From positions 171,436 to 235,435 of the forward strand of contig CAJMQN010000003.1 in NCBI GenBank assembly GCA_905215695.1: a DNA stretch of 64,000 bases, in the 5' to 3' direction. The DNA comes from an uncultured bacterium (GTDB taxonomy: Bacteria > Bacillota > Clostridia > Christensenellales > HGM11417). Within the stretch, counting starts at the first letter, position 1. The number at the start of each line of letters is the position of its first letter. This document shows positions 1 through 64,000 of the stretch, in pieces. The notes beneath the pieces were generated by a model. That model was given only the letters and a program-made list of their open reading frames with translations. It was not told the origin of the DNA and did not search any database. The position numbers were made by a program, and so were the translations under genes.

Positions 1-960
1 CCCGAAGCCTATGTTATCAACTATACCAATCCGATGACGGTATGTATCAAGACGCTTTACGAGGTATTCCCGAATATTCGCGCCGTGGGTTGCTGTCATG
101 AAGTGTTCGGAACACAGAAACTTTTGGCGCAGGCTTACGAGAAATATACCGGAACGGAAATCGACTACGAAGAGGTCGAAGTAGAGGTTTCGGGCGTGAA
201 TCACTTTACTTGGCTGACCCGCGCATTCTACAAAAACGAGGATCTGATGCCCTATTATCGAAGGCTTGCCGCGGAGTATGCCGCGACAGGTTATGAAAAG
301 GGCAAGGACGACAACTGGATGAACAGCGTGTTCGACTGCGCGCATCGCGTTAAATTCGAACTGTTTAACCGATTCGGTTCGATTGCCGCGGCGGGGGACC
401 GACATTTGGCGGAATTCTGCCCGCGGCAGTGGTTCCTGCTGAACGACGGTCAGATACGGGACTGGAAATTTTCGACGACTTCGGTGGAATGGCGTAAAAA
501 AGACCTGACAGAGCGTCTGAAAAAATCCGAAGAGTTGATGAGCGGAGTCCGTCCCTTTGAAATCAAGGAAACAGGCGAAGTCGGCGTGCGCATGATAAAG
601 AGTCTCTGCGGAATCGACGCCTTCCGAACCAACGTCAATATGGTCAACAAGGGGCAGCTCCCCTGTGCGAAAAAGGGGGCTGTGGTGGAGACAAACGCGT
701 ATTTTTCGGGAATCGGAATGGAACCGATCGTTTCCGTGTCCGAACTTCCCCCGGCAGTGACCGCAATGGTGAATCGTGTCATCGACATACAGGAAATGGT
801 CGTAGCCGCCGGACTCCGCGGAGATCGTCGGCTTGCGTTTCAGGCGTTCTGTCTGGATCCCATGAACACGCTCACATTGGAACAGTCCGAGACTCTCTTC
901 AACGAGATGATCGACCGGACAAAAAAATATCTTCCGAAATCGTTTTGGGAAAAAATATGA
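1..960 (+). CDS. Glycoside hydrolase family 4 enzyme (alpha-glucosidase/alpha-galactosidase type), N-terminus outside window
   Basis: Frame 1 is open from base 1 (PEAYVINYTNPM...) and continuous with ORF 34..960. GH4-like strings YTNPM, GCCHEVFGT, GDRHLAEF. TGA at 958-960. Confidence 0.8.
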   Translation, partial: PEAYVINYTNPMTVCIKTLYEVFPNIRAVGCCHEVFGTQKLLAQAYEKYTGTEIDYEEVEVEVSGVNHFTWLTRAFYKNEDLMPYYRRLAAEYAATGYEKGKDDNWMNSVFDCAHRVKFELFNRFGSIAAAGDRHLAEFCPRQWFLLNDGQIRDWKFSTTSVEWRKKDLTERLKKSEELMSGVRPFEIKETGEVGVRMIKSLCGIDAFRTNVNMVNKGQLPCAKKGAVVETNAYFSGIGMEPIVSVSELPPAVTAMVNRVIDIQEMVVAAGLRGDRRLAFQAFCLDPMNTLTLEQSETLFNEMIDRTKKYLPKSFWEKI

Positions 961-2633
961 TTGATACGAGAAAACGGGAATTTCTGCTTCCGGTTCGGAT
1001 TCTGCTCTCCGAAGGAATGGAAGGTGCGGAAAATCTCTTAAAAAACAATCCCGAACAGATCTATTTTTGGCATGAAAATTTTGCGTATGCCAAAAAAGGC
1101 AGCCGTATTTTGCTGGACTTCGGTCGCGAACTGCACGGAGGGATTCGGATTCTGACGCGGGAAGGGTCCTATCGCAATGCGGAATCGAGTGTGCGGATTC
1201 GGTTCGGAGAATCTGTGGGGGAAGCGCTCAGTGAACTTGACGAGAACAACGCGACCAACCATCACAGTTCCCGCGACATGACGGTGCACATTCCGCCGCT
1301 TTCGGATTTGGAATTCGGTCAGACAGGTTTCCGGTTTGTCTGTATCGACTTTTTGTCCGAAGAACCGTTTTCGCTGGCTGCAATCTACGCGGTCTATGTT
1401 CACCGCGGACTGGAGCGCATCGGAAGTTTTGTCTGCAACGACGAGTTGGTAAACCGGATCTATCAAACTGCCTGCGATACGGTCTATCTCAATATGCAGA
1501 ACCGACTGTGGGACGGCATCAAACGGGATCGTCTTGTGTGGATTGGGGACATGCACCCCGAGGTCAAGTCCATTCTGTACGCTTTCGGAGACGATATCTG
1601 TATTCGGCAGGCGCTCGACGAATCCGCTCGTCACAATCCTCTGCCCGCATGGATGTCCACCATTCCGACCTATTCCATGTGGTGGATCCGCATTCTCTGC
1701 GACTATTGGAAGTTTACGGCAAAGGATGAATTTTTCCTTGCACAGCTTTCGTATTTGGAGGGCGTGCTGAACCAATTCGACCGCTGTATCTTCGAGGACG
1801 GAAGCATCGACTATTGGAAGGACTCTCCCGTAAATGCGACGCATGGCTATTTTTTGGATTGGGAATCCAGCGAGAGTCCGGAAAATGTCGCGGGCAACGC
1901 TTACCTTTACCAGTGGTGTCTGACGGAATGCGTCAAGACAATCGAACTGCTCGGAATCGGGCATTCCGAACGGAAACCTGAATTGGACAGGCTTTGCGCG
2001 CTCTGCCGGAGATTGATGGAAAAGCTGTCCAAAAAGAAATATCTGCCAGAGGAAAAGAAACAGGTCCTTGCATTTGGCTACCTGTCGAAACAATTGGAGG
2101 CGGAATATGTCGCGCCCAAACTTGTCCGAGGCGGTGCGGAAGGCTATTCAACCTTTATGAGTTCGTACATTCTGCGGGCGACAGCGGAAAGCGCGGGTTG
2201 CGCATATGCGCTTGACGCCATGCGTGAATTTTACGGCGGTATGCTGTCCCGGGGCGCGACAAGTTTTTGGGAGAGCTTTGACGTAAGCTGGCTGCGGGGA
2301 AGCGGGCGTATCGACGAAATGCCGAGACCGGACGAGAAAGATATTCATTCCTCTTTCGGAAAATATTGTTACAAGGGCTATCGGCTGAGTCTTTGTCACG
2401 GCTGGGCGAGCGGTCCCGTATCCTTTCTGAACGAGCAAATTTTTGGAATCAAAATTGAAGAACCGGGATGTCGAAAAATTGTCTTATCTCCCGATCTTGG
2501 GAATCTGACGTTTGCGGAAGGCAGTCTGCCGACTCCCTACGGAACCGTGAAAGTGACGTGCAGCAAAACGCAAAACGGAATCCGGACAGAATATGACGCG
2601 CCCAAAGAAGTAAACGTGAAAATATCGAAATAA
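957..2633 (+). CDS. Six-hairpin glycoside hydrolase, alpha-L-rhamnosidase (GH78)-like
   Basis: ORF 945..2633. The ATGA start/stop overlap at 957-960 favours ATG 957. LWDGIKRDRLVWIGDMHPE and SLCHGWASGP resemble rhamnosidase-type (alpha/alpha)6 domains. Confidence 0.6.
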   Translation: MIDTRKREFLLPVRILLSEGMEGAENLLKNNPEQIYFWHENFAYAKKGSRILLDFGRELHGGIRILTREGSYRNAESSVRIRFGESVGEALSELDENNATNHHSSRDMTVHIPPLSDLEFGQTGFRFVCIDFLSEEPFSLAAIYAVYVHRGLERIGSFVCNDELVNRIYQTACDTVYLNMQNRLWDGIKRDRLVWIGDMHPEVKSILYAFGDDICIRQALDESARHNPLPAWMSTIPTYSMWWIRILCDYWKFTAKDEFFLAQLSYLEGVLNQFDRCIFEDGSIDYWKDSPVNATHGYFLDWESSESPENVAGNAYLYQWCLTECVKTIELLGIGHSERKPELDRLCALCRRLMEKLSKKKYLPEEKKQVLAFGYLSKQLEAEYVAPKLVRGGAEGYSTFMSSYILRATAESAGCAYALDAMREFYGGMLSRGATSFWESFDVSWLRGSGRIDEMPRPDEKDIHSSFGKYCYKGYRLSLCHGWASGPVSFLNEQIFGIKIEEPGCRKIVLSPDLGNLTFAEGSLPTPYGTVKVTCSKTQNGIRTEYDAPKEVNVKISK

Positions 2634-2635
2634 AT

Positions 2636-2671
2636 AAATCATCCCGCTTTCGTACGAAAGCGGGATGATTT
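2636..2671. terminator. Bidirectional intrinsic terminator between convergent genes
   Basis: Perfect palindrome AAATCATCCCGCTTTCG-TA-CGAAAGCGGGATGATTT with A/T tracts on both sides. Confidence 0.8.
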
Positions 2672-2672
2672 A

Positions 2673-3557
2673 TTAGGAAAGGATTTCCCGTAGATTCGCG
2701 ATAAATATTTCCGCGGCGCGGGGGAATACCTGATATTTTTTCCAGGCGACGTCGAGATGGGATTCGAGCCGAGGGGAGAGCGGGCGGAAACACAGCTCGC
2801 TGTCGCCGCTGGTATTGATCAGGCGGTCGAGTCCGACGGCGACCCCCAATCCCTCTTTGACCAATAGGGAGGCGTTATAGATCAGATTGTAGGTCGCGAC
2901 AATATTCGGCGCTACTTCAATCTGCTGAAACCAATTTGTCAGGATATGCCCGCGGTTTTCGGCTGCCTGCCGGGAGAAGATGATGGGACGTCCCCGCAAG
3001 TCCTCAACGGTAACGGCTGTTTTTTGGGCAAGCGGGCAGTCCTTTCTCATCAGTATTCCCCAAACGTCGGTCATGGGCAAACGGATGTAGTCATACCTTG
3101 ACAGATCGTCGTAATTGATGAGCACGCCGAAATCGAAGAGCCCCTTGTCAAGACGTTCGGTCACCACCCCGGCGTCACCGCTGAAAAAATGAAATTTAAT
3201 TTTAGGAAACAATTCCTGCGTACGTTTTGCCGCCTTCGCGATCAGGCACATGGCATGGGATTCTCCGCACCCGATATGAATGTCTCCGCTTATATCTCCG
3301 TCGCAGCCCGCAAGGTCGGCTTCCGTCTTGTCATAGAGGTCAATAATCTCTTCCGCGCGTTTCCGGAGCAGCGTACCCGCTTCCGTGAGCGCAATTTTTC
3401 TGTTGCCGCGAAGAAAGAGAGGTTTGCCGATTTCCTTCTCCAAATTCTGCATCTGTCTCGAAAGGTTGGGCTGTGTCGTATGCACAAACTCCGCAGCTTT
3501 GGAGATATTTTCCTCCCGCGCCACCGCAAGAAAGTATCGCAATACCCGGATTTCCAT
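2673..3557 (-). CDS. LysR-family transcriptional regulator
   Basis: N-terminal HTH MEIRVLRYFLAVAREENISKAAEFVHTTQPNLSRQMQNLEKEIG, followed by a LysR substrate-binding-length C-terminus. Confidence 0.9.
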   Translation of the reverse strand: MEIRVLRYFLAVAREENISKAAEFVHTTQPNLSRQMQNLEKEIGKPLFLRGNRKIALTEAGTLLRKRAEEIIDLYDKTEADLAGCDGDISGDIHIGCGESHAMCLIAKAAKRTQELFPKIKFHFFSGDAGVVTERLDKGLFDFGVLINYDDLSRYDYIRLPMTDVWGILMRKDCPLAQKTAVTVEDLRGRPIIFSRQAAENRGHILTNWFQQIEVAPNIVATYNLIYNASLLVKEGLGVAVGLDRLINTSGDSELCFRPLSPRLESHLDVAWKKYQVFPRAAEIFIANLREILS

Positions 3558-3558
3558 A

Positions 3559-4497
3559 TTAAACGCCTTCCATGATATGCATATTTCGGATTTCGGAATC
3601 CCGAATGGAATCCATGACGGAGTAGGCGTGTGTCTCGAGGTTGTTGCAGGTCGCGCGCGAAAGTCCCTGCGCCTTAAGTTCTGCGATCAATTGTTCCGCA
3701 ATTTCCTCGATGCGTTCCTGTTTTTCTCCTGCCTCCGCGGGGGAGTTCCCCGTCTCTGTGAGCCTGACGAAGGAGGACTCGAGACCGGCGAGCAAGGGAA
3801 GTTCCCGCATGCCCCGATACGCCCATTTATAGAAAGGTTCGTATCTGTTGTTGAGTAGATAGACTGCGGAAAGGGCATTTTTGACAAACTCGAATATCGC
3901 AAGCTGTGCCGCGCCCCTCTCTCCCCGGGCAACGCACCTTGCGTAATTGTACTGTCCCGCCTGCGCCATGAGAACGGTGCGGGCGGCGAGTTTCTTTTTT
4001 CGCACGTCCTCGGGGAATCCCTTGAGCAGGATTTCCCGCACCTCTGAAAATTTCCCCAAAGGGTCTTGGAAAACTTCGCCGTTGCATGCGGCGGCAAGCG
4101 CGCTTTCGGGAAGGTACAGCCACTGTTCCGCGCACTCCGGCGCGCCCGGCGTTCCGAGGAATCTGCGGTAAAAGTCCTCGATTATCAGCACGCCGTGCCT
4201 TCCGCCGCCCACGGGGGAGACCCGCTGTCTGCGCAGTCCCATAAATTCCTTGGGGAGTTTCGCGTAGGCGCGTTCCAGCCGAAAACCGAATTTCCGCTCG
4301 TCCTCTTCGGTAATCCACAGGCAGAACGCGGGTTCAAAATCGTGGTCTTTGGAGACCTCGTCGTCGTATCCGAAACATTCGGAGCCCTCGCCGACAAGTC
4401 CGGCGGCGATTCGGTCTGCGCAGTCTCCGAACTGCTCTTTGAGCATATCCTTTCCGAAGGTTTCAAAATACGCTTTCGCAATCTCAAGCCCGCGCAT
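3559..4497 (-). CDS. DUF4037-like protein
   Basis: Internal ATG at 4497 (MRGLEIAKAYFETFG...) chosen, giving a 14-nt overlap with the upstream gene. The string GEGSECFGYDDEVSKDHDFEPAFCLW is typical of DUF4037 as I recall it. Confidence 0.65.
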   Translation of the reverse strand: MRGLEIAKAYFETFGKDMLKEQFGDCADRIAAGLVGEGSECFGYDDEVSKDHDFEPAFCLWITEEDERKFGFRLERAYAKLPKEFMGLRRQRVSPVGGGRHGVLIIEDFYRRFLGTPGAPECAEQWLYLPESALAAACNGEVFQDPLGKFSEVREILLKGFPEDVRKKKLAARTVLMAQAGQYNYARCVARGERGAAQLAIFEFVKNALSAVYLLNNRYEPFYKWAYRGMRELPLLAGLESSFVRLTETGNSPAEAGEKQERIEEIAEQLIAELKAQGLSRATCNNLETHAYSVMDSIRDSEIRNMHIMEGV

Positions 4498-5314
4498 AGA
4501 GTTCCTCCGCGCGTTTTTTGAGTTCCCGGTCTGCGAGAAAGTACCCGAAATATCCAAATGAGGGCGCGCACTTGCTGCACACGAAGGCATAGTAACCGTT
4601 TCTCGGCAGGCTCTCGGTATCGAGAAGGGCGAGCGCGCGGTTCATACATTCGTCGATTTTCGTCTCCGGCTCCTCGAGCCAATCCTCGTAGAGGTGCGCG
4701 AGATTGACGTAGGTGACCGCCATATCCGTCTCTCCGTGTTCGATATTCCCCATAATCTCGAGCGCCTGAAAAAAGCACTTTTCCGAGTCCTCGAAGTTTC
4801 CGAGGTCGTGCAGGGCGAGCGCCCTGTTGTTGTACAGTCCGCCAAACCTTGCGTCCTCGGGGGAGAGCCGTGCGCGGTAGATTTTCTCCGTCCGCTCATA
4901 GAGCGGCAGCGCGCGTTCGGCTTGTCCGAACGCCTTGAGCGTCGTCGCCGCGTTCAGGAGTATGGTCGCGCCCGAGACGGAATCTCCGAGCCCGAGTTCC
5001 TCGAGGAGAGAAAGCCCGCGTTCCACACAGACAAGCGCGTTTTCGCGCTCTCCGGTTTTGCGGTAAAAGCCGATGAGTTCGCTCGTCATGGCAAGTTCCC
5101 CGCGCCGGTCTTTGAGCGCGACAGCCTCTCCCTGCCAATACTTGAGCAGCCGTCCCGCCTCTGACATATCGTTTTTGTCAAAGAGCTTGTCCAACTTTTC
5201 GATGACTCGCTCCACGGGGATATGTCCCTCGGGAGAATCCTTTTCGGGATAGTAAAATTCTTTGCCGCCGCAGACCGCGCAGGACGGCTCTTTATAATCA
5301 AAGGGATCGAGCAT
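4484..5314 (-). CDS. Tetratricopeptide-repeat protein
   Basis: ATG at 5314 (MLDPFDY) is preceded by GGAGG. Repeated A/L/Y-rich TPR-like helices. N-terminal CxxC (CAVCGG). Confidence 0.7.
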   Translation of the reverse strand: MLDPFDYKEPSCAVCGGKEFYYPEKDSPEGHIPVERVIEKLDKLFDKNDMSEAGRLLKYWQGEAVALKDRRGELAMTSELIGFYRKTGERENALVCVERGLSLLEELGLGDSVSGATILLNAATTLKAFGQAERALPLYERTEKIYRARLSPEDARFGGLYNNRALALHDLGNFEDSEKCFFQALEIMGNIEHGETDMAVTYVNLAHLYEDWLEEPETKIDECMNRALALLDTESLPRNGYYAFVCSKCAPSFGYFGYFLADRELKKRAEELYARA

Positions 5315-5415
5315 AAAAACCTCCATACCTTTTTATTATACCATTTCTCATCTTCGGTTTCAAGCAAAAATCCAACGCCCGCTCGCAAGCGTCGTTGGAT
5401 TTTATCATATACTAT

Positions 5416-5530
5416 GAAAAAGTACACCTTGATGTACATTCTATTTTATTCCATTTTATGCAACAATTTTACCATAATGTGGCAATTTTTGGCAAGTGTT
5501 TTTTGTTCGGAAAAGTGTACCTTTCCGAAC
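5416..5530 (+). promoter_or_regulatory. Pair of near-palindromic motif copies (GAAAAAGTACACCTT at 5416; GTTCGGAAAAGTGTACCTTTCCGAAC at 5505) in the leader of SipW locus 1
   Basis: Same motif pair, in the same inverted orientation, is seen at 29804/29897 and 43356/43446. Centre-to-centre spacing here is 93 bp. Confidence 0.45.
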
Positions 5531-5595
5531 GGTTTCAGACGCCGTTTCCCCGATGAGCGGCGTTTTGGAATAAAAACAAATTGTGGAGGATTGCT

Positions 5596-6138
5596 ATGAA
5601 AAGGAATATCAGAATCGCATCGACGATCACGACGATGCTGCTCGTTGTCGCAATCATGTGCGTGGGAATCTTCGCCGCGACGCAGATCAGTGTCACGGGA
5701 AACGGCACGCTGACCTTCAGCGCCCAAGACGTTTACGCGACGGTGACCGTTGACAATCAGGAGGCGGGGGAAGGCGTGACAGAGGGCGTCAGAACTTGGA
5801 CGTTCGACAAGGACACCGCTCCCGGCGAATCGGCAACCGAGTCATTGACCTTTTCGCCGATTTCCGTTGACCCGACGACCCGCACCGCGACGGTAAAGGT
5901 GACGGTGAAAAACGATTTCTCGGCGGACAGCGGCATCGGCATTTCCGCGGCGCTTTCCGTGACTTCGAATGACACGGAACTCGTGACGGTCTCGGGCGCG
6001 GAGACGGCGACCGTTGCGCAAGGGGCGACGAAGGAATTTACGGTGACGTTCACGCTGACGGACAAGGCGGTCGAAGCGGGGCTTGGAGAGGGTGTGACCT
6101 TTGCTTTTTCGCTGACGCTGACAAGGGCGGCGGCGTAA
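5596..6138 (+). CDS. Small secreted beta-rich protein, putative SipW substrate
   Basis: GGAGG then ATG 5596. N-terminal K/R + hydrophobic segment (MKRNIRIASTITTMLLVVAIMCVGIFAATQISVTG), then a T/V/S-rich sequence. Immediately upstream of a SipW-type peptidase gene. Confidence 0.6.
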   Translation: MKRNIRIASTITTMLLVVAIMCVGIFAATQISVTGNGTLTFSAQDVYATVTVDNQEAGEGVTEGVRTWTFDKDTAPGESATESLTFSPISVDPTTRTATVKVTVKNDFSADSGIGISAALSVTSNDTELVTVSGAETATVAQGATKEFTVTFTLTDKAVEAGLGEGVTFAFSLTLTRAAA

Positions 6139-6145
6139 TCCCCAT

Positions 6146-7213
6146 ATGAAGGAAGAGCGGAGCAGAGTCAAACGGGCGCTCGGCGTCGCGGGGGACGCGG
6201 TCTTTGCGCTCGTGCTGCTCTTCTGTATCTGCGCTGCGGCGGTGCTTCTCTGCCTGCGCGGTGAGGGACTCGCCGGGGCAAAGCTCGGGATTGTGCAGTC
6301 TCGGAGCATGGAACCCGGCTTACGTGTCGGGGACGTCGTGCGCGTCCTTCGGGAGGGCGAGTATGCGCGCGGGCAAATCATCGTGTTTTACCGCGCGACG
6401 GATCTCTATGCGGGCGCGGCGGACGCTGCCGACCTCGGCAGCCGTCCCGTTTGGATTCATGAAATTATCGAGCGCAAAACATTGCCCGACGGTCGCATCG
6501 GCTATCTCACAAAGGGGAGCGCGAACGCGTCCGACGACGGCGCGTACGTGCCGCAGGATTTTGTGCTCGGCAGAGCCCTTCCGCTCTCTCCTTTTTGGAG
6601 CCGCGCTGTCGGTTTTGTCTCGTCGGTGAAGGGGATTGTTCTGCTCGTCCTCCTGCCCTGCGCGGTCATGCTCGTACTTCTGTCTCGGGAGCTTGTGTGT
6701 ATTCTGCTCGAACCGCCCGAGCGGACGTTTTACAGGAAATCCTTTACCGCCCGCTTGATTCTTGCGCCGACCGAGGTCAAGTCACGCTATCTCGCGGTCA
6801 AAAACGAATTGCTGTCCTATCGGGACTGCCGTGCGCGCACGAGTTGGAAGGCGGAGAGCTTTCGCGTGCGCGGCAAACCCTTTGCAAAACTAGATATCAG
6901 GGGCAGAACGCTCAAACTCTGCCTTGCGCTCCCGCCCGAACAGGCGGCGGAACGCAAGTACGGAATAGAGGACGGCTCCGCCCGTGCCGCGTTCCGCGAT
7001 TTTCCGAGTATCATGCGGATACGGAGCGCCCGAGCGGTCAACTATGCGAAACAGCTGATTACCCTCGCCGCCCTCTTTCATGGCTTTGAGCGGTCGGAAA
7101 ATCCTGCGCCCGCCCTCCTTCCTCCCGAGATGACGAGACGGCAGATGCTCCGCGCGGGTCTGCTCAGGCGGACAACGATGCGGAGACCCTTTCCCTCAAA
7201 GGAGCCGAGATGA
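6146..7213 (+). CDS. sipW: Signal peptidase I, SipW/ER-type (S26B), with ~165-aa C-terminal extension domain
   Basis: Catalytic-Ser box QSRSMEPGLRVGD and LTKGSANASDDG box. Second TM at aa ~160-187, then the extension FYRKSFTARL...RIRSARAVNYAKQLITLA. Confidence 0.8.
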   Translation: MKEERSRVKRALGVAGDAVFALVLLFCICAAAVLLCLRGEGLAGAKLGIVQSRSMEPGLRVGDVVRVLREGEYARGQIIVFYRATDLYAGAADAADLGSRPVWIHEIIERKTLPDGRIGYLTKGSANASDDGAYVPQDFVLGRALPLSPFWSRAVGFVSSVKGIVLLVLLPCAVMLVLLSRELVCILLEPPERTFYRKSFTARLILAPTEVKSRYLAVKNELLSYRDCRARTSWKAESFRVRGKPFAKLDIRGRTLKLCLALPPEQAAERKYGIEDGSARAAFRDFPSIMRIRSARAVNYAKQLITLAALFHGFERSENPAPALLPPEMTRRQMLRAGLLRRTTMRRPFPSKEPR

Positions 7214-8526
7214 AAAAATATCGAAAATTTGTCCTTGCGGGCAATCTGTGTCTCGTATGTCTGGCGTTTGCGGCGGTCGCGCCTATCGGACTGCGCGCGG
7301 CAAACCGGATTTTTCTGTCCGGCGGCGCGCAGATTGTCTATGAGAATACGGGCGAGGTGACCCGTCCCGACGATGAAACGCTCGCTGAACAAAAGGCGCA
7401 GCTCGAGAGCGCCGGACTTGTCGTGAGCGAGGACGGGACGGTCACTTTGCTCAACAATACGGGTTCGATGGGCGGCTCGGCGGAGCAGGTCAGGTCAATG
7501 CGGGAGGGACTCTTGACAAGCGGCATTCTCTCTTACTGCAAATACGAGGGCTCGGTCTGTACCGTCATGAACGAACTTGTCGCGATTCTCGATTTTTCGG
7601 GGTACTACATTCAGGCTTTTTCGGAGAACTGTCTGGACGGACTGAAGGACGCAATCTTCGGAAATTGGAGCGTGAGTTTTGACAATGTAACCGTCCCCGT
7701 CTATGATTCGGTGACGGGCGCGGCGCTCGCCCCGGTCACCGCAAGTTTTTCGCAGGGCGGCTATGTCATCGGCGGAACGCGCTCGGCGCGCTACTCTCTG
7801 CGCGTGGTTCTTCCGAACATCGGCGCGGAGGTGTTCATGTTCGGGGAGAACAGTCTCAATTTCCCCAACATGGGGGCGCCGACCAATCTCGCAATCGACA
7901 TTAGCAACCTCGCGCTGAAACGCGTGGACGGTAAAATATTGGGTATTGACCTGCATCCGTATGTGTTCGGCGCGGCGGCGTGGCAGAACGGTAAGCCGAA
8001 CCATATCCATTTTATCGGGAGCGAAGACAATCAGCTCGAATATGCGATGTCCGCATCGCTTTCGCAGTTGGATATCATCGACCTCGCTGTGCTCGGCGCG
8101 GATCTGAACGTCGAAATTTTTTCCAAGCCGCGAAAGGGCGAGGTGTTTACCCAACTCGCCGTGGGAATGACGAAGTCGAGAGGGGAGGGCGCTCTCACCC
8201 TTCGCGTGTACGACCTGCCCCATGACGAATTGTCGCCGGACAGGGATGCGGTGGGAATCTTGAATCTCGGGCATTGGTTCAAATACGTTTACGGGGAAAT
8301 TCCCGACGCTACCTTCGAGCATGTCCGGCGGGATTCGGAGAATCAGGTAAACACGGCGGACGTCGCCGAACTCACGTACGATTGGGAGGGCATCGACCAA
8401 AACGGTACCGTCACGCACCGCGCATACTGCCGGCACAGCGGCGAAGGGACGACGGGCGCGGAGATCGGTTGGTTCGAACGCGGTCAGCGTTTCTTCCGCC
8501 CGGACGGGACGCAGATTGTTCTGTAA
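7210..8526 (+). CDS. Secreted hypothetical protein (438 aa)
   Basis: ATGA overlap with the SipW stop. N-terminal signal-like MKKYRKFVLAGNLCLVCLAFAAVAPIG. No family recognised. Confidence 0.6.
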   Translation: MKKYRKFVLAGNLCLVCLAFAAVAPIGLRAANRIFLSGGAQIVYENTGEVTRPDDETLAEQKAQLESAGLVVSEDGTVTLLNNTGSMGGSAEQVRSMREGLLTSGILSYCKYEGSVCTVMNELVAILDFSGYYIQAFSENCLDGLKDAIFGNWSVSFDNVTVPVYDSVTGAALAPVTASFSQGGYVIGGTRSARYSLRVVLPNIGAEVFMFGENSLNFPNMGAPTNLAIDISNLALKRVDGKILGIDLHPYVFGAAAWQNGKPNHIHFIGSEDNQLEYAMSASLSQLDIIDLAVLGADLNVEIFSKPRKGEVFTQLAVGMTKSRGEGALTLRVYDLPHDELSPDRDAVGILNLGHWFKYVYGEIPDATFEHVRRDSENQVNTADVAELTYDWEGIDQNGTVTHRAYCRHSGEGTTGAEIGWFERGQRFFRPDGTQIVL

Positions 8527-8556
8527 AAAAATTTTTAATTACCCTATGCTAACTTG

Positions 8557-8585
8557 TTGACAAAGTAAAAAGAATGATTTATAAT
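8557..8585 (+). promoter_or_regulatory. Sigma-A-type promoter of the feo operon
   Basis: TTGACA (8557-8562), 17-nt spacer, TATAAT (8580-8585). Confidence 0.7.
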
Positions 8586-8591
8586 ACCATC

Positions 8592-8624
8592 GAAAAGAGT
8601 TGTGTGACAGCTCTTTTCTTTTGG
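8592..8624 (+). terminator. Hairpin plus U-tract (terminator of the upstream operon or feo leader attenuator)
   Basis: GAAAAGAGTTG-tgtga-CAGCTCTTTTC followed by TTTTGG. It lies downstream of the feo -10, so its role is ambiguous. Confidence 0.35.
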
Positions 8625-8630
8625 CAAATA

Positions 8631-8646
8631 GTTAGCTATTGCTAAC
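8631..8646. promoter_or_regulatory. Inverted repeat GTTAGC-TATT-GCTAAC in the feo leader (candidate metalloregulator operator)
   Basis: Perfect 6-bp arms. An extra GCTAAC copy at 8548-8553 abuts the -35. Confidence 0.35.
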
Positions 8647-8688
8647 CAAAAAAAGTATCAAACGCCCGGAGTGAGGGAAAGGAGAACC

Positions 8689-8904
8689 ATGATGCCGCTT
8701 ATCGTAGCGCCCACGGGAAAGGATTTGAGAGTGACCAAAGTCTCCGCCGACGAAAAGACGAGGCGGCACCTTGAGAATCTCGGGATCCTGACGGGGGCAA
8801 AGATTGTGACGCTCTCGGAGAGCAACGGAAACGTTATCCTGAAAATCAAGGACGGACGTCTCGCACTTGACAGGCAGCTCGCCATGAAAATTTTTGTCGC
8901 GTAA
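8689..8904 (+). CDS. feoA: FeoA-family protein
   Basis: AAAGGAG then ATG 8689. Small SH3-like FeoA pattern (RRHLENLGILTGAKIVTL...GRLALDRQLAMKIFV). Confidence 0.85.
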   Translation: MMPLIVAPTGKDLRVTKVSADEKTRRHLENLGILTGAKIVTLSESNGNVILKIKDGRLALDRQLAMKIFVA

Positions 8905-8927
8905 ACAATAGTATCGGGAGGTAACGG

Positions 8928-9161
8928 ATGGAAAAATTATTGCAGGGATTCGCACCGCAGGAGCGGGGGCGGGTCAAGCGGGTGGATGCCGAAGGGAAAA
9001 TTCGGCGGCGGCTCTTTGATATGGGCGTGACGCCGGGCGCAGAGATTGTCATGCGCAAGACCGCGCCCTTGGGCGACCCCATCGAGGTGACGCTGCGCGG
9101 GTACGAACTCACGCTTCGAAAGAGCGAGGCGCAGACGGTCGTGATGGAGGTGGAGGCATGA
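8928..9161 (+). CDS. feoA: FeoA-family protein (second copy)
   Basis: RRRLFDMGVTPGAEIVMRKTAPLGDPIEVTLRGYELTLRKSEA is a classic FeoA pattern. Overlaps the feoB start. Confidence 0.9.
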   Translation: MEKLLQGFAPQERGRVKRVDAEGKIRRRLFDMGVTPGAEIVMRKTAPLGDPIEVTLRGYELTLRKSEAQTVVMEVEA

Positions 9162-11464
9162 AATTCGCACTCGCGGGGAATCCGAACTGCGGCAAGACGA
9201 CGCTGTTCAACAGTCTGACCGGCAGCACGGCGCACGTCGGAAACTGGCCGGGCGTGACCGTTGACAAGCGGGAAGGCAGCTACAAAAAACTCGCCGAAAA
9301 GGTTCAGATTGTAGATCTGCCGGGCATCTATTCGCTCTCGCCCTATACGCCCGAGGAGATTGTCTCGAGGAATTTTATCCTTGACGAACGCCCGGACTGT
9401 ATCGTCAATATCGTGGACGCAACCAACCTCGAGCGCAATCTCTATCTCACGACGCAGCTGCTCGAGATCGACCTTCCCGTCGTCGTCGCGCTCAATATGA
9501 TGGACGCCGTCGAACAGAACGGGGACAGTATCGATACGGACGCTCTCGAAAAGAGACTCGGCGTCCCCGTCGTCCCGATTTCCGCGCTGAAGGGAAAGAA
9601 CACCCGCGTACTCATGGAGCGGGCGTATGAGTCCGCCCGCAGACAGAGAAAGGGATTCTCCGTGCTCACATCGGGGCGCCTCGGTCGATTGGTCTCGGCA
9701 GCCGAGGCGGAACTCGCCGAAACGGGCATTGAGAACCCTCTCTTCCATGCGGTCAAACTCGTGGAAGGGGATTCTTTGGAGACGGAACGCTATCCCGCGG
9801 CGGCAAAGAGCGTCGCCGCGCGCAAGGCGGAATTTGCGGCGGACGAATTCGGCGGCGACTTCGAGGCTGCGGTAGCGGACCAGCGCTATCAATACATATC
9901 CGAACACTTCGCCCGCGTTCTGAAGAAAGCGGTGCGAAAGGAGGGCATGACAAAGTCCGACCGCATCGACCGGGTGCTCACGCATCGGATTTGGAGCATT
10001 CCCATCTTTCTCATTATCATGCTTTTGGTATTTCACTGTACCTTCAGCGAGAATTTTCTTCTCTTAAAGACCTTCGGCGTGGACATCTCGGGCAGTGAGA
10101 CAGCGACGGCAATCTTTTGGCCGGACGCCGAGGCGAAAGCGGAGGACATCTTGGGCGGCGCGGAGGAAGAATCCGAAACCGTTGCAGGCGCCGAAGAGAC
10201 GGCTGCGGAAGAGGAATCAGAGCCCCTCGGCATTCCTTCGCCGGGCGTATTTTTGCAGAGCTGGCTGGGATATCTGACGGACGGTCTGCTGATACCGGGC
10301 GTGACGCTCGGACTTGAAAATGCGGGCGCGGCGGACTGGGTGACCGGACTGTTGTGCGACGGTCTGCTGTCCGGTCTGTCGGCAATCCTATCCTTTCTGC
10401 CGCAAATCCTGTTGCTCTTTTTGTTCCTGTCCATTCTCGAGGACAGCGGCTATATGGCGCGCGTCGCGTTCATCATGGACCGCGCGTTCCGAAAATTCGG
10501 ACTTTCGGGCAAGGCGTTTATGCCCCTTCTGATGTGCTTCGGATGCGCCGTGCCGGGAATCATGGCGACCAAGACGTTGGAAAACGAGAAGGAGCGCAGA
10601 CTGTCCATCTACCTCGCGCCCTTCTTCTCCTGCGGCGCAAAACTCCCCATCTGGCTGGCGTTTGCGGCGGTCATGTTCGCGGGGCAGTTCGGGACGCTTG
10701 TCGTCTATTCGATGTACCTCATCGGAATCGTGGTCGCAATTCTCGCGGCGATTTTGCTCAAAGCGACTGCGCTCAAAGGGGATACGCCTCCCTTCATCAT
10801 GGAACTTCCCGCCTATCACCGTCCGCAGTTCAAGAATACGATGGTGCATCTTTGGGATAAACTCAAGCACTATCTGGTGAAAGCGGCAACCATCATTGCG
10901 GGCTCCATCGTGGTGATTTGGTTCCTCTCGAACTTCGGGTTTGCGTTCTGGCGCGGACTCGTGGACATCGAGGACAGCATCATCGGGCAGGTCGGAAACG
11001 TCATTAAATATCTCTTCTACCCGCTCGGTTTCGCGCAGGGCGCGGAGGGCTGGAAATTCGTCGTAGCGGCGTTTACGGGTCTTGTGGCGAAGGAGAACGT
11101 CGTCGGCACGCTCGAAGTGCTCTCTTCGGGTGCGGGACTTGACGCCTTCCTATCTGCGCTCTCCAATCCCGCCGCCTATTCCTTCATGGTATTCAACCTT
11201 CTTTCGGTGCCCTGCATGGCGGCTGTCGCGGCGGCGAGCGGCGAACTTCAGAGCGGCAAAAAGCTCTGGGGCGCCGTGGGGTTCTGGCTCGCGACTTCAT
11301 ACATCGTCTCCGCCGTGTTCTACTGGTTCGGAACGCTCTGCGAGATCGCATGGTGGGCGGGACTGCTTGTGGGTGTTGCCGTCGTAGCGTTGATTGTCAC
11401 GCTCATTCTTCTCCGCGCGAAAGGAATCCTGCGCGGACGCAAAAAAGCGGAATGCGGGTGTTAA
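9158..11464 (+). CDS. feoB: Ferrous iron transporter FeoB
   Basis: N-terminal G-domain (GNPNCGKTTLFN, DLPGIYS, NMMD) followed by a polytopic membrane domain. Contains an acidic insertion at about 10095-10230. Confidence 0.95.
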   Translation: MKFALAGNPNCGKTTLFNSLTGSTAHVGNWPGVTVDKREGSYKKLAEKVQIVDLPGIYSLSPYTPEEIVSRNFILDERPDCIVNIVDATNLERNLYLTTQLLEIDLPVVVALNMMDAVEQNGDSIDTDALEKRLGVPVVPISALKGKNTRVLMERAYESARRQRKGFSVLTSGRLGRLVSAAEAELAETGIENPLFHAVKLVEGDSLETERYPAAAKSVAARKAEFAADEFGGDFEAAVADQRYQYISEHFARVLKKAVRKEGMTKSDRIDRVLTHRIWSIPIFLIIMLLVFHCTFSENFLLLKTFGVDISGSETATAIFWPDAEAKAEDILGGAEEESETVAGAEETAAEEESEPLGIPSPGVFLQSWLGYLTDGLLIPGVTLGLENAGAADWVTGLLCDGLLSGLSAILSFLPQILLLFLFLSILEDSGYMARVAFIMDRAFRKFGLSGKAFMPLLMCFGCAVPGIMATKTLENEKERRLSIYLAPFFSCGAKLPIWLAFAAVMFAGQFGTLVVYSMYLIGIVVAILAAILLKATALKGDTPPFIMELPAYHRPQFKNTMVHLWDKLKHYLVKAATIIAGSIVVIWFLSNFGFAFWRGLVDIEDSIIGQVGNVIKYLFYPLGFAQGAEGWKFVVAAFTGLVAKENVVGTLEVLSSGAGLDAFLSALSNPAAYSFMVFNLLSVPCMAAVAAASGELQSGKKLWGAVGFWLATSYIVSAVFYWFGTLCEIAWWAGLLVGVAVVALIVTLILLRAKGILRGRKKAECGC

Positions 11465-11502
11465 ATCCGATTTCGAATATACTCCTTTAGAAAAACGGAA
11501 AG

Positions 11503-11539
11503 ACCCCCGCCGGACTGCCGGTCCGCGCGGGGGTTTTTC
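11503..11539. terminator. Bidirectional intrinsic terminator (feoB / ychF convergent)
   Basis: ACCCCCGC-CGGAC...GTCCG-GCGGGGGT followed by TTTTT. Confidence 0.75.
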
Positions 11540-11572
11540 TGTATTTTGAATGTCGCCGACAATTCGGTTGTT

Positions 11573-12670
11573 CTACACGTTGAATCGGAAGAGGATGACG
11601 TCGCCGTCCTTGACCACATAGTCCTTGCCCTCGGAGCGCACCTTGCCCTTCTCCTTTGCGGCGTTGAAACTGCCGGATTCGAGCAGAACGTCATAGTCCA
11701 CGATTTCGGCGCGGATGAAACCTTTTTCAAAATCGGAGTGGATTTTCCCCGCCGCTCCGGGCGCTTTTGTGCCCCGTTCGATGGTCCAGGCGCGGGTCTC
11801 TTTCTCTCCCGCGGTGAGGAAACTGACGAGTCCGAGCAGAGTATAGCAGGCGCGCACGAGCTGGTCAAGCCCGCTCTCCTTGATCCCGAGTTCCTCAAGG
11901 AACATTCCGCGCTCGTCTGCGGGGAGCTTGGTAAGCTCCTCCTCGATTTTGGCGCAGAGGGTGATGACCTGCGCGTGTTCGCGCTCGGCGAATTCGCGCA
12001 CGAGTTTGACATAGGGGAGATCGTTTTCCTCTTTCCCGAGGTCGTTCTCGCCGATATTCGCGGCATAGACGACGGGCTTTGCAGTGAGAAGGAAGAGGGA
12101 TTTGACAAACTCTTTTTCGTCGTCGGAGAACTCCATGGAGCGGACGGGAATTTCTTTTTCGAGTCCGTCTGCGATACGTTGCAGCAGCTCGGCTTCCTCG
12201 GCGTACTTCTTGTCTCCGGTTTTTTTCATGTTTTTCGCCTTGTCGAGCCTGCGCGAAATGAGTTCGAGGTCGGAGAGAATGAGTTCGAGGTCGATGGTCT
12301 TGATGTCGCGGACGGGGTCGACGCTCCCGTCGACGTGCGTGATATTGTCGTCCTCGAAACAGCGGACGACGTGCACGACGGCGTCCACCTCGCGGATATG
12401 GGAGAGGAACTTGTTTCCGAGTCCTTCGCCCTTGCTTGCGCCGCGCACGAGTCCGGCGATATCGACGAATTCGATGGTCGTATGGACGATTTTTTTGCAG
12501 TTGTAGAGGGCGGCAAGTTTATAGAGTCTGTCGTCGGGCACGGCTACGGTGCCGACATTGGGTTCAATGGTACAAAAAGGGTAATTGGCGCATTCCGCGC
12601 CCGCCTGCGTAATCGCGTTGAAGAGCGTACTTTTGCCGACGTTCGGGAGACCCACAACACCTAATTTCAT
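11573..12670 (-). CDS. ychF: Redox-regulated ATPase YchF
   Basis: Start at MKLGVVGLPNVGKSTLFNAIT (ATG 12670). C-terminal TGS-like end ...VVKDGDVILFRFNV. Confidence 0.95.
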   Translation of the reverse strand: MKLGVVGLPNVGKSTLFNAITQAGAECANYPFCTIEPNVGTVAVPDDRLYKLAALYNCKKIVHTTIEFVDIAGLVRGASKGEGLGNKFLSHIREVDAVVHVVRCFEDDNITHVDGSVDPVRDIKTIDLELILSDLELISRRLDKAKNMKKTGDKKYAEEAELLQRIADGLEKEIPVRSMEFSDDEKEFVKSLFLLTAKPVVYAANIGENDLGKEENDLPYVKLVREFAEREHAQVITLCAKIEEELTKLPADERGMFLEELGIKESGLDQLVRACYTLLGLVSFLTAGEKETRAWTIERGTKAPGAAGKIHSDFEKGFIRAEIVDYDVLLESGSFNAAKEKGKVRSEGKDYVVKDGDVILFRFNV

Positions 12671-12700
12671 GAAAAATCCTCGCTTGGTTTGTTCCCTACT

Positions 12701-12729
12701 ATTATAGGGGAAACCCGTGAAAGTGTCAA
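12701..12729 (-). promoter_or_regulatory. ychF promoter
   Basis: Minus strand: TTGACA (12729-12724), 17-nt spacer, TATAAT (12706-12701). Confidence 0.65.
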
Positions 12730-12780
12730 CGCGATTGACCCCCGTACGCGAAATTTCCCCGTCCTTTCCGTCTTCCCGGC

Positions 12781-13524
12781 TCACAGCAGGGGCGCGTGTT
12801 TTTCGACGAGGTATTTGTGGTAGCGGCGGGGCATATAGTTAAACATCTGCCGCAGATTTTTCCGTTCCTCGATATTGACGCTCTTGCAGTAGAGCGCGAA
12901 CAGCCGCTGAAAGCTCTCCTCAGTCTCCGAGAGATAGACTTTGAGTTCCCTGTCGTAGCCGTAGGTATAGGTGTTTTTGCCGTCGTAGATACCGAGGATA
13001 TTCCGCCTGACGTCGTGAATGAGAAATTTCTCATTGTTGTACCGCGTGCGGAAGTGGGGCAGAAGGAGCGCGGTAATATCGTGGTCGGGTTCGTACCGTG
13101 CGTAGAGTACCCCCTCCGTGTTTTCCTGAAAACGGAGAAAACCCTTGAATCGATGCACCTCGACGCCCACCTTATAGACGAGTTCGCGGAAGTCGATGAC
13201 GGCGGGGGAAGCGAGCATATATTTGGCGTCCCTGCCGTGCGCGAGGAGTTCGCGGATGTAGCCGAAGGCAATATCCCCGCGCTCGGGCACGCTCGCGCAG
13301 AGTGCCTGCGAAATCTCCCGCAGAACGGGTGCGCCCCCGATTTTTTTGAGCTTGGCGCGCACCCGCGCCGCCCTGCCGAGGTCGGTGGGAATGCGCACGA
13401 TTTCGCTCTCGAAGTCCGGCTGAAAATCGTCGCAGAAAAACCTTGGCGCCGCCTTTCTCGCATACGCCTCGAATACCGCCGTATAGAAACCGTCCGCCGT
13501 GCGGTCATAGACAAAGATTTGCAT
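12781..13524 (-). CDS. DUF4130/TIGR03915-type putative DNA-metabolism protein (partner of the radical SAM TIGR03916 family)
   Basis: MQIFVYDRTADGFYTAVFEAY... and FKGFLRFQE... match my memory of the family that always pairs with the adjacent radical SAM gene. Confidence 0.7.
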   Translation of the reverse strand: MQIFVYDRTADGFYTAVFEAYARKAAPRFFCDDFQPDFESEIVRIPTDLGRAARVRAKLKKIGGAPVLREISQALCASVPERGDIAFGYIRELLAHGRDAKYMLASPAVIDFRELVYKVGVEVHRFKGFLRFQENTEGVLYARYEPDHDITALLLPHFRTRYNNEKFLIHDVRRNILGIYDGKNTYTYGYDRELKVYLSETEESFQRLFALYCKSVNIEERKNLRQMFNYMPRRYHKYLVEKHAPLL

Positions 13525-13525
13525 C

Positions 13526-14743
13526 TCAAAGTTCCCCCGTCAACGCGCTGTAGCCCGCCTCGAAGAGACTTGTTTGGGTGTATTCCGCGAGGAAGTCCTC
13601 CGAAAGGAGCGCCGCGCCCTCGAATTTCCCCTTGGCGGTCAGAAAATGCCTCGCGCGCTTGAGGGGTACGCGCATGCGCAGGAGATCCGAAAAATCGAGC
13701 TTTTTAAACCGCCGGGCATTCATGATTTTGCCCGCGGAGCGGATCCCGATTCCGGGGACGCGCACGAGCATTTCGAGGGGGACGGTGTTGACCTCGACGG
13801 GGAAGAGTTCGGGGTGTTTGAGCGCCCAAAAGCTCTTGGGGTCGAGACCGAGCGGGAAATTTTCTCCGGGCGCGAGCAGCTCGTCCGCGCTGAAATTGTA
13901 GAACCGCAAAAGCCAGTCCGCCTGATACAGCCGGTGCTCGCGCGCCTTTTCCTGCGACTTTGCGGGGAGCAAAGAATTGACGTTGTCCGGGGTGAGGAGG
14001 AACGCGGAATAATAGACCCGCTTTAAAGAAAATTTGCGGTAGAGCGCGTCCGAGAGGGTGAGTATGGCGTCGTCCGTCTCCGAAGACGCGCCGACAATCA
14101 TCTGCGTGGTCTGTCCGGCAGAGAGTCCGCGCGCGCTCTTCGCCCGTTCTTTCGCGCCCTCGGCGAGCGCCGCCATGGGGGTGAGAATGGACTCCTTGCG
14201 CTTCTGCGGCGCAAGAAGCCTGAGACTGCGCTCGGAGGGCAGTTCGATATTGAAACTCATGCGGTCGGCGTAAGAAGAGCCGAGCTGCACGAGCCGTTCG
14301 TCGCTCCCGGGAATCCCTTTCAAATGGATATAGCCGTTGAATTTATATTCTTCCCGCAGAAGTTTGACGGTGCGGACGAGGAGTTCCATGGTATAGTCGG
14401 GATTTTTGAGGACGGCGGAGGACAAAAAGAGCCCCTCGATATAGTTTCGCCGATAAAAACTCATGACGAGTTCGCAAAGTTCCTCGGGTGTAAAGCTGGC
14501 GCGCGGCTTGTCAAGCTCCCGCCTGTTGACGCAGTAGAGACAGTTGAACGCGCAGTCGTTGGAGAGGAGCACCTTCAAGAGAGAAACGCATCTGCCGTCC
14601 TCGGTAAAGCTGTGGCAGATGCCGCAGGGGGCGGCGTTTCCCATCTGTCCGCGCTTTGCGCCCCGGTTGCTCCCGGAGGAAGAGCAGGAGACGTCATACT
14701 TGGCTCCGTCCGTGAGAATCTGCAATTTATCCGAAAAATCCAT
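13526..14743 (-). CDS. Putative DNA modification/repair radical SAM protein (TIGR03916-like)
   Basis: Start at MDFSDKLQIL (ATG 14743). CAFNCLYC radical-SAM cluster motif and a C-terminal HhH-like VPGIGIRSAGKI. The ORF-track upstream extension was rejected. Confidence 0.8.
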   Translation of the reverse strand: MDFSDKLQILTDGAKYDVSCSSSGSNRGAKRGQMGNAAPCGICHSFTEDGRCVSLLKVLLSNDCAFNCLYCVNRRELDKPRASFTPEELCELVMSFYRRNYIEGLFLSSAVLKNPDYTMELLVRTVKLLREEYKFNGYIHLKGIPGSDERLVQLGSSYADRMSFNIELPSERSLRLLAPQKRKESILTPMAALAEGAKERAKSARGLSAGQTTQMIVGASSETDDAILTLSDALYRKFSLKRVYYSAFLLTPDNVNSLLPAKSQEKAREHRLYQADWLLRFYNFSADELLAPGENFPLGLDPKSFWALKHPELFPVEVNTVPLEMLVRVPGIGIRSAGKIMNARRFKKLDFSDLLRMRVPLKRARHFLTAKGKFEGAALLSEDFLAEYTQTSLFEAGYSALTGEL

Positions 14744-14757
14744 GTTTTCGCCCTCAC

Positions 14758-14814
14758 AAACAAATGTTCTGTACATAGTATAGCACGCCGAAGGCAATTT
14801 GTAAACATATGTTT
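14758..14814. promoter_or_regulatory. Two LexA (Cheo-box)-like sites flanking the radical-SAM promoter
   Basis: AAAC-AAAT-GTTC (14758-14769) and AAAC-ATAT-GTTT (14803-14814), compared with the Firmicutes consensus GAAC-N4-GTTC. Minus-strand promoter is TTTACA-17-TATACT (14805-14777). Confidence 0.3.
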
Positions 14815-14912
14815 TTAACTTTTTAGAAATTTTTTTTGGCAAATCATGGAAATTGGGGTATAATGGTAATGTTACCCGGGGTGAGGGTGAAATAAAACAA
14901 GGGGATAAAGTT

Positions 14913-15140
14913 ATGGACAAAGAGCGAATACGAGAGATGCGAAAGAACTTTTTAAACGGTTTGGCGGAGACGTTGGGCAAGAGCGCGGGTTTTGCGGAAT
15001 GCCGGGAGCTGACGAAGGAATTGTCCGAACGCTTTGAGGAGCTGACCTGGAAGGACAGGGTGGGGGAACTCCCGTGGCTTGCGATTGCGGCGTTCGTGGA
15101 GTTGCTCGCGGACAGCGAAGAAGTGCGGATTGTGCTGTAA
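14913..15140 (+). CDS. Small hypothetical protein (75 aa)
   Basis: AAGGGGA RBS then ATG 14913. Upstream TTGGCA-17-TATAAT (14836-14864). No family recognised. Confidence 0.4.
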   Translation: MDKERIREMRKNFLNGLAETLGKSAGFAECRELTKELSERFEELTWKDRVGELPWLAIAAFVELLADSEEVRIVL

Positions 15141-15178
15141 TCTGTCGAAAATGCGCGGAAAAAACTCTTTGGATAAGG

Positions 15179-15207
15179 TTGCAATTTGCGCGCGGATGGG
15201 TTATAAT
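15179..15207 (+). promoter_or_regulatory. SRP RNA promoter
   Basis: TTGCAA (15179-15184), 17-nt spacer, TATAAT (15202-15207). Confidence 0.7.
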
Positions 15208-15212
15208 AATAG

Positions 15213-15480
15213 GGCTGTAATATGCGGGGAGCCAGCGGTGCCCTGAACTTGCAATCCGCTATAGCAAGGCAGAATGCCGCTCGAGGCCTCGTGGGATGAA
15301 GGCAGTCCCGGATAAGGAACAGGGATCTTAAGGTCCCATGCAACAGACGACTTTGAACCGTGTCAGGGCAGGAATGCAGCAGCACTAAGGAGATCCGGCT
15401 GTGTGCCATGGGGTTACTTTAAGGGAGTCACCTACCCGGCAAACGCTTTGGCTCACGTTGTCGAAAGCGGCTTTACAGCA
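15213..15480 (+). ncRNA. ffs: Signal recognition particle RNA, long Bacillus-type (with Alu domain)
   Basis: GCGGGGAGCCAGCGGUGCCCUGAACUUGCAAUCCGCUAUAGCAAGG closely matches the B. subtilis scRNA Alu-domain sequence as I recall it. Domain IV-like GUCAGGGCAGGAAUGCAGCAGCA. The 5' GCUGUAA pairs with the 3' UUACAGC. Own promoter and terminator. Confidence 0.85.
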
Positions 15481-15482
15481 AA

Positions 15483-15522
15483 ACGAGGCGTTTTCTCAAA
15501 TGAGAAAACGCCTCGTTTTTTA
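15483..15522. terminator. Bidirectional intrinsic terminator (SRP RNA / ABC exporter)
   Basis: ACGAGGCGTTTTCTC-aaat-GAGAAAACGCCTCGT followed by TTTTTT. Confidence 0.85.
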
Positions 15523-15528
15523 TTTTGT

Positions 15529-17412
15529 CTATTCGAGTTCGAATGCGCCGGTATAGAGCTGATAATATCTGCCCTTCTTTGCGATGAGGGAATCGTGGCT
15601 GCCCCGCTCGATGACGCGCCCGTGGTCGAGCACCATAATCGCGTCCGAATTGCGTACGGTGGAGAGCCTGTGCGCGATGACGAAGACGGTGCGCCCCTTC
15701 ATGAGCGAATCCATGCCCCTCTGAACGATCGCCTCGGTACGGGTATCGATAGAGGATGTCGCCTCGTCGAGAATCATGACCGGGGGGTCTGCGACCGCGG
15801 CGCGGGCAATGGAGATGAGCTGCCGCTGTCCCTGCGAGAGATTTGCGCCGTTTCCCGTGAGCATGGTCTCGTACCCGTCGGGAAGCCGCCGGATAAAGTC
15901 GTCCGCGCCCGCGAGCTTTGCCGCCGCCTCGATTTCCGCGTCGGTGGCGTCCAGCCGACCGAATCGGATATTCTCCCGCACCGTCCCGGTAAAGAGGTTG
16001 ACGTCCTGCAAAACGACCCCGAGCGAACGCCGAAGGTCGTTCTTTTTCATCTTGTTGATATTGATTCCGTCGTACCGGATTTTGCCGTCCGCAATGTCGT
16101 AGAACCGATTGATCAGGTTTGTAATGGTGGTCTTGCCCGCGCCCGTCGCGCCCACGAACGCGATCTTCTGCCCGGGCTCGGCGTACAGCGAAACGTCGTG
16201 CAGAACGGTCTTTTCGGGCACGTATCCGAAATCGACGTCGAACATACGCACGTCCCCGGTGAGGCGGGTATAGGTGAGCGTGCCGTCCGAATGCGGATGT
16301 TTCCACGCCCAAATGCCCGTGCGTTCGGCGCACTCGGAAATCTCTCCGTTCTCTCCGACCTTGGCGTTGACGAGTGTGACGTATCCGTCGTCAACCTCGG
16401 GCGATTCGTCCATGAGGGCGAAGATACGTTCCGCGCCCGCCATCGCCATGACGATGTAGTTGAGCTGCTGCGAAACCTGTCCGACCTGCTGTGAAAAACT
16501 CCTCGAGAGCTGCAAAAAGGCGATAATCGCGCCGATGGTAATGGCGCTGATTCCGTTCAGCGCAAGGATACCGCCCACAACGGCGATGAGCACGTATTGG
16601 AAGTAACCGACGTTCGCCATGACGGGCATGAGCACGTTGGCGTACTTGTTCGCCTGATACGCAGCCTCGTTGAGTTCCTCGTTGATGCCGTTGAAGTCCC
16701 GCTTTGCGGCTTCCTCGTGGTTAAAGACCTTGATGACCTTCTGTCCGTTGATCATTTCCTCGATATAGCTGTCCACCTTCGCAATGGACTGCTGTTGCCG
16801 GATAAAGTACTTCGCGCTCCTGCCGCCGATGATTTTGACGAGGAAGAGCATGACGCCGAGGAACACGAGAACGACAAGCGTGAGGTAGAGATTGGTGATA
16901 ACCATGGAGATGAACACCGCGAGAATGGTGACCGCCGATGCGACAAACTGCGGAATGCTCTGCGTGATGAGCTGCATGAGGGTGTCGGTATCGTTGGTGT
17001 AACAGCTCATGATATCGCCGTGCGTGCGGGTGTCGAAGTAGCGGATGGGCAGGTTCTCCATTTTTGCGAACATGTCGTCGCGGATAATCTTCAGAACGTC
17101 CTGCGCAACCACCGCCATAATGCGGTTGTAACAGTAAGTGGCGGCAATGCCGACGACATACAGACACGCCATCATGAGAATCGCGGTGAGAAGTCCCGTA
17201 AACACGGGATTCGGATTTGACTGCAGGGGAGTGATATAGTTGTCAATGAGTATTTGAATAAAGAGCGTTCCGGCGACGTTCGCGGCGGCGCTGACGACGA
17301 TGCAGAGGAGCACGAGCACGGAGAGCGCCTTGTGCTTGCCGACGAGATAGCCCATGAGCCGCTTGAGGGTCTTTCCCGGGTGTCCGATATGAGGTTTTTT
17401 ATTCCTTTTCAT
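15529..17412 (-). CDS. ABC exporter, fused permease/ATPase (multidrug/lipid type), subunit B
   Basis: Start at MKRNKKPHIG (ATG 17412, 14-nt overlap with the upstream gene). Six-TM domain, then Walker A GATGAGKTT, signature LSQGQRQ, Walker B ILDEATS. Confidence 0.9.
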   Translation of the reverse strand: MKRNKKPHIGHPGKTLKRLMGYLVGKHKALSVLVLLCIVVSAAANVAGTLFIQILIDNYITPLQSNPNPVFTGLLTAILMMACLYVVGIAATYCYNRIMAVVAQDVLKIIRDDMFAKMENLPIRYFDTRTHGDIMSCYTNDTDTLMQLITQSIPQFVASAVTILAVFISMVITNLYLTLVVLVFLGVMLFLVKIIGGRSAKYFIRQQQSIAKVDSYIEEMINGQKVIKVFNHEEAAKRDFNGINEELNEAAYQANKYANVLMPVMANVGYFQYVLIAVVGGILALNGISAITIGAIIAFLQLSRSFSQQVGQVSQQLNYIVMAMAGAERIFALMDESPEVDDGYVTLVNAKVGENGEISECAERTGIWAWKHPHSDGTLTYTRLTGDVRMFDVDFGYVPEKTVLHDVSLYAEPGQKIAFVGATGAGKTTITNLINRFYDIADGKIRYDGININKMKKNDLRRSLGVVLQDVNLFTGTVRENIRFGRLDATDAEIEAAAKLAGADDFIRRLPDGYETMLTGNGANLSQGQRQLISIARAAVADPPVMILDEATSSIDTRTEAIVQRGMDSLMKGRTVFVIAHRLSTVRNSDAIMVLDHGRVIERGSHDSLIAKKGRYYQLYTGAFELE

Positions 17413-19153
17413 CCTGATTGCCTCCCTTCTGTTGGGATTCATAGACCTCGCGGTAGATTTCGCTCGATTTCAGCAGTTCTTCGTGGCTGCCCGCCGCGAC
17501 AATCCTTCCGCCGTCGAGAATGATAATCTTGTCCGCGTCCTGCACGGAGGAGACCCTCTGCGCAATGATAATCTTGGTCACGTCGGGGATATCCTCTTTG
17601 AACGCGCGCCGAATCGAGGCGTCCGTCCGGGTGTCAACCGCGCTCGTGGAGTCGTCGAGAATGAGCACCTTGGGATTTTTCAGAAGCGCCCGCGCGATAC
17701 ACAGCCGCTGTTTCTGCCCGCCGGAAACGTTCGTGCCCCCCTGTTCGATGTAGGTGTCGTAGCCGTCGGGGAAGGTCTTGATAAATTCGTCCGCCTTCGC
17801 GAGCCTGCATACGCGGTCGAGATCCTCGTCGGTGGCGTTGGGGTCGCCCCACTTGAGATTGTCCCGAATCGTCCCCGAGAAGAGCACGTTTTTCTGCAAA
17901 ACCATGGCGACGTTCTCGCGCAGAACTTCGAGGTCGTAATCCTTCACGTCCACGCCGCCGAGCTTGACGCTTCCCACTGTCGCGTCGTAGAGGCGGGGGA
18001 TCAGCTGAACGAGCGAAGTCTTGGAACTTCCCGTTCCGCCGAGAATCCCGACCGTCTCGCCGGAACGGATTTTTAAATCGACGTCGGAGAGACTACAGTT
18101 GTTCGGGTCTTTGACATAGGAAAAGCTGACGCCGTCGAATTCGACAGAGCCGTCCGAAACCTCTTTGACCGCGTTTTCGGGGCTTTTGAGGTCGGACTTT
18201 TCGTCGAGCAGCTCGGTAATTCTCTGTGCGGACTCCCGCGAAATGATGATCATGACGAGAATCATGGAGAGCATCATGAGGCTCATGAGAATCTGCATCG
18301 CATAGGCGAGCATGGTCGTAATATCGCCCTCGGTCATGCTCCCGCCGACGATAAATTTTGCGCCCAGCCAGGAGAGGAGCAGAATACAGAGATAGACCGC
18401 GAACTGCATGACGGGCGCGTTGAACGCGACAATCTTCTGCGCCTTGGAGAAATCCTTATAGATGGATTCGGAAATTTTGTTGAACTTCTTGATTTCGTGA
18501 TCCTCGCGCACGTAGTTCTTGACGTCGCGGATTCCGTTGAGATTCTCCTGCACGACGTTGTTGAGGTCGTCGTAGGTATGGAAGACGCGCTTGAAATAGG
18601 GGTGCGCCTTGACGGAGATAACCGCGAGCGCGATTCCGAGAATGGGCACGATCGCGAGAAAGACGAAGGCGATGGTGGTCTGTACGGTAAACGCCATGAC
18701 GAGGGAAAAGATGAGCATGAGGGGAGCGCGCACGGCGACGCGAATCAGGAGCTGAAAGGCGTTCTGCACGTTGGTGACGTCGGTGGTGAGGCGGGTCACG
18801 ATACTCGACGTCGAGAACTTGTCGATATTGGAGAAGGAGAAGTTCTGCACATTAAAGAACATATTTTTGCGCAGGTTCGCCGCAAATCCCGCCGACGCCT
18901 TGGCGGCGTACTTGCCCGAGAGATAGCCGAACAAAAGGGAAAGCGCGGACGCGACGATGAGCAGCGCGCCCGTGATGAGGATAACGCGGACGTTGCCCGC
19001 GCCGCCGTTCCCTTTGATACCGTTGTCAATGATGTATGCCATGAGAAGGGGAATGAGGACGTCGATGACGACCTCGAGCGTCACGAAGAGGGGCGCGGCA
19101 ACGGTTGCCCCCTTGTATTGACCGACGCTCTTTGCGAGTTTTTTGATTATAAT
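17399..19153 (-). CDS. ABC exporter, fused permease/ATPase, subunit A (start codon uncertain, apparently non-canonical)
   Basis: Homology-like N-terminus begins at IIIIKKLAKSVGQYK. AGAGGAGAA RBS is followed by ATC ATT ATA ATC. Walker A GGTGSSKTS, signature VSGGQKQR, Walker B ILDDSTS. Confidence 0.85.
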   Translation of the reverse strand: MIIKKLAKSVGQYKGATVAAPLFVTLEVVIDVLIPLLMAYIIDNGIKGNGGAGNVRVILITGALLIVASALSLLFGYLSGKYAAKASAGFAANLRKNMFFNVQNFSFSNIDKFSTSSIVTRLTTDVTNVQNAFQLLIRVAVRAPLMLIFSLVMAFTVQTTIAFVFLAIVPILGIALAVISVKAHPYFKRVFHTYDDLNNVVQENLNGIRDVKNYVREDHEIKKFNKISESIYKDFSKAQKIVAFNAPVMQFAVYLCILLLSWLGAKFIVGGSMTEGDITTMLAYAMQILMSLMMLSMILVMIIISRESAQRITELLDEKSDLKSPENAVKEVSDGSVEFDGVSFSYVKDPNNCSLSDVDLKIRSGETVGILGGTGSSKTSLVQLIPRLYDATVGSVKLGGVDVKDYDLEVLRENVAMVLQKNVLFSGTIRDNLKWGDPNATDEDLDRVCRLAKADEFIKTFPDGYDTYIEQGGTNVSGGQKQRLCIARALLKNPKVLILDDSTSAVDTRTDASIRRAFKEDIPDVTKIIIAQRVSSVQDADKIIILDGGRIVAAGSHEELLKSSEIYREVYESQQKGGNQDEKE

Positions 19154-19253
19154 GATGTGTTCTCCTCTGCGGGTAAATCTTTCGTTTCTAAATACTTTAA
19201 GACAAAAATTTTTTATTGTCAACCGATTTTTTGCCCATAGAGGAGAACTTTTT

Positions 19254-19517
19254 TTAAGCCCCGAACTCCGTAAAAGCCTGTTGAATCTCCATGCCGATTT
19301 TGACGCCGAGGAAGAGAAGTCGAACCCGCTCGTCAAACTCCCGTTCCTCGATTCCGTCGGTGAGATTCAGGCGCATTTCGGAGAGAAGCCGCCTTGAAGG
19401 TTCGTCCAGCTTTTCCGTCAGCCGTTTTTCGATTTCCTCGGCGCGCCGCAGATAGTCGGCGCCGCTTTCGCTGTCCTTTTTGCGCAAAAAGATATACTTG
19501 TAGAGTATTGAATCCAT
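19254..19517 (-). CDS. Small helical hypothetical protein (87 aa)
   Basis: GGAGG RBS then ATG 19517 (MDSILYKY...). Charged helical sequence. No family recognised. Confidence 0.5.
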   Translation of the reverse strand: MDSILYKYIFLRKKDSESGADYLRRAEEIEKRLTEKLDEPSRRLLSEMRLNLTDGIEEREFDERVRLLFLGVKIGMEIQQAFTEFGA

Positions 19518-19608
19518 AATACTTTCCTCCTGTGTAAATTGTTGGCAGAGGTCATTATAGCATATCAAATTGCGTTTGTCCCGGGGCACTACGAAAACGT
19601 TGTGTGAC

Positions 19609-19645
19609 TAAAAAGAGAGGGGAGCGTTTGCTCTCCTCTCTTTTC
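19609..19645. terminator. Intrinsic terminator after dapB
   Basis: AGAGAGGGGAGC-gttt-GCTCTCCTCTCT with flanking A- and T-tracts. Confidence 0.75.
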
Positions 19646-19655
19646 TTATTCTCTC

Positions 19656-20420
19656 CTATCGGAAATTTTCTTCGATATAGTCGTCCATATTATATTTTCC
19701 CGCGGGCTTGCCCTTTAAAAATCCGGCTGCGCGGAGCGCGCCCTGCGCAAAGACGGCTTTGGACTGCGCGCGGTGGGAGAGGGTAATCTCCTCATCGTGC
19801 CCGAGAAACAGGACGTCGTGCTCGCCCACGACCGTACCGCCCCGCACGGCGTGAATCCCGATTTCGCGGGGGGTGCGTTTTGCGTCCCTGCCCTGCCGCC
19901 CGAAGACGAAATCCTTTTCGTCGTGTCCGGACACGGCGGCGGCGAGCATGAGCGCGGTGCCGCTCGGCGCGTCCACCTTTTGGTTGTGGTGCTTTTCCAC
20001 GATTTCGACTTCAAAACTTTCCCCGAGGAATTCGGACGCCTTCTTTACAAGGCTTTCGAGGAGCGCGATGCCGAGGGAGAGATTGAAAGTCTGAAAGAGG
20101 GCAATCTTCTTCGCCGCGTTCGCAATCTCCTCTTTCTGTTCGGGCGTGTATCCCGTCGTCGCAAGCACCGCGCCGCAGTGGAACTTTCTGCAATACGCGA
20201 GAATGCCCCCGAGCGCGTCGGGTCGGGAAAAATCCACAACCGCGTCCGCGCGGACGTCGCATTCCTCCGCCGAGCGGAAGAGCGGGAAAGAAAATCCTTC
20301 GGGAGCGGCAAACTTGTCCACCCCCGCGACCACGCGGAAGTGTTCCGCGTCCGCCGCCGCAAGCTCCGCGACCACGCGCCCCATCTTGCCGCCCGCACCG
20401 CAAATCAAAATATCCGTCAT
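19656..20420 (-). CDS. dapB: 4-hydroxy-tetrahydrodipicolinate reductase
   Basis: Start at MTDILICGAGGKMGRVV (ATG 20420, ATGA overlap with dapA). EIVEKHHNQKVDAPSGTA motif. Confidence 0.95.
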   Translation of the reverse strand: MTDILICGAGGKMGRVVAELAAADAEHFRVVAGVDKFAAPEGFSFPLFRSAEECDVRADAVVDFSRPDALGGILAYCRKFHCGAVLATTGYTPEQKEEIANAAKKIALFQTFNLSLGIALLESLVKKASEFLGESFEVEIVEKHHNQKVDAPSGTALMLAAAVSGHDEKDFVFGRQGRDAKRTPREIGIHAVRGGTVVGEHDVLFLGHDEEITLSHRAQSKAVFAQGALRAAGFLKGKPAGKYNMDDYIEENFR

Positions 20421-21289
20421 ATCCCGAACTCCTTCATTGCCTTTTTGAGAATTTCGACGTTCTGCGGCTCCATGGGGGAGAGCGGCATGCGGAGGGTCGG
20501 TCCGCACATGCCCATGAGGTGCGCCGCCGTCTTGACGGGAATGGGGTTGACCTCGACAAACATGGCTTTCGCAAGCTCGTCGAGCCGGAAACTCATCTCG
20601 CGCGCCCGTTCAAACTCTCCGCCGAAGTACGCGTCGCAGAGTTCGCGCATGAATTTCGGAATCACATTGGCGGTGACTGAAATGATACCCTTCGCGCCGA
20701 GCGCGAGGCAGACGTAGCCGAGCGCGTCGTCCCCGCAGTAGAGGGGGGCGCGGTCTGTGGCGCACTTTGCCATCTGAATAATCTGCGAAATATTTCCGCT
20801 CGCCTCCTTGATGCCGCCCAGATTGGAGTGCTCCGCCATCTTGGCAAAAGCCGCAGGGGAGATATTGACTCCAGTGCGCCCGGGCACGTTGTAGGCGATG
20901 ACGGGAATCCCCACGCTGTCGCAGATTGCGTTGTAGTGCGCGACGAGCCCGTTCTGCGTACACTTGTTGTAATAGGGAGTGACGACGAGGAGCGCCTCCG
21001 CGCCAAGGGATTCCGCGAACCTGCTTTCCTCGACGACGGCGGCGGTGTTGTTGCCTCCCGTTCCCATGAGAACGGGAACCCGCCCCGCGATTTTCGAGAG
21101 CGCGAACCGCATGACCTCGTGTTTTTCCTCTTTCGTCATGGTGGACGGCTCTCCCGTCGTTCCCGCGATGAGAATGGCGTTTGTGCCGTTTGCGATCTGG
21201 AATTCGATGAGCCGACCGAGCGCCTCAAAGTCCACGCCCGTTTCGGTAAAGGGCGTAATCAGCGCGACGCAGCTTCCCTGAAATACCAT
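20417..21289 (-). CDS. dapA: 4-hydroxy-tetrahydrodipicolinate synthase
   Basis: GSCVALITPF...GTTGEPSTMT...YNVPGRTG...IGGIKEASG are classic DapA strings. Confidence 0.95.
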   Translation of the reverse strand: MVFQGSCVALITPFTETGVDFEALGRLIEFQIANGTNAILIAGTTGEPSTMTKEEKHEVMRFALSKIAGRVPVLMGTGGNNTAAVVEESRFAESLGAEALLVVTPYYNKCTQNGLVAHYNAICDSVGIPVIAYNVPGRTGVNISPAAFAKMAEHSNLGGIKEASGNISQIIQMAKCATDRAPLYCGDDALGYVCLALGAKGIISVTANVIPKFMRELCDAYFGGEFERAREMSFRLDELAKAMFVEVNPIPVKTAAHLMGMCGPTLRMPLSPMEPQNVEILKKAMKEFGI

Positions 21290-21326
21290 ATCTGTCCCTC
21301 CGTATTTAGGTTATGTGAAATTCGTA

Positions 21327-22325
21327 TTACTTGTTCCAATCGGCAATGATGCGCTCTGCAATCTGCACGGCGTTTGTCGCCGCGCCCTTTCTGATGTTGT
21401 CGGCGACCACCCAAAGGTTGCACCCCGAGGGAACGGTGTCGTCGATGCGCACCCGCCCGACAAACACGCCGTCCTTGTCCTCGCAGAGTTTCGCCATGGG
21501 ATAGACGTTGTTTTTGACGTCGTCCTGCAAAATGATTCCTTCCGCGCCCGCGAGCGTCTCCTTGATTCCCTCGAGGGTGCAGGGCTTTTCAAATTCGAGG
21601 TTGATGGATTCGCTGTGTCCGTGGAATACGGGAACGCGCACGCAGGTCGCCGTGACCTTGATTTCGGGGTCGAGAATCTTGTGCGTCTCGAAAATCATCT
21701 TGTCCTCTTCCTTGGTGTAGCCGTTGTCCAAAAAGACGTCGATGTGCGGAATGCAGTTCCCGAAGATGGGGTAGGGGAATTTCTTGGGCGCCTCGCCCTT
21801 TACGCCGTCCTCGAGATCCTTGTAGCCCTGAACGCCCGCGCCGGATACCGCCTGATAGGTGGAATAGACGACGCGTTTGATTTTATATCTGTCATGCAGG
21901 GGCTTCAAGGCGACCATCGCCTGAATGGTGGAGCAGTTGGGGTTTGCGATGATGCCCTTGTTCCAAGCGATGTCCGCGGCGTTGACCTCGGGCACGACGA
22001 GCGGAACTTCGGGGTCTCTGCGCCATTGGCTCGAGTTATCGACGACGATTGCGCCCTGCGCCGCGAAAATGGGAGCAAACTCCTTGCTCGCGCCCGCGCC
22101 CGCCGAAAAGAGCGCGATGTCGATTTTTTTGCCCTCGATATTTTCGCGCTTGGTCTCGATGATTTCATACTCTTTTCCCATGAAGGAAACTTTGCTTCCC
22201 GCGCTCTTCGCGGACGCGAAGAGATAATAGTTTTCGACGGGGAGCTTGCGCTCTTCGAGAACTTGCAGGAATTTCCTTCCGACCATTCCGGTTGCGCCGA
22301 CGACGGCAACGTTGATTTTTTTCAT
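21327..22325 (-). CDS. asd: Aspartate-semialdehyde dehydrogenase
   Basis: MKKINVAVVGATGMVGRKF...IANPNCSTIQ (active-site Cys)...DNIRKGAATNAVQIAE. Confidence 0.95.
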   Translation of the reverse strand: MKKINVAVVGATGMVGRKFLQVLEERKLPVENYYLFASAKSAGSKVSFMGKEYEIIETKRENIEGKKIDIALFSAGAGASKEFAPIFAAQGAIVVDNSSQWRRDPEVPLVVPEVNAADIAWNKGIIANPNCSTIQAMVALKPLHDRYKIKRVVYSTYQAVSGAGVQGYKDLEDGVKGEAPKKFPYPIFGNCIPHIDVFLDNGYTKEEDKMIFETHKILDPEIKVTATCVRVPVFHGHSESINLEFEKPCTLEGIKETLAGAEGIILQDDVKNNVYPMAKLCEDKDGVFVGRVRIDDTVPSGCNLWVVADNIRKGAATNAVQIAERIIADWNK

Positions 22326-22341
22326 ACAAACCTCTCCTTTT

Positions 22342-22378
22342 AAAAAGAGGGCGCTTCTCCGTAGAAAAGCGCCCTTTT
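22342..22378 (-). terminator. Riboswitch expression-platform terminator upstream of asd
   Basis: Minus strand: GGGCGCUUUUC-uacg-GAGAAGCGCCC followed by UCUUUUUA, then AAAGGAGAGG RBS and the asd ATG. Confidence 0.75.
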
Positions 22379-22399
22379 ATGTCTTGTCAAACGTTCGGG

Positions 22400-22552
22400 T
22401 GCCTTCAGTGCTCCATCCCGCCCGACAGGGAGAGATGACAGTCATGAAGGTGTTGTCCCTCATGCCCAACGGAAAAACCTGTTTCGGCGGCGATTCCGTT
22501 TCGGCGGATATACCCTTTCCGCGTCCCGCGCCCCGAATGGCGCCTCTTTGGT
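22400..22552 (-). promoter_or_regulatory. Lysine riboswitch (L-box) controlling asd-dapA-dapB
   Basis: Minus strand contains AAAGAGGCGCC, CCGCCGAAAC (x2), GACUGUCAUC and GGAUGGAGCAC in the order of L-box conserved elements. Genomic context is lysine biosynthesis. Confidence 0.75.
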
Positions 22553-22591
22553 TCGCGTACTCATGTTATCCGCTCCTCTTACAGCGCTTTC

Positions 22592-22620
22592 ATCATATCA
22601 CATTGAAAACCTGTTGTCAA
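22592..22620 (-). promoter_or_regulatory. Promoter of the L-box/asd operon
   Basis: Minus strand: TTGACA (22620-22615), 17-nt spacer, TATGAT (22597-22592). Confidence 0.65.
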
Positions 22621-22811
22621 AAGAATTTGCGGAAAAAATCCGATTTGCGGAAAAAATGCTTTGTCGTTTTTCGTGTAATATGATATAATAGACGCATGGT
22701 TTTCGTTGCGCGAAAAGAAAAACTCCGTTTTTCCGTCCTGTCGGACGCATGCGTCTCTTGAAACCGGTCGCAAAAATGCCCTTGCCAGCAAGCATTTTTG
22801 CAGGAGTTATA

Positions 22812-23909
22812 ATGTACAAAGTCATGGAAACAATGCTTGCATATATCACGCGTGTGCGCAGAAAACTGCACCGCTGTCCCGAGCCCGCGTTCTGCGAGTT
22901 CGAGACGCAGAAGGCGGTGGAATCGGAGCTTGCCGCGCTGAACATTCCCTTTCGGGAAATCGGGACGGGAATCGTCGCCGACCTCGATTTGGGCAAGGAG
23001 AAGAGGATCGCCTTCCGCGCGGACATGGACGCCCTGCCCGTGACCGAACGGACGGGAGCGGAGTACGCCTCCGAGCGCCCCGGCTTCATGCACGCCTGCG
23101 GACACGACGGGCACATGGCGCTTCTTTTGGGCTTTGCGAAGTCCTGCGCGGAGAACCCTTCGGGCATCGGGTGCAATCTCCGCTTTGTTTTCCAACCCGC
23201 CGAAGAGGGCGAAGGGGGAGCGCGGAACATGATTGCGGGCGGTGCGCTCGAGGGCGTGGACGAAATCTACGCGGTGCATCTCGACCCCTCGCTCGACCCG
23301 GGAAAGCTCGGTCTCTGCTACGGCGCGAGCATGGCGGGGGACTTTGAATTTGACGTAAACTTTGCGGGCGAATCCGCGCATTGCGCGGAGAAGTCCAAGG
23401 GAAAGGACGCGCTCGCCGCGGCGTGCGAATTTGCCGCTTCCCTTTCCGAACTGGTGGGCAAGGGGGATTCTCTCCTGCACGCGGGCAAACTGACGGCGGG
23501 CGTCGCGCGCAACGTGGTCGCGGAGAGCGCGAAACTCGAGTGCACGATGCGCTTTTTCGAGGAGAAGGAGCGCGACCGTCTCCTGCGGCTCATGAAATTT
23601 CAGCTCGGGTATCTGTCGGACAGATACGGCGTAAAGGGCGAAATCGAGAAGGTCACCGAGTATATCCCCTTAAAGAACGCCCGTACCTGTGTGGACAAGC
23701 TCAAGGCGGCGTCCGATTGGGTGCCGCAGAAGAGGAAATATCTCGGCGAGGACTTCGCGTTTTACCTTGCGGAATGCAAGGGGGCGCACGGCTGGCTGGG
23801 CGTAAAGAAATCGCCCGAGACCAAACTGCACGCGGCGGACTTCGACTTTGAGGAACAAAGCCTGCTTGCGGGACTTGAAATCTATCGAAAACTTGTGGAG
23901 AACGATTGA
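22812..23909 (+). CDS. M20-family amidohydrolase (possibly N-acetyldiaminopimelate deacetylase)
   Basis: AGGAG then ATG 22812. HRCPEPAFCEFET, FRADMDALP, MHACGHDGH are M20D strings. The DAP-pathway role is inferred only from divergent placement next to asd-dapAB. Confidence 0.8.
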   Translation: MYKVMETMLAYITRVRRKLHRCPEPAFCEFETQKAVESELAALNIPFREIGTGIVADLDLGKEKRIAFRADMDALPVTERTGAEYASERPGFMHACGHDGHMALLLGFAKSCAENPSGIGCNLRFVFQPAEEGEGGARNMIAGGALEGVDEIYAVHLDPSLDPGKLGLCYGASMAGDFEFDVNFAGESAHCAEKSKGKDALAAACEFAASLSELVGKGDSLLHAGKLTAGVARNVVAESAKLECTMRFFEEKERDRLLRLMKFQLGYLSDRYGVKGEIEKVTEYIPLKNARTCVDKLKAASDWVPQKRKYLGEDFAFYLAECKGAHGWLGVKKSPETKLHAADFDFEEQSLLAGLEIYRKLVEND

Positions 23910-25276
23910 ATATGGCGCAGAAAAAGAAGGGCGGATTTTTTCAGAGAATCATCATGGGCAGCGAGAAAGCGGAGGGCTACGCGCGCTCCACGCTGCCCTC
24001 GAACCGTTGGGAACTCGGCTGGGACATCTTCAAAGGGCGTTTTTGGAAACTCGTCCTCGTAAATTTAATGCTCCTCGTGGGCGCGCTCGGAATTATCTTC
24101 TGCGTGGTCATGATGTACATGGGCAACGTGGTCATCGGCTCGAGTCTTCCCTTCGGACAAAACCTCGGCATGGGGTATCCGTATGTAGAAGGGCTCGAAG
24201 CGCAGGCGGTTCTGTACCAAATCGGCTTGACGAACACCTATTTCCTGCTGCTGATTCCCGCGTGCCTGCTGTTCGGCGTGGTGTGCTCGGGCGTGTTCTA
24301 CATCATGCGGAACTTGGTGTGGACGGAAGGCGTGTTCATCGCCAACGATTTTTGGCGGGGCTTAAAGCAGAACATCGTGCAGATTCTGTTCGTCATGCTC
24401 GGCTATTCGGTCTTTCTGCTGATTTCCAAATTCTCGTTAAACCAAATTGCGTGGCTTGAATTCAACGGGCAGGGAAACTTTTTCTTCTCCTTCTCGCGGG
24501 TGGGAATTTGGATCGTCATGGGGCTTCTGACCATCATGGCGCTGTACTCGATGACGATTTCGGTGACCTACAAACTGTCCTTTTGGCAGCTTGTCAAGAA
24601 CAGTTTTCTTTTGACCATCGGACTTCTCCCGCAGAACCTGTTTTTCATTCTGCTGATGATCGCGCCCGCAATCCTCGGTATGCTGCTGTCCTTCCTGTCG
24701 CCCTTTGTCATCATGATCTATCTGCTGTTCGGACTGTCTGCGGCGGTGCTGATTTGGACAAACTATTCGCATTGGGTGTTCGATAAATTCATCAACGACC
24801 GCGTCGAGGGCGCGGAGAAGAACCGCGGCATCTACACGAAAGTGGACGTCAAGGGGCAGCCCGTGACCAAGAAGAAGAAAAAAGCGGGCGGCTTTGCGAA
24901 CCCGAAGAAGAAAAAGAAGTCGGAGCCTGTCCCCGAGCCGGAGATTACGGAGCTTTCGACGAGCTTCTCCCGTGCGGACCTTGAGCGGCTCGAGCGCGAG
25001 AAACAGGCGTACGCGGAGGCAATCCGCACGAACGCCGAAGCGGAAGAGTCCGAGGATGACGAGGACGAGGAGGAAGAGATGACGGACGAGAACGGAGAGT
25101 TTGACGCAGAGGAGACCATCGACGAGGCGATGGAGGAATTTGAAGAGGAGAGCGACGGGAGCGAGGGCTACGAGGACGCGCTGAAACTCGACGGCGCGGA
25201 CGCGGAGGAAGAATCCGAAGACGAACCCGAGGACGAAACCGAAAAGGTGAAGGTCGTCGGCAGGAAAAAGAAATAG
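23906..25276 (+). CDS. DUF624/YesL-like membrane protein with long charged C-terminal tail
   Basis: N-terminal F..GRFWKLVLVNLMLLVG plus about 6 TM segments. From about 24791 there is a K-rich then D/E-rich tail (KKKKKAGGFANPKKKKK...EESEDDEDEEEE). Confidence 0.7.
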   Translation: MNMAQKKKGGFFQRIIMGSEKAEGYARSTLPSNRWELGWDIFKGRFWKLVLVNLMLLVGALGIIFCVVMMYMGNVVIGSSLPFGQNLGMGYPYVEGLEAQAVLYQIGLTNTYFLLLIPACLLFGVVCSGVFYIMRNLVWTEGVFIANDFWRGLKQNIVQILFVMLGYSVFLLISKFSLNQIAWLEFNGQGNFFFSFSRVGIWIVMGLLTIMALYSMTISVTYKLSFWQLVKNSFLLTIGLLPQNLFFILLMIAPAILGMLLSFLSPFVIMIYLLFGLSAAVLIWTNYSHWVFDKFINDRVEGAEKNRGIYTKVDVKGQPVTKKKKKAGGFANPKKKKKSEPVPEPEITELSTSFSRADLERLEREKQAYAEAIRTNAEAEESEDDEDEEEEMTDENGEFDAEETIDEAMEEFEEESDGSEGYEDALKLDGADAEEESEDEPEDETEKVKVVGRKKK

Positions 25277-25280
25277 AAAA

Positions 25281-26009
25281 ATGTATTCCGCACTTGCAAA
25301 ATTTTACGAGAAACTCAACGATAACTGCGACCGGGAAACTTGGTCGCATTATCTTATTTCGCTGCTTGGCGAGCTGTGCGGCGACCCGGGGAAATTAGAG
25401 GGGGCGGACCTCGGCTGCGGAACGGGCGGGCTGACCGCTCTGCTCGCGCGGGAAACCCGAATCGCGGCGGCGTGCGACCTTTCGGCGGAAATGCTGTCCG
25501 CGGCGTCTGCGCGCGCGGGACTTTCGGGCGTGCCCCTTGTGCAGTGCGATTTTTCGCACTTCCGCGCGCCGCACAAACTGAATTTTCTGAACGCGGCGGA
25601 CGACGCCTTCAACTATCTTCCGCCCGCGGAATTAAAAAAGACCTTTGCCCGTCTGCGCGCGCAGTTGAAGGGGGACGGGGTGCTCCTTTTCGACCTGTCC
25701 TCTCCGTACAAACTGCGGGAAGTGCTCGGCGACAACCTGTTTTTCGACGACGGCGAAGAACTGTCGATGTTTTGGCAGAGCGAGCTTTGCGGAAACGCCG
25801 TGAAATTTTCGCTGACCTTTTTCGAGCGGACGGAAAGCGGTCTGTACCGTCGGACGGAAGAGGAACAAACGCAGTATATACACGAACCCGCCGAAGTCCT
25901 GCAAGCGCTTGCGGAGGCGGGATTTTCGGAAAGGTACGCGTACGACGGTTTTACCCGCGACCCGGTGCGCCCGGACAGTCTGCGGATTCAGTTTGCGGCG
26001 CGGCGCTGA
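25281..26009 (+). CDS. Class I SAM-dependent methyltransferase
   Basis: Motif I GADLGCGTGGLT and motif post-I AACDLS. Size is typical. Confidence 0.8.
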   Translation: MYSALAKFYEKLNDNCDRETWSHYLISLLGELCGDPGKLEGADLGCGTGGLTALLARETRIAAACDLSAEMLSAASARAGLSGVPLVQCDFSHFRAPHKLNFLNAADDAFNYLPPAELKKTFARLRAQLKGDGVLLFDLSSPYKLREVLGDNLFFDDGEELSMFWQSELCGNAVKFSLTFFERTESGLYRRTEEEQTQYIHEPAEVLQALAEAGFSERYAYDGFTRDPVRPDSLRIQFAARR

Positions 26010-26054
26010 CTCCAACCCGTGCCCAAGCTCTGACATTTTACGAGAGGTTCAACG

Positions 26055-26957
26055 ATGGAACAAAAACGAACGGATACGCTGACCCGTGCCCTGCTCTTTG
26101 ACGGCGCGGTATCGGTGACGGCGATCAACGCGAAGAGAATGGTAAACCGTGCAATCGCGCTGCACGGTCTGTCCCCGGTATGCGCGGCGGCGCTCGGGCG
26201 GACAATGACGGTGACGGCGGTGCTCGCCTCCGAACTGAAGGGCGAGAAGGACAAACTGACCGTTTCGATCAAGGGCGGCGGACCCATCGGAAGCGTGACG
26301 GTCTCCTGCGACAAAGCGCTCAACGTGCGCGGCTGTGTCTCCGAGCCAGCCCTCGATCTTCCCTTGAACGCGCAGGGCAAATTGGACGTAGGCGGCGCGG
26401 TGGGGCGGGACGGCGACGTGATGGTGGTCAAGGATTTGGGACTGAAAGAACCGTACGTCGGCAGATGCCGCCTCGTCTCCGGGGAAATCGGCGAAGATTT
26501 CGCGCAGTACTTTACCGAATCCGAGCAGCAGCCCTCCGCGGTGGCGCTCGGCGTTCTCGCGGACAAGCCCCGGCGCAAGGACCGCACCTGCGCGTGCGTG
26601 TCCGCGGGCGGTTTCGTGATTCGGATTCTGCCCTTCTGCCCGGAAGAAGTCATTGACAAACTCGAAAAAAAGCTCTTCGAATTTTCGCAGGTGAGCGCAA
26701 TGTTTCGGGACAAGACGGCGGAGGAATTTCTGCGCGCGTACTTCTCGGACTGCGGACTGGAAATTTTGGAGACGCTGACCCCGCGCTACCACTGCAAATG
26801 CACGAAACGCAGTGTGGAGAAACTCCTGCACACGCTGAAGTACGAGGAGCTGAAGGACATCGTGCGCGAGGACGGCAAAGTAGAGATTCACTGCCACTTC
26901 TGCAACCGTCGCTACCAATTTTTCGATGCGGACATCGACAGGATATTCAAAAAGTAA
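26055..26957 (+). CDS. hslO: Redox-regulated chaperone Hsp33
   Basis: C-terminal zinc centre YHCKCTKRS...CHFCNRRYQF. The N-terminal domain pattern is typical of HslO. Confidence 0.9.
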   Translation: MEQKRTDTLTRALLFDGAVSVTAINAKRMVNRAIALHGLSPVCAAALGRTMTVTAVLASELKGEKDKLTVSIKGGGPIGSVTVSCDKALNVRGCVSEPALDLPLNAQGKLDVGGAVGRDGDVMVVKDLGLKEPYVGRCRLVSGEIGEDFAQYFTESEQQPSAVALGVLADKPRRKDRTCACVSAGGFVIRILPFCPEEVIDKLEKKLFEFSQVSAMFRDKTAEEFLRAYFSDCGLEILETLTPRYHCKCTKRSVEKLLHTLKYEELKDIVREDGKVEIHCHFCNRRYQFFDADIDRIFKK

Positions 26958-26967
26958 GGAGAACCGC

Positions 26968-36057: not shown

Positions 36058-36885
36058 TCATTGCTGTCTTTTGCGGTAAAGATATTTTTCAAGAAGGGAT
36101 ACGAGCAGATACATGACGGCGGCGAGCACGCACAAAACGACGGTGCTTGCCATAACGAGGTCGAGTTTAAAGACCTGTCCGCCATAGACAATGAGATAGC
36201 CGAGTCCGGCTTTCGAGACGAGGTACTCGCCCATAATCGTGCCGACCCAGGACAGCCCGACGTTGATTTTCAAAACGGACAGAAAGGCGGGCATGGAGTA
36301 GGGAATAATGAGTTTTGTCAGGATTTGAAACTTATTTGCCCCCATGGATTGAAGAAGCAGAATCTTGTTTTTATCGCAGGAAGTAAAAGCGGTGAGCATA
36401 TTGATAATGGTGATGACGACGGAGATGAGAATCGCCATAAAGATAATGGCGTTTGTTCCCGCGCCGACCCAGATAATGATAATAGGACCGAGCGCAATTT
36501 TCGGCAGGCTGTTCAAAACGACGATGTAGGGGTCGAGAACGTTCCTAAGGCGCACCGACCACCACAAAAGAATCGCGACCGCTGTGCCGATGCAGGTGGA
36601 TAGCGCAAAGCCGAGGATATTTTCATACAGCGTGACCCAGCTGTGGTACCAAAGCTCTCCGGTAGAGGCGAGTTGACCGATCATGTTGCAGATGCGGCTC
36701 GGGCTTGACATGATAAAGGCGTCGATCCAATTCAGTCGTGCGGCAAGTTCCCACAGGAGCAGAAAAAGTATGAGAATGGAGAATCTCGCCACCATGGTAA
36801 GAATTCTGCTGTTGCGCTGTTTCTTGAGGTATCGGATGTGTTCGGCGGAAAAATCACGCTTGTTCGTCTTCATGGCTGATTTCAC
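36058..36885 (-). CDS. ABC transporter permease (NitT/TauT family)
   Basis: Six-TM BPD-type permease with LLQSMGANKFQILTKLIIPYSMP (EAA-like loop). Confidence 0.85.
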   Translation of the reverse strand: MKSAMKTNKRDFSAEHIRYLKKQRNSRILTMVARFSILILFLLLWELAARLNWIDAFIMSSPSRICNMIGQLASTGELWYHSWVTLYENILGFALSTCIGTAVAILLWWSVRLRNVLDPYIVVLNSLPKIALGPIIIIWVGAGTNAIIFMAILISVVITIINMLTAFTSCDKNKILLLQSMGANKFQILTKLIIPYSMPAFLSVLKINVGLSWVGTIMGEYLVSKAGLGYLIVYGGQVFKLDLVMASTVVLCVLAAVMYLLVSLLEKYLYRKRQQ

Positions 36886-37624
36886 TCCAGATTTTATCGA
36901 AAGTTTTCGGGAAGGCGGCGTTTTCCCTGCGCTTGGTGGGAAGAATGCCGTCGAATTTGCATTCGTGAACGGCGCAGAGCCGCGCCGGGCGCTTGGTCAA
37001 AACGAGAATGCGGTCGCTCATGGAGATACTCTCCGAGATGTCGTGCGTGATGAGAATCGCGGTCTTCTTCTCGCTCTTAATAATGTTATAGACGTCGTTG
37101 GTGACATTGAGACGGGTCTGATAGTCGAGCGCGGAGAAGGGTTCGTCGAGGAGCAGAATCTTCGGATTTAAAACGAGCGTGCGGATGAGCGCGACGCGCT
37201 GTTTCATGCCGCCGGAGAGTTCATTCGGATACTTGTTTCTAAACTCCCAAAGTCCGTACTTTTTGAGTAATTCATCCGCAACGGCGAGCGCCTGAGGGGT
37301 TTTGGTGTGCTGAATTTCAAGCCCGATAATGACATTCTGATAGATACTGCGCCATGGAAAGAGCTGATCTTTTTGCAGCATATAACCAATCTCTTTGCTC
37401 GGACCGGAAATTTTCTTGCCGTCGATGGCGATCGTACCGCTCGTCGGGGGCAAAATTCCCGAAATCATGGAGAGAATGGTTGTCTTGCCACAACCCGACG
37501 GTCCGATAATCGAAATGAATTCTCCGTCATATACCTGAAAACTCAAATCCCGAACCGCGGCAATTTCGTCCGTTTTCGAGTGATAGTTCAGGGAGATGTT
37601 GTTAAAATTAAGAATTTCTTTCAT
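36854..37624 (-). CDS. ABC transporter ATP-binding protein (NitT/TauT family)
   Basis: Walker A GPSGCGKTT, signature LSGGMKQRV, Walker B LLLDEPFSALD. Confidence 0.9.
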   Translation of the reverse strand: MKEILNFNNISLNYHSKTDEIAAVRDLSFQVYDGEFISIIGPSGCGKTTILSMISGILPPTSGTIAIDGKKISGPSKEIGYMLQKDQLFPWRSIYQNVIIGLEIQHTKTPQALAVADELLKKYGLWEFRNKYPNELSGGMKQRVALIRTLVLNPKILLLDEPFSALDYQTRLNVTNDVYNIIKSEKKTAILITHDISESISMSDRILVLTKRPARLCAVHECKFDGILPTKRRENAAFPKTFDKIWSEISHEDEQA

Positions 37625-37697
37625 TTGTAAACTCCAGAAAAAAGGGTATTCGTATATACAACAGTATATGCGGAAAGGTTCCGATTTGCTAAATGAG

Positions 37698-37732
37698 AAA
37701 CGGAGCGGCGAAGAGCCGCTCCGTTTTTTTTT
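37698..37732. terminator. GC-rich hairpin between the SBP and ATPase genes
   Basis: CGGAGCGGC-gaaga-GCCGCTCCG with T9 on the plus strand and UUUCUCAUUU on the minus strand. Probably intra-operon attenuation/stabiliser and antisense terminator. Confidence 0.5.
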
Positions 37733-37738
37733 GCGGTT

Positions 37739-38728
37739 TTATTCCTGCATAATCTTCTGTGCGAAACTGTTGTCGATCAATTTGGAAAATTCGACTCTTG
37801 TTTCAAGCTCGCCGGCATTCTCCATAATGGTCTGAAGTTTGTTGAAACTCTCTTCGGTCATGACGGGATTTTTCATCCAAGCGTCGATTCTGCGATAGGA
37901 GAGAACCGAAGTTTTAACGTCCTCCTTGGAGAATCCGGCAAAATGCGGCAGAAGTTTTTCGGCGATAAAATCAACGTCCGCGGTCTCGATATAGGTCTGC
38001 GCTCTATAGACGGCGCGCAGAAATTTTTCGATAATATCGGGGTTTTTCTCGATATAGCTCTGTTTCGCCATATAGCAAGTATAGGGGACTTCGCCGCCGT
38101 ACTCGCCGATTGACGCGACGATGTGCCCTTTGCCCTGACGCACGACGTCAGAGGCGGTTGGCTCGAAGAGCGCGACATAGTCGTCCGTTCCGCCGAGGAA
38201 TGCGCCCGCCATATTATTGAAACTCGTACTCGTATCGAAGGTGATATTTTCGCCTTCGAAATATCCCTTTTGATTGAATACGTATTGCAGCGTCATAAAG
38301 GGAACGCCGCCCTTTCTTCCCGCGATAACGCTCTTTCCCTCGAGTCCGGTGAAATCGAAATCAGGTTCCTCATTGCGGGAGACCAAAAACGCGCCGTCCC
38401 GCTTTGTGACCTGTCCGAAGACCTTTACGTAGTCCGTTTTGCCTTCAAGATAGACGTAAATTGCAGCTTCGGGTCCCATGAGTCCGATATCCGCGCCGTT
38501 TGAGAGGAGCGCCGCCATGGATTTGTCCGCGCCGCCGCCGTTGGTCAGCTCGATTTCGAGACCCTCTTCCTCAAAGTAGCCCATCTCCATCGCAAGGTAC
38601 TGCGGCGCATAGAAAATCGAGTGCGTCACCTCGTTCAGGCGGATCTTGTTCTTGTCATTTCCGCCGCACCCCGTCAGGCATAGACCCAACATCATGGCGG
38701 AGAGGACAATTGTGATTGCTTTCTTCAT
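37739..38728 (-). CDS. ABC transporter substrate-binding lipoprotein (NMT1/THI5-like, NitT/TauT family)
   Basis: GGAGG then ATG 38728. Lipobox LGLCLTGCGG. SBP-length sequence. Confidence 0.8.
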   Translation of the reverse strand: MKKAITIVLSAMMLGLCLTGCGGNDKNKIRLNEVTHSIFYAPQYLAMEMGYFEEEGLEIELTNGGGADKSMAALLSNGADIGLMGPEAAIYVYLEGKTDYVKVFGQVTKRDGAFLVSRNEEPDFDFTGLEGKSVIAGRKGGVPFMTLQYVFNQKGYFEGENITFDTSTSFNNMAGAFLGGTDDYVALFEPTASDVVRQGKGHIVASIGEYGGEVPYTCYMAKQSYIEKNPDIIEKFLRAVYRAQTYIETADVDFIAEKLLPHFAGFSKEDVKTSVLSYRRIDAWMKNPVMTEESFNKLQTIMENAGELETRVEFSKLIDNSFAQKIMQE

Positions 38729-38959
38729 ATTACCTCCGTTTTTCGCTTGGTTTGATTCCCGCTGCCGGGGCGTGGGGAACCGATATAATAACAGTTTATT
38801 CATCCGCGTCGGATATTGCTAAATGTTTTACTAAAAACTTGAAGTGTGATATAATGTACCCGAGAAATGCTTGAACCCGAAGGGCTCAAGGGCATTTCGA
38901 CGGGCATTACATCATTATGATATAATGATTTGGCAATATTGCATTTCGGAGGGAATCTC

Positions 38960-39193
38960 TTGCAACTTCTCGTTCTCGGCGCGGAATTTTTCGCCAATCT
39001 CCAAAAATGGAACGTCATCGTCGCACTCGTTCTCGCAGTGGCGGCTTTTGTTCTCATGCTGTTCGCCAATAAGATTGTGGCAAAACTCTTCTCGGACAGG
39101 AACAAAGAGGAACAGCTCTCCGCTTCGCTTAAAATCAAGGTGGTCTGCGCGGTCGTTGCCGTCTGCGCTTGCCTCTTGGCGGTTTTATTTTAA
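38960..39193 (+). CDS. Small two-TM membrane protein (77 aa)
   Basis: GGAGGG + 6 nt + TTG 38960. Two hydrophobic helices separated by KLFSDRNKEEQLSASLK. Confidence 0.4.
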   Translation: MQLLVLGAEFFANLQKWNVIVALVLAVAAFVLMLFANKIVAKLFSDRNKEEQLSASLKIKVVCAVVAVCACLLAVLF

Positions 39194-39227
39194 TTCGTTT
39201 ATCAGGGAAAAAAGGAGCTTTTTTACT

Positions 39228-41852
39228 ATGGAAATGGCAAAGACGTACGACCCGAAATCCTTTGAAAAGAGGATCTATCAGAATTGGGTGGACAAAAAGT
39301 ATTTTCACGCGGAGGCAGATCCCGACAAGACGCCCTTCACCATCGTGATTCCGCCCCCCAATATCACGGGTCAGCTCCATATGGGTCACGCGCTTAACCA
39401 CAGCATACAGGACGCGATTATCCGCTTTAAGAGAATGCAGGGGTATTGCGCGCTTTGGCTTCCCGGTACCGACCACGCCTCTATTGCGACGGAGGTCAAA
39501 ATCGTCGAGGATATGGCGAAGGACGGCTTGACCAAAAACGACCTCGGACGGGAAAAGTTTTTGGAGCGCGCTTTCGAATGGAAGGCGAAGTACGGCGGCA
39601 GAATCATCGAACAGATGAAATGTCTCGGGAACTCCTGCGATTGGGACAGACTCGCTTTTACCATGGACGAAGGGTGTTCCAAGGCGGTGAAACACGTCTT
39701 TGTCGATTTGTACAACAAAGGTCTTATCTATCGCGGGGATCGGATTATCAACTGGTGTCCGAGCTGCCGCACCGCGATTTCGGACGCGGAGGTGGACTAT
39801 GCCGAGCAGGATTCTTTCTTCTGGCACATCCGCTATACCTCGCCGGACGGAAAGCACGAAGTCATCGTCGCGACCACGCGTCCCGAGACCATGCTCGGTG
39901 ATACCGCGGTCGCAGTACACCCCGACGACGAACGGTATCGCGAACTCGTCGGAAAGACGCTTGTCCTGCCTCTCGTCGGGCGGGAAATTCCCGTTGTGGC
40001 GGATTCCTATGTGGACAAAGAATTCGGCACTGGCGCGGTCAAGATTACGCCCGCGCACGACCCCAATGACTTCGAGGTCGGGCTCCGGCACAATCTCGAG
40101 GTGATCCGCGTCATGGACGACGGCGGCGTCATCAATGAGAAGGGGGGCAAGTACTGCGGTCTCGACCGTTTCGAGGCGAGAAAACGTATCGTCGAGGACC
40201 TCAAGGCTTGCGGCGCGCTCGTGAAAATCGAGCCGCATAAGCACAATGTCGGCTCCTGTTATCGTTGTAAGACCACCATTGAGCCCATCGTCTCTAAGCA
40301 GTGGTTTGTCAAGATGAAACCTCTCGCCGAGCCCGCTATCGAGGCGGTACGGGACAAGTCTGTCAAGTTTATTCCCAAGCGTTTTGAGAAAATCTATTAT
40401 AACTGGATGGAGAATATCCGCGACTGGTGTATCTCCCGTCAGCTCTGGTGGGGGCATCGTATTCCCGCGTACTACTGCGAGGATTGCGGGCACATGGAGG
40501 TTTCGGAGACGGACGTTTTCACCTGCCCGAAGTGCGGAAGCAAAAAGATTCATCAGGACGAGGACGTTTTGGATACCTGGTTCTCTTCGGCGCTGTGGCC
40601 CTTCTCCACGCTCGGGTTTCCCGAAAATACCGCTGACCTCAACTATTTCTATCCGACGGACGTCCTTGTGACCGCCTACGATATTATTTTCTTCTGGGTG
40701 GCGCGCATGATCTTCTCGGGCATTGAGCACATGCACAAGGTGCCCTTCCGCGACGTGCTCATGACGGGACTCGTTCGGGACAAATACGGGCGCAAGATGT
40801 CTAAATCCCTCGGGAATGGAATCGACCCCTTGGAGGTCATCGAACAATACGGCGCGGACACTCTGCGTTTTGCGCTCCTCAACGGTACAGCCGCGGGAGG
40901 GGACACACGGTACTCGGAGGAGAAGATCGAGGGGTGCCGCAACTTCATGAACAAACTTTGGAACGCGTCCCGCTTTGTCAATATGAATCTCGAGGGGCAC
41001 AAGCTCCGCGGGGTGGAGGAGTGCAAGCTCGACGTTTCGGATAAGTGGATTTTGAAAAAGCTCAACGACACCGTGCGATACGTGACGGCAAAACAGGAGA
41101 AGTATGAGTTTGGCGCGTCCGGCGCGAAGCTCTACGATTTCGTGTGGTCGGATTTCTGCGACTGGTACATTGAGATGGCGAAACCCGTGCTGTACGGAGA
41201 GAGTGAGCGGGCGCGGGAGGACAAACTCTCCGTTCTGCTGTACGTCCTCAAGACCGTCTTGAAACTTCTGCATCCCTTTATTCCGTTCATCACCGAAGAG
41301 ATCTATCAGAGCGTGCCGCACTGCTCGGAGAGCATTATGATTTCCGAGTATCCGACCTATAACAAGAAGTTCAATTTCGTGCAGAAGGCGCGGAGCATGG
41401 AGAATGTCATGGAACTCATCCGGGGCGTCCGAAACCTTCGGCAGGAGATGAACGTCTCCGTCGGCAAGCGTACCCGGCTGTATATTGTGCCGCTCAAGGA
41501 CAAGGCGAGTTTTACGGAGTGCCTGTCCTATATCGAGAAGTTGAGCTTTGCGAGCGAAGTGAAATTTGTCGGTTCCAAAGAGGAAATTTGTGAAAAGACA
41601 GTCGCTTTGCTCACGCCGACGGCAGAGGTCTATGTCGCGCTCGGCGACCTCGTGGACACCGAAAAGGAGCGCGCAAGGCTGGAAGGCGAGTGCAAGAACG
41701 CGCGGGCGGAACTTGCGCGGGCGCAGGGAAAACTTGCGAACAAGGGCTTTACGGATAAAGCTCCCCGCAATCTTGTCGAGGCGGAGGAAGAGAAGGTCAA
41801 AAAATTTACCGAACTCCTCTCCAATCTCGAGGAAAAGCTGGCGAAACTGTAA
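39228..41852 (+). CDS. valS: Valine--tRNA ligase
   Basis: AAAGGAG then ATG 39228 (MEMAKTYDPKSFEKRIYQNW). HIGH-type PPPNITGQLHMGHA, KMSKS, C-terminal coiled coil. Confidence 0.97.
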   Translation: MEMAKTYDPKSFEKRIYQNWVDKKYFHAEADPDKTPFTIVIPPPNITGQLHMGHALNHSIQDAIIRFKRMQGYCALWLPGTDHASIATEVKIVEDMAKDGLTKNDLGREKFLERAFEWKAKYGGRIIEQMKCLGNSCDWDRLAFTMDEGCSKAVKHVFVDLYNKGLIYRGDRIINWCPSCRTAISDAEVDYAEQDSFFWHIRYTSPDGKHEVIVATTRPETMLGDTAVAVHPDDERYRELVGKTLVLPLVGREIPVVADSYVDKEFGTGAVKITPAHDPNDFEVGLRHNLEVIRVMDDGGVINEKGGKYCGLDRFEARKRIVEDLKACGALVKIEPHKHNVGSCYRCKTTIEPIVSKQWFVKMKPLAEPAIEAVRDKSVKFIPKRFEKIYYNWMENIRDWCISRQLWWGHRIPAYYCEDCGHMEVSETDVFTCPKCGSKKIHQDEDVLDTWFSSALWPFSTLGFPENTADLNYFYPTDVLVTAYDIIFFWVARMIFSGIEHMHKVPFRDVLMTGLVRDKYGRKMSKSLGNGIDPLEVIEQYGADTLRFALLNGTAAGGDTRYSEEKIEGCRNFMNKLWNASRFVNMNLEGHKLRGVEECKLDVSDKWILKKLNDTVRYVTAKQEKYEFGASGAKLYDFVWSDFCDWYIEMAKPVLYGESERAREDKLSVLLYVLKTVLKLLHPFIPFITEEIYQSVPHCSESIMISEYPTYNKKFNFVQKARSMENVMELIRGVRNLRQEMNVSVGKRTRLYIVPLKDKASFTECLSYIEKLSFASEVKFVGSKEEICEKTVALLTPTAEVYVALGDLVDTEKERARLEGECKNARAELARAQGKLANKGFTDKAPRNLVEAEEEKVKKFTELLSNLEEKLAKL

Positions 41853-41874
41853 ATCGTTTTTTCGGAGGGGAAAG

Positions 41875-42606
41875 ATGGACGTTCTGATTTTCGGAGGTCA
41901 GAGCAATATGCAGGGGCAGACGGAAAGTCTGCCCGAAGAAGCGCCGGTCGGTGGTGCGTTTGAATATCTCTATGAAACGGACGCGTTTCGTCCGCTTGCG
42001 CACCCTGTGGGGGAAAATTTCGGTGAACTTTTGCTCGCGGCGCACGAGGGACACGGGTCTTTGGTTCCGTCCTTTTGCCGCGCCTACCGCGAGGCGTGCG
42101 GGGAAGAGGTTGCCGCCATTCATGCCGCCAAGGGAGCCACGACCATTGCGGACTGGCATCCGAACGGGGAACGTTATGCGTTCGCGCTCAAAAAGATTTG
42201 CGCGGGGATTTCTGCGGCAAAACGGCTTGGAGAACTGCGAAAAATCTATTATATTTGGTTGCAGGGAGAGAGTGACGCGATAGAGGGGCGTTCTGAAGAG
42301 GAATATCTTCGCGCCCTCGTCGAATATAAAAACGCGCTGATGCGGGATACGGGAATTCAGAAATTCGGAATGATCCGCGTGGGGTATTTCGTAAACGATG
42401 AGCGGGATCTCGCGATAATGCGGGCGCAGGAGCGCGCGGTTCGGGAGGATAAGGACTTTGTCATGCTGACCCGCCTGACAGAAGAATTTTCCCGGGATGC
42501 GCAGTTTCTGAATCCCTTTGCGCCGGGACACTACAACAATCGTGCGATGGAGCTTTTGGGCAGGGACGCGGGGCAAACGCTCGGGAAACTGCGGAGTGAG
42601 CCGTGA
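41875..42606 (+). CDS. SGNH/DUF303-type carbohydrate esterase (sialate O-acetylesterase-like)
   Basis: GGAGGGG then ATG 41875. N-terminal IFGGQSNMQG block and WLQGESD block. Confidence 0.6.
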   Translation: MDVLIFGGQSNMQGQTESLPEEAPVGGAFEYLYETDAFRPLAHPVGENFGELLLAAHEGHGSLVPSFCRAYREACGEEVAAIHAAKGATTIADWHPNGERYAFALKKICAGISAAKRLGELRKIYYIWLQGESDAIEGRSEEEYLRALVEYKNALMRDTGIQKFGMIRVGYFVNDERDLAIMRAQERAVREDKDFVMLTRLTEEFSRDAQFLNPFAPGHYNNRAMELLGRDAGQTLGKLRSEP

Positions 42607-43121
42607 TTGTCGAAGTCGTAGAGTATCGCCCGGAATGGGCGGAGGAATTTCGTCAAGAGACGGAAAAGCTCCGCGCGGTCTTGGGGCGGGAGCTTGTGGA
42701 AATATTTCATATCGGAAGCACAGCAGTGCCGGGACTCAGCGCAAAGCCCATTATCGACCTCATGCCCGTGGTTAGAAATCTCTCCGCGGCGGACGAGAAG
42801 AGAAGTGCGTTCGAGGCGCTTGGATATGAATACCTTGGGGAATTCGGGATTCCCGGAAGACGGTATATGCGCAAGGGCGGGGAACACCGCACGCATCAGG
42901 CGCATATCTTCGCAGAGGGGGACAAGAACAATATTTTGCGGCATCTCGCGGTGCGGGACTATCTTCGCGCACACCCGAAAGAGGCGGCGGCTTACGGCGC
43001 GCTCAAGATCGAACTCGCCGGTAAATTTCCGCGGGATATTGAGGGGTACTGCGACGGAAAGGATGAGTTCGTGAAGGCGCTCGAGAGGCGCGCGCTCAAA
43101 TGGGCGGGCGAGAAAATATAG
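42603..43121 (+). CDS. GrpB-family protein
   Basis: GTG 42603 overlaps the upstream stop. YRPEWAEEF...HIGSTAVPGLSAKPIIDL...RDYLRAHP is a typical GrpB pattern. Confidence 0.8.
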   Translation: MIVEVVEYRPEWAEEFRQETEKLRAVLGRELVEIFHIGSTAVPGLSAKPIIDLMPVVRNLSAADEKRSAFEALGYEYLGEFGIPGRRYMRKGGEHRTHQAHIFAEGDKNNILRHLAVRDYLRAHPKEAAAYGALKIELAGKFPRDIEGYCDGKDEFVKALERRALKWAGEKI

Positions 43122-43123
43122 AA

Positions 43124-43155
43124 GCCCGGTGCGAAGGCATCGGGCTTTTTCTTTT
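43124..43155 (+). terminator. Intrinsic terminator
   Basis: GCCCGGTGC-gaag-GCATCGGGC followed by TTTTTCTTTT. Confidence 0.75.
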
Positions 43156-43355
43156 GTCAGCGAAAAAAATAGTGGACGCGACAGGCACTTGGATTGCGAA
43201 TTCGGTCAATTTAATTCTTTCACAAGACAGCTATTTTTAATAATGGTAAAATAGTAAATACAATATTGCGATAAATAAGCACAATTCTTCATTCCATTTT
43301 TCGGGTGCAGTATTTATAATAGATACATAAGCCGGGAGGCGGTCTTGCCTTCGTA

Positions 43356-43469
43356 CGGAAAGGTACACCTTTCCGAAATAGACAATTACTATTAAAACAT
43401 GCTGTTTTCATTTGAAAACGGCGTGTTTTTTTATTTTCTCCGACCTTTGCAAAGGTGTACCTTTTCGAA
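43356..43469 (+). promoter_or_regulatory. Pair of motif copies in the leader of the phosphoesterase/ABC/surface-protein locus (CGGAAAGGTACACCTTTCCG at 43356; TTTGCAAAGGTGTACCTTTTCGAA at 43446)
   Basis: Centre spacing is 92 bp. The downstream copy centre is 27 nt before ATG 43485. A hairpin + U-tract (CTGTTTTC-attt-GAAAACGG..TTTTTTT, about 43401-43431) lies between the copies. Confidence 0.45.
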
Positions 43470-43484
43470 GGGGAAGGAGGTTTT

Positions 43485-44594
43485 ATGGTAAAAAGAAAAT
43501 GGCTAGCAGCGGTTACCGCAGCAATTTTCTGTCTGTCGGCGGTGATGTTTGCCGCCTGCGGAGAAAAAGGGGAGAAACCCGGGGAAACTCCATACGAATA
43601 TGATTTTACCCTCGAACTGCCCGTCGGCGAGGTCGATATTCTCATTATGAATGACACGCAGGTCATCGATTCTTCGCAGGGACGGGAACTCTTCGGGGCG
43701 GATAAGACGAATTACACCCCCGATAAAATCGACGAACGGCTCTTCCGGTACATGGACGATGCCGTGGCGCAGGGTGACCCCGACCTGATTGTTTTGGGCG
43801 GGGACAATGTCTATGCGGATTTTGATTTTGACTTTTCAAATATAGATAAGTTTATCGCGAAGATGGAATCCTACGGAAAGCCTTGGATTACAGTATTCGG
43901 CAATCACGACCTGTATCCCTATCCGAATCACCCCACGCTGACAAATTCGCAGTACATTGACGAAGTGCTCAAAAAGTACGAGGCTGCCGAGCACTGTATG
44001 TTTCAGCGCACGGGTATTTCGGAATTGCGGTTCAACGAATATACGCTTGGCATCAAGCAGGATGGAAAATATACGCTCTCCCTCTTTTTTGTCGATACGG
44101 GGGACGCCTCTCGGGGCGGAATCGGAGTCACGGGCAAGCAGTGTACCTGGTTGGAGGAGACCTCGGCGAAAATTCAGAAGAGTTACGGCAACCTGCCCGC
44201 GCATGTCTATATGCACGTTGCGGTTCCCGCCTTTGTGGACAGTCTGGACGAGATGTACCCCGACGATTGGTACGCCGGCGGGATTCTCGGAAGCGAGAAC
44301 CTGCCCGCAAAGAACGGGGATTTCGGGCGAATCGACAACCTTTCGGAGCTTGGATCGTCCGCTTATGGGGAAAAATTCTTCGATATCTGTACGGAAAATC
44401 GGGTGACAAATATGTTCGCCGCGCACAATCACAAGGCGTCTTTTTCGGTACTTTACCGGGACGTCCGGCTCACGATGGGGCTCAAGACCGGCGAATATGA
44501 CAGCCATCTGCAAAATTTTCTCGGCGCTACGCGTGCGAGGATTTCGGAGGGAAGAACTACAGTCGAACATCTGTATTTTTCGGGAAACAACTGA
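43485..44594 (+). CDS. Calcineurin-like metallophosphoesterase lipoprotein
   Basis: GAAGGAGG then ATG 43485. Lipobox VMFAACG. GDNVY, GNHD and AHNH phosphoesterase blocks. Confidence 0.8.
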   Translation: MVKRKWLAAVTAAIFCLSAVMFAACGEKGEKPGETPYEYDFTLELPVGEVDILIMNDTQVIDSSQGRELFGADKTNYTPDKIDERLFRYMDDAVAQGDPDLIVLGGDNVYADFDFDFSNIDKFIAKMESYGKPWITVFGNHDLYPYPNHPTLTNSQYIDEVLKKYEAAEHCMFQRTGISELRFNEYTLGIKQDGKYTLSLFFVDTGDASRGGIGVTGKQCTWLEETSAKIQKSYGNLPAHVYMHVAVPAFVDSLDEMYPDDWYAGGILGSENLPAKNGDFGRIDNLSELGSSAYGEKFFDICTENRVTNMFAAHNHKASFSVLYRDVRLTMGLKTGEYDSHLQNFLGATRARISEGRTTVEHLYFSGNN

Positions 44595-44627
44595 AACCGT
44601 AAATTTGTATCATAAGGAGGATTTGAT

Positions 44628-46133
44628 ATGAGAAAATTTTGGGGCATTGTGCTTGGAGCAATTCTCGCCTGTTCCGCGTTTGCGTGCGGCGGCGGTGGGG
44701 GCAACGTCATGCATACCGCGACGGTCGATGACATGAACGGCAGATTGGGGAAAAACGCCGCCGACCTCGTCGTCACCTTCGAAAATTCGGGATTCGGCGC
44801 GCAGTGGATCGTTGACCTCAAGAACAAATTTCAGACCGCGACGGGAAAGACCGTCTATCTCGAGGGTGAGAAGGGCATCAGCGGCTTTGCTCCGACCCGT
44901 TGGGAGACGGGCAACGACTGTTCGGACGTCTTCTTTATCGACAACGGGCACAGCTGTATTCAGCAGATTGCGCAGGGCTGGGTGGAGGACATCTCGGACG
45001 TTCTCGAGACAGAGGTGGAAAACGGCAAGACGGTCGAGGACCTGCTCTACACGAGTTTTAAGGATTACGGAAGAGTCACGACGGCGACCTATGACGGTTA
45101 CTATTATCTGCCCTGGACAGCCGGAGTCGGAAGTTTCTTCTATAACGCCGAAATTCTCGAGACTGCGGGATGGAGCGACCCGCCCGAAACCTACGCCGAA
45201 CTTCTCGAACTGGTAGCGGACATCAACAATCTTGCCGTCAATAAGGACGGCGACACGTCGAATGACATTCAGCCCTTTGTGTGGTCCACGAAGAGCGCGA
45301 GCTATTGGCAGTTTATCGTGGAGACCTGGTTTGTGCAGTTGGTCGGCAAGGAGAATTATGCCGAGTACGAAAAGATGGAGAATCTCGACTTCTTCGACCC
45401 CGAAAAGACCTGGACAAATCCCGAGACGGGAGAACAGGTGAATTTTGCGGCGAAGAAACGGGAGGCGCTCACCCTTCTCGAGGGACTCATTGTCGATCCC
45501 GCGACAAAGGACATCATCAACACCTCAAAGACGGACAGTTCAAAGGACTATGTTTTTGTACAGTCCGCGTTTGCGGAGGGAAAAGCCGCGATGATTCCCA
45601 ACGGCGCGTGGTTGGAGCGGGAGCTCGCGAACGGCGGTATCCCCGAGGAACAGCTCGAGCACATGCGGGTCATGAGCGTGCCCTTTGCGCCCAATGCCAA
45701 AAAGGACGGCGCGGGGGAGTATATCAAGGTCAACAACACGCTTGCCTACAACTACTGCATGATTCCCGAGAAGGCGGCGCACAAGGAACTCGCAAAGGAA
45801 TTTATCGTCTTCTCCTTGACGCAGGACAATCTCAAGTCCTTTACCTACGAATCCTACGGATTCCGCCCCTATGAATACGAAATCAACAAGGCGTCGCTCT
45901 CCTTCTGCGCGCAGGACATCCGCACCATTCTGACAGAGGCGGAGGCTTCGGGCGGGAACTTTACCTTCAACCCGAAGAGCGAACTCGCGTTTACCGGAGT
46001 CGCGAGCATGTGGTACTACAATCCTTTCAGCAATATGCTGACCGGGTCTCGGGACAGCCGAAAGAGCGCCGCCGAGTGCATTTCGCTCGAAAAGGATTCC
46101 GCAACCTCTATCTGGCAGTCCTATCTGTCCTGA
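44628..46133 (+). CDS. ABC sugar-binding lipoprotein (CUT1-type SBP)
   Basis: Lipobox AFACGGGGG. About 500-aa SBP-like sequence directly upstream of a permease gene. Confidence 0.75.
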   Translation: MRKFWGIVLGAILACSAFACGGGGGNVMHTATVDDMNGRLGKNAADLVVTFENSGFGAQWIVDLKNKFQTATGKTVYLEGEKGISGFAPTRWETGNDCSDVFFIDNGHSCIQQIAQGWVEDISDVLETEVENGKTVEDLLYTSFKDYGRVTTATYDGYYYLPWTAGVGSFFYNAEILETAGWSDPPETYAELLELVADINNLAVNKDGDTSNDIQPFVWSTKSASYWQFIVETWFVQLVGKENYAEYEKMENLDFFDPEKTWTNPETGEQVNFAAKKREALTLLEGLIVDPATKDIINTSKTDSSKDYVFVQSAFAEGKAAMIPNGAWLERELANGGIPEEQLEHMRVMSVPFAPNAKKDGAGEYIKVNNTLAYNYCMIPEKAAHKELAKEFIVFSLTQDNLKSFTYESYGFRPYEYEINKASLSFCAQDIRTILTEAEASGGNFTFNPKSELAFTGVASMWYYNPFSNMLTGSRDSRKSAAECISLEKDSATSIWQSYLS

Positions 46134-46136
46134 CCC

Positions 46137-47318
46137 ATGGAGAAAATCGAAAACGCCGTTTCGGCGTCCGTTCAGAACCCTTCCAAAAAGAAGAAGAGCC
46201 TGCTGCGGAGCAATAAGTTGTTTGTCTTTCTCATGCTCGCCTGGCCGACGGTGCACTTTTTGGTGTTCTGGGTTTATATCTACACCGATACGATCTGGCT
46301 CTCCTTTCACACCCTGCGTTCCACAGGGTATGAGTTCTTCGGCGCGCAGAACTTCGTCAACTTCTTCAACGAAATCGGAAGAGGGGATTCCACGCTCTAC
46401 TACGGAATTGTCAACTCGATCAAGCTGTTTTTCTTCAACGTCATCATCATCATTCCGCTCTCGGTGTTCGTCGCCTACTGTTTCTTTAAAAAGATTGCGG
46501 GATACCGGGCGTTCCGGGTCATCTATTTTCTCCCCAACGTCATTTCGGTCGTCATTATGACCATGGTGTTCCGGTGGGCGTTCGACCTCGACATCGGTTT
46601 TATGAACCGCATTCTCGGGGCGGTCGGGATTTCACAGCCCGAACTCGGCTTTTTCGGAGAGGACAACAGCTTTAACATGATTATGCTGTACAGTCTTTGG
46701 GTGGGCATCGGCTACTATGTCGTGATTCTCACTCTTGTCGGCGTGCTCGTGCCCTTGCAGACTTCCTATGTGGTCGCACAGTATCGGTTTAAACTGCGGA
46801 AAGTCTATTATGCGGTCGCGATCATGACCATTTCCGTTCCCGTGGTGGGCGGACTTGCCTCCATGATCATTCTGCTCACCAAACTCAAGCTGTTTGGCAC
46901 TTACGTCGGCATTTACGTCATGGGCGCGTCAGGGTTTGGCGGGTCGTTTCTGCTCTTTTATTCCTTCTTTCGGAGCATGTCCTGGTCCTACGCGGAGTCC
47001 GCTTTCATCGACGGGGCGGGGCATTTCCGGGTGTTTGTCTCTATCAATCTGCCGATGGCGGTGCCTATCATCGTTTCGGTAATGATTCTGTCCTTTCTCG
47101 CGTCCTGGAACGACTACTTCAACGTCTATATGTACGCAAAGGGCAGACCTACGCTCGCCGTGGGTATCCAATTCCTCGGCGAAATGATGATGTCTCAAAA
47201 CCGTTATCCCGAATTGTTTGCTTTCATGATGGTTTCCATGGTTCCCGGGCTCGTCATCTTCGGGGTCTTTCAGCGGACTATCATGGGCAACGTCTCGATA
47301 GGAGGTCTCAAGGGTTAG
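46137..47318 (+). CDS. Chimeric CUT1 ABC permease (MalF/LplB-like N-terminal ~200 aa joined in frame to MalG/LplC-like C-terminal ~190 aa)
   Basis: The N-part runs to ...NMIMLYSLWVGIGYYVVIL, just before the expected EAA loop. The C-part starts near ...TSYVVAQYRFKLRK and carries the only EAA motif, ESAFIDGAGHFRVFVSINLP. No second permease gene is present. Confidence 0.6.
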   Translation: MEKIENAVSASVQNPSKKKKSLLRSNKLFVFLMLAWPTVHFLVFWVYIYTDTIWLSFHTLRSTGYEFFGAQNFVNFFNEIGRGDSTLYYGIVNSIKLFFFNVIIIIPLSVFVAYCFFKKIAGYRAFRVIYFLPNVISVVIMTMVFRWAFDLDIGFMNRILGAVGISQPELGFFGEDNSFNMIMLYSLWVGIGYYVVILTLVGVLVPLQTSYVVAQYRFKLRKVYYAVAIMTISVPVVGGLASMIILLTKLKLFGTYVGIYVMGASGFGGSFLLFYSFFRSMSWSYAESAFIDGAGHFRVFVSINLPMAVPIIVSVMILSFLASWNDYFNVYMYAKGRPTLAVGIQFLGEMMMSQNRYPELFAFMMVSMVPGLVIFGVFQRTIMGNVSIGGLKG

Positions 47319-47319
47319 T

Positions 47320-48741
47320 ATGAAAAAATGTTATCGGTTTTTGGCGGCGGCGCTCTTTCTTGTGCTGCTCGCGACAGTGGGGTGTAATATGAATGAGGAC
47401 AAGGAAATCAATTTTGACAAACAGGCGAACGCGGAGGGTGTTCCCGTCTATCACAGCGAAGAGGAGTTTACGCTCGGCGCCTGGTACAGCCCGGACGCCA
47501 AAGAGGAGCTTTGGAGATGGCTCAAGGAGTCCAATCTCAATGAGGTGACAATCTTTCCCGCGAATATTCAGAGTGAAGAATATCTGAAAGCCGCGCTTGG
47601 GTATTGCAGGCAGTTTGGTATTCGCGCGCACGTCTATCTCATGAACACGCAGAAACTTTGGGGGAAGGATTGGACCGAACTTCTGGAGGGGTACGGGGAC
47701 GTAATCAATGGCTTTGACGTTTGGGACGAACCCAATCTCGAATCCGACCTTTCCTCCCTTCCGACGCGCCCGGACCTCGAGGACCTCCTGCCGAATATCG
47801 AGTATGTGCTCGAGAATTTCCCGGGGACGCGAATCACGAATACGCTTTGGCCGAACTATGCGACGGACGCGATGATCGGGCTTGCGGACGGGGAGACGTA
47901 CGAGGACTATGTAAAGGCGTACTGCGAACGCATTGTAGAGGAACTTCCCGCGGGAGCGGAGCGCTGGGTGGGGACGGATTTCTATCCCTACTACGTCGAA
48001 AGGTTTGACGGCGGACTGCTCTCCAATCTTGAGGTGTTGCAGCACTACGGCAAGGAAGTCGGCGCGGACGTCTATCTCTATATTCAGACCATGAATTCGC
48101 ACAAACTCAACTGGCGCAAGCCCAACCGCGCCGAACTGAGTTTGCAGTACTATACCGCGCTCTCCTACGGCGTCAAGAACATTCAGATGTTCTGCTATCA
48201 GCAGCCCAAACAGCAGGGCGCGGGGGAGTACGGCTATGAGGACGGCGAGGCGATGATTACGGACGGTTTTACCACGCGCTGGGACGACGACGGCAATCTC
48301 CTGCCCGCGAGCTACGAGCGTACCCAAATCTATTATGACGTTCAGTCCCTAAACGCGGAGGTCCTCAAAATGTCGGAGGCGTACATGGATTTTGAGTGGA
48401 AGGGAGTATTGACCGTGTTCGGAACCAAAAATCGGGTTCGGGACGACTTTTCCAAACTCAAATATACGCTCGAATCCTTTGACGGGCTTGCGTCCTGCAC
48501 TTCGGAGGAGAATATGATTGTCGGATGTTTCCGGGACGGGGAGAACAACGACGGCTATCTCGTCACGAATTACGGAAATCCGGTCGATTTGCGGGATTCG
48601 CGGGTGGACCTCGATTTCGGTGACCGCACCCGCGCGATTGTCTATAAGGGCAGCGAGAGGTATCTCGTCAATCTCATCGGCGGGCACTATATCACGACGC
48701 TTTCGGGTGGCGAAGGACACTTCGTCGTACCGGTGGCATAA
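47320..48741 (+). CDS. Lipoprotein, possible TIM-barrel glycoside-hydrolase-like
   Basis: Lipobox LLATVGC. INGFDVWDEPN resembles acid/base motifs of clan GH-A enzymes. Family not recognised. Confidence 0.5.
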   Translation: MKKCYRFLAAALFLVLLATVGCNMNEDKEINFDKQANAEGVPVYHSEEEFTLGAWYSPDAKEELWRWLKESNLNEVTIFPANIQSEEYLKAALGYCRQFGIRAHVYLMNTQKLWGKDWTELLEGYGDVINGFDVWDEPNLESDLSSLPTRPDLEDLLPNIEYVLENFPGTRITNTLWPNYATDAMIGLADGETYEDYVKAYCERIVEELPAGAERWVGTDFYPYYVERFDGGLLSNLEVLQHYGKEVGADVYLYIQTMNSHKLNWRKPNRAELSLQYYTALSYGVKNIQMFCYQQPKQQGAGEYGYEDGEAMITDGFTTRWDDDGNLLPASYERTQIYYDVQSLNAEVLKMSEAYMDFEWKGVLTVFGTKNRVRDDFSKLKYTLESFDGLASCTSEENMIVGCFRDGENNDGYLVTNYGNPVDLRDSRVDLDFGDRTRAIVYKGSERYLVNLIGGHYITTLSGGEGHFVVPVA

Positions 48742-48761
48742 ATTTACGGGGAGGAATTTGT

Positions 48762-51700
48762 ATGGGAAACAGAACTTTTTCAAAGAGGCTTGCGGTGGCT
48801 TTGCTTGCGCTCGTCGCCGCAGTGTGCTTTGCGCTCGGCGCGGGCTTTGCCCTCGGAAGGGCGCCCGCCGCGCGCGCGGAAGCGCTTTCCGTTGCGTCGG
48901 TGGAGATTGCGGAAGCGGAAAATTATATCGAACAACCGGCTTTTCCGAGCGCATACCTGCTGACAATGTTTTTTAAGGACGTTTCGGGTACTTCGCTTGC
49001 AATCGATAAGAACGCAGAGATGGGAGATTTTGCCTCAAAGATAACGGTGAACGATAAGAGCGCGACGGAATTCGGGCTTGCAAATGCCGGAGAGGGGAAA
49101 AGCGGACTGTTCGAGCAAAAAACTGCGGACGGCGCGACGACGATTACCATCGGGTTTTTGAAAAAGGGTTGGTCCACTTACGGGGACTGGGCAACATTTC
49201 TCGAGAGCAACGGGGAGCCGCTGACCTTGAAAATTCCCGCGCAGACGACCTTTTACAATTTCACCTTTGAATCGGATATTTTGCTCTACTTCTACGAGGG
49301 AAAGTGGCACAAGGAACTGCCCGCGCCGCTGGTAACGACGGAAGCCGCGAGCTTTGCGCTCGGCAACGGAGCGGGGCAGAACCACGGGCTTGTGGGCACG
49401 GATTCGCGCAGGCTTCTCGTCTATGCCTGGCCCGCAGGTTCGACGAACGGGATCAAGCTCGACTATCGGTTCGAGGAGGGGGATTTCTTCTCCAAAATTT
49501 TGCTCGACGGAGAACCTACGGACAAATTTTCCTTCCGAAAGACGGGGGGACATTCGGCGGACGGCGCTTCGCCTATTGACTTCGCCTACGCGGAGGACGA
49601 AACTTTTTGGGGCGTCGATGCGCGCAACTATCGCACGCTGACAGTGCCCGCGGGTACGACCTTCTATAATATCGTGTTTGCGAACGAGATTTCTCTCTAC
49701 TTCTACAGCGGAGAATGGCACGCCGCCGCGCCCGCTGCCGCCGCCACAGCGGACGGCTATGCAATCAACGTCAACAACAATCACCTTGTTTCCGGGGACG
49801 AATATTATTTTATCCTTGTTCTGAAGAACGGAGAGAACGAGGTCGGAATCAGCACTTCCTTCCCCGAAGAGGGAAATTTCGGAACGACTGCCACCTTGAA
49901 CGAAGAGGCGCTCTCCGAATACGGGTTCGGGCTGTCCTCAAAGACCGCGGACAATTCGACGCTTGTCTATTTCTCCTATGACAAGGCAAAATGGGACGCC
50001 GCCGCAGCGGAAGGGATGATTACGCTGAAGATTCCGGAGGGAACAACACTCAAAAATATTACGTTTGCCGCGGAGCTTACCCTTTTCTTCTACAACGGTA
50101 TGTGGATGAATGCGCCCATGCAGGTGTCGCCCGCTTCCTATCAGCAGGCGACGGGAATTTCCGTTCATCCCACGGTCAATCACGGCAATACCGTCGGGGG
50201 AAAGGGACTTATCTTCTATGCGGTCGGAGTAAACGGAAATCTGACGAGCGACAGGACGTATCCGCTCGGGGACTTCTTCGACGCCCTCGAGTGGGACGGC
50301 GGGGACAATCCTGGGTTTGCGCTCAATTTCCGGGGCGGCAATATGGTTTCGAACCTTGAATTTGCCAAACAGGGCACTCTTTTGGATATGGTCTATACCG
50401 AGACGGCGTCCTTCGACGCCGCGTCCCCCGCGTATCGGACGCTCACCGTTCCGCAGGGGACGAAACTCTATGACATCGAATTTGCAGAGGAAGTCAAGCT
50501 CTATTTTTACGACGGAAAATGGAATCTTGAGACACCCTATGACCCGGAGACAGACCTATTCTCCAATCCGGTAAGCCTGCTGATTGAACCCGGCGTCAAC
50601 CATATCAATAGCGGTGGAAAGATGACCCTCGTGTTCTATGCGGAGCAGGCGCCCGGAAAAAATATTTCGCTTCAGACGAAGTATCCCGCGGGGGATTTCT
50701 TTGAAAGAATTACGCTGAACGGAGAGCCTACCGAAAAGTTCTCTTTGCGGCTCAACTATCACGGCGGAAACGGAAAGACCCCCATTGATATTGTCTATGA
50801 CCCCGACGACGTTTTCTGGGCGGCGACGGAGGACGCTTTCCATACTTTGAAGATTCCCGCGGGGGCAAAACTCTACAATGTCGAATTTGCCGAGGAGTTC
50901 AATTTCTACTTCTTTGGAGGCAAATGGCAGCTTCAAAAGCCCGTGCCTGTCGGAGAGCGCGAGTATATCGACATCAACGGATATGCAATCAATTATCTAT
51001 ACAACCATGCTTTGACCGGGACGCGGCGGGATTTGATTCTTCACTTCTACCGCAATTCGGAGTCGGAGGATAAGGTCGCGGTTGCTTTTGACCAAGCTTA
51101 TCCCAAGGGGGATTTCGAGACAAAAATAGCCTTCTATGACAGCGAAGGAAAGCGGATTGAGAGCACCGGACTCGCCGTCGGCTGGGACAAGGGACACATG
51201 ACGCCCGGCTCTAGTGCTGTGCATTTCTGCTATGACGACAATGCCGAGCTTTGGGCAAAAACTGTCAAAGACTTTGTGGAACTGCGTATCGATATGGGGG
51301 CGGAACTCTTCAACCTCAAGATGAACAAGGAGTTCAGTCTGTATTTCTTCAACGGAAAATGGCAGACCAATCGCCCGATTACCGACTACGAAATCGACGA
51401 GGAAAATCTTGACCACTTCACAATCGGCGAACTGGTTGAGGTCAAACCCGCCAAGAAATCCACCTTCCTCATGGGGCAGGACGGTGACCCCGGCGTTGTG
51501 GCGGGAACGCTGACTTCGCCGCTGCTCAATTCCAAGGCTTACGTTCTCGAATTCGATATGAAGATTACGACCGACACCTATTATTTCACCTTCGCGCTGA
51601 ACGGTTCGGGCGGAAATCTTTGGCAGGCAATCAATCTCTTGTTTATCAACAAGAGCGAAACTTTGCGCGGGGTTTCCTATCTCGATTATATCAATCCCGA

Positions 51701-52613
51701 GGGACATTTGCCGGACTATCTCATCAACGACTACTGGTTTGAGAAAGACGTCAAATACAACGTCAAGATTCTTGTTGCGACAGATGTGGAGGGCCGCGGC
51801 GCGCTCCTGCGGCTCACGGTGGACGACATTGTTTGGGGAGAATTGTTCATTCCCGTCAACGAGGGCTATCAGATGTCCGAACTTATGGGCAACGGATTTG
51901 TGCTCTGTGTCAACGACGGTACGGGCGCTTATTTCGGAGCGGCGGAGTTCACGAACATCGATACCAACCCGCCCGCTATATCTTTGAACGGCGATGCGGT
52001 CATCGAGTCCGGCGCGACGGCGGAAGGGTTCGCATATCCGGTTACCGTTTCGGACGGCATTGACGGTATTGTCGAATATACTGCGGAAATCATCAGCGGC
52101 GCGCTCTCGGCGGAGGGAAAATTTGTGGAAAATACGAGTTATGTCGTGCGCTTTACCGCAAGAGACGCCGCCGGGAATACCGGGACGAAGGAGATCACTT
52201 TCCTGTGCAAATACGATGTGACGCCCCCTGAAATTACCTTCGGAGAGAACGTGACGGACGGCGCGGTCAACGCCGCGGTGGGGATTTCGCAGGAGGAACT
52301 GCTCGCTCTCATCGGCGCTGCGGCGACGGACAACAAGTCCTCGAACGTGACGCTGACCTATTCCTTCCCCGAGGGCATGTTCGCGGAGGGAAAACTGCTG
52401 GAGGGAAGATTCCGCGTCGAGTTTACCGCGAAGGACGAGAGCGGAAACGAGACCGTCCTGCGCGTTCGCGTGATCGCGACGGAACAGACCGCTCCGCCCG
52501 AAAAGGGGGGATGCGGCGGATGCGGAAGCATCGGGTTCGGCGGGTTCGGGGGGCTCGGACTCCTGCTTTTCGCCGGGCACTGCGCGGTGGGAGTCCGCAA
52601 GCGGAAGGCTTAA
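48762..52613 (+). CDS. Large cell-surface protein (1283 aa): signal peptide, six ~140-aa tandem repeats, lectin/Ig-like region, Gly/Cys-rich C-terminal anchor
   Basis: N-terminal signal RLAVALLALVAAVCFALGAG. Each repeat ends TL(K/T)(I/V)P.G..(F/L)YN..F..E..LYF(Y/F).G(K/E)W. C-terminus GGCGGCGSIGFGGFGGLGLLLFAGHCAVGVRKRKA. Confidence 0.85.
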   Translation: MGNRTFSKRLAVALLALVAAVCFALGAGFALGRAPAARAEALSVASVEIAEAENYIEQPAFPSAYLLTMFFKDVSGTSLAIDKNAEMGDFASKITVNDKSATEFGLANAGEGKSGLFEQKTADGATTITIGFLKKGWSTYGDWATFLESNGEPLTLKIPAQTTFYNFTFESDILLYFYEGKWHKELPAPLVTTEAASFALGNGAGQNHGLVGTDSRRLLVYAWPAGSTNGIKLDYRFEEGDFFSKILLDGEPTDKFSFRKTGGHSADGASPIDFAYAEDETFWGVDARNYRTLTVPAGTTFYNIVFANEISLYFYSGEWHAAAPAAAATADGYAINVNNNHLVSGDEYYFILVLKNGENEVGISTSFPEEGNFGTTATLNEEALSEYGFGLSSKTADNSTLVYFSYDKAKWDAAAAEGMITLKIPEGTTLKNITFAAELTLFFYNGMWMNAPMQVSPASYQQATGISVHPTVNHGNTVGGKGLIFYAVGVNGNLTSDRTYPLGDFFDALEWDGGDNPGFALNFRGGNMVSNLEFAKQGTLLDMVYTETASFDAASPAYRTLTVPQGTKLYDIEFAEEVKLYFYDGKWNLETPYDPETDLFSNPVSLLIEPGVNHINSGGKMTLVFYAEQAPGKNISLQTKYPAGDFFERITLNGEPTEKFSLRLNYHGGNGKTPIDIVYDPDDVFWAATEDAFHTLKIPAGAKLYNVEFAEEFNFYFFGGKWQLQKPVPVGEREYIDINGYAINYLYNHALTGTRRDLILHFYRNSESEDKVAVAFDQAYPKGDFETKIAFYDSEGKRIESTGLAVGWDKGHMTPGSSAVHFCYDDNAELWAKTVKDFVELRIDMGAELFNLKMNKEFSLYFFNGKWQTNRPITDYEIDEENLDHFTIGELVEVKPAKKSTFLMGQDGDPGVVAGTLTSPLLNSKAYVLEFDMKITTDTYYFTFALNGSGGNLWQAINLLFINKSETLRGVSYLDYINPEGHLPDYLINDYWFEKDVKYNVKILVATDVEGRGALLRLTVDDIVWGELFIPVNEGYQMSELMGNGFVLCVNDGTGAYFGAAEFTNIDTNPPAISLNGDAVIESGATAEGFAYPVTVSDGIDGIVEYTAEIISGALSAEGKFVENTSYVVRFTARDAAGNTGTKEITFLCKYDVTPPEITFGENVTDGAVNAAVGISQEELLALIGAAATDNKSSNVTLTYSFPEGMFAEGKLLEGRFRVEFTAKDESGNETVLRVRVIATEQTAPPEKGGCGGCGSIGFGGFGGLGLLLFAGHCAVGVRKRKA
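48882..51375 (+). repeat. Six tandem coding repeats (~410-440 nt period) inside the surface-protein gene
   Basis: Repeat-end motifs YFYEGKWH (~49290), YFYSGEWH (~49700), FFYNGMWM (~50085), YFYDGKWN (~50500), YFFGGKWQ (~50900), YFFNGKWQ (~51345). Each also has a GDF(F)..I.L.GEPT.KFS block. Confidence 0.8.
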
Positions 52614-52728
52614 CTTTTGAGACAGGAATCTGAATAATCGGTTCGACAGGACCTCTTTTCCGTGATATAATAGTATTAAATCCGGGAAAGGGGTCCGAAC
52701 CTTATCCTAAAATTTTGCGAGGGGTTAT

Positions 52729-54030
52729 ATGAGAAAACTGAAAGCTGTTGTGCTGGGATACGGGGACCGCAGTTCCCGTTATGCGGACTATGCCGCTGTG
52801 CGACCGGACTTGCTGGAAATCGTCGGCGTGATCGACGTGCTTCCCTATAAGCTTGCGGAGGCGAGACAAAAATTCGGGCTGACCGAGGCGCAGACCTTCT
52901 CCGGGCTGGACGAATTTCTGCGGGCGGGGGTGAAGTGCGACTTCGTCATCAACGGCACCATGGACGAACTCCACTACGAGACGAGCATGAAATTGTTGCG
53001 GGCGAAATACGATATTCTGCTCGAAAAACCGATCTGTCCCACCCCTCGGGAACTTCTCGAACTGCGGGACACTGCGGAGGAAAACGGATGTAAAATCGTC
53101 GTTTGCCATGTCCTTCGTTACACCCCCTTCTATTCGACGATCAAGCAGATTCTGGATTCGGGGGAGATCGGAAAAATCGTCGATATACAGATGAACGAGC
53201 ATGTCTGGTACGGGCATTTCGTCAATGCCTTCGTGCGGGGCAAATGGCGGTCGGAAAAACTCTGCGGGTCCGGGCTTTTGCTTGCAAAGTGCTGTCATGA
53301 CCTCGACCTCATGTGCTGGCTCAACAATTCCACTTCGCCCGCGGAGGTTTCGAGTTTCGGCGCGAAGGCGTTTTTCTGCGAGGAAAACGCGCCGGAGGGG
53401 GCTACCAAATATTGTTTCGACTGCCCCGCGCGCGGAAACTGCATGTTTGACGCCTACAAGTTTGAACTCGAAAAGGATTTTATTCCCTTCTATACCTGGG
53501 CGGGATTGAAAAAGCCGATTGAGGAGATTACCCGGGAGGAGAAGGAAGAGTTTTTAAAGCATGACGTCTATGGGCAGTGCGTCTATCGGACGGATATGGA
53601 CCTCGTGGACCGGCAGTGCGTGAGCGTAAATTTCAAAAACGGCTCTATCGGTACGCTGAATTTGGTGGCGGGGACTTCGAAGGCGGGTAGGCATATCCAT
53701 ATCATCTGTACGATGGGGGAAATCGTGGGGTACATAGAGGACAACAAGTTTATTCTGCGAAGGTTTGATTCCCATAAAATCGACTACTCGGAGGAAGTCA
53801 TCGACCTTGAGGAGATCAAGAGCAAGGAAAAGGATAATTCTGTCGCGGGGCACTACGGCGGTGATTATTATATCATGGCGGATCTCGTCAAATATCTGAA
53901 CGGGGAGCCGACTTCCGCCGCGATGACAGTCATTGAGGATTCGGTGAACGGTCACTTATGTTGTTACGCCGCCGAAAAGGCGAGAAAAGAGAGTGCGGTC
54001 GTCAACCTTGACCGCACCTATCGGAGATAA
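52729..54030 (+). CDS. Gfo/Idh/MocA-family oxidoreductase
   Basis: N-terminal Rossmann LKAVVLGYGDRSSRYADY and EKP motif LLEKPICPT. Confidence 0.85.
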   Translation: MRKLKAVVLGYGDRSSRYADYAAVRPDLLEIVGVIDVLPYKLAEARQKFGLTEAQTFSGLDEFLRAGVKCDFVINGTMDELHYETSMKLLRAKYDILLEKPICPTPRELLELRDTAEENGCKIVVCHVLRYTPFYSTIKQILDSGEIGKIVDIQMNEHVWYGHFVNAFVRGKWRSEKLCGSGLLLAKCCHDLDLMCWLNNSTSPAEVSSFGAKAFFCEENAPEGATKYCFDCPARGNCMFDAYKFELEKDFIPFYTWAGLKKPIEEITREEKEEFLKHDVYGQCVYRTDMDLVDRQCVSVNFKNGSIGTLNLVAGTSKAGRHIHIICTMGEIVGYIEDNKFILRRFDSHKIDYSEEVIDLEEIKSKEKDNSVAGHYGGDYYIMADLVKYLNGEPTSAAMTVIEDSVNGHLCCYAAEKARKESAVVNLDRTYRR

Positions 54031-54031
54031 T

Positions 54032-54228
54032 ATGATTCTTAACGTGGGCGCGCGGACAGATATCGCGCAATACTATTCGGAATGGCTGTTGAAACGGTTT
54101 CGGGAGGGGTTTGTCTATACGCGAAACCCGCTTTTTCCCAAAAAGGTCACGCGATATGAACTTGCCCCGGACAAAATCGACGTCGTGCTCTTCTGTTCCA
54201 AGAATTACGCGCCCATTCTGCCGCGGGA
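54032..54228 (+). pseudogene. 5' fragment (~65 codons) of a DUF1848-family gene
   Basis: MILNVGARTDIAQYYSEWLLKRFREGFVYTRNPLFPKKVTRYELAPDKIDVVLFCSKNYAPILPR matches DUF1848 N-termini as I recall them (full length about 300 aa). After about 54225 the frame runs into unrelated sequence. Confidence 0.6.
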
Positions 54229-55770
54229 GAATTCTATTTTGACAAAGCAGAAGGGAAATTATGGTACATTCCCAAAGAGAATGTGGGCATGTCGTCGGCG
54301 GAGATCTGGGTGCCCGAACTGGAGGGACTTGTGGAAATCCGCGGCAGCGGAACCGACCGGCGGGTCCAAAATCTTGTATTCAACGGAATCATATTTGAAT
54401 ATGCCGGATTCACTGCTGCAGAGCGAACCGGATTTGTTGATTTACAGGCTGCGCTGTACGCGGTCGAAAGTACGGAGAACATTCTGCTTTACGACGTTCC
54501 CGTCGGGACGATTCACATCGAAAACGCGGAAGAAATCGGTATTCAGAACTGCGTGATCCGGCATGCGGGCGGGAACGGCATCAACGTCTATCTGAGCGCT
54601 TCCGAAATTTCGTTGATTGGCAATCAGATTACAGATATTTCGGCGAGCGGAATTCAGATTGCGCCCTACGTGTCCGCGCGCACCGACGGAAAGGATTTAT
54701 ACCGTCCCTATCAGCCGGGCGAACCAAATAATTATGAGGTTCACGGGGTGGACGTCATAAACAATGTCCTGTCCTGGATTGGCATGGAATATCACGGCGG
54801 GGTGGGCATCGGCAATGCGGTCGGTTACGATGTGCGTATTCTTCACAATGAAATCGGTTTTACGCACTACACGGGAATCACCAACGGCTGGGGGTGGTCA
54901 ACCATTGAATATGTCATGCGCGATATTACCATTGCATACAACGACGTTCATCATAACCTCATGACAATGGAGGACGGCGCCTGTTTCTATAATCTTAATA
55001 ACGTGCCGAATTTACAGGTGCGGGGCAATTATTTTCATGATATTATCCGCAACCGCTACGCGAGCAAGAGCGCGCCCTGCTATGCAATCTATCTCGATGA
55101 AGGGACTTCCAATGTCTTTGTGACCGGGAATGTCATCGCCGCAGCCAACGAAAACGAACTGGAGATGAGTATGCTCTTCCACAATGTAGGATTCGGAAAC
55201 TATACGTTGGGCAATTTCTACGAAAGCGCACCTGAAGCTGCGGATATTATCGAAAAGGCGGGCGTGACCGGAGAGTATCGGAATATGAGCCTGAAGAATA
55301 CCTCCGCTTGGGGCAATTCGGCGCTCACACATGTGCGTATGGGACAGCCCGAAAATGCTTTGGACGGTGAGGTCGGTTTCAAATTTACTTTGAATCGTCA
55401 GGTCAACGTGACCGCACTCGGCAGATTCTGGAGCTACGGCAATGTTCAGAAACATAAAATTACAATCTATGACCTTAACGGCAAGGCGAGAATCTCCGCG
55501 GTTGTGGACATGTCCCAAGGTTATGCGGATATCAACGGTTTTAAATATGTACGGCTCAACGGCGCGGAAACGCTTTCTGCGGGGACGTACTATATTGTGA
55601 GTGAAGAATTTGCAGGCGGGGACCTTTGGCTCGGCAATTCGAGTATCGTCGTGAGCACGGCGGATCTTCTTGTCGAAGGACATGTACGAATCGAGAACGG
55701 AGAACTGATGGAAGGAACTGCCGGACTCGAAAAATTTGCGGCGGGAGTGGTGAATTTTCTTTATGAGTAA
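54226..55770 (+). pseudogene. 5'-truncated right-handed beta-helix (pectate-lyase-fold) protein gene
   Basis: Family-like sequence GEFYFDKAEGKLWYIPKENVGMSSAEIWVPELEGLVEIRG starts abruptly at the junction with no upstream signal or N-domain. The longest startable ORF is GTG 54283. Beta-helix repeats NCVIRHAGGNGI / GNQITDISASGI / HNEIGFTHYTGI. Confidence 0.55.
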
Positions 55771-56899
55771 TTGGAGCGAACTATCCGATCGGCTCGAGAG
55801 CCTCATGGCGGAGTGCGCGAGTGCGGATACGAAAAATTTTGAAGGAGAAATTCCTGTCATTCAGCCCGCTTACAGCGACTTTTATTTCGGACTGTGGCCG
55901 GACGACTACTATTTTCCGGTCAAAACTTCGCCGGGACTGCTTTCGGACGAGACGGCAAATAAATTGTTTTGCTTTTTGACCGAGCATGTCGCAAGTCAAG
56001 CGGTGTTTCCGGACAGGATAGAAGAGAGCGGACACTGCGTCTTTCAGCCCGGTCGGGAAGATTCGCCGCATGGCAGGCTGATGCCTATGCATCTGCCCGC
56101 CGCTTGGGCGCGGCTTGTGTCCTATCTCTATGAGCGCACGGGCAACAGGGCGAATTTGGATAAGTGGTCGCGCATATTTTGCCGCAGTTTTGAGCAAGTA
56201 CGACTGGAGGCGGGGCTTCCGTATCTCGCGGACAACGAGTTTCAGGTCGGATTCGGCTTTTTTGACACCGTTGGTTTGCAGGGAAACGACCTCATGTCTT
56301 CGATTGTGCTCAAACGAGGCTACGAGCGCGCGGCAAAGTTGTTTCAAACAGCCTTGCCCGAACGCGCTATAGCATGGCAAAAATGTGCAGTCGATATTGC
56401 GGAAAATATCTGGCGGCTACAGTCCGACGAGGGATGGTTCCTATCGGATTCCGTTGGGTGCCGGCAATTTTCGGCATGGCCGAACGGACTCATCTACGGG
56501 GAGGATTACTTGTCCAAAGAGACAAAAGAACAGATTCGTGCAAAGATTTGGGCGGAGAGGGAGACGCTGATCTGCCGGGGTATGACCCGACAGAATGCGG
56601 ATTCAAAGTGGAAACAAATGAATCCCGTTTGGTCTTTTTCGACGGGCGTATATATGGACGGCGGCTATTGGGCGGTCGGAACGGGTTACATTCTGCGCTG
56701 TCTTGCGGATTCAGATGAAAATTTTGCCCGCCGCACAGTGGAAGAGATGATAGACAGCCTGTCGGCAATGGATTTTCCCGAGTGGATGGACGCAAAGGCG
56801 GAGAGGTTCGGCGGCAAAAAATTTATGATGAGCCTTGCTATTCCGCTCGCCGCGGTAAGGGCGATCGAAAATGATACGCAACTTGTGGAACTGTTTTAG
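55763..56899 (+). CDS. Hypothetical protein, possibly (alpha/alpha)6-barrel glycosidase-like
   Basis: ATG 55763 overlaps the previous stop. W/Y/G-rich C-terminal region (VYMDGGYWAVGTGY). No family recognised. Confidence 0.5.
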   Translation: MSNWSELSDRLESLMAECASADTKNFEGEIPVIQPAYSDFYFGLWPDDYYFPVKTSPGLLSDETANKLFCFLTEHVASQAVFPDRIEESGHCVFQPGREDSPHGRLMPMHLPAAWARLVSYLYERTGNRANLDKWSRIFCRSFEQVRLEAGLPYLADNEFQVGFGFFDTVGLQGNDLMSSIVLKRGYERAAKLFQTALPERAIAWQKCAVDIAENIWRLQSDEGWFLSDSVGCRQFSAWPNGLIYGEDYLSKETKEQIRAKIWAERETLICRGMTRQNADSKWKQMNPVWSFSTGVYMDGGYWAVGTGYILRCLADSDENFARRTVEEMIDSLSAMDFPEWMDAKAERFGGKKFMMSLAIPLAAVRAIENDTQLVELF

Positions 56900-56909
56900 G
56901 AGCGAGACG

Positions 56910-58844
56910 ATGTTTGAAATTAAGGACAGACAGGTGCATATGGACTTTCATCTCTCGGGAGAGGTGCCGGACGTCGGCGCCAATTTCGACGAGGAACGCT
57001 TTGTGAGGCGGCTCAAAGAGAGCCATGTAAATGCCGTTACCGTATTTGCGAAATGTCACCATGGCTATTTTTACTATTTCGATTCCGAATTTACGGTTCA
57101 TCCCAATCTCAAGACGGACCTTTTGCCTCGGCAGCTCGACGCCTGTGAAAGAGCGGGGATCGAGACTGCGGTATATATCTCTGCGGGATTCGACGAAGTG
57201 CTGGCAGAATAGCATCACGACTGGGTCTATCGGGGTCGGGACGGTTCAACGGCTCGGGCGGTTTCTTTTGAATCGGACGGCTATCATTTTATGTGTTTCA
57301 ATACGCCTTATCTTGATGTGCTGTGCGCGCAGACCGAAGAGGTCATGAAGAAGTTTATGCCCAACGAAGTCTTTTTTGATATCTGCAATGTCAGACCTTG
57401 TTTTTGCGAATTTTGCAGAGCGGAACGGCAGCGAGAGGGAGTCGGAGAGGACGACGCGGCGGTGCTTGCGCATGCCGAACGGGTGTATGCCGAATTCTGT
57501 CGGCGCACGACCGAAGCGGTGCGCAAGTACAGTGCGACCTGCCGTATCTTCTACAACGGCGGACACTTCTTCCGGGGGCGCAGGGACCTTGCGGGATACA
57601 ACACGCACTATGAAATCGAGTCTCTTCCCACGGGTGGCTGGGGATACGATCATTTTCCCCTCACCGTCAATTATCTTGAAAAACTGGGCGGCGAATATCT
57701 CGGGATGACGGGGAAATTCAATACGACCTGGGCGGAATTCGGCGGTTATAAGCATAGAAACGCACTGTTGTATGAGGCGGGACTTTTCCTTTGTTACGGG
57801 GCGAAATGTTCGATCGGAGACCAAATCAACTTTGACGGGACTTTGGACGACTACACCTATGACTTGATCGGTTACGCCTACCGCCATGTTGAACGGTTTG
57901 GAAAATATGTGTATCCAAGCGTAAAGCGGACCGAAATCGGCGTTTTTTCGGTAGAGGCTTTTACCGGAGAATACACGCCGGCAACGGACCTTGGCGTTGT
58001 CAAAATTTTGTTGCGGGGCAAGTATCAGTTTGATTTTTTGGACAGAGATTCTGTGCTTGACGATTATAAGGTTCTCATTCTTCCGGACCGAATTGTGCCC
58101 GATGAAAAGCTCGAGGCGCGTATCCGACAATTTACGGACAGGGGCGGCAAACTGCTCCTGACGGGAGAGTCCGGGGTTCGGGAAGGACGATTCCTTTTTG
58201 ACATCGGCGCAGAATGGGTAGGCAAAGAAGAGTTGATTCCAAGTTATCTGGAAGGGGAGAGCCTCACCGGTTATAAAGCGCATAACGTCATTTATTCGGA
58301 CAGCTATCGAATTGCCTGTACCGGAGAGGAACTGGGGAAGAAGTATTTGCCTCTTCAAAACCGCGAGGGGAGGCATTTCTGTGCGCACCAGCACTGGCCC
58401 GAAAACCCAAAGAAAAACGTTCCCGGTATCACGGAGGGCAGGGAGGGAATTTATCTCTGCTGGAAAGTGTTTGAGGATTTTGCGAATTTTGCGCCCTGCG
58501 TCGTGCGGGAGACGATAGACAAGATTCTTGACAGGTTGCTCGGGCGCAGACTTGCAGAGTCCAGTCTGCCCGTTCAGGCACTCCTGACTCTACGGCATCA
58601 GCCCGGGCGGGAAATCTTGCAGGCGCTATATGGCGTTCCATATCAGGCGGGCGGAAATTTACAGGTTATAGATGATATTCCCGCGCTGTATGATACTCGT
58701 TTTTCTGTCGCAGTCGAGCAGAAGGTTCGGCGCGTCCTGGATACTGTAGAGGGAAAAGAACTGCCTTTTGAAGAGCGCGAGGGGAGAGTAGAGTTCAGTC
58801 TGCCCAAATTTTGGTGTCATTCTGTTGTGTTGATTGAATATTGA
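56910..58844 (+). pseudogene. GHL6/beta-galactosidase-trimerisation-type glycoside-hydrolase-like gene interrupted by one in-frame TAG (57210-57212)
   Basis: ORFs 56871..57212 and 57291..58844 are in the same frame. Sequence similarity reads through the stop: ...SAGFDEVLAE*HHDWVYRGRDG...YHFMCFNTPYLD. Confidence 0.65.
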
Positions 58845-60466
58845 TATGAAAAGTTGAGCGCCGTACTCTGTACGGCGCTTTTTAATAAATACGGATGGAC
58901 TTTTCTTATATCGGGAACATAACATGTTTTATTGGAAGAAAGAGAAATTGGCGCAACGACAAAAATATATAAAACAGACCAAAATCGTTCGATTTTGGTC
59001 TGTTTTGGCGCACCGAGGCATTTAATATCCGAATTTTTCGCCGCTTCAATATCGGAAAGATAGACCGTCTGCGTTCCGTCCTTGAAGTTTAAGGTTAAGG
59101 TTACTTTATCGTCAAACAAATAGATTGAATTTATAAAACCGTCTATTAGCCGTCGCTTGCCGTCCTGCGTGGTGATGTCCAACTTTCTAAACTTCTCTAT
59201 TCCGAAACGTATCTGGTCTTTCGTAAGGAAAGGCTTTTTTATTCTCTCCTGCAAAATAGTGATTTCAAGTTCTTTCTTCTTGCTCTCCAACTGCGCAAGC
59301 CTGTCCTTCGTGCTATCCGTAATAATGCCCTGCTCTATCGCATCCATTACGTTGGAAATTCGCTTTTCCGTTTCGTCAAGCTGTTCTTTTAAGCGAGGGA
59401 TTCTCGGATTCTCTTCCCCCTGCAACACGTAAATTCTGTCTGTGAGATAATCTACGAGCTTTTCGTCGTGCAGAATTTCCATAGCCTTTTTAACGACTAA
59501 ATCTTCTATCCATTCCTTGCGGACGGCTTTCTTGTCGCAAATGTGGACTCTCTTGGTATTGGCGCATTTATAGTAATGATAAACCTTTGAAGTTCCCATT
59601 CCGCTTTCGCCTACCATATGCGCACCGCACTTGCCGCAAAAGAGTTTTAGCGTAAGCAGATAATCGTCCTCGGCTTTATGCCTTGCAGGAGCTTTCTTAT
59701 TCTTAATCAGCTTTTTCTGCACCCGTTCAAACAACTCGTCCGAAACGAGAGAGGGAATACAATGCGGCACGACCACTTCACGGAATTTGTATTCCCCGAT
59801 ATATCTGCGGTTGGAGAGAATGCGCTGTACGCTGTTAATGTTCAGTTTGCCGCCACGATAGGAACGGATGCCCTTTTTATCGAGATAATCGACGATTTGC
59901 TTAACCGTCTTTCCATCGGCATACATAGTAAAGATTTCTTCCACGATAGGTGCGGTGGTTTCGTTCGGTTCAAACTTGCGTTCAGCGTTCAGCTTATAGC
60001 CGAAAGTAACCTGACCACCGTTGTTTATGCCTTTCAACGTGTTTTCCTTCATACCACGCACAACCTTTTCGGCAAGTTCTGCGGAGTAGTACTCCGCCAT
60101 GCCTTCGAGAACGCTTTCCAACAATATACCTTCCGAGCCTTCGGATATGCTCTCCATAGCGGAGACAACCTTAACGCCGTTTTTGCGGAGCAAGGCTTTA
60201 TAGTGTGCGCTGTCGTAGCGGTTACGGGAGAACCTGTCCAACTTCCACACGATAATGCAATCGAAAGCGTGCTTATAGCTGTCCTTAATCATACGCTGAA
60301 ATTCAGGACGATTATCAGATTTAGCGGACAAAGCTCTATCTATGTAGTTGCCGATAACGTCAATTTCGGCACGGCTTGCAAACTCCATACACTCACGGAG
60401 CTGCCCTTCGATACTTTCTTCTCTTTGGTTGTCCGAACTGTACCTCGCATAAATTACGGCTTTCAT
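58817..60466 (-). CDS. Large serine recombinase (resolvase/invertase N-domain + recombinase + zinc-ribbon domains)
   Basis: MKAVIYARYSSDNQREESIEGQ (catalytic Ser region), VWKLDRFSRN, zinc ribbon CGKCGAHM...YYKCAN. The last ~25 codons run into host-like high-G+C DNA and overlap the host gene end. Confidence 0.9.
   Translation of the reverse strand: MKAVIYARYSSDNQREESIEGQLRECMEFASRAEIDVIGNYIDRALSAKSDNRPEFQRMIKDSYKHAFDCIIVWKLDRFSRNRYDSAHYKALLRKNGVKVVSAMESISEGSEGILLESVLEGMAEYYSAELAEKVVRGMKENTLKGINNGGQVTFGYKLNAERKFEPNETTAPIVEEIFTMYADGKTVKQIVDYLDKKGIRSYRGGKLNINSVQRILSNRRYIGEYKFREVVVPHCIPSLVSDELFERVQKKLIKNKKAPARHKAEDDYLLTLKLFCGKCGAHMVGESGMGTSKVYHYYKCANTKRVHICDKKAVRKEWIEDLVVKKAMEILHDEKLVDYLTDRIYVLQGEENPRIPRLKEQLDETEKRISNVMDAIEQGIITDSTKDRLAQLESKKKELEITILQERIKKPFLTKDQIRFGIEKFRKLDITTQDGKRRLIDGFINSIYLFDDKVTLTLNFKDGTQTVYLSDIEAAKNSDIKCLGAPKQTKIERFWSVLYIFVVAPISLSSNKTCYVPDIRKVHPYLLKSAVQSTALNFSYQYSINTTE
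58857..58884 (+). terminator. Intrinsic terminator of the host glycan locus
   Basis: AGCGCCGTAC-tct-GTACGGCGCT followed by TTTT. Confidence 0.8.
58971..59006. repeat. Perfect 17-bp inverted repeat around a TT core, inside the recombinase 3' coding region
   Basis: AAAACAGACCAAAATCG-TT-CGATTTTGGTCTGTTTT. Confidence 0.9.
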
Positions 60467-60616
60467 AAATAATTCTCCTTGTGGGTATAGTATAACATAC
60501 TAAACCTGACAACTCTGTCATATATAAAAAATTATTTTGAATTTTCTATGGTTTATTATATAGCTCTAAACGAGCTAAGTCAATAATTTTAGCTCAATCC
60601 GTGGTATTATTTTGGT

Positions 60617-60820
60617 ATGATATTATTCAAAGAAAGACTTAAAGAGTTAAGGGTAGAAAGGAAGCTATCACAGGCAGACCTTGCAAAAGAGTTAAACGTC
60701 AGCCAAAGAAGTATAAGTAGTTGGGAAACGGGTTTCAGACAGCCTGACTTTGAAACGTTGGAACGTATTGCAAAATTTTTTGACGTAACGGCGGATTATC
60801 TTCTCGGCTTGGGTGACTAA
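60617..60820 (+). CDS. XRE-family HTH transcriptional regulator (67 aa)
   Basis: LKELRVERKLSQADLAKELNVSQRSISSWETG is a Cro/CI-type HTH. Divergent from the recombinase gene. Confidence 0.9.
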   Translation: MILFKERLKELRVERKLSQADLAKELNVSQRSISSWETGFRQPDFETLERIAKFFDVTADYLLGLGD

Positions 60821-60865
60821 GAATAATTTTTGCGCAAATTATACAAAACAAATGTTTATAAACTA

Positions 60866-60894
60866 TTGACAAGAGCATTATGATGTGTTATAAT
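60866..60894 (+). promoter_or_regulatory. Near-consensus promoter heading a ~600-nt ORF-free region
   Basis: TTGACA (60866-60871), 17-nt spacer, extended -10 TGtTATAAT (60886-60894). Confidence 0.7.
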
Positions 60895-61381
60895 GCGAAT
60901 ATACGATATGAGTCGTATTCTGCCCTCAGAGGGTGTAGTTCTGCATTGACATTAACGTACAGGTCAAATAGTGCAGAATGATTTTGAACGGAAGAAGTCC
61001 GTTCTTGCCTTAGCTTGCGAATATTGGTGCAAGGTGTTTTCGGCATACAAAAAATTCGTGAGCCGTAATAGGCTTTTATTGTCGTACAGTTTTTCGGCAA
61101 TAAGAAACGACTAAGCGAGTCCGGAGTTGCTCTATGTATTTTAAAGAGTAACGTTGATGGTCTATTTTGTTGTACAATTTTTTAGGAGATTTAGCACATA
61201 AATTAACAATCTAACTTAATAGAATGGCTAACCACCATAGAGCAAGCAGAACTTGCTAAATAAGGTTCAAGTCGGTGAAACGTAAATGATTTCAGCGGCT
61301 TTTTTCACGTTCTTTTTTCGGCATTAACCCACTACTATGCGGTGGTTAATCAGATTTAAAAAATGATTTCGGAGGTAATCA

Positions 61382-61414
61382 ATGAACAAGCAAATGTCTA
61401 TCAGACCGCCTTAA
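61382..61414 (+). CDS. Candidate 10-codon leader mini-ORF (MNKQMSIRPP*)
   Basis: GGAGG (61371-61375) + 6 nt + ATG 61382. Ends Pro-Pro-stop. About 90 nt upstream of the next gene. Confidence 0.3.
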   Translation: MNKQMSIRPP

Positions 61415-61504
61415 TAAAGGTAAGCGTTTCGCTTAACCAAGTATCTTAAATACTTTTAAGCAAGAACAGCAAATCACAAATCAAACGTTAAAAGGAGAAC
61501 AAAA

Positions 61505-62179
61505 ATGGAAAACAAACAAGACAAATTTACTTTTTACCAGCCCTATTGGGATTTGGTAAAGGACGAGGACGGGGCAACCGTAAAGAGCATTATCGGGCAT
61601 ATATGCCGCTATATGCTGGACGGAAACGAGGAAAAGCCGACAGACCAAACGCAAGCACTTATATGGGAGGACCTTGTGGAAGTGTTAACTCCGCAACGGG
61701 AAAAGGAACTGCAAGGCAAAACGCCCAAGGCGTACAACGCCAGGTGGAAACACTTTACTTTTCGCAGGAACTATTACAACAAATTGCTATCCCTTGAAGG
61801 TGACCAAGCGAAGGAATATTTGCAAGCAATTTGCGAGTTAGCGTTCAATGGCAGACAACCTAAAGAATTATCTGCTACCGTTAAGAAGTATTACGAATTA
61901 TCGTTACTAACTTTAAACACTTCCATTAAACGGAAAAAGGCAGGTAGCAAAGGCGGTACAGCACCGAGAACAAAACAGGAAACCCCTACTTCTTTACACA
62001 CGATAGAAGATTTAAAGGTGTTCGGCTGTACGGGGAGTTTAAGTTTACAGAATCCGATATTAGATGGTGTGGACGTAAACGAGCTTTATGAGTTTGTTAA
62101 GGCAAACGAGGAAACACATTCAATGTCTTTGTATAAGGCAGTTGAAAGCTTCCGAAATCGGAAAGGAGCAGGCGGTTAA
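61505..62179 (+). CDS. Hypothetical element protein with two copies of an N-terminal helical module
   Basis: AAAGGAG then ATG 61505. FTFYQPYWDLV...ICRYMLDGNEEKP and FTFRRNYYNKL...ICELAFNGRQPKE look like an internal duplication. No firm family assignment. Confidence 0.55.
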   Translation: MENKQDKFTFYQPYWDLVKDEDGATVKSIIGHICRYMLDGNEEKPTDQTQALIWEDLVEVLTPQREKELQGKTPKAYNARWKHFTFRRNYYNKLLSLEGDQAKEYLQAICELAFNGRQPKELSATVKKYYELSLLTLNTSIKRKKAGSKGGTAPRTKQETPTSLHTIEDLKVFGCTGSLSLQNPILDGVDVNELYEFVKANEETHSMSLYKAVESFRNRKGAGG

Positions 62180-62199
62180 TATGACAAGCAAATTGGAAG

Positions 62200-62400
62200 C
62201 AACCGGAAAGCAAAACTTATATGCACTTTATAAGTGTAACTCACTACACTTACTTTGTAAGTTCCGTTCGCTCTGCGAGACGAGGCTTGCAGTTTTCCAA
62301 ACAGCACAGTGCGCTGTTTGGGCAAGCCGAAATGAGCTTGCGCATAGTGCAAGGCGCAAGCGGTGACCGAAAACGGCGTTGCCATTACGCCGTTTGAGAA
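62200..62400 (+). other. Candidate oriT region upstream of the relaxase gene
   Basis: Nested inverted repeats: CCAAACAGC-N7-GCTGTTTGG (62297-62321), GCAAGC-N8-GCTTGC (62322-62341), AAACGGCGT-N7-ACGCCGTTT (62371-62395), plus CTTATA/TATAAG and ACTTAC/GTAAGT repeats at 62215-62270. Confidence 0.4.
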
Positions 62401-62460
62401 AATGACCACTAAAAAATAAAATATTAGGAGGAAACGAAGATTAGTTATTTAGTATGTCAT

Positions 62461-63450
62461 ATGGAAAAATATAAGCGACAGGAAGTCAGCCCTGTCGAGG
62501 AGGAAAACGAAAGAGACGAGACCTATCAGGCGAGCAATCCGCATATAGACAGTTCCCGAACGCATCTAAACTATCACCTTATATTGCCCAGGAAAAGCTA
62601 TATGGAGATAATCAACGAGAGGTTGTCGGAATTGGATTTAAAACGCAAAATCCGTTCGGACGCTATCCTGATGAATTCGTTTATCGTAACGTCGGATGGT
62701 GAGTTCTTCAAGGGTTTACATCCTTGGGAGCAAAGAGAATTTTTCAGGGACTGCACCGAGTTTTTCTCTCGGAAGTACGGAAAAGAAAATATGATTTCCG
62801 CAATCGTACATATGGACGAAACCACGCCGCATATGCACTTGAACTTTGTGCCTATCAATGACGGGCGGTTAAGCAGTAAAAGCCTATTTGACAGACAGAA
62901 ACTTGCGGAATTGCAAACGGAGTTATGGGAACAAGTCGGCAAAAAATACGGTTTACAGCGCGGCAAGGAAAACAGTCAGGCAACGCACATTACAGCCGCC
63001 GAGCATAAAGCAAAGGTCATTGTGCAATCGGCAGAGCAAAAGCGTGATGAGATTGACAGACAAACCGAGCAAAAGCAAGCCGAGCTTGACGGACTAACCC
63101 AAACGGTTGAAGCGGTAACACAAGCAACGGGCAAGCCGATACCCAAAAAGAAGAAACAAGCAGCGGACGAAATCACGGTGCTACGGGCAAGAAACACCCT
63201 GCTCGAAGAAGAAATCAAGCGCGGAAATAAAGACCGAGCGGACGTATTCCAACAGTATATGAGAGAAAAGCGACGAGCCGACGGTTACGAAAAGACCGTA
63301 CAGGAAGTTGCGGAAATTAAGGCGATACTGCCCGAAGGGTACGCCCAGCTATTGCAAGACGTACAAGACGAAAAAGCCGCCCGATACGAAAGAGAACGGC
63401 AACAAAATCTTGCCCGTATTCGCGGACGAAACAAAGACTATTATATGTAA
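62461..63450 (+). CDS. MobV-family (Mob/Pre) relaxase, with deviant motif I
   Basis: Motif III VHMDETTPHMHLNFVP (HxDE..PHxH) and N-terminal SRTHLNYHL. The expected HNxR is EENER. C-terminal coiled coil. Confidence 0.85.
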   Translation: MEKYKRQEVSPVEEENERDETYQASNPHIDSSRTHLNYHLILPRKSYMEIINERLSELDLKRKIRSDAILMNSFIVTSDGEFFKGLHPWEQREFFRDCTEFFSRKYGKENMISAIVHMDETTPHMHLNFVPINDGRLSSKSLFDRQKLAELQTELWEQVGKKYGLQRGKENSQATHITAAEHKAKVIVQSAEQKRDEIDRQTEQKQAELDGLTQTVEAVTQATGKPIPKKKKQAADEITVLRARNTLLEEEIKRGNKDRADVFQQYMREKRRADGYEKTVQEVAEIKAILPEGYAQLLQDVQDEKAARYERERQQNLARIRGRNKDYYM

Positions 63451-63471
63451 GGAGGAAAACGCTAACAGTTA

Positions 63472-63660
63472 ATGTCAAGACGGAAAAAGAACACCACAGG
63501 GATACCCGATTTTGAAATCGACTCCCTTGCAAGAGCATTACTGCCCGCTATACAAGCCTACTTTGAAACCGAAGAAGGACAAAGAGAGTTTGCGGCGTGG
63601 CAAGCCGAAAGGCAACAACGACAACTGAATAAAAAACTTAATAATAAAGAGTCCCGTTAA
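63472..63660 (+). CDS. Small hypothetical element protein (62 aa)
   Basis: ORF directly after mob. Charged helical. No family recognised. Confidence 0.4.
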   Translation: MSRRKKNTTGIPDFEIDSLARALLPAIQAYFETEEGQREFAAWQAERQQRQLNKKLNNKESR

Positions 63661-63791
63661 ATCGTATAGGGATAGCCGTTGAAAAAGACGGAACACGAAA
63701 ACCGCCGTGGTAGAGCGGTATATAAATGAAAGAGTTACATAAACATAATGTAAAAGGTTGCGCCGAATGTCATAAACCTAAACAACGGCAC

Positions 63792-63830
63792 GGCGAGCAA
63801 ACATTTTAGTTTGCTCGCCAATTTTTTTTA
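63792..63830 (+). terminator. Intrinsic terminator
   Basis: GGCGAGCAAAC-atttta-GTTTGCTCGCC followed by AA + T8. Confidence 0.85.
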
Positions 63831-63849
63831 CTTTTTTGGGTAAAATCTA

Positions 63850-63884
63850 TTGACAACCGTCTATATGAACTGTATAATATAGAT
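63850..63884 (+). promoter_or_regulatory. Promoter with overlapping inverted repeat (candidate ArsR-family autoregulatory operator)
   Basis: TTGACA (63850-63855), 17-nt spacer, TATAAT (63873-63878). TCTATAT (63860-63866) / ATATAGA (63877-63883) bracket the -10. Confidence 0.6.
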
Positions 63885-63907
63885 AATCATAAATATGAGA
63901 GGGCGTT

Positions 63908-64000
63908 ATGGACGCATTAGAATGTACTAAAATATTAAAGGCTTTGAGTGAAGACACCCGTATGAAAATCTTTGAAATGTTACGAGGCGGGAAAAAGTGC
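63908..64000 (+). CDS. ArsR/SmtB-family metalloregulator, C-terminus outside window
   Basis: MDALECTKILKALSEDTRMKIFEMLRGGKKC is a typical ArsR-family N-terminus and start of the HTH. Confidence 0.75.
   Translation, partial: MDALECTKILKALSEDTRMKIFEMLRGGKKC

Follow-up and report, generated by a model that had tools for sequence, protein, structure and literature searches.

What do six near-palindromic sites do that stand as inverted pairs in the leaders of three operons encoding secreted and surface-type proteins in an uncultured gut Clostridium-like bacterium? The first-pass annotation of the 64-kb stretch of DNA analysed here (referred to below as the window) had offered two readings, namely paired operators for a dimeric repressor or activator, possibly with looping, and an RNA element whose copies either form local hairpins or pair with one another over a distance. 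We re-measured the sites and found all six in three inverted pairs at exactly the positions reported, with centre-to-centre distances of 93 bp at loci 1 and 2 and 92 bp at locus 3. All three pairs have ..ACAC.. in the copy lying upstream and ..GTGT.. in the one lying downstream, that is, the copies are in inverted orientation. The centres described earlier, GTACAC upstream and GTGTAC downstream, hold overall, the departure being the upstream copy of locus 2, which has TTACAC in place of GTACAC. The gene context is also essentially as first described, with SipW-type signal peptidases at loci 1 and 2, TasA-like proteins, and a phosphoesterase/ABC/surface-protein cluster at locus 3 (Table 1). The SipW-type protein of locus 1 scores 48.5 bits against TIGR02228, slightly under the cut-off of 51.85.

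The sites stand out clearly from their surroundings. Scored against the 24-bp consensus TTCGGAAARGTGTACYTTTCCGAA, five of them reach 19-24 of 24, compared with a maximum of 17 at all other positions in the 64 kb, where no position attains a score of 18. The upstream copy of locus 1 is weak (17/24, equal to the best background) and is recognisable only by its GTACAC core and its distance of 93 bp to a perfect site. A 13-mer search of the window with GGAAARGTGTACC, allowing up to two mismatches, returned 8 matches where 1.85 were expected, and 8 or more were obtained in none of 100 shuffles; these shuffles, together with the score gap, rule out an origin of the motif by chance or low complexity. 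The single further core match in the window, at position 20958, lacks both palindromic arms and a partner, in agreement with the earlier statement that the motif occurs nowhere else in the window.

Table 1. Positions of the sites, invertible blocks, predicted signals and genes at the three loci, in window coordinates.
Feature	Position	Strand	Description
Locus 1, TPR gene's own promoter-like site	5363 to 5335		
Locus 1, terminator-like hairpin	5373-5394	minus	just left of inverton 1
Locus 1, left site	5413-5436		degenerate; TATGAAAAAGT-AC-ACCTTGATGTA; centre 5424-25
Locus 1, invertible segment	5437-5505		69 bp between sites; 28% G+C
Locus 1, promoter-like site	5495 to 5466	minus	TTGCCA-18-TAAAAT with upstream TG; within the segment
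Locus 1, right site	5506-5529		perfect consensus (24/24); TTCGGAAAAGT-GT-ACCTTTCCGAA; centre 5517-18
Operon 1	5587-8526	plus	183-aa secreted protein, SipW-type signal peptidase (6146-7213), 438-aa protein
Locus 2, fixed promoter-like site	29762-29790	plus	TTGACA-17-TAAAAT with TG; 11/12
Locus 2, left site	29802-29825		TACGGAAAATT-AC-ACTTTTTTAAA; centre 29813-14
Locus 2, inverted block	29821-29899		reverse complement of the window in other assemblies
Locus 2, predicted one-directional terminator	29843-29877	minus in window	15-pair hairpin, then T-run
Locus 2, right site	29895-29918		TACGGAAAAGT-GT-ACAATATCGAA; centre 29906-07
Operon 2	29934-35904	plus	Pro-rich membrane protein and the genes below
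Operon 2, SipW-substrate protein	30572-31195		SipW-dependent signal peptide; no Pfam match
Operon 2, signal peptidase	31158-31877		SipW-type
Operon 2, two large TasA/camelysin-like proteins	31902-34577, 34579-35904		SipW-dependent signal peptides; weak camelysin/TasA (Peptidase_M73) matches
Locus 3, fixed promoter-like site	43224-43252	plus	AAGACA-17-TAAAAT with TG; 9/12; upstream of the switch
Locus 3, left site	43354-43377		TACGGAAAGGT-AC-ACCTTTCCGAA; centre 43365-66
Locus 3, inverted block	43373-43450		reverse complement of the window in L022
Locus 3, predicted one-directional terminator	43394-43439	plus in window	16-pair hairpin with G-U pairs, then TTTTTTTATTTT
Locus 3, right site	43446-43469		TTTGCAAAGGT-GT-ACCTTTTCGAA; centre 43457-58
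Operon 3	43485-52613	plus	metallophosphoesterase, ABC solute-binding protein and permease, 473-aa protein, 1283-aa surface-type protein

We compared the leaders of the window with those of independent public metagenome assemblies that encode identical neighbouring proteins, the data being consensus assemblies, not reads. At locus 2, the 212-bp leader was identical to that of the window in 10 assemblies except for one block between the two sites, which in 8 of the 10 was the exact reverse complement of the window sequence. At locus 3, the corresponding block was the exact reverse complement in one of 11 assemblies (L022, from SRR21977541). The reversed blocks at both loci carry no further change, and their flanks are identical. 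Because the intervening DNA is reversed exactly, with the junctions inside the sites, the motif pairs are best understood as the ends of invertible DNA segments (invertons). For locus 1, three protein look-ups yielded 12 informative assemblies, all of them in the orientation of the window and none with an inverted allele, and a look-up with the first gene of operon 1 returned no record; locus 1 may be locked or decaying.

These inversions weigh heavily on the two readings that had been offered at the outset. Fixed operators bound by a dimeric transcription factor, or an RNA element in the leader with hairpins or pairing copies, would be in keeping with near-palindromes located between a promoter and a start codon and with outer bases that vary while staying self-complementary, as would suit either a protein dimer or an RNA stem; the copies are also truly complementary over a distance. 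However, neither a transcription factor nor an RNA model predicts a natural inversion of the intervening DNA with exact reverse-complement junctions inside the sites, and the sites travel with a recombinase gene rather than with a regulator (see below), so that we find this pair of explanations scarcely credible. For RNA in particular, an Rfam search of the window at gathering thresholds matched no family in the three leaders, its only hits being an SRP RNA and a lysine riboswitch at other positions; the hairpins and the long-range pairing would form alike in both orientations and so cannot encode a switch; and the pair at locus 1 flanks a promoter-like site and thus lies outside any transcribed leader. 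The RNA proposal is therefore abandoned, and the local hairpins and long-range pairing are explained by the sites being inverted palindromic recombination sites. The operator proposal survives in part, since a protein dimer at each site is very probable and looping would be needed, while a repressor or activator is given up because the DNA inverts. Similarly, the suggested undescribed regulon stands insofar as the three loci form a set co-controlled through one DNA-binding protein and falls insofar as it called for a new regulator. What the loci present is a known kind of switch in a new setting, not a new regulator or RNA element, and leaders of this type should not be annotated as operators or riboswitch candidates.

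A different objection is that the inversions are old fixed strain polymorphisms or assembly errors and that the repeats are relics, which would be compatible with the use of consensus contigs, with the single orientation at locus 1 and with the one inverted assembly at locus 3. Against this, opposite orientations were found between contigs that differ by only 1-3 SNPs over 1.2-4.5 kb of flank (L005, L010 and L022 versus the window), and the same orientation was also found in strain L002, which is 156 SNPs per 3.6 kb away (156 of 3642 positions, ~4%). Orientation at loci 2 and 3 is therefore independent of strain background, and the occurrence of opposite states 1-3 SNPs apart, together with the same state across 156 SNPs, argues that switching recurs and against an ancient inversion that became fixed. 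The alternative allele was found again in many samples. The shared repeats of 9-14 bp were judged too short to mislead an assembler, and the contig-name prefixes k127 and k141 point to an assembler k of about 127-141. In addition, three loci share one site family with a conserved spacing that is kept together with a recombinase across many genera. Relics or artefacts are accordingly a very improbable account of the data.

If the segments invert, the layout of their ends should carry information about the enzyme. All six sites align as 11 + 2 + 11 bp, with inverted half-sites of the consensus T(T/A)CGGAAARGT on either side of an asymmetric central dinucleotide, which is GT in the right sites and AC in the left sites. 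The 11 + GT + 11 layout recurs in at least 18 pairs from other genomes, and the outer four bases of the sites differ between lineages yet remain self-complementary. This layout is that of a serine-recombinase crossover site of the hix/gix/res site I type. In hix and gix sites, two imperfect inverted half-sites of roughly 12 bp, with an A-run, flank an asymmetric central dinucleotide whose relative orientation determines that inversion results. The likeness to Hin and Gin extends from the half-site layout to an enzyme of ~190-200 aa with a resolvase domain and a C-terminal DNA-binding end, the comparison with hix serving as a lead only. Crossover at locus 2 falls within 9 bp, inside TACACTTTT (29812-29820) and AAAAGTGTA (29900-29908), and at locus 3 within 14 bp, inside AAAGGTACACCTTT (43359-43372) and its partner AAAGGTGTACCTTT (43451-43464); the central dinucleotide lies within the crossover zone at both loci, and we infer that strand exchange takes place at the central GT.

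The same architecture must be weighed for a different enzyme. RecV in C. difficile and FimB/E in E. coli are tyrosine recombinases that invert switches, tyrosine sites of the lox/FRT type likewise have near-palindromic arms on both sides of an asymmetric core, and crossover zones of 9 and 14 bp could accommodate a tyrosine spacer of 6-8 bp. However, a 6-bp overlap centred on the palindrome axis would be heterologous at locus 2 (TTACAC versus GTACAC), yet this locus inverts, and for this reason a 2-bp overlap of the serine type fits better than a tyrosine-type spacer. In a motif screen of site-bearing loci from other genomes, tyrosine-like signatures were confined to L092 and L095, both of them lacking an inverted partner. 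A second candidate is encoded in the window itself: a large serine recombinase of 549 aa (58817-60466) was the one recombinase detected by a Pfam scan of about 50 window ORFs, and no small serine recombinase was found either there or in the ~7.3 kb read beyond the start and the 10 kb read beyond the end. The large serine recombinase adjoins a Mob_Pre relaxase and a DUF6291 protein, and its element is present on only 2 contigs, compared with 12-47 for the neighbouring genes; from this context it looks like the integrase of a strain-specific mobile element. Together with the association of the sites with small serine recombinases described next, these findings make inversion by a tyrosine recombinase of the RecV or FimB/E type, or by the large serine recombinase, unlikely.

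To relate the sites to a recombinase, we turned to other genomes. A scan for GGAAARGTGTACCTTTYC in one genome per species gave 66 exact matches, which by a rough estimate is about the number expected by chance in 596 Gb, and the signal resides only in the subset with an inverted partner and an adjacent recombinase. A genome-wide scan, which had been put forward in the first-pass annotation as a check on the motif, is thus uninformative by raw count but informative for the partnered subset. Eighteen loci have an inverted GTGTAC-core partner 83-162 bp away, almost all of them in metagenome-assembled genomes (MAGs) of gut Clostridia, with one clear exception in a Mailhella MAG (L075); the remaining matches have no credible inverted partner. 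In 9 of these 18 paired loci, a protein of ~201 aa with a PF00239 resolvase domain is encoded within about 300 bp. Six such site-adjacent proteins, all from other genomes, match PF00239 with E-values of 1e-26 to 1e-31 (resolvase catalytic domain, YxRVSxxxQ). The ~201-aa recombinases share 53-56% identity across the divergent lineages compared, and their nearest solved relatives are Sin/Bin3 (E 1.5e-29), followed by gamma-delta resolvase and Gin (E 2e-16).

The association also holds in the reciprocal direction. Of 80 metagenome loci chosen solely because they encode the ~201-aa recombinase, 25 have the gene followed, 16-126 bp downstream, by an inverted pair with the GTGTAC core, and a looser repeat search placed a pair at 28 of 72 recombinase loci. 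One recombinase locus, L149, was considered as a possible source of the enzyme from this organism, as its sites most resemble the arms of those in the window; its coding sequence looks AT-rich, and it probably belongs to another organism. By analogy with Mpi in Bacteroides fragilis, the gene for the enzyme presumably lies in another part of the genome and its product acts in trans, and we infer that a small serine recombinase is the enzyme at work in this organism. Given that the pairs are inverted, that loci 2 and 3 occur exactly inverted in nature irrespective of strain background and that pair and recombinase are co-located in other genomes, we put a probability of roughly 0.85 on the conclusion that each motif pair supplies the crossover sites of an inverton and that a single small serine recombinase very probably acts in trans on all three.

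In the proposed mechanism, each 24-bp site would be occupied by a recombinase dimer, synapsis of the pair would close a tight AT-rich loop of about 93 bp, and a block of roughly 78 bp would be inverted by strand exchange at the central dinucleotide. The segments between the sites have a G+C content of 28-32%, compared with 53% for the window. When the pairs of the window are pooled with the genome matches and the recombinase loci, the centre-to-centre spacings cluster at 83, 92-93, 113-117, 124-128, 135-137, 146, 156 and 161-162 bp, with a best period of about 10.5-11 bp (Rayleigh p about 2.5e-7, a value that overstates the significance as many of the loci are related). This pattern suggests that the sites of a pair have to be turned toward one another over a short loop, a requirement that would explain the constant spacing of 92-93 bp noted at the start.

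The segments inverted by Hin, Gin, Cin and Pin measure about 1-4 kb, and these enzymes depend on an enhancer bound by Fis. The system described here is unlike Hin and Gin in that its 93-bp interval has no obvious room for such an enhancer, its segments measure 83-162 bp, and its recombinase family is, by the E-values given above, nearer to Sin/Bin3 than to Gin. Compared with known serine invertases, crossover sites only 92-93 bp apart lie very close together, and the synapsis mechanism outlined here is a conjecture.

The consequences of inversion for expression were predicted from promoter and terminator consensus scans and from folding energies, on which the assignment of ON and OFF states rests. 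At locus 1, inversion would turn a promoter toward or away from the operon. The promoter-like site in the segment is directed away from the fibre operon in the window, where the locus is predicted to be OFF, the segment promoter firing away from the operon and into the minus-strand terminator at 5394-5373. This hairpin would halt leftward transcripts of the segment promoter ahead of the TPR gene, and a flip of the segment would point the promoter at the operon.

At loci 2 and 3, a fixed promoter would lie upstream and inversion would turn a one-directional intrinsic terminator sense or antisense to the operon. The promoter-like site of locus 2 is outside and upstream of the switch and is unchanged in both orientations. 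The terminator of this locus folds with -17.8 kcal/mol, compared with -7.1 kcal/mol for the other strand. Inversion puts it on the sense strand; it is antisense in the window, where locus 2 is predicted to be ON. At locus 3, the corresponding values are -20.7 and -12.4 kcal/mol, the latter strand being without a U-run. Here the terminator is sense in the window (antisense in L022), and the predicted state is OFF.

The orientation predicted to be OFF was found in 12 of 12 assemblies at locus 1, 8 of 10 at locus 2 and 10 of 11 at locus 3. If the states are assigned correctly, the prevailing orientation in metagenomes would be OFF at all three loci; a majority of OFF states is typical of phase-variable surface structures. 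Assembly ERZ27252988 is predicted to be OFF at all three loci and SRR21977541 to be ON at locus 3, and the predicted states appear to combine independently between samples.

Invertible switches are a main route by which gut bacteria vary their surface in response to immunity, phages and changes of niche, and the well-characterised examples come mostly from Bacteroidota and a few pathogens. One of them is the Mpi system of Bacteroides fragilis, whose original description is reportedly that of Coyne et al. in 2003. Mpi-type segments reach roughly 170-190 bp, compared with a crossover spacing of 92-93 bp here and of 83-162 bp in the wider family. Mpi is a master serine invertase that governs 13 invertible regions, including 7 promoters of capsular polysaccharides (PMC4747536). 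As in that system, a small serine recombinase would apparently act in trans on dispersed short invertons that share one repeat family and control surface structures in a gut commensal, and the recombinase gene need not adjoin its targets. The two differ in phylum, in repeat sequence and apparently in recombinase lineage, the nearest solved relatives here being Sin/Bin3, and two of the three switches described here would flip a terminator rather than a promoter.

The cwpV switch of Clostridioides difficile combines a fixed upstream promoter with a terminator that is present only in the OFF transcript; it controls a surface protein, and its recombinase gene is not adjacent (PMC2784873). In that system, inversion by RecV takes place between 21-bp imperfect repeats around 195 bp (PMC2784873). 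Loci 2 and 3 are predicted to resemble cwpV, with a fixed promoter outside the switch and a terminator that is sense in one orientation only. However, the serine-type sites and co-located enzymes described here contrast with RecV, and the loci are not members of the cwpV family. The terminator lies wholly within the segment rather than at a repeat junction, and locus 1 carries a promoter instead.

The loci also belong to a broader landscape of short switches. A survey of PhaseFinder-type invertons in gut bacteria is said to have been carried out by Jiang et al. in 2019. Such invertons are likewise short, repeat-flanked regulatory segments beside surface genes that occur in two orientations in metagenomes (PMC11892184). 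The published repeat motifs come mainly from Bacteroidota and Akkermansia, and the Firmicutes_A group whose link to a recombinase is strongest is tied to a tyrosine recombinase (PMC11892184). The article texts searched, PMC11892184 among them, contained neither a GTGTAC-core motif nor a link between sipW/tasA and invertons; GTGTAC-core loci may sit unnamed in large inverton catalogues.

Taking the paired loci together, we raise as a tentative proposal, with the odds somewhat short of even, that the three switches belong to an undescribed family spread across gut Clostridia (Oscillospiraceae, Lachnospiraceae, Faecalibacterium and relatives), defined by a Sin/Bin3-like invertase of ~201 aa and GTGTAC-core sites, with unusually short, helically phased invertons of 83-162 bp that carry promoters or terminators as cargo and, in the present organism, with one enzyme in trans. 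If this is true, both of the SipW/TasA-type fibre operons and the third surface locus would be independently phase-variable under a single trans-acting enzyme. Through the predicted effect on expression, the finding extends inverton-type control to TasA/SipW-type operons for surface fibres in an uncultured, Clostridium-like gut bacterium. It also yields a portable pair of site and recombinase that can be recognised from sequence and used to annotate many more switches in Clostridia. With 24-bp sites and about 70 bp of cargo, which may be a promoter or a terminator, the system is small enough to be a tractable model for serine-recombinase synapsis between sites less than 100 bp apart and possibly a small genetic memory part. 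Related invertons elsewhere carry, as cargo, either strong promoter-like sites (L046, L078 and L093) or terminator-like elements.

The paired recombination sites of the inverton family, whose members in other gut Clostridia often lie beside a small serine recombinase, lie at clustered distances from each other. When the three pairs in the window are combined with those of the fetched loci L046–L093 and L107–L184, the centre-to-centre spacings cluster at 83, 92–93, 113–117, 124–128, 135–137, 146, and 156 bp, in steps of ∼10.5–11 bp. A Rayleigh test for this periodicity gave p ∼2.5e-7, a value that is overstated because the loci are not independent. The stepwise spacings suggest a helical-phase constraint on synapsis in this family.

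Coordinates of inverton sites, related invertons with a site hairpin and T-run, and structured RNAs (L-numbers denote loci fetched from other assemblies)
Feature	Sequence	Position	Strand	Remarks
Inverton 1 site centres	window	5424/5517		
Inverton 2 site centres	window	29813/29906		
Inverton 3 site centres	window	43365/43457		
Inverton with site hairpin + T-run	L063	3697–3811		rabbit-gut Clostridia MAG
Inverton with site hairpin + T-run	L064	2896–3021		rabbit-gut Clostridia MAG
Inverton with site hairpin + T-run	L065, L069, L086			rabbit-gut Clostridia MAGs
Inverton with site hairpin + T-run	L050, L052, L089			
Large bacterial SRP RNA	window	15215–15478	+	172 bits
Lysine riboswitch	window	22398–22588	−	79 bits; upstream of asd-dapA-dapB genes (minus strand)

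In several related invertons, a T-run on the invertible segment follows the palindromic recombination site, such that site and segment end together present a hairpin of ∼−12 kcal/mol followed by TTTTT. As judged from sequence, this combination may act as an orientation-dependent terminator, comparable to the junction terminator proposed for the invertible cwpV leader of Clostridioides difficile.

The stretch from inverton 1 to the start codon contains a GC-rich stem of 6 bp (ACGCCG...CGGCGT, window 5535–5575), which encloses a 13-nt loop and precedes TTTTGG. This stem, which was not flagged by the terminator scan because its loop is long, could attenuate transcripts from the flipped locus 1 promoter. 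Logan contigs from several unrelated samples are of near-equal sizes (6446 bp in three cases, 6100/6102 bp in two). The only one mapped, L013 (6446 bp), ends near window positions ∼2645 and ∼9090, a possible sign of additional variable or repetitive DNA at these two points if the other contigs break there too.

At locus 3, one strain (contig L017, SRR22877676) carries a ∼16-bp deletion, about CTATTTTTAATAATGG, at window ∼43230–43246. The deletion falls across the spacer of the fixed promoter predicted at this locus and brings the −35-like AAGACA directly against the −10-like TAAAAT; the promoter should therefore be inactive in this strain regardless of switch orientation.

Toward the window end, positions 58817–63450, together with the continuation on L103, probably constitute an integrated mobilisable element that encodes a large serine recombinase of 549 aa along with a DUF6291 protein and a Mob_Pre relaxase; past the window end come genes for ArsR-type HTH/ArsP, thioredoxin, DsbD-like, and Fic proteins. 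The relaxase was found on only two contigs, and the element is therefore probably strain-specific.

Follow-up and report, generated by a model that had tools for sequence, protein, structure and literature searches.

In the tapA-sipW-tasA operon of Bacillus subtilis, TapA is a secreted protein which is processed by SipW and works extracellularly on TasA fibres. The catalytic residues of the B. subtilis SipW peptidase are Ser47, His87 and Asp106 (residue roles from PMC8767453), and that article, citing Terra et al. 2012, places the SipW C-terminus on the cis (cytoplasmic) side and attributes to its last 20 residues a peptidase-independent activation of matrix genes.

A further set of described proteins, MmcQ/YjbR (PF04237, formerly DUF419) and YdhG/DUF1801 (2fki, 2a1v, 3h9x, 2oc6, 9t2w), shares the alpha+beta fold class predicted for the domain that concerns us here. 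Among the relatives of this double-wing fold, YdhG/Fra and CyaY serve to handle iron and not to bind nucleic acids. For proteins with the YjbR fold, DNA binding has been predicted from their resemblance to the C-terminal domain of T4 MotA (PMC7641849).

The window analysed here, a stretch of 64,000 nucleotides from an uncultured Christensenellales bacterium (assembly GCA_905215695.1, contig CAJMQN010000003.1, positions 171,436 to 235,435), constitutes a natural test pair: a domain is fused to SipW in one operon and encoded as a separate protein in another. A preliminary description had read this pattern as an accessory module of SipW-dependent secretion or fibre assembly, functionally analogous to TapA. 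In our view the pair is more aptly taken for two instances of an unnamed but widespread tail domain of predicted cytoplasmic location, whose association with SipW is recurrent and not exclusive.

Two sipW operons with different arrangements

All positions refer to the window, and all genes of the two operons lie on the + strand; SipW-1 (355 aa) is encoded at 6146-7213, and the table collects the features of both operons.

Table. Features of the two sipW operons, in window positions
Feature	Position	Strand	Basis
180-aa secreted protein, operon 1 gene 1	5596..6138	+	ORF; gene call in L091
SipW-1 peptidase part, aa 1-195	6146..6730	+	TIGR02228 and NF046067 scores; conserved residues
SipW-1 C-terminal basic domain, aa 196-313	6731..7084	+	AF2, Foldseek, weak YjbR match
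SipW-1 basic tail, aa 314-355, and stop	7085..7213	+	family post-domain motif
438-aa protein, operon 1 gene 3	7210..8526	+	N-terminal signal sequence; gene call in L091
Terminator-like hairpin just before the promoter-like site	29708-29731		consensus scan only
Promoter-like site, best upstream of operon 2	29762..29790	+	TTGACA-17-TAAAAT with TG; consensus scan only
TM anchor and linker of the 213-aa protein	29934..30200	+	sequence
Divergent basic domain copy, aa ~90-208, short tail and stop	30201..30575	+	HMM, jackhmmer, AF2
207-aa protein with SipW-cognate signal peptide	30572..31195	+	TIGR04088, 21.2 bits (cutoff 19)
SipW-2, 226 aa from ATG	31197..31877	+	TIGR02228, NF046067; gene call in L088
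Large camelysin/TasA-like proteins of 891 and 441 aa, both SipW-cognate	31902..35904	+	TIGR04088, PF12389
Terminator-like hairpin closing operon 2	36009..36048	+	18-bp stem, then T-run

Operon 1 consists of three genes, encoding the 180-aa secreted protein, SipW-1 and the 438-aa protein. The first product, for which "TasA-like" is the label of the preliminary description, has a signal-anchor-like N-terminus, falls into no Pfam or NCBIfam family at cutoff and is 38% identical (E 8e-29) to the product of a 184-aa gene lying upstream of a SipW-1-type fusion elsewhere (P0146). In the first 195 residues of SipW-1, an extracytoplasmic domain of the ER-type signal peptidases is flanked by two TM helices, one at the N-terminus and one at aa ~163-188 (nt 6632-6709); these residues score 48.5 bits with TIGR02228, against a cutoff of 51.85, and match the SipW model NF046067 at E 3e-8. 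The catalytic Ser/His/Asp set is conserved, since Ser54, His105 and Asp131 do not vary among six aligned SipW sequences. Beyond the second TM helix, starting at aa 196 (nt 6731), there follows an extension of 160 residues with a pI of 11.25 and a net charge of +21, of which aa 196-313 alone account for a domain with a pI of 10.6 and a net charge of +15, and in whose terminal part the post-domain motif of the family reads LLPPEMTRRQMLRAGLLRR. The start of the third gene overlaps the SipW-1 stop, and its product matches no family in Pfam or NCBIfam.

Operon 2 opens with the 213-aa protein (29934-30575), in which a TM helix (aa 4-25, nt 29943-30008), devoid of K/R on its N-side and flanked by REKR on its C-side, is followed by a Pro/Glu-rich linker (aa 26-89) that gives a low-complexity match of the TonB polyproline type and by a domain copy with a pI of 9.6-9.8; both this architecture and the SipW-1 extension are present just as the preliminary description had them. 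The stop codon of this gene overlaps the start of the next one (ATGA), and on the strength of such overlaps and of the promoter-like and terminator-like sites we take operon 2 to be one transcription unit. Unlike its three operon neighbours, the 213-aa protein has no TIGR04088 signal-peptide match. SipW-2 passes TIGR02228 with 77.2 bits, scores 90.5 bits with the SipW model NF046067, and is made up of the peptidase and a charged helical cytoplasmic tail, without the basic domain. Its best match among 150 representatives of the domain family is a fusion protein (P0110, E 2e-32), and its charged stretch behind the second TM helix aligns opposite a similar one in P0110 and P0059; this likeness and the retained tail fit the reading that a fused gene was split.

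Remote homology, predicted fold and extent of the domain family

BLASTP of the two segments, whose pairwise identity is about 21%, returns an E of 2.7 in a register other than the one drawn by eye in the preliminary description, and since this result is non-significant the by-eye alignment is indefensible on a pairwise basis. An HMM built from 375 domain copies among relatives of the SipW-1 tail, when directed at the 213-aa protein as single target, matches its residues 100-193 in the by-eye register at E 6.6e-7; run over the window's 812 six-frame ORFs, the same HMM returns the 213-aa protein at E 3.4e-4 and the next-best ORF at 0.67, so that this protein is the sole other window match of the SipW-1-tail family profile. 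In the reciprocal direction, HMM matches from the side of the 213-aa protein land on domain copies of the large family, and a jackhmmer search of 11,193 sequences, started from its domain, reaches convergence after 4 rounds with 249 targets, which are close homologues of the 213-aa protein together with the SipW-1-tail family, with no growth past round 2 and with SipW-1 at E 2e-39. A single-sequence phmmer search yields, below E 0.05, none but family members. When the two family alignments are compared by hhalign, they agree over 90 columns in the by-eye register at E 6e-4 but with a probability of just 28.5%, a weak result.

Word-indexed searching with the 213-aa protein retrieves 13 matches, all of them close relatives, the most distant ones being 55-58% identical and one of these stemming from a MAG labelled Christensenellales at NCBI. 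With the SipW-1 tail, whether as single sequence or as alignment A1, the same kind of search retrieves almost no matches, and it was by an exhaustive HMMER (phmmer) search with this tail that the family was recovered. A sequence search of the PDB gave nothing meaningful. The profile E-values for the homology are, taken by themselves, modest.

AF2 models computed from separate alignments display one and the same order of secondary-structure elements (H-H-E-E-E-E-H-E-H) for the two domains, with a pLDDT of 95.2 and a pTM of 0.87 for the SipW-1 tail domain and of 84.6 and 0.76 for the domain of the 213-aa protein, whose alignment holds 7 sequences and of whose 5 models 2 are confident. The top Foldseek neighbours of the two models in the PDB overlap: YdhG-like/DUF1801 (9t2w, 2oc6), YjbR (2fki) and VP1028 (2od0) rank high for both, DR2400/DUF419 (2a1v) ranks 4 for the 213-aa protein model only, and the T4 MotA C-terminal domain (5jlt) ranks 6 for the SipW-1 model and 26 for the other. 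These matches are fold-level only (E 0.009-0.1, TM 0.35-0.59), the TM values being 0.51-0.59 for SipW-1 (9t2w, 2oc6 and 2fki on top) and 0.35-0.49 for the 213-aa protein. With the Pfam YjbR model PF04237, SipW-1 scores 15.5-17.5 bits (E 0.007-0.009) over the beta-hairpin region, below the gathering threshold of 30.1; the 213-aa protein has no PF04237 match, and YjbR and DUF5655 are each matched by 1 of 46 family copies at E<=1. As modelled, the domain is a fold of the YjbR/DUF1801 ('double-wing', CyaY-like) type, with about 120 residues.

The notion that two small basic alpha/beta domains resemble each other by chance or composition, with no common ancestry, could appeal to the BLASTP result, to the hhalign probability and to the shallowness of the 213-aa family alignment, and yet we deem it highly improbable: the profile match is unique among the window ORFs, jackhmmer stops growing after it has gathered 249 of the 11,193 sequences, reciprocal matches fall on domain copies, the same order of secondary structure and the same PDB neighbours emerge from independent alignments, and the TM-linker-domain architecture is common to family members. 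As judged from profiles and predicted fold, the remote homology of SipW-1 aa 196-313 and aa ~90-208 of the 213-aa protein is established, and the register proposed at the outset stands.

The phmmer search with the SipW-1 tail uncovers 2,649 cluster representatives (clusters at 50% identity, E<=1e-3), mostly from gut Clostridia. No Pfam-A or NCBIfam model covers the domain, which makes this an unmodelled family; a look-up of its clusters provides no names, and we found no description of the domain or of SipW fusions in the literature. Most members measure 400-2,800 aa and carry 2-7 tandem copies of the domain, the copies having a median pI of 9.65 and a median net charge of +9 over 118 residues, and 142 of 190 copies are followed by the motif (Y/F)..P....LL.kGLIK (core L..xG[LIV][LIV][KR]).

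Architectures were counted in the best 150 of the 2,649 cluster representatives. Of these 150, 42 (~28%) possess a uL15-like domain, matching the C-terminal half of that ribosomal protein and in every case placed at the extreme C-terminus; it is also present in 20 ORFs from the 80 genome loci described below. By eye, the post-domain motif is also reminiscent of uL15; we make no claim of this likeness, as the uL15-like HMM finds no match in the SipW-1 tail or in the conserved motif. In 42 representatives the build is that of the 213-aa protein: one hydrophobic helix at the N-terminus, a linker that is acidic or rich in Pro, and then domain copies. Large members begin with a signal peptide and Listeria-Bacteroides (Flg_new) or beta-helix repeats and proceed through a TM helix with RKKK flanks to a hydrophobic hairpin with KKK flanks, three domain copies and a uL15-like end. 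Fusions of SipW and the domain account for 9 of the 150 representatives, the window's own cluster included; two of the eight others (P0146, P0110, P0145, P0059, P0138, P0139, P0057 and P0037) bear the uL15-like end. Behind SipW the domain is present in 1-7 tandem copies; elsewhere it trails the TM segments of adhesin-like giants or belongs to small anchored proteins whose genes directly follow those of such giants, and it is best explained as a promiscuous tail module of the exported-protein machinery in gut Clostridia.

Recurrent linkage to SipW and predicted cellular side

The link to SipW was gauged in 80 genome loci that had been sampled with the family HMM consensus as query, blind to SipW, and that turned out to derive from gut Clostridia MAGs, among them Christensenellaceae, Oscillospiraceae, Ca. 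Gallimonas and Pumilibacter muris. SipW is encoded within 10 kb in 6 of them, fused or directly adjacent to the domain in 5, and not found within 10 kb in the remaining 74. One locus (L039) repeats the layout of operon 2, a free SipW of 190 aa being followed by an N-out anchored domain protein, and another (L055) holds two such SipW/domain-protein pairs. Chance adjacency would be well under 1%, a rough estimate that assumes a few sipW genes per genome of ~2,500 genes, and by this measure the link is enriched. SipW linkage is therefore recurrent, in about 6% of the family, and not exclusive; the alternation of fused and separate forms which the preliminary description had noted does recur, but it is not specific. 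With some 94% of members lacking the link, any SipW-specific function may suit only a subset. In 23 of the 80 loci the domain gene lies directly 3' of a giant ORF (>3,000 aa) with adhesin-type domains (MBG, YDG or BspA-LRR). A small HMM of the window's own TasA-like N-termini and a regular expression for the same motif found no match in the 80 loci.

Relatives of the 213-aa protein itself differ in context. One that is 91% identical keeps the sipW operon setting. The 55-58% homologues stand without sipW after genes for a P-type ATPase, a galactokinase and an FAD oxidoreductase and near rpsT, an RNase III-like gene and gpr, and a metagenome scan for relatives added one locus with that same non-sipW context.

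As to the side of the membrane on which the domain resides, the anchor helices of the 42 single-helix representatives carry a mean of 0.40 K/R on the N-side and 3.0 on the C-side, with 34 proteins favoring the C-side and 2 the N-side, a bias which predicts an N-out, C-in orientation; in the giant proteins, the KKK/RKKK flanks of the TM segments speak for the same side. Sequence prediction across the family accordingly combines a membrane tether, the domain on its positive side and a basic charge. Because the domain sits behind the C-terminal TM helix of SipW or behind an N-out anchor, is strongly basic and often has a uL15-like cap, we predict it to be cytoplasmic, by the positive-inside rule and by analogy.

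Candidate roles

The whole is in our opinion best explained, with a probability of roughly 0.6, by a single basic tail domain of YjbR/DUF1801 fold which would lie at the cytoplasmic face and likely bind a polyanion. In SipW-1 the domain would act in cis, as the cytoplasmic C-terminal tail behind the second TM helix, whereas in operon 2 it would act in trans, as a separate N-out/C-in protein whose gene presumably shares a transcript with the SipW-2 cassette and is coupled to it in translation. With RNA, ribosomes or DNA as its polyanionic partner in the cytoplasm, the tail might couple or cluster the membrane site of export and processing with that partner, or else signal from that site; it may represent an enlarged version of the peptidase-independent function of the C-tail of B. 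subtilis SipW. Four features suggest polyanion binding, namely the predicted location in the cytoplasm, the strongly positive charge, the arrangement in tandem and the cap resembling uL15, and by sequence and analogy a membrane-tethered binder of a cytoplasmic polyanion is the most likely role.

The accessory role put forward in the preliminary description, that of a TapA analogue dedicated to SipW secretion or fibre assembly and acting on the TasA-like proteins, draws on the fusion of the domain to SipW-1, on its first and translationally coupled position in operon 2, on the recurrence of SipW fusions and adjacencies in other lineages and on the preservation of the layout in the 91%-identical relative. 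These observations, however, must be set against a strongly basic domain of predicted cytoplasmic location (TapA being a secreted SipW substrate), against the 74 loci without SipW within 10 kb, against a family that consists mostly of tails on adhesin-like giants and of anchored proteins that stand alone, and against the 55-58% homologues that dwell among unrelated housekeeping genes. The 74 loci and the 2,649 clusters indicate that the domain is widespread outside sipW/TasA contexts, which by the preliminary description's own standard counts in part against its proposal. We now regard the dedication to SipW as very unlikely; a TapA-like extracellular role, which the anchor charges, the basicity and the uL15-like caps all speak against, is likewise unlikely and the least compatible with the data.

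Two further readings, either of which we hold to be unlikely, also start from a cytoplasmic domain and differ in what it would touch. It might be a membrane-tethered gene regulator whose double wing binds DNA and reports export, processing or surface contact to gene expression, in the manner of ToxR-type regulators or of the B. subtilis SipW C-terminus, whose last 20 residues lie in the cytoplasm and switch on matrix genes (PMC8767453); the basic charge and the YjbR/MotA-CTD-like fold (PMC7641849) would suit this role, but sequence-specific regulators do not usually come with as many as 7 copies in tandem or with a uL15-like cap. Alternatively, the repeats might form a protein-protein scaffold, oligomerising or binding a cytoplasmic structural partner and so clustering or anchoring large surface proteins and SipW in the membrane with no nucleic-acid ligand, as one could expect of tandem repeats behind the TM helices of giant adhesin-like proteins without an obvious wall anchor, and of a fold that includes non-nucleic-acid binders (YdhG/Fra, frataxin-like); the consistently high positive charge and the uL15-like cap nonetheless point to a polyanionic ligand, and these are the only points that count against a scaffold. 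In a more specific and rather improbable reading, the tails, being basic double-wing domains with a frequent uL15-like cap, would recruit ribosomes or nascent mRNA to the membrane, such that SipW substrates and giant adhesins are translated beside the site of their export and processing. If so, SipW-1 would carry the dock in cis and operon 2 would supply it in trans, and the arrangement would amount to a bacterial equivalent of the way ribosomes dock on the ER, built on the bacterial homologue of the ER signal peptidase.

These findings bring to light a very large domain family of gut Clostridia, without a Pfam or NCBIfam model, on signal peptidases and giant surface proteins alike. They also link genes of surface-protein export to a combination of a predicted double-wing fold and a uL15-like domain, which from sequence and models would suggest nucleic-acid or ribosome binding.

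Comparison with described systems

With YjbR, the two domain copies of the window share their basic character besides the predicted fold class, and a structural analogue exists in the C-terminal domain of T4 MotA (5jlt). The known YjbR/DUF1801 members are, however, small, soluble, single-domain proteins, whereas the members of the present family are membrane-tethered, arranged in tandem and fused to SipW, to adhesin-like giants or to a uL15-like domain. This last domain resembles the C-terminal half of ribosomal uL15 (PF00828; TIGR01071 positions 72-143), yet the proteins which it caps are not ribosomal proteins and score below the equivalog cutoff, and it is absent from both window proteins.

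The 213-aa protein is like TapA in being encoded first in an operon of the sipW/TasA type and in being a non-enzymatic accessory. It is unlike TapA in its predicted N-out/C-in topology, with a cytoplasmic domain, and in belonging to a family mostly unlinked to sipW; sequence similarity between the two was neither found nor is it claimed. A parallel may lie in SipW itself: in place of the tail of ~20 residues which PMC8767453 describes for the B. subtilis enzyme, SipW-1 has an extension of 160 residues with a predicted folded domain. In structural terms, the family is a concrete candidate for what underlies the second role of the SipW C-terminus, a role that is poorly understood.

Separation and fusion of the basic domain

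The basic domain shared by the C-terminus of SipW-1 and the 213-aa operon-2 protein is encoded, in 23 of the 80 genome loci sampled, by a gene lying directly downstream of a giant open reading frame (>3,000 aa) that contains MBG, YDG or BspA-type LRR adhesin domains; in other proteins (e.g., the family representatives P0035 and P0048), one polypeptide contains both the surface part and the tail. This arrangement is a second fused-versus-split pattern. Two loci, L035 and L055, encode SipW peptidases with a multi-transmembrane N-terminal extension of roughly 250 aa, each followed by a two-transmembrane protein of ~820 aa that bears the basic domain.

The SipW-1 variant P0001 (133 aa, on a 2,526-bp ENA contig) lacks the entire peptidase domain, its N-terminal transmembrane segment being fused straight onto the second transmembrane segment and the tail, with the join falling at a repeated 'GIV'. 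The deletion could have occurred naturally or could be an artefact of the assembly; a cluster look-up returned further short members, of 115-243 aa.

Features in the window and in the sampled loci
Feature	Location	Coordinates	Remark
First operon 1 gene	window	5596-6138	
SipW-1	window	6146-7213	
Motif region of SipW-1	window	7085-7210	aa 314-355
Third operon 1 gene	window	7210-8526	
360-aa polytopic membrane protein	window	28639-29721	adjoins operon 2 on upstream side
SipW-2	window	31197-31877	charged tail, aa ~175-226
Giant upstream frame	L070	1-9423	example; about 20 more loci
Giant upstream frame	L063	1-9669	example
Giant upstream frame	L013	18-9368	example
Extended SipW and ~820-aa protein	L035	2234-5850	one pair
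Extended SipW and ~820-aa protein	L055	7293-10933 and 14443-18061 (minus strand)	two pairs

Sequences that follow the domain and the peptidase

After 142 of 190 domain copies, SipW-1 included, stands the conserved motif (Y/F)..P....LL.kGLIK. Of the 150 best family representatives, 42 (among them P0047, P0035, P0048, P0043, P0145 and P0057) end in a domain that matches ribosomal protein uL15 over its C-terminal half (PF00828; TIGR01071 positions 72-143). This uL15-like domain is also found in 20 reading frames among the 80 loci (L011, L019, L022, L023 and others); it is missing from both window proteins. By eye the motif resembles the start of this domain, but the uL15-like HMM gave no match, and we do not claim the likeness.

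SipW-2, the operon-2 peptidase, ends in a highly charged, helical cytoplasmic tail of roughly 50 residues, RRYRAERRAETDAEREEHKKALEELERLRAELKKRED, and a similar charged stretch is placed after the second transmembrane segment in the SipW-domain fusions P0110 and P0059.

Genes around the two operons

The two operon-1 genes other than that of SipW-1 have no family match in Pfam or NCBIfam and, in contrast to the operon-2 proteins, do not match the SipW-cognate signal peptide model TIGR04088; the first of them is kept beside the SipW fusion P0146 (38% identity). The 360-aa membrane protein, likewise without a family match, is separated from operon 2 by a terminator-like hairpin, and its gene is kept in relatives (347 aa in L085-L087).
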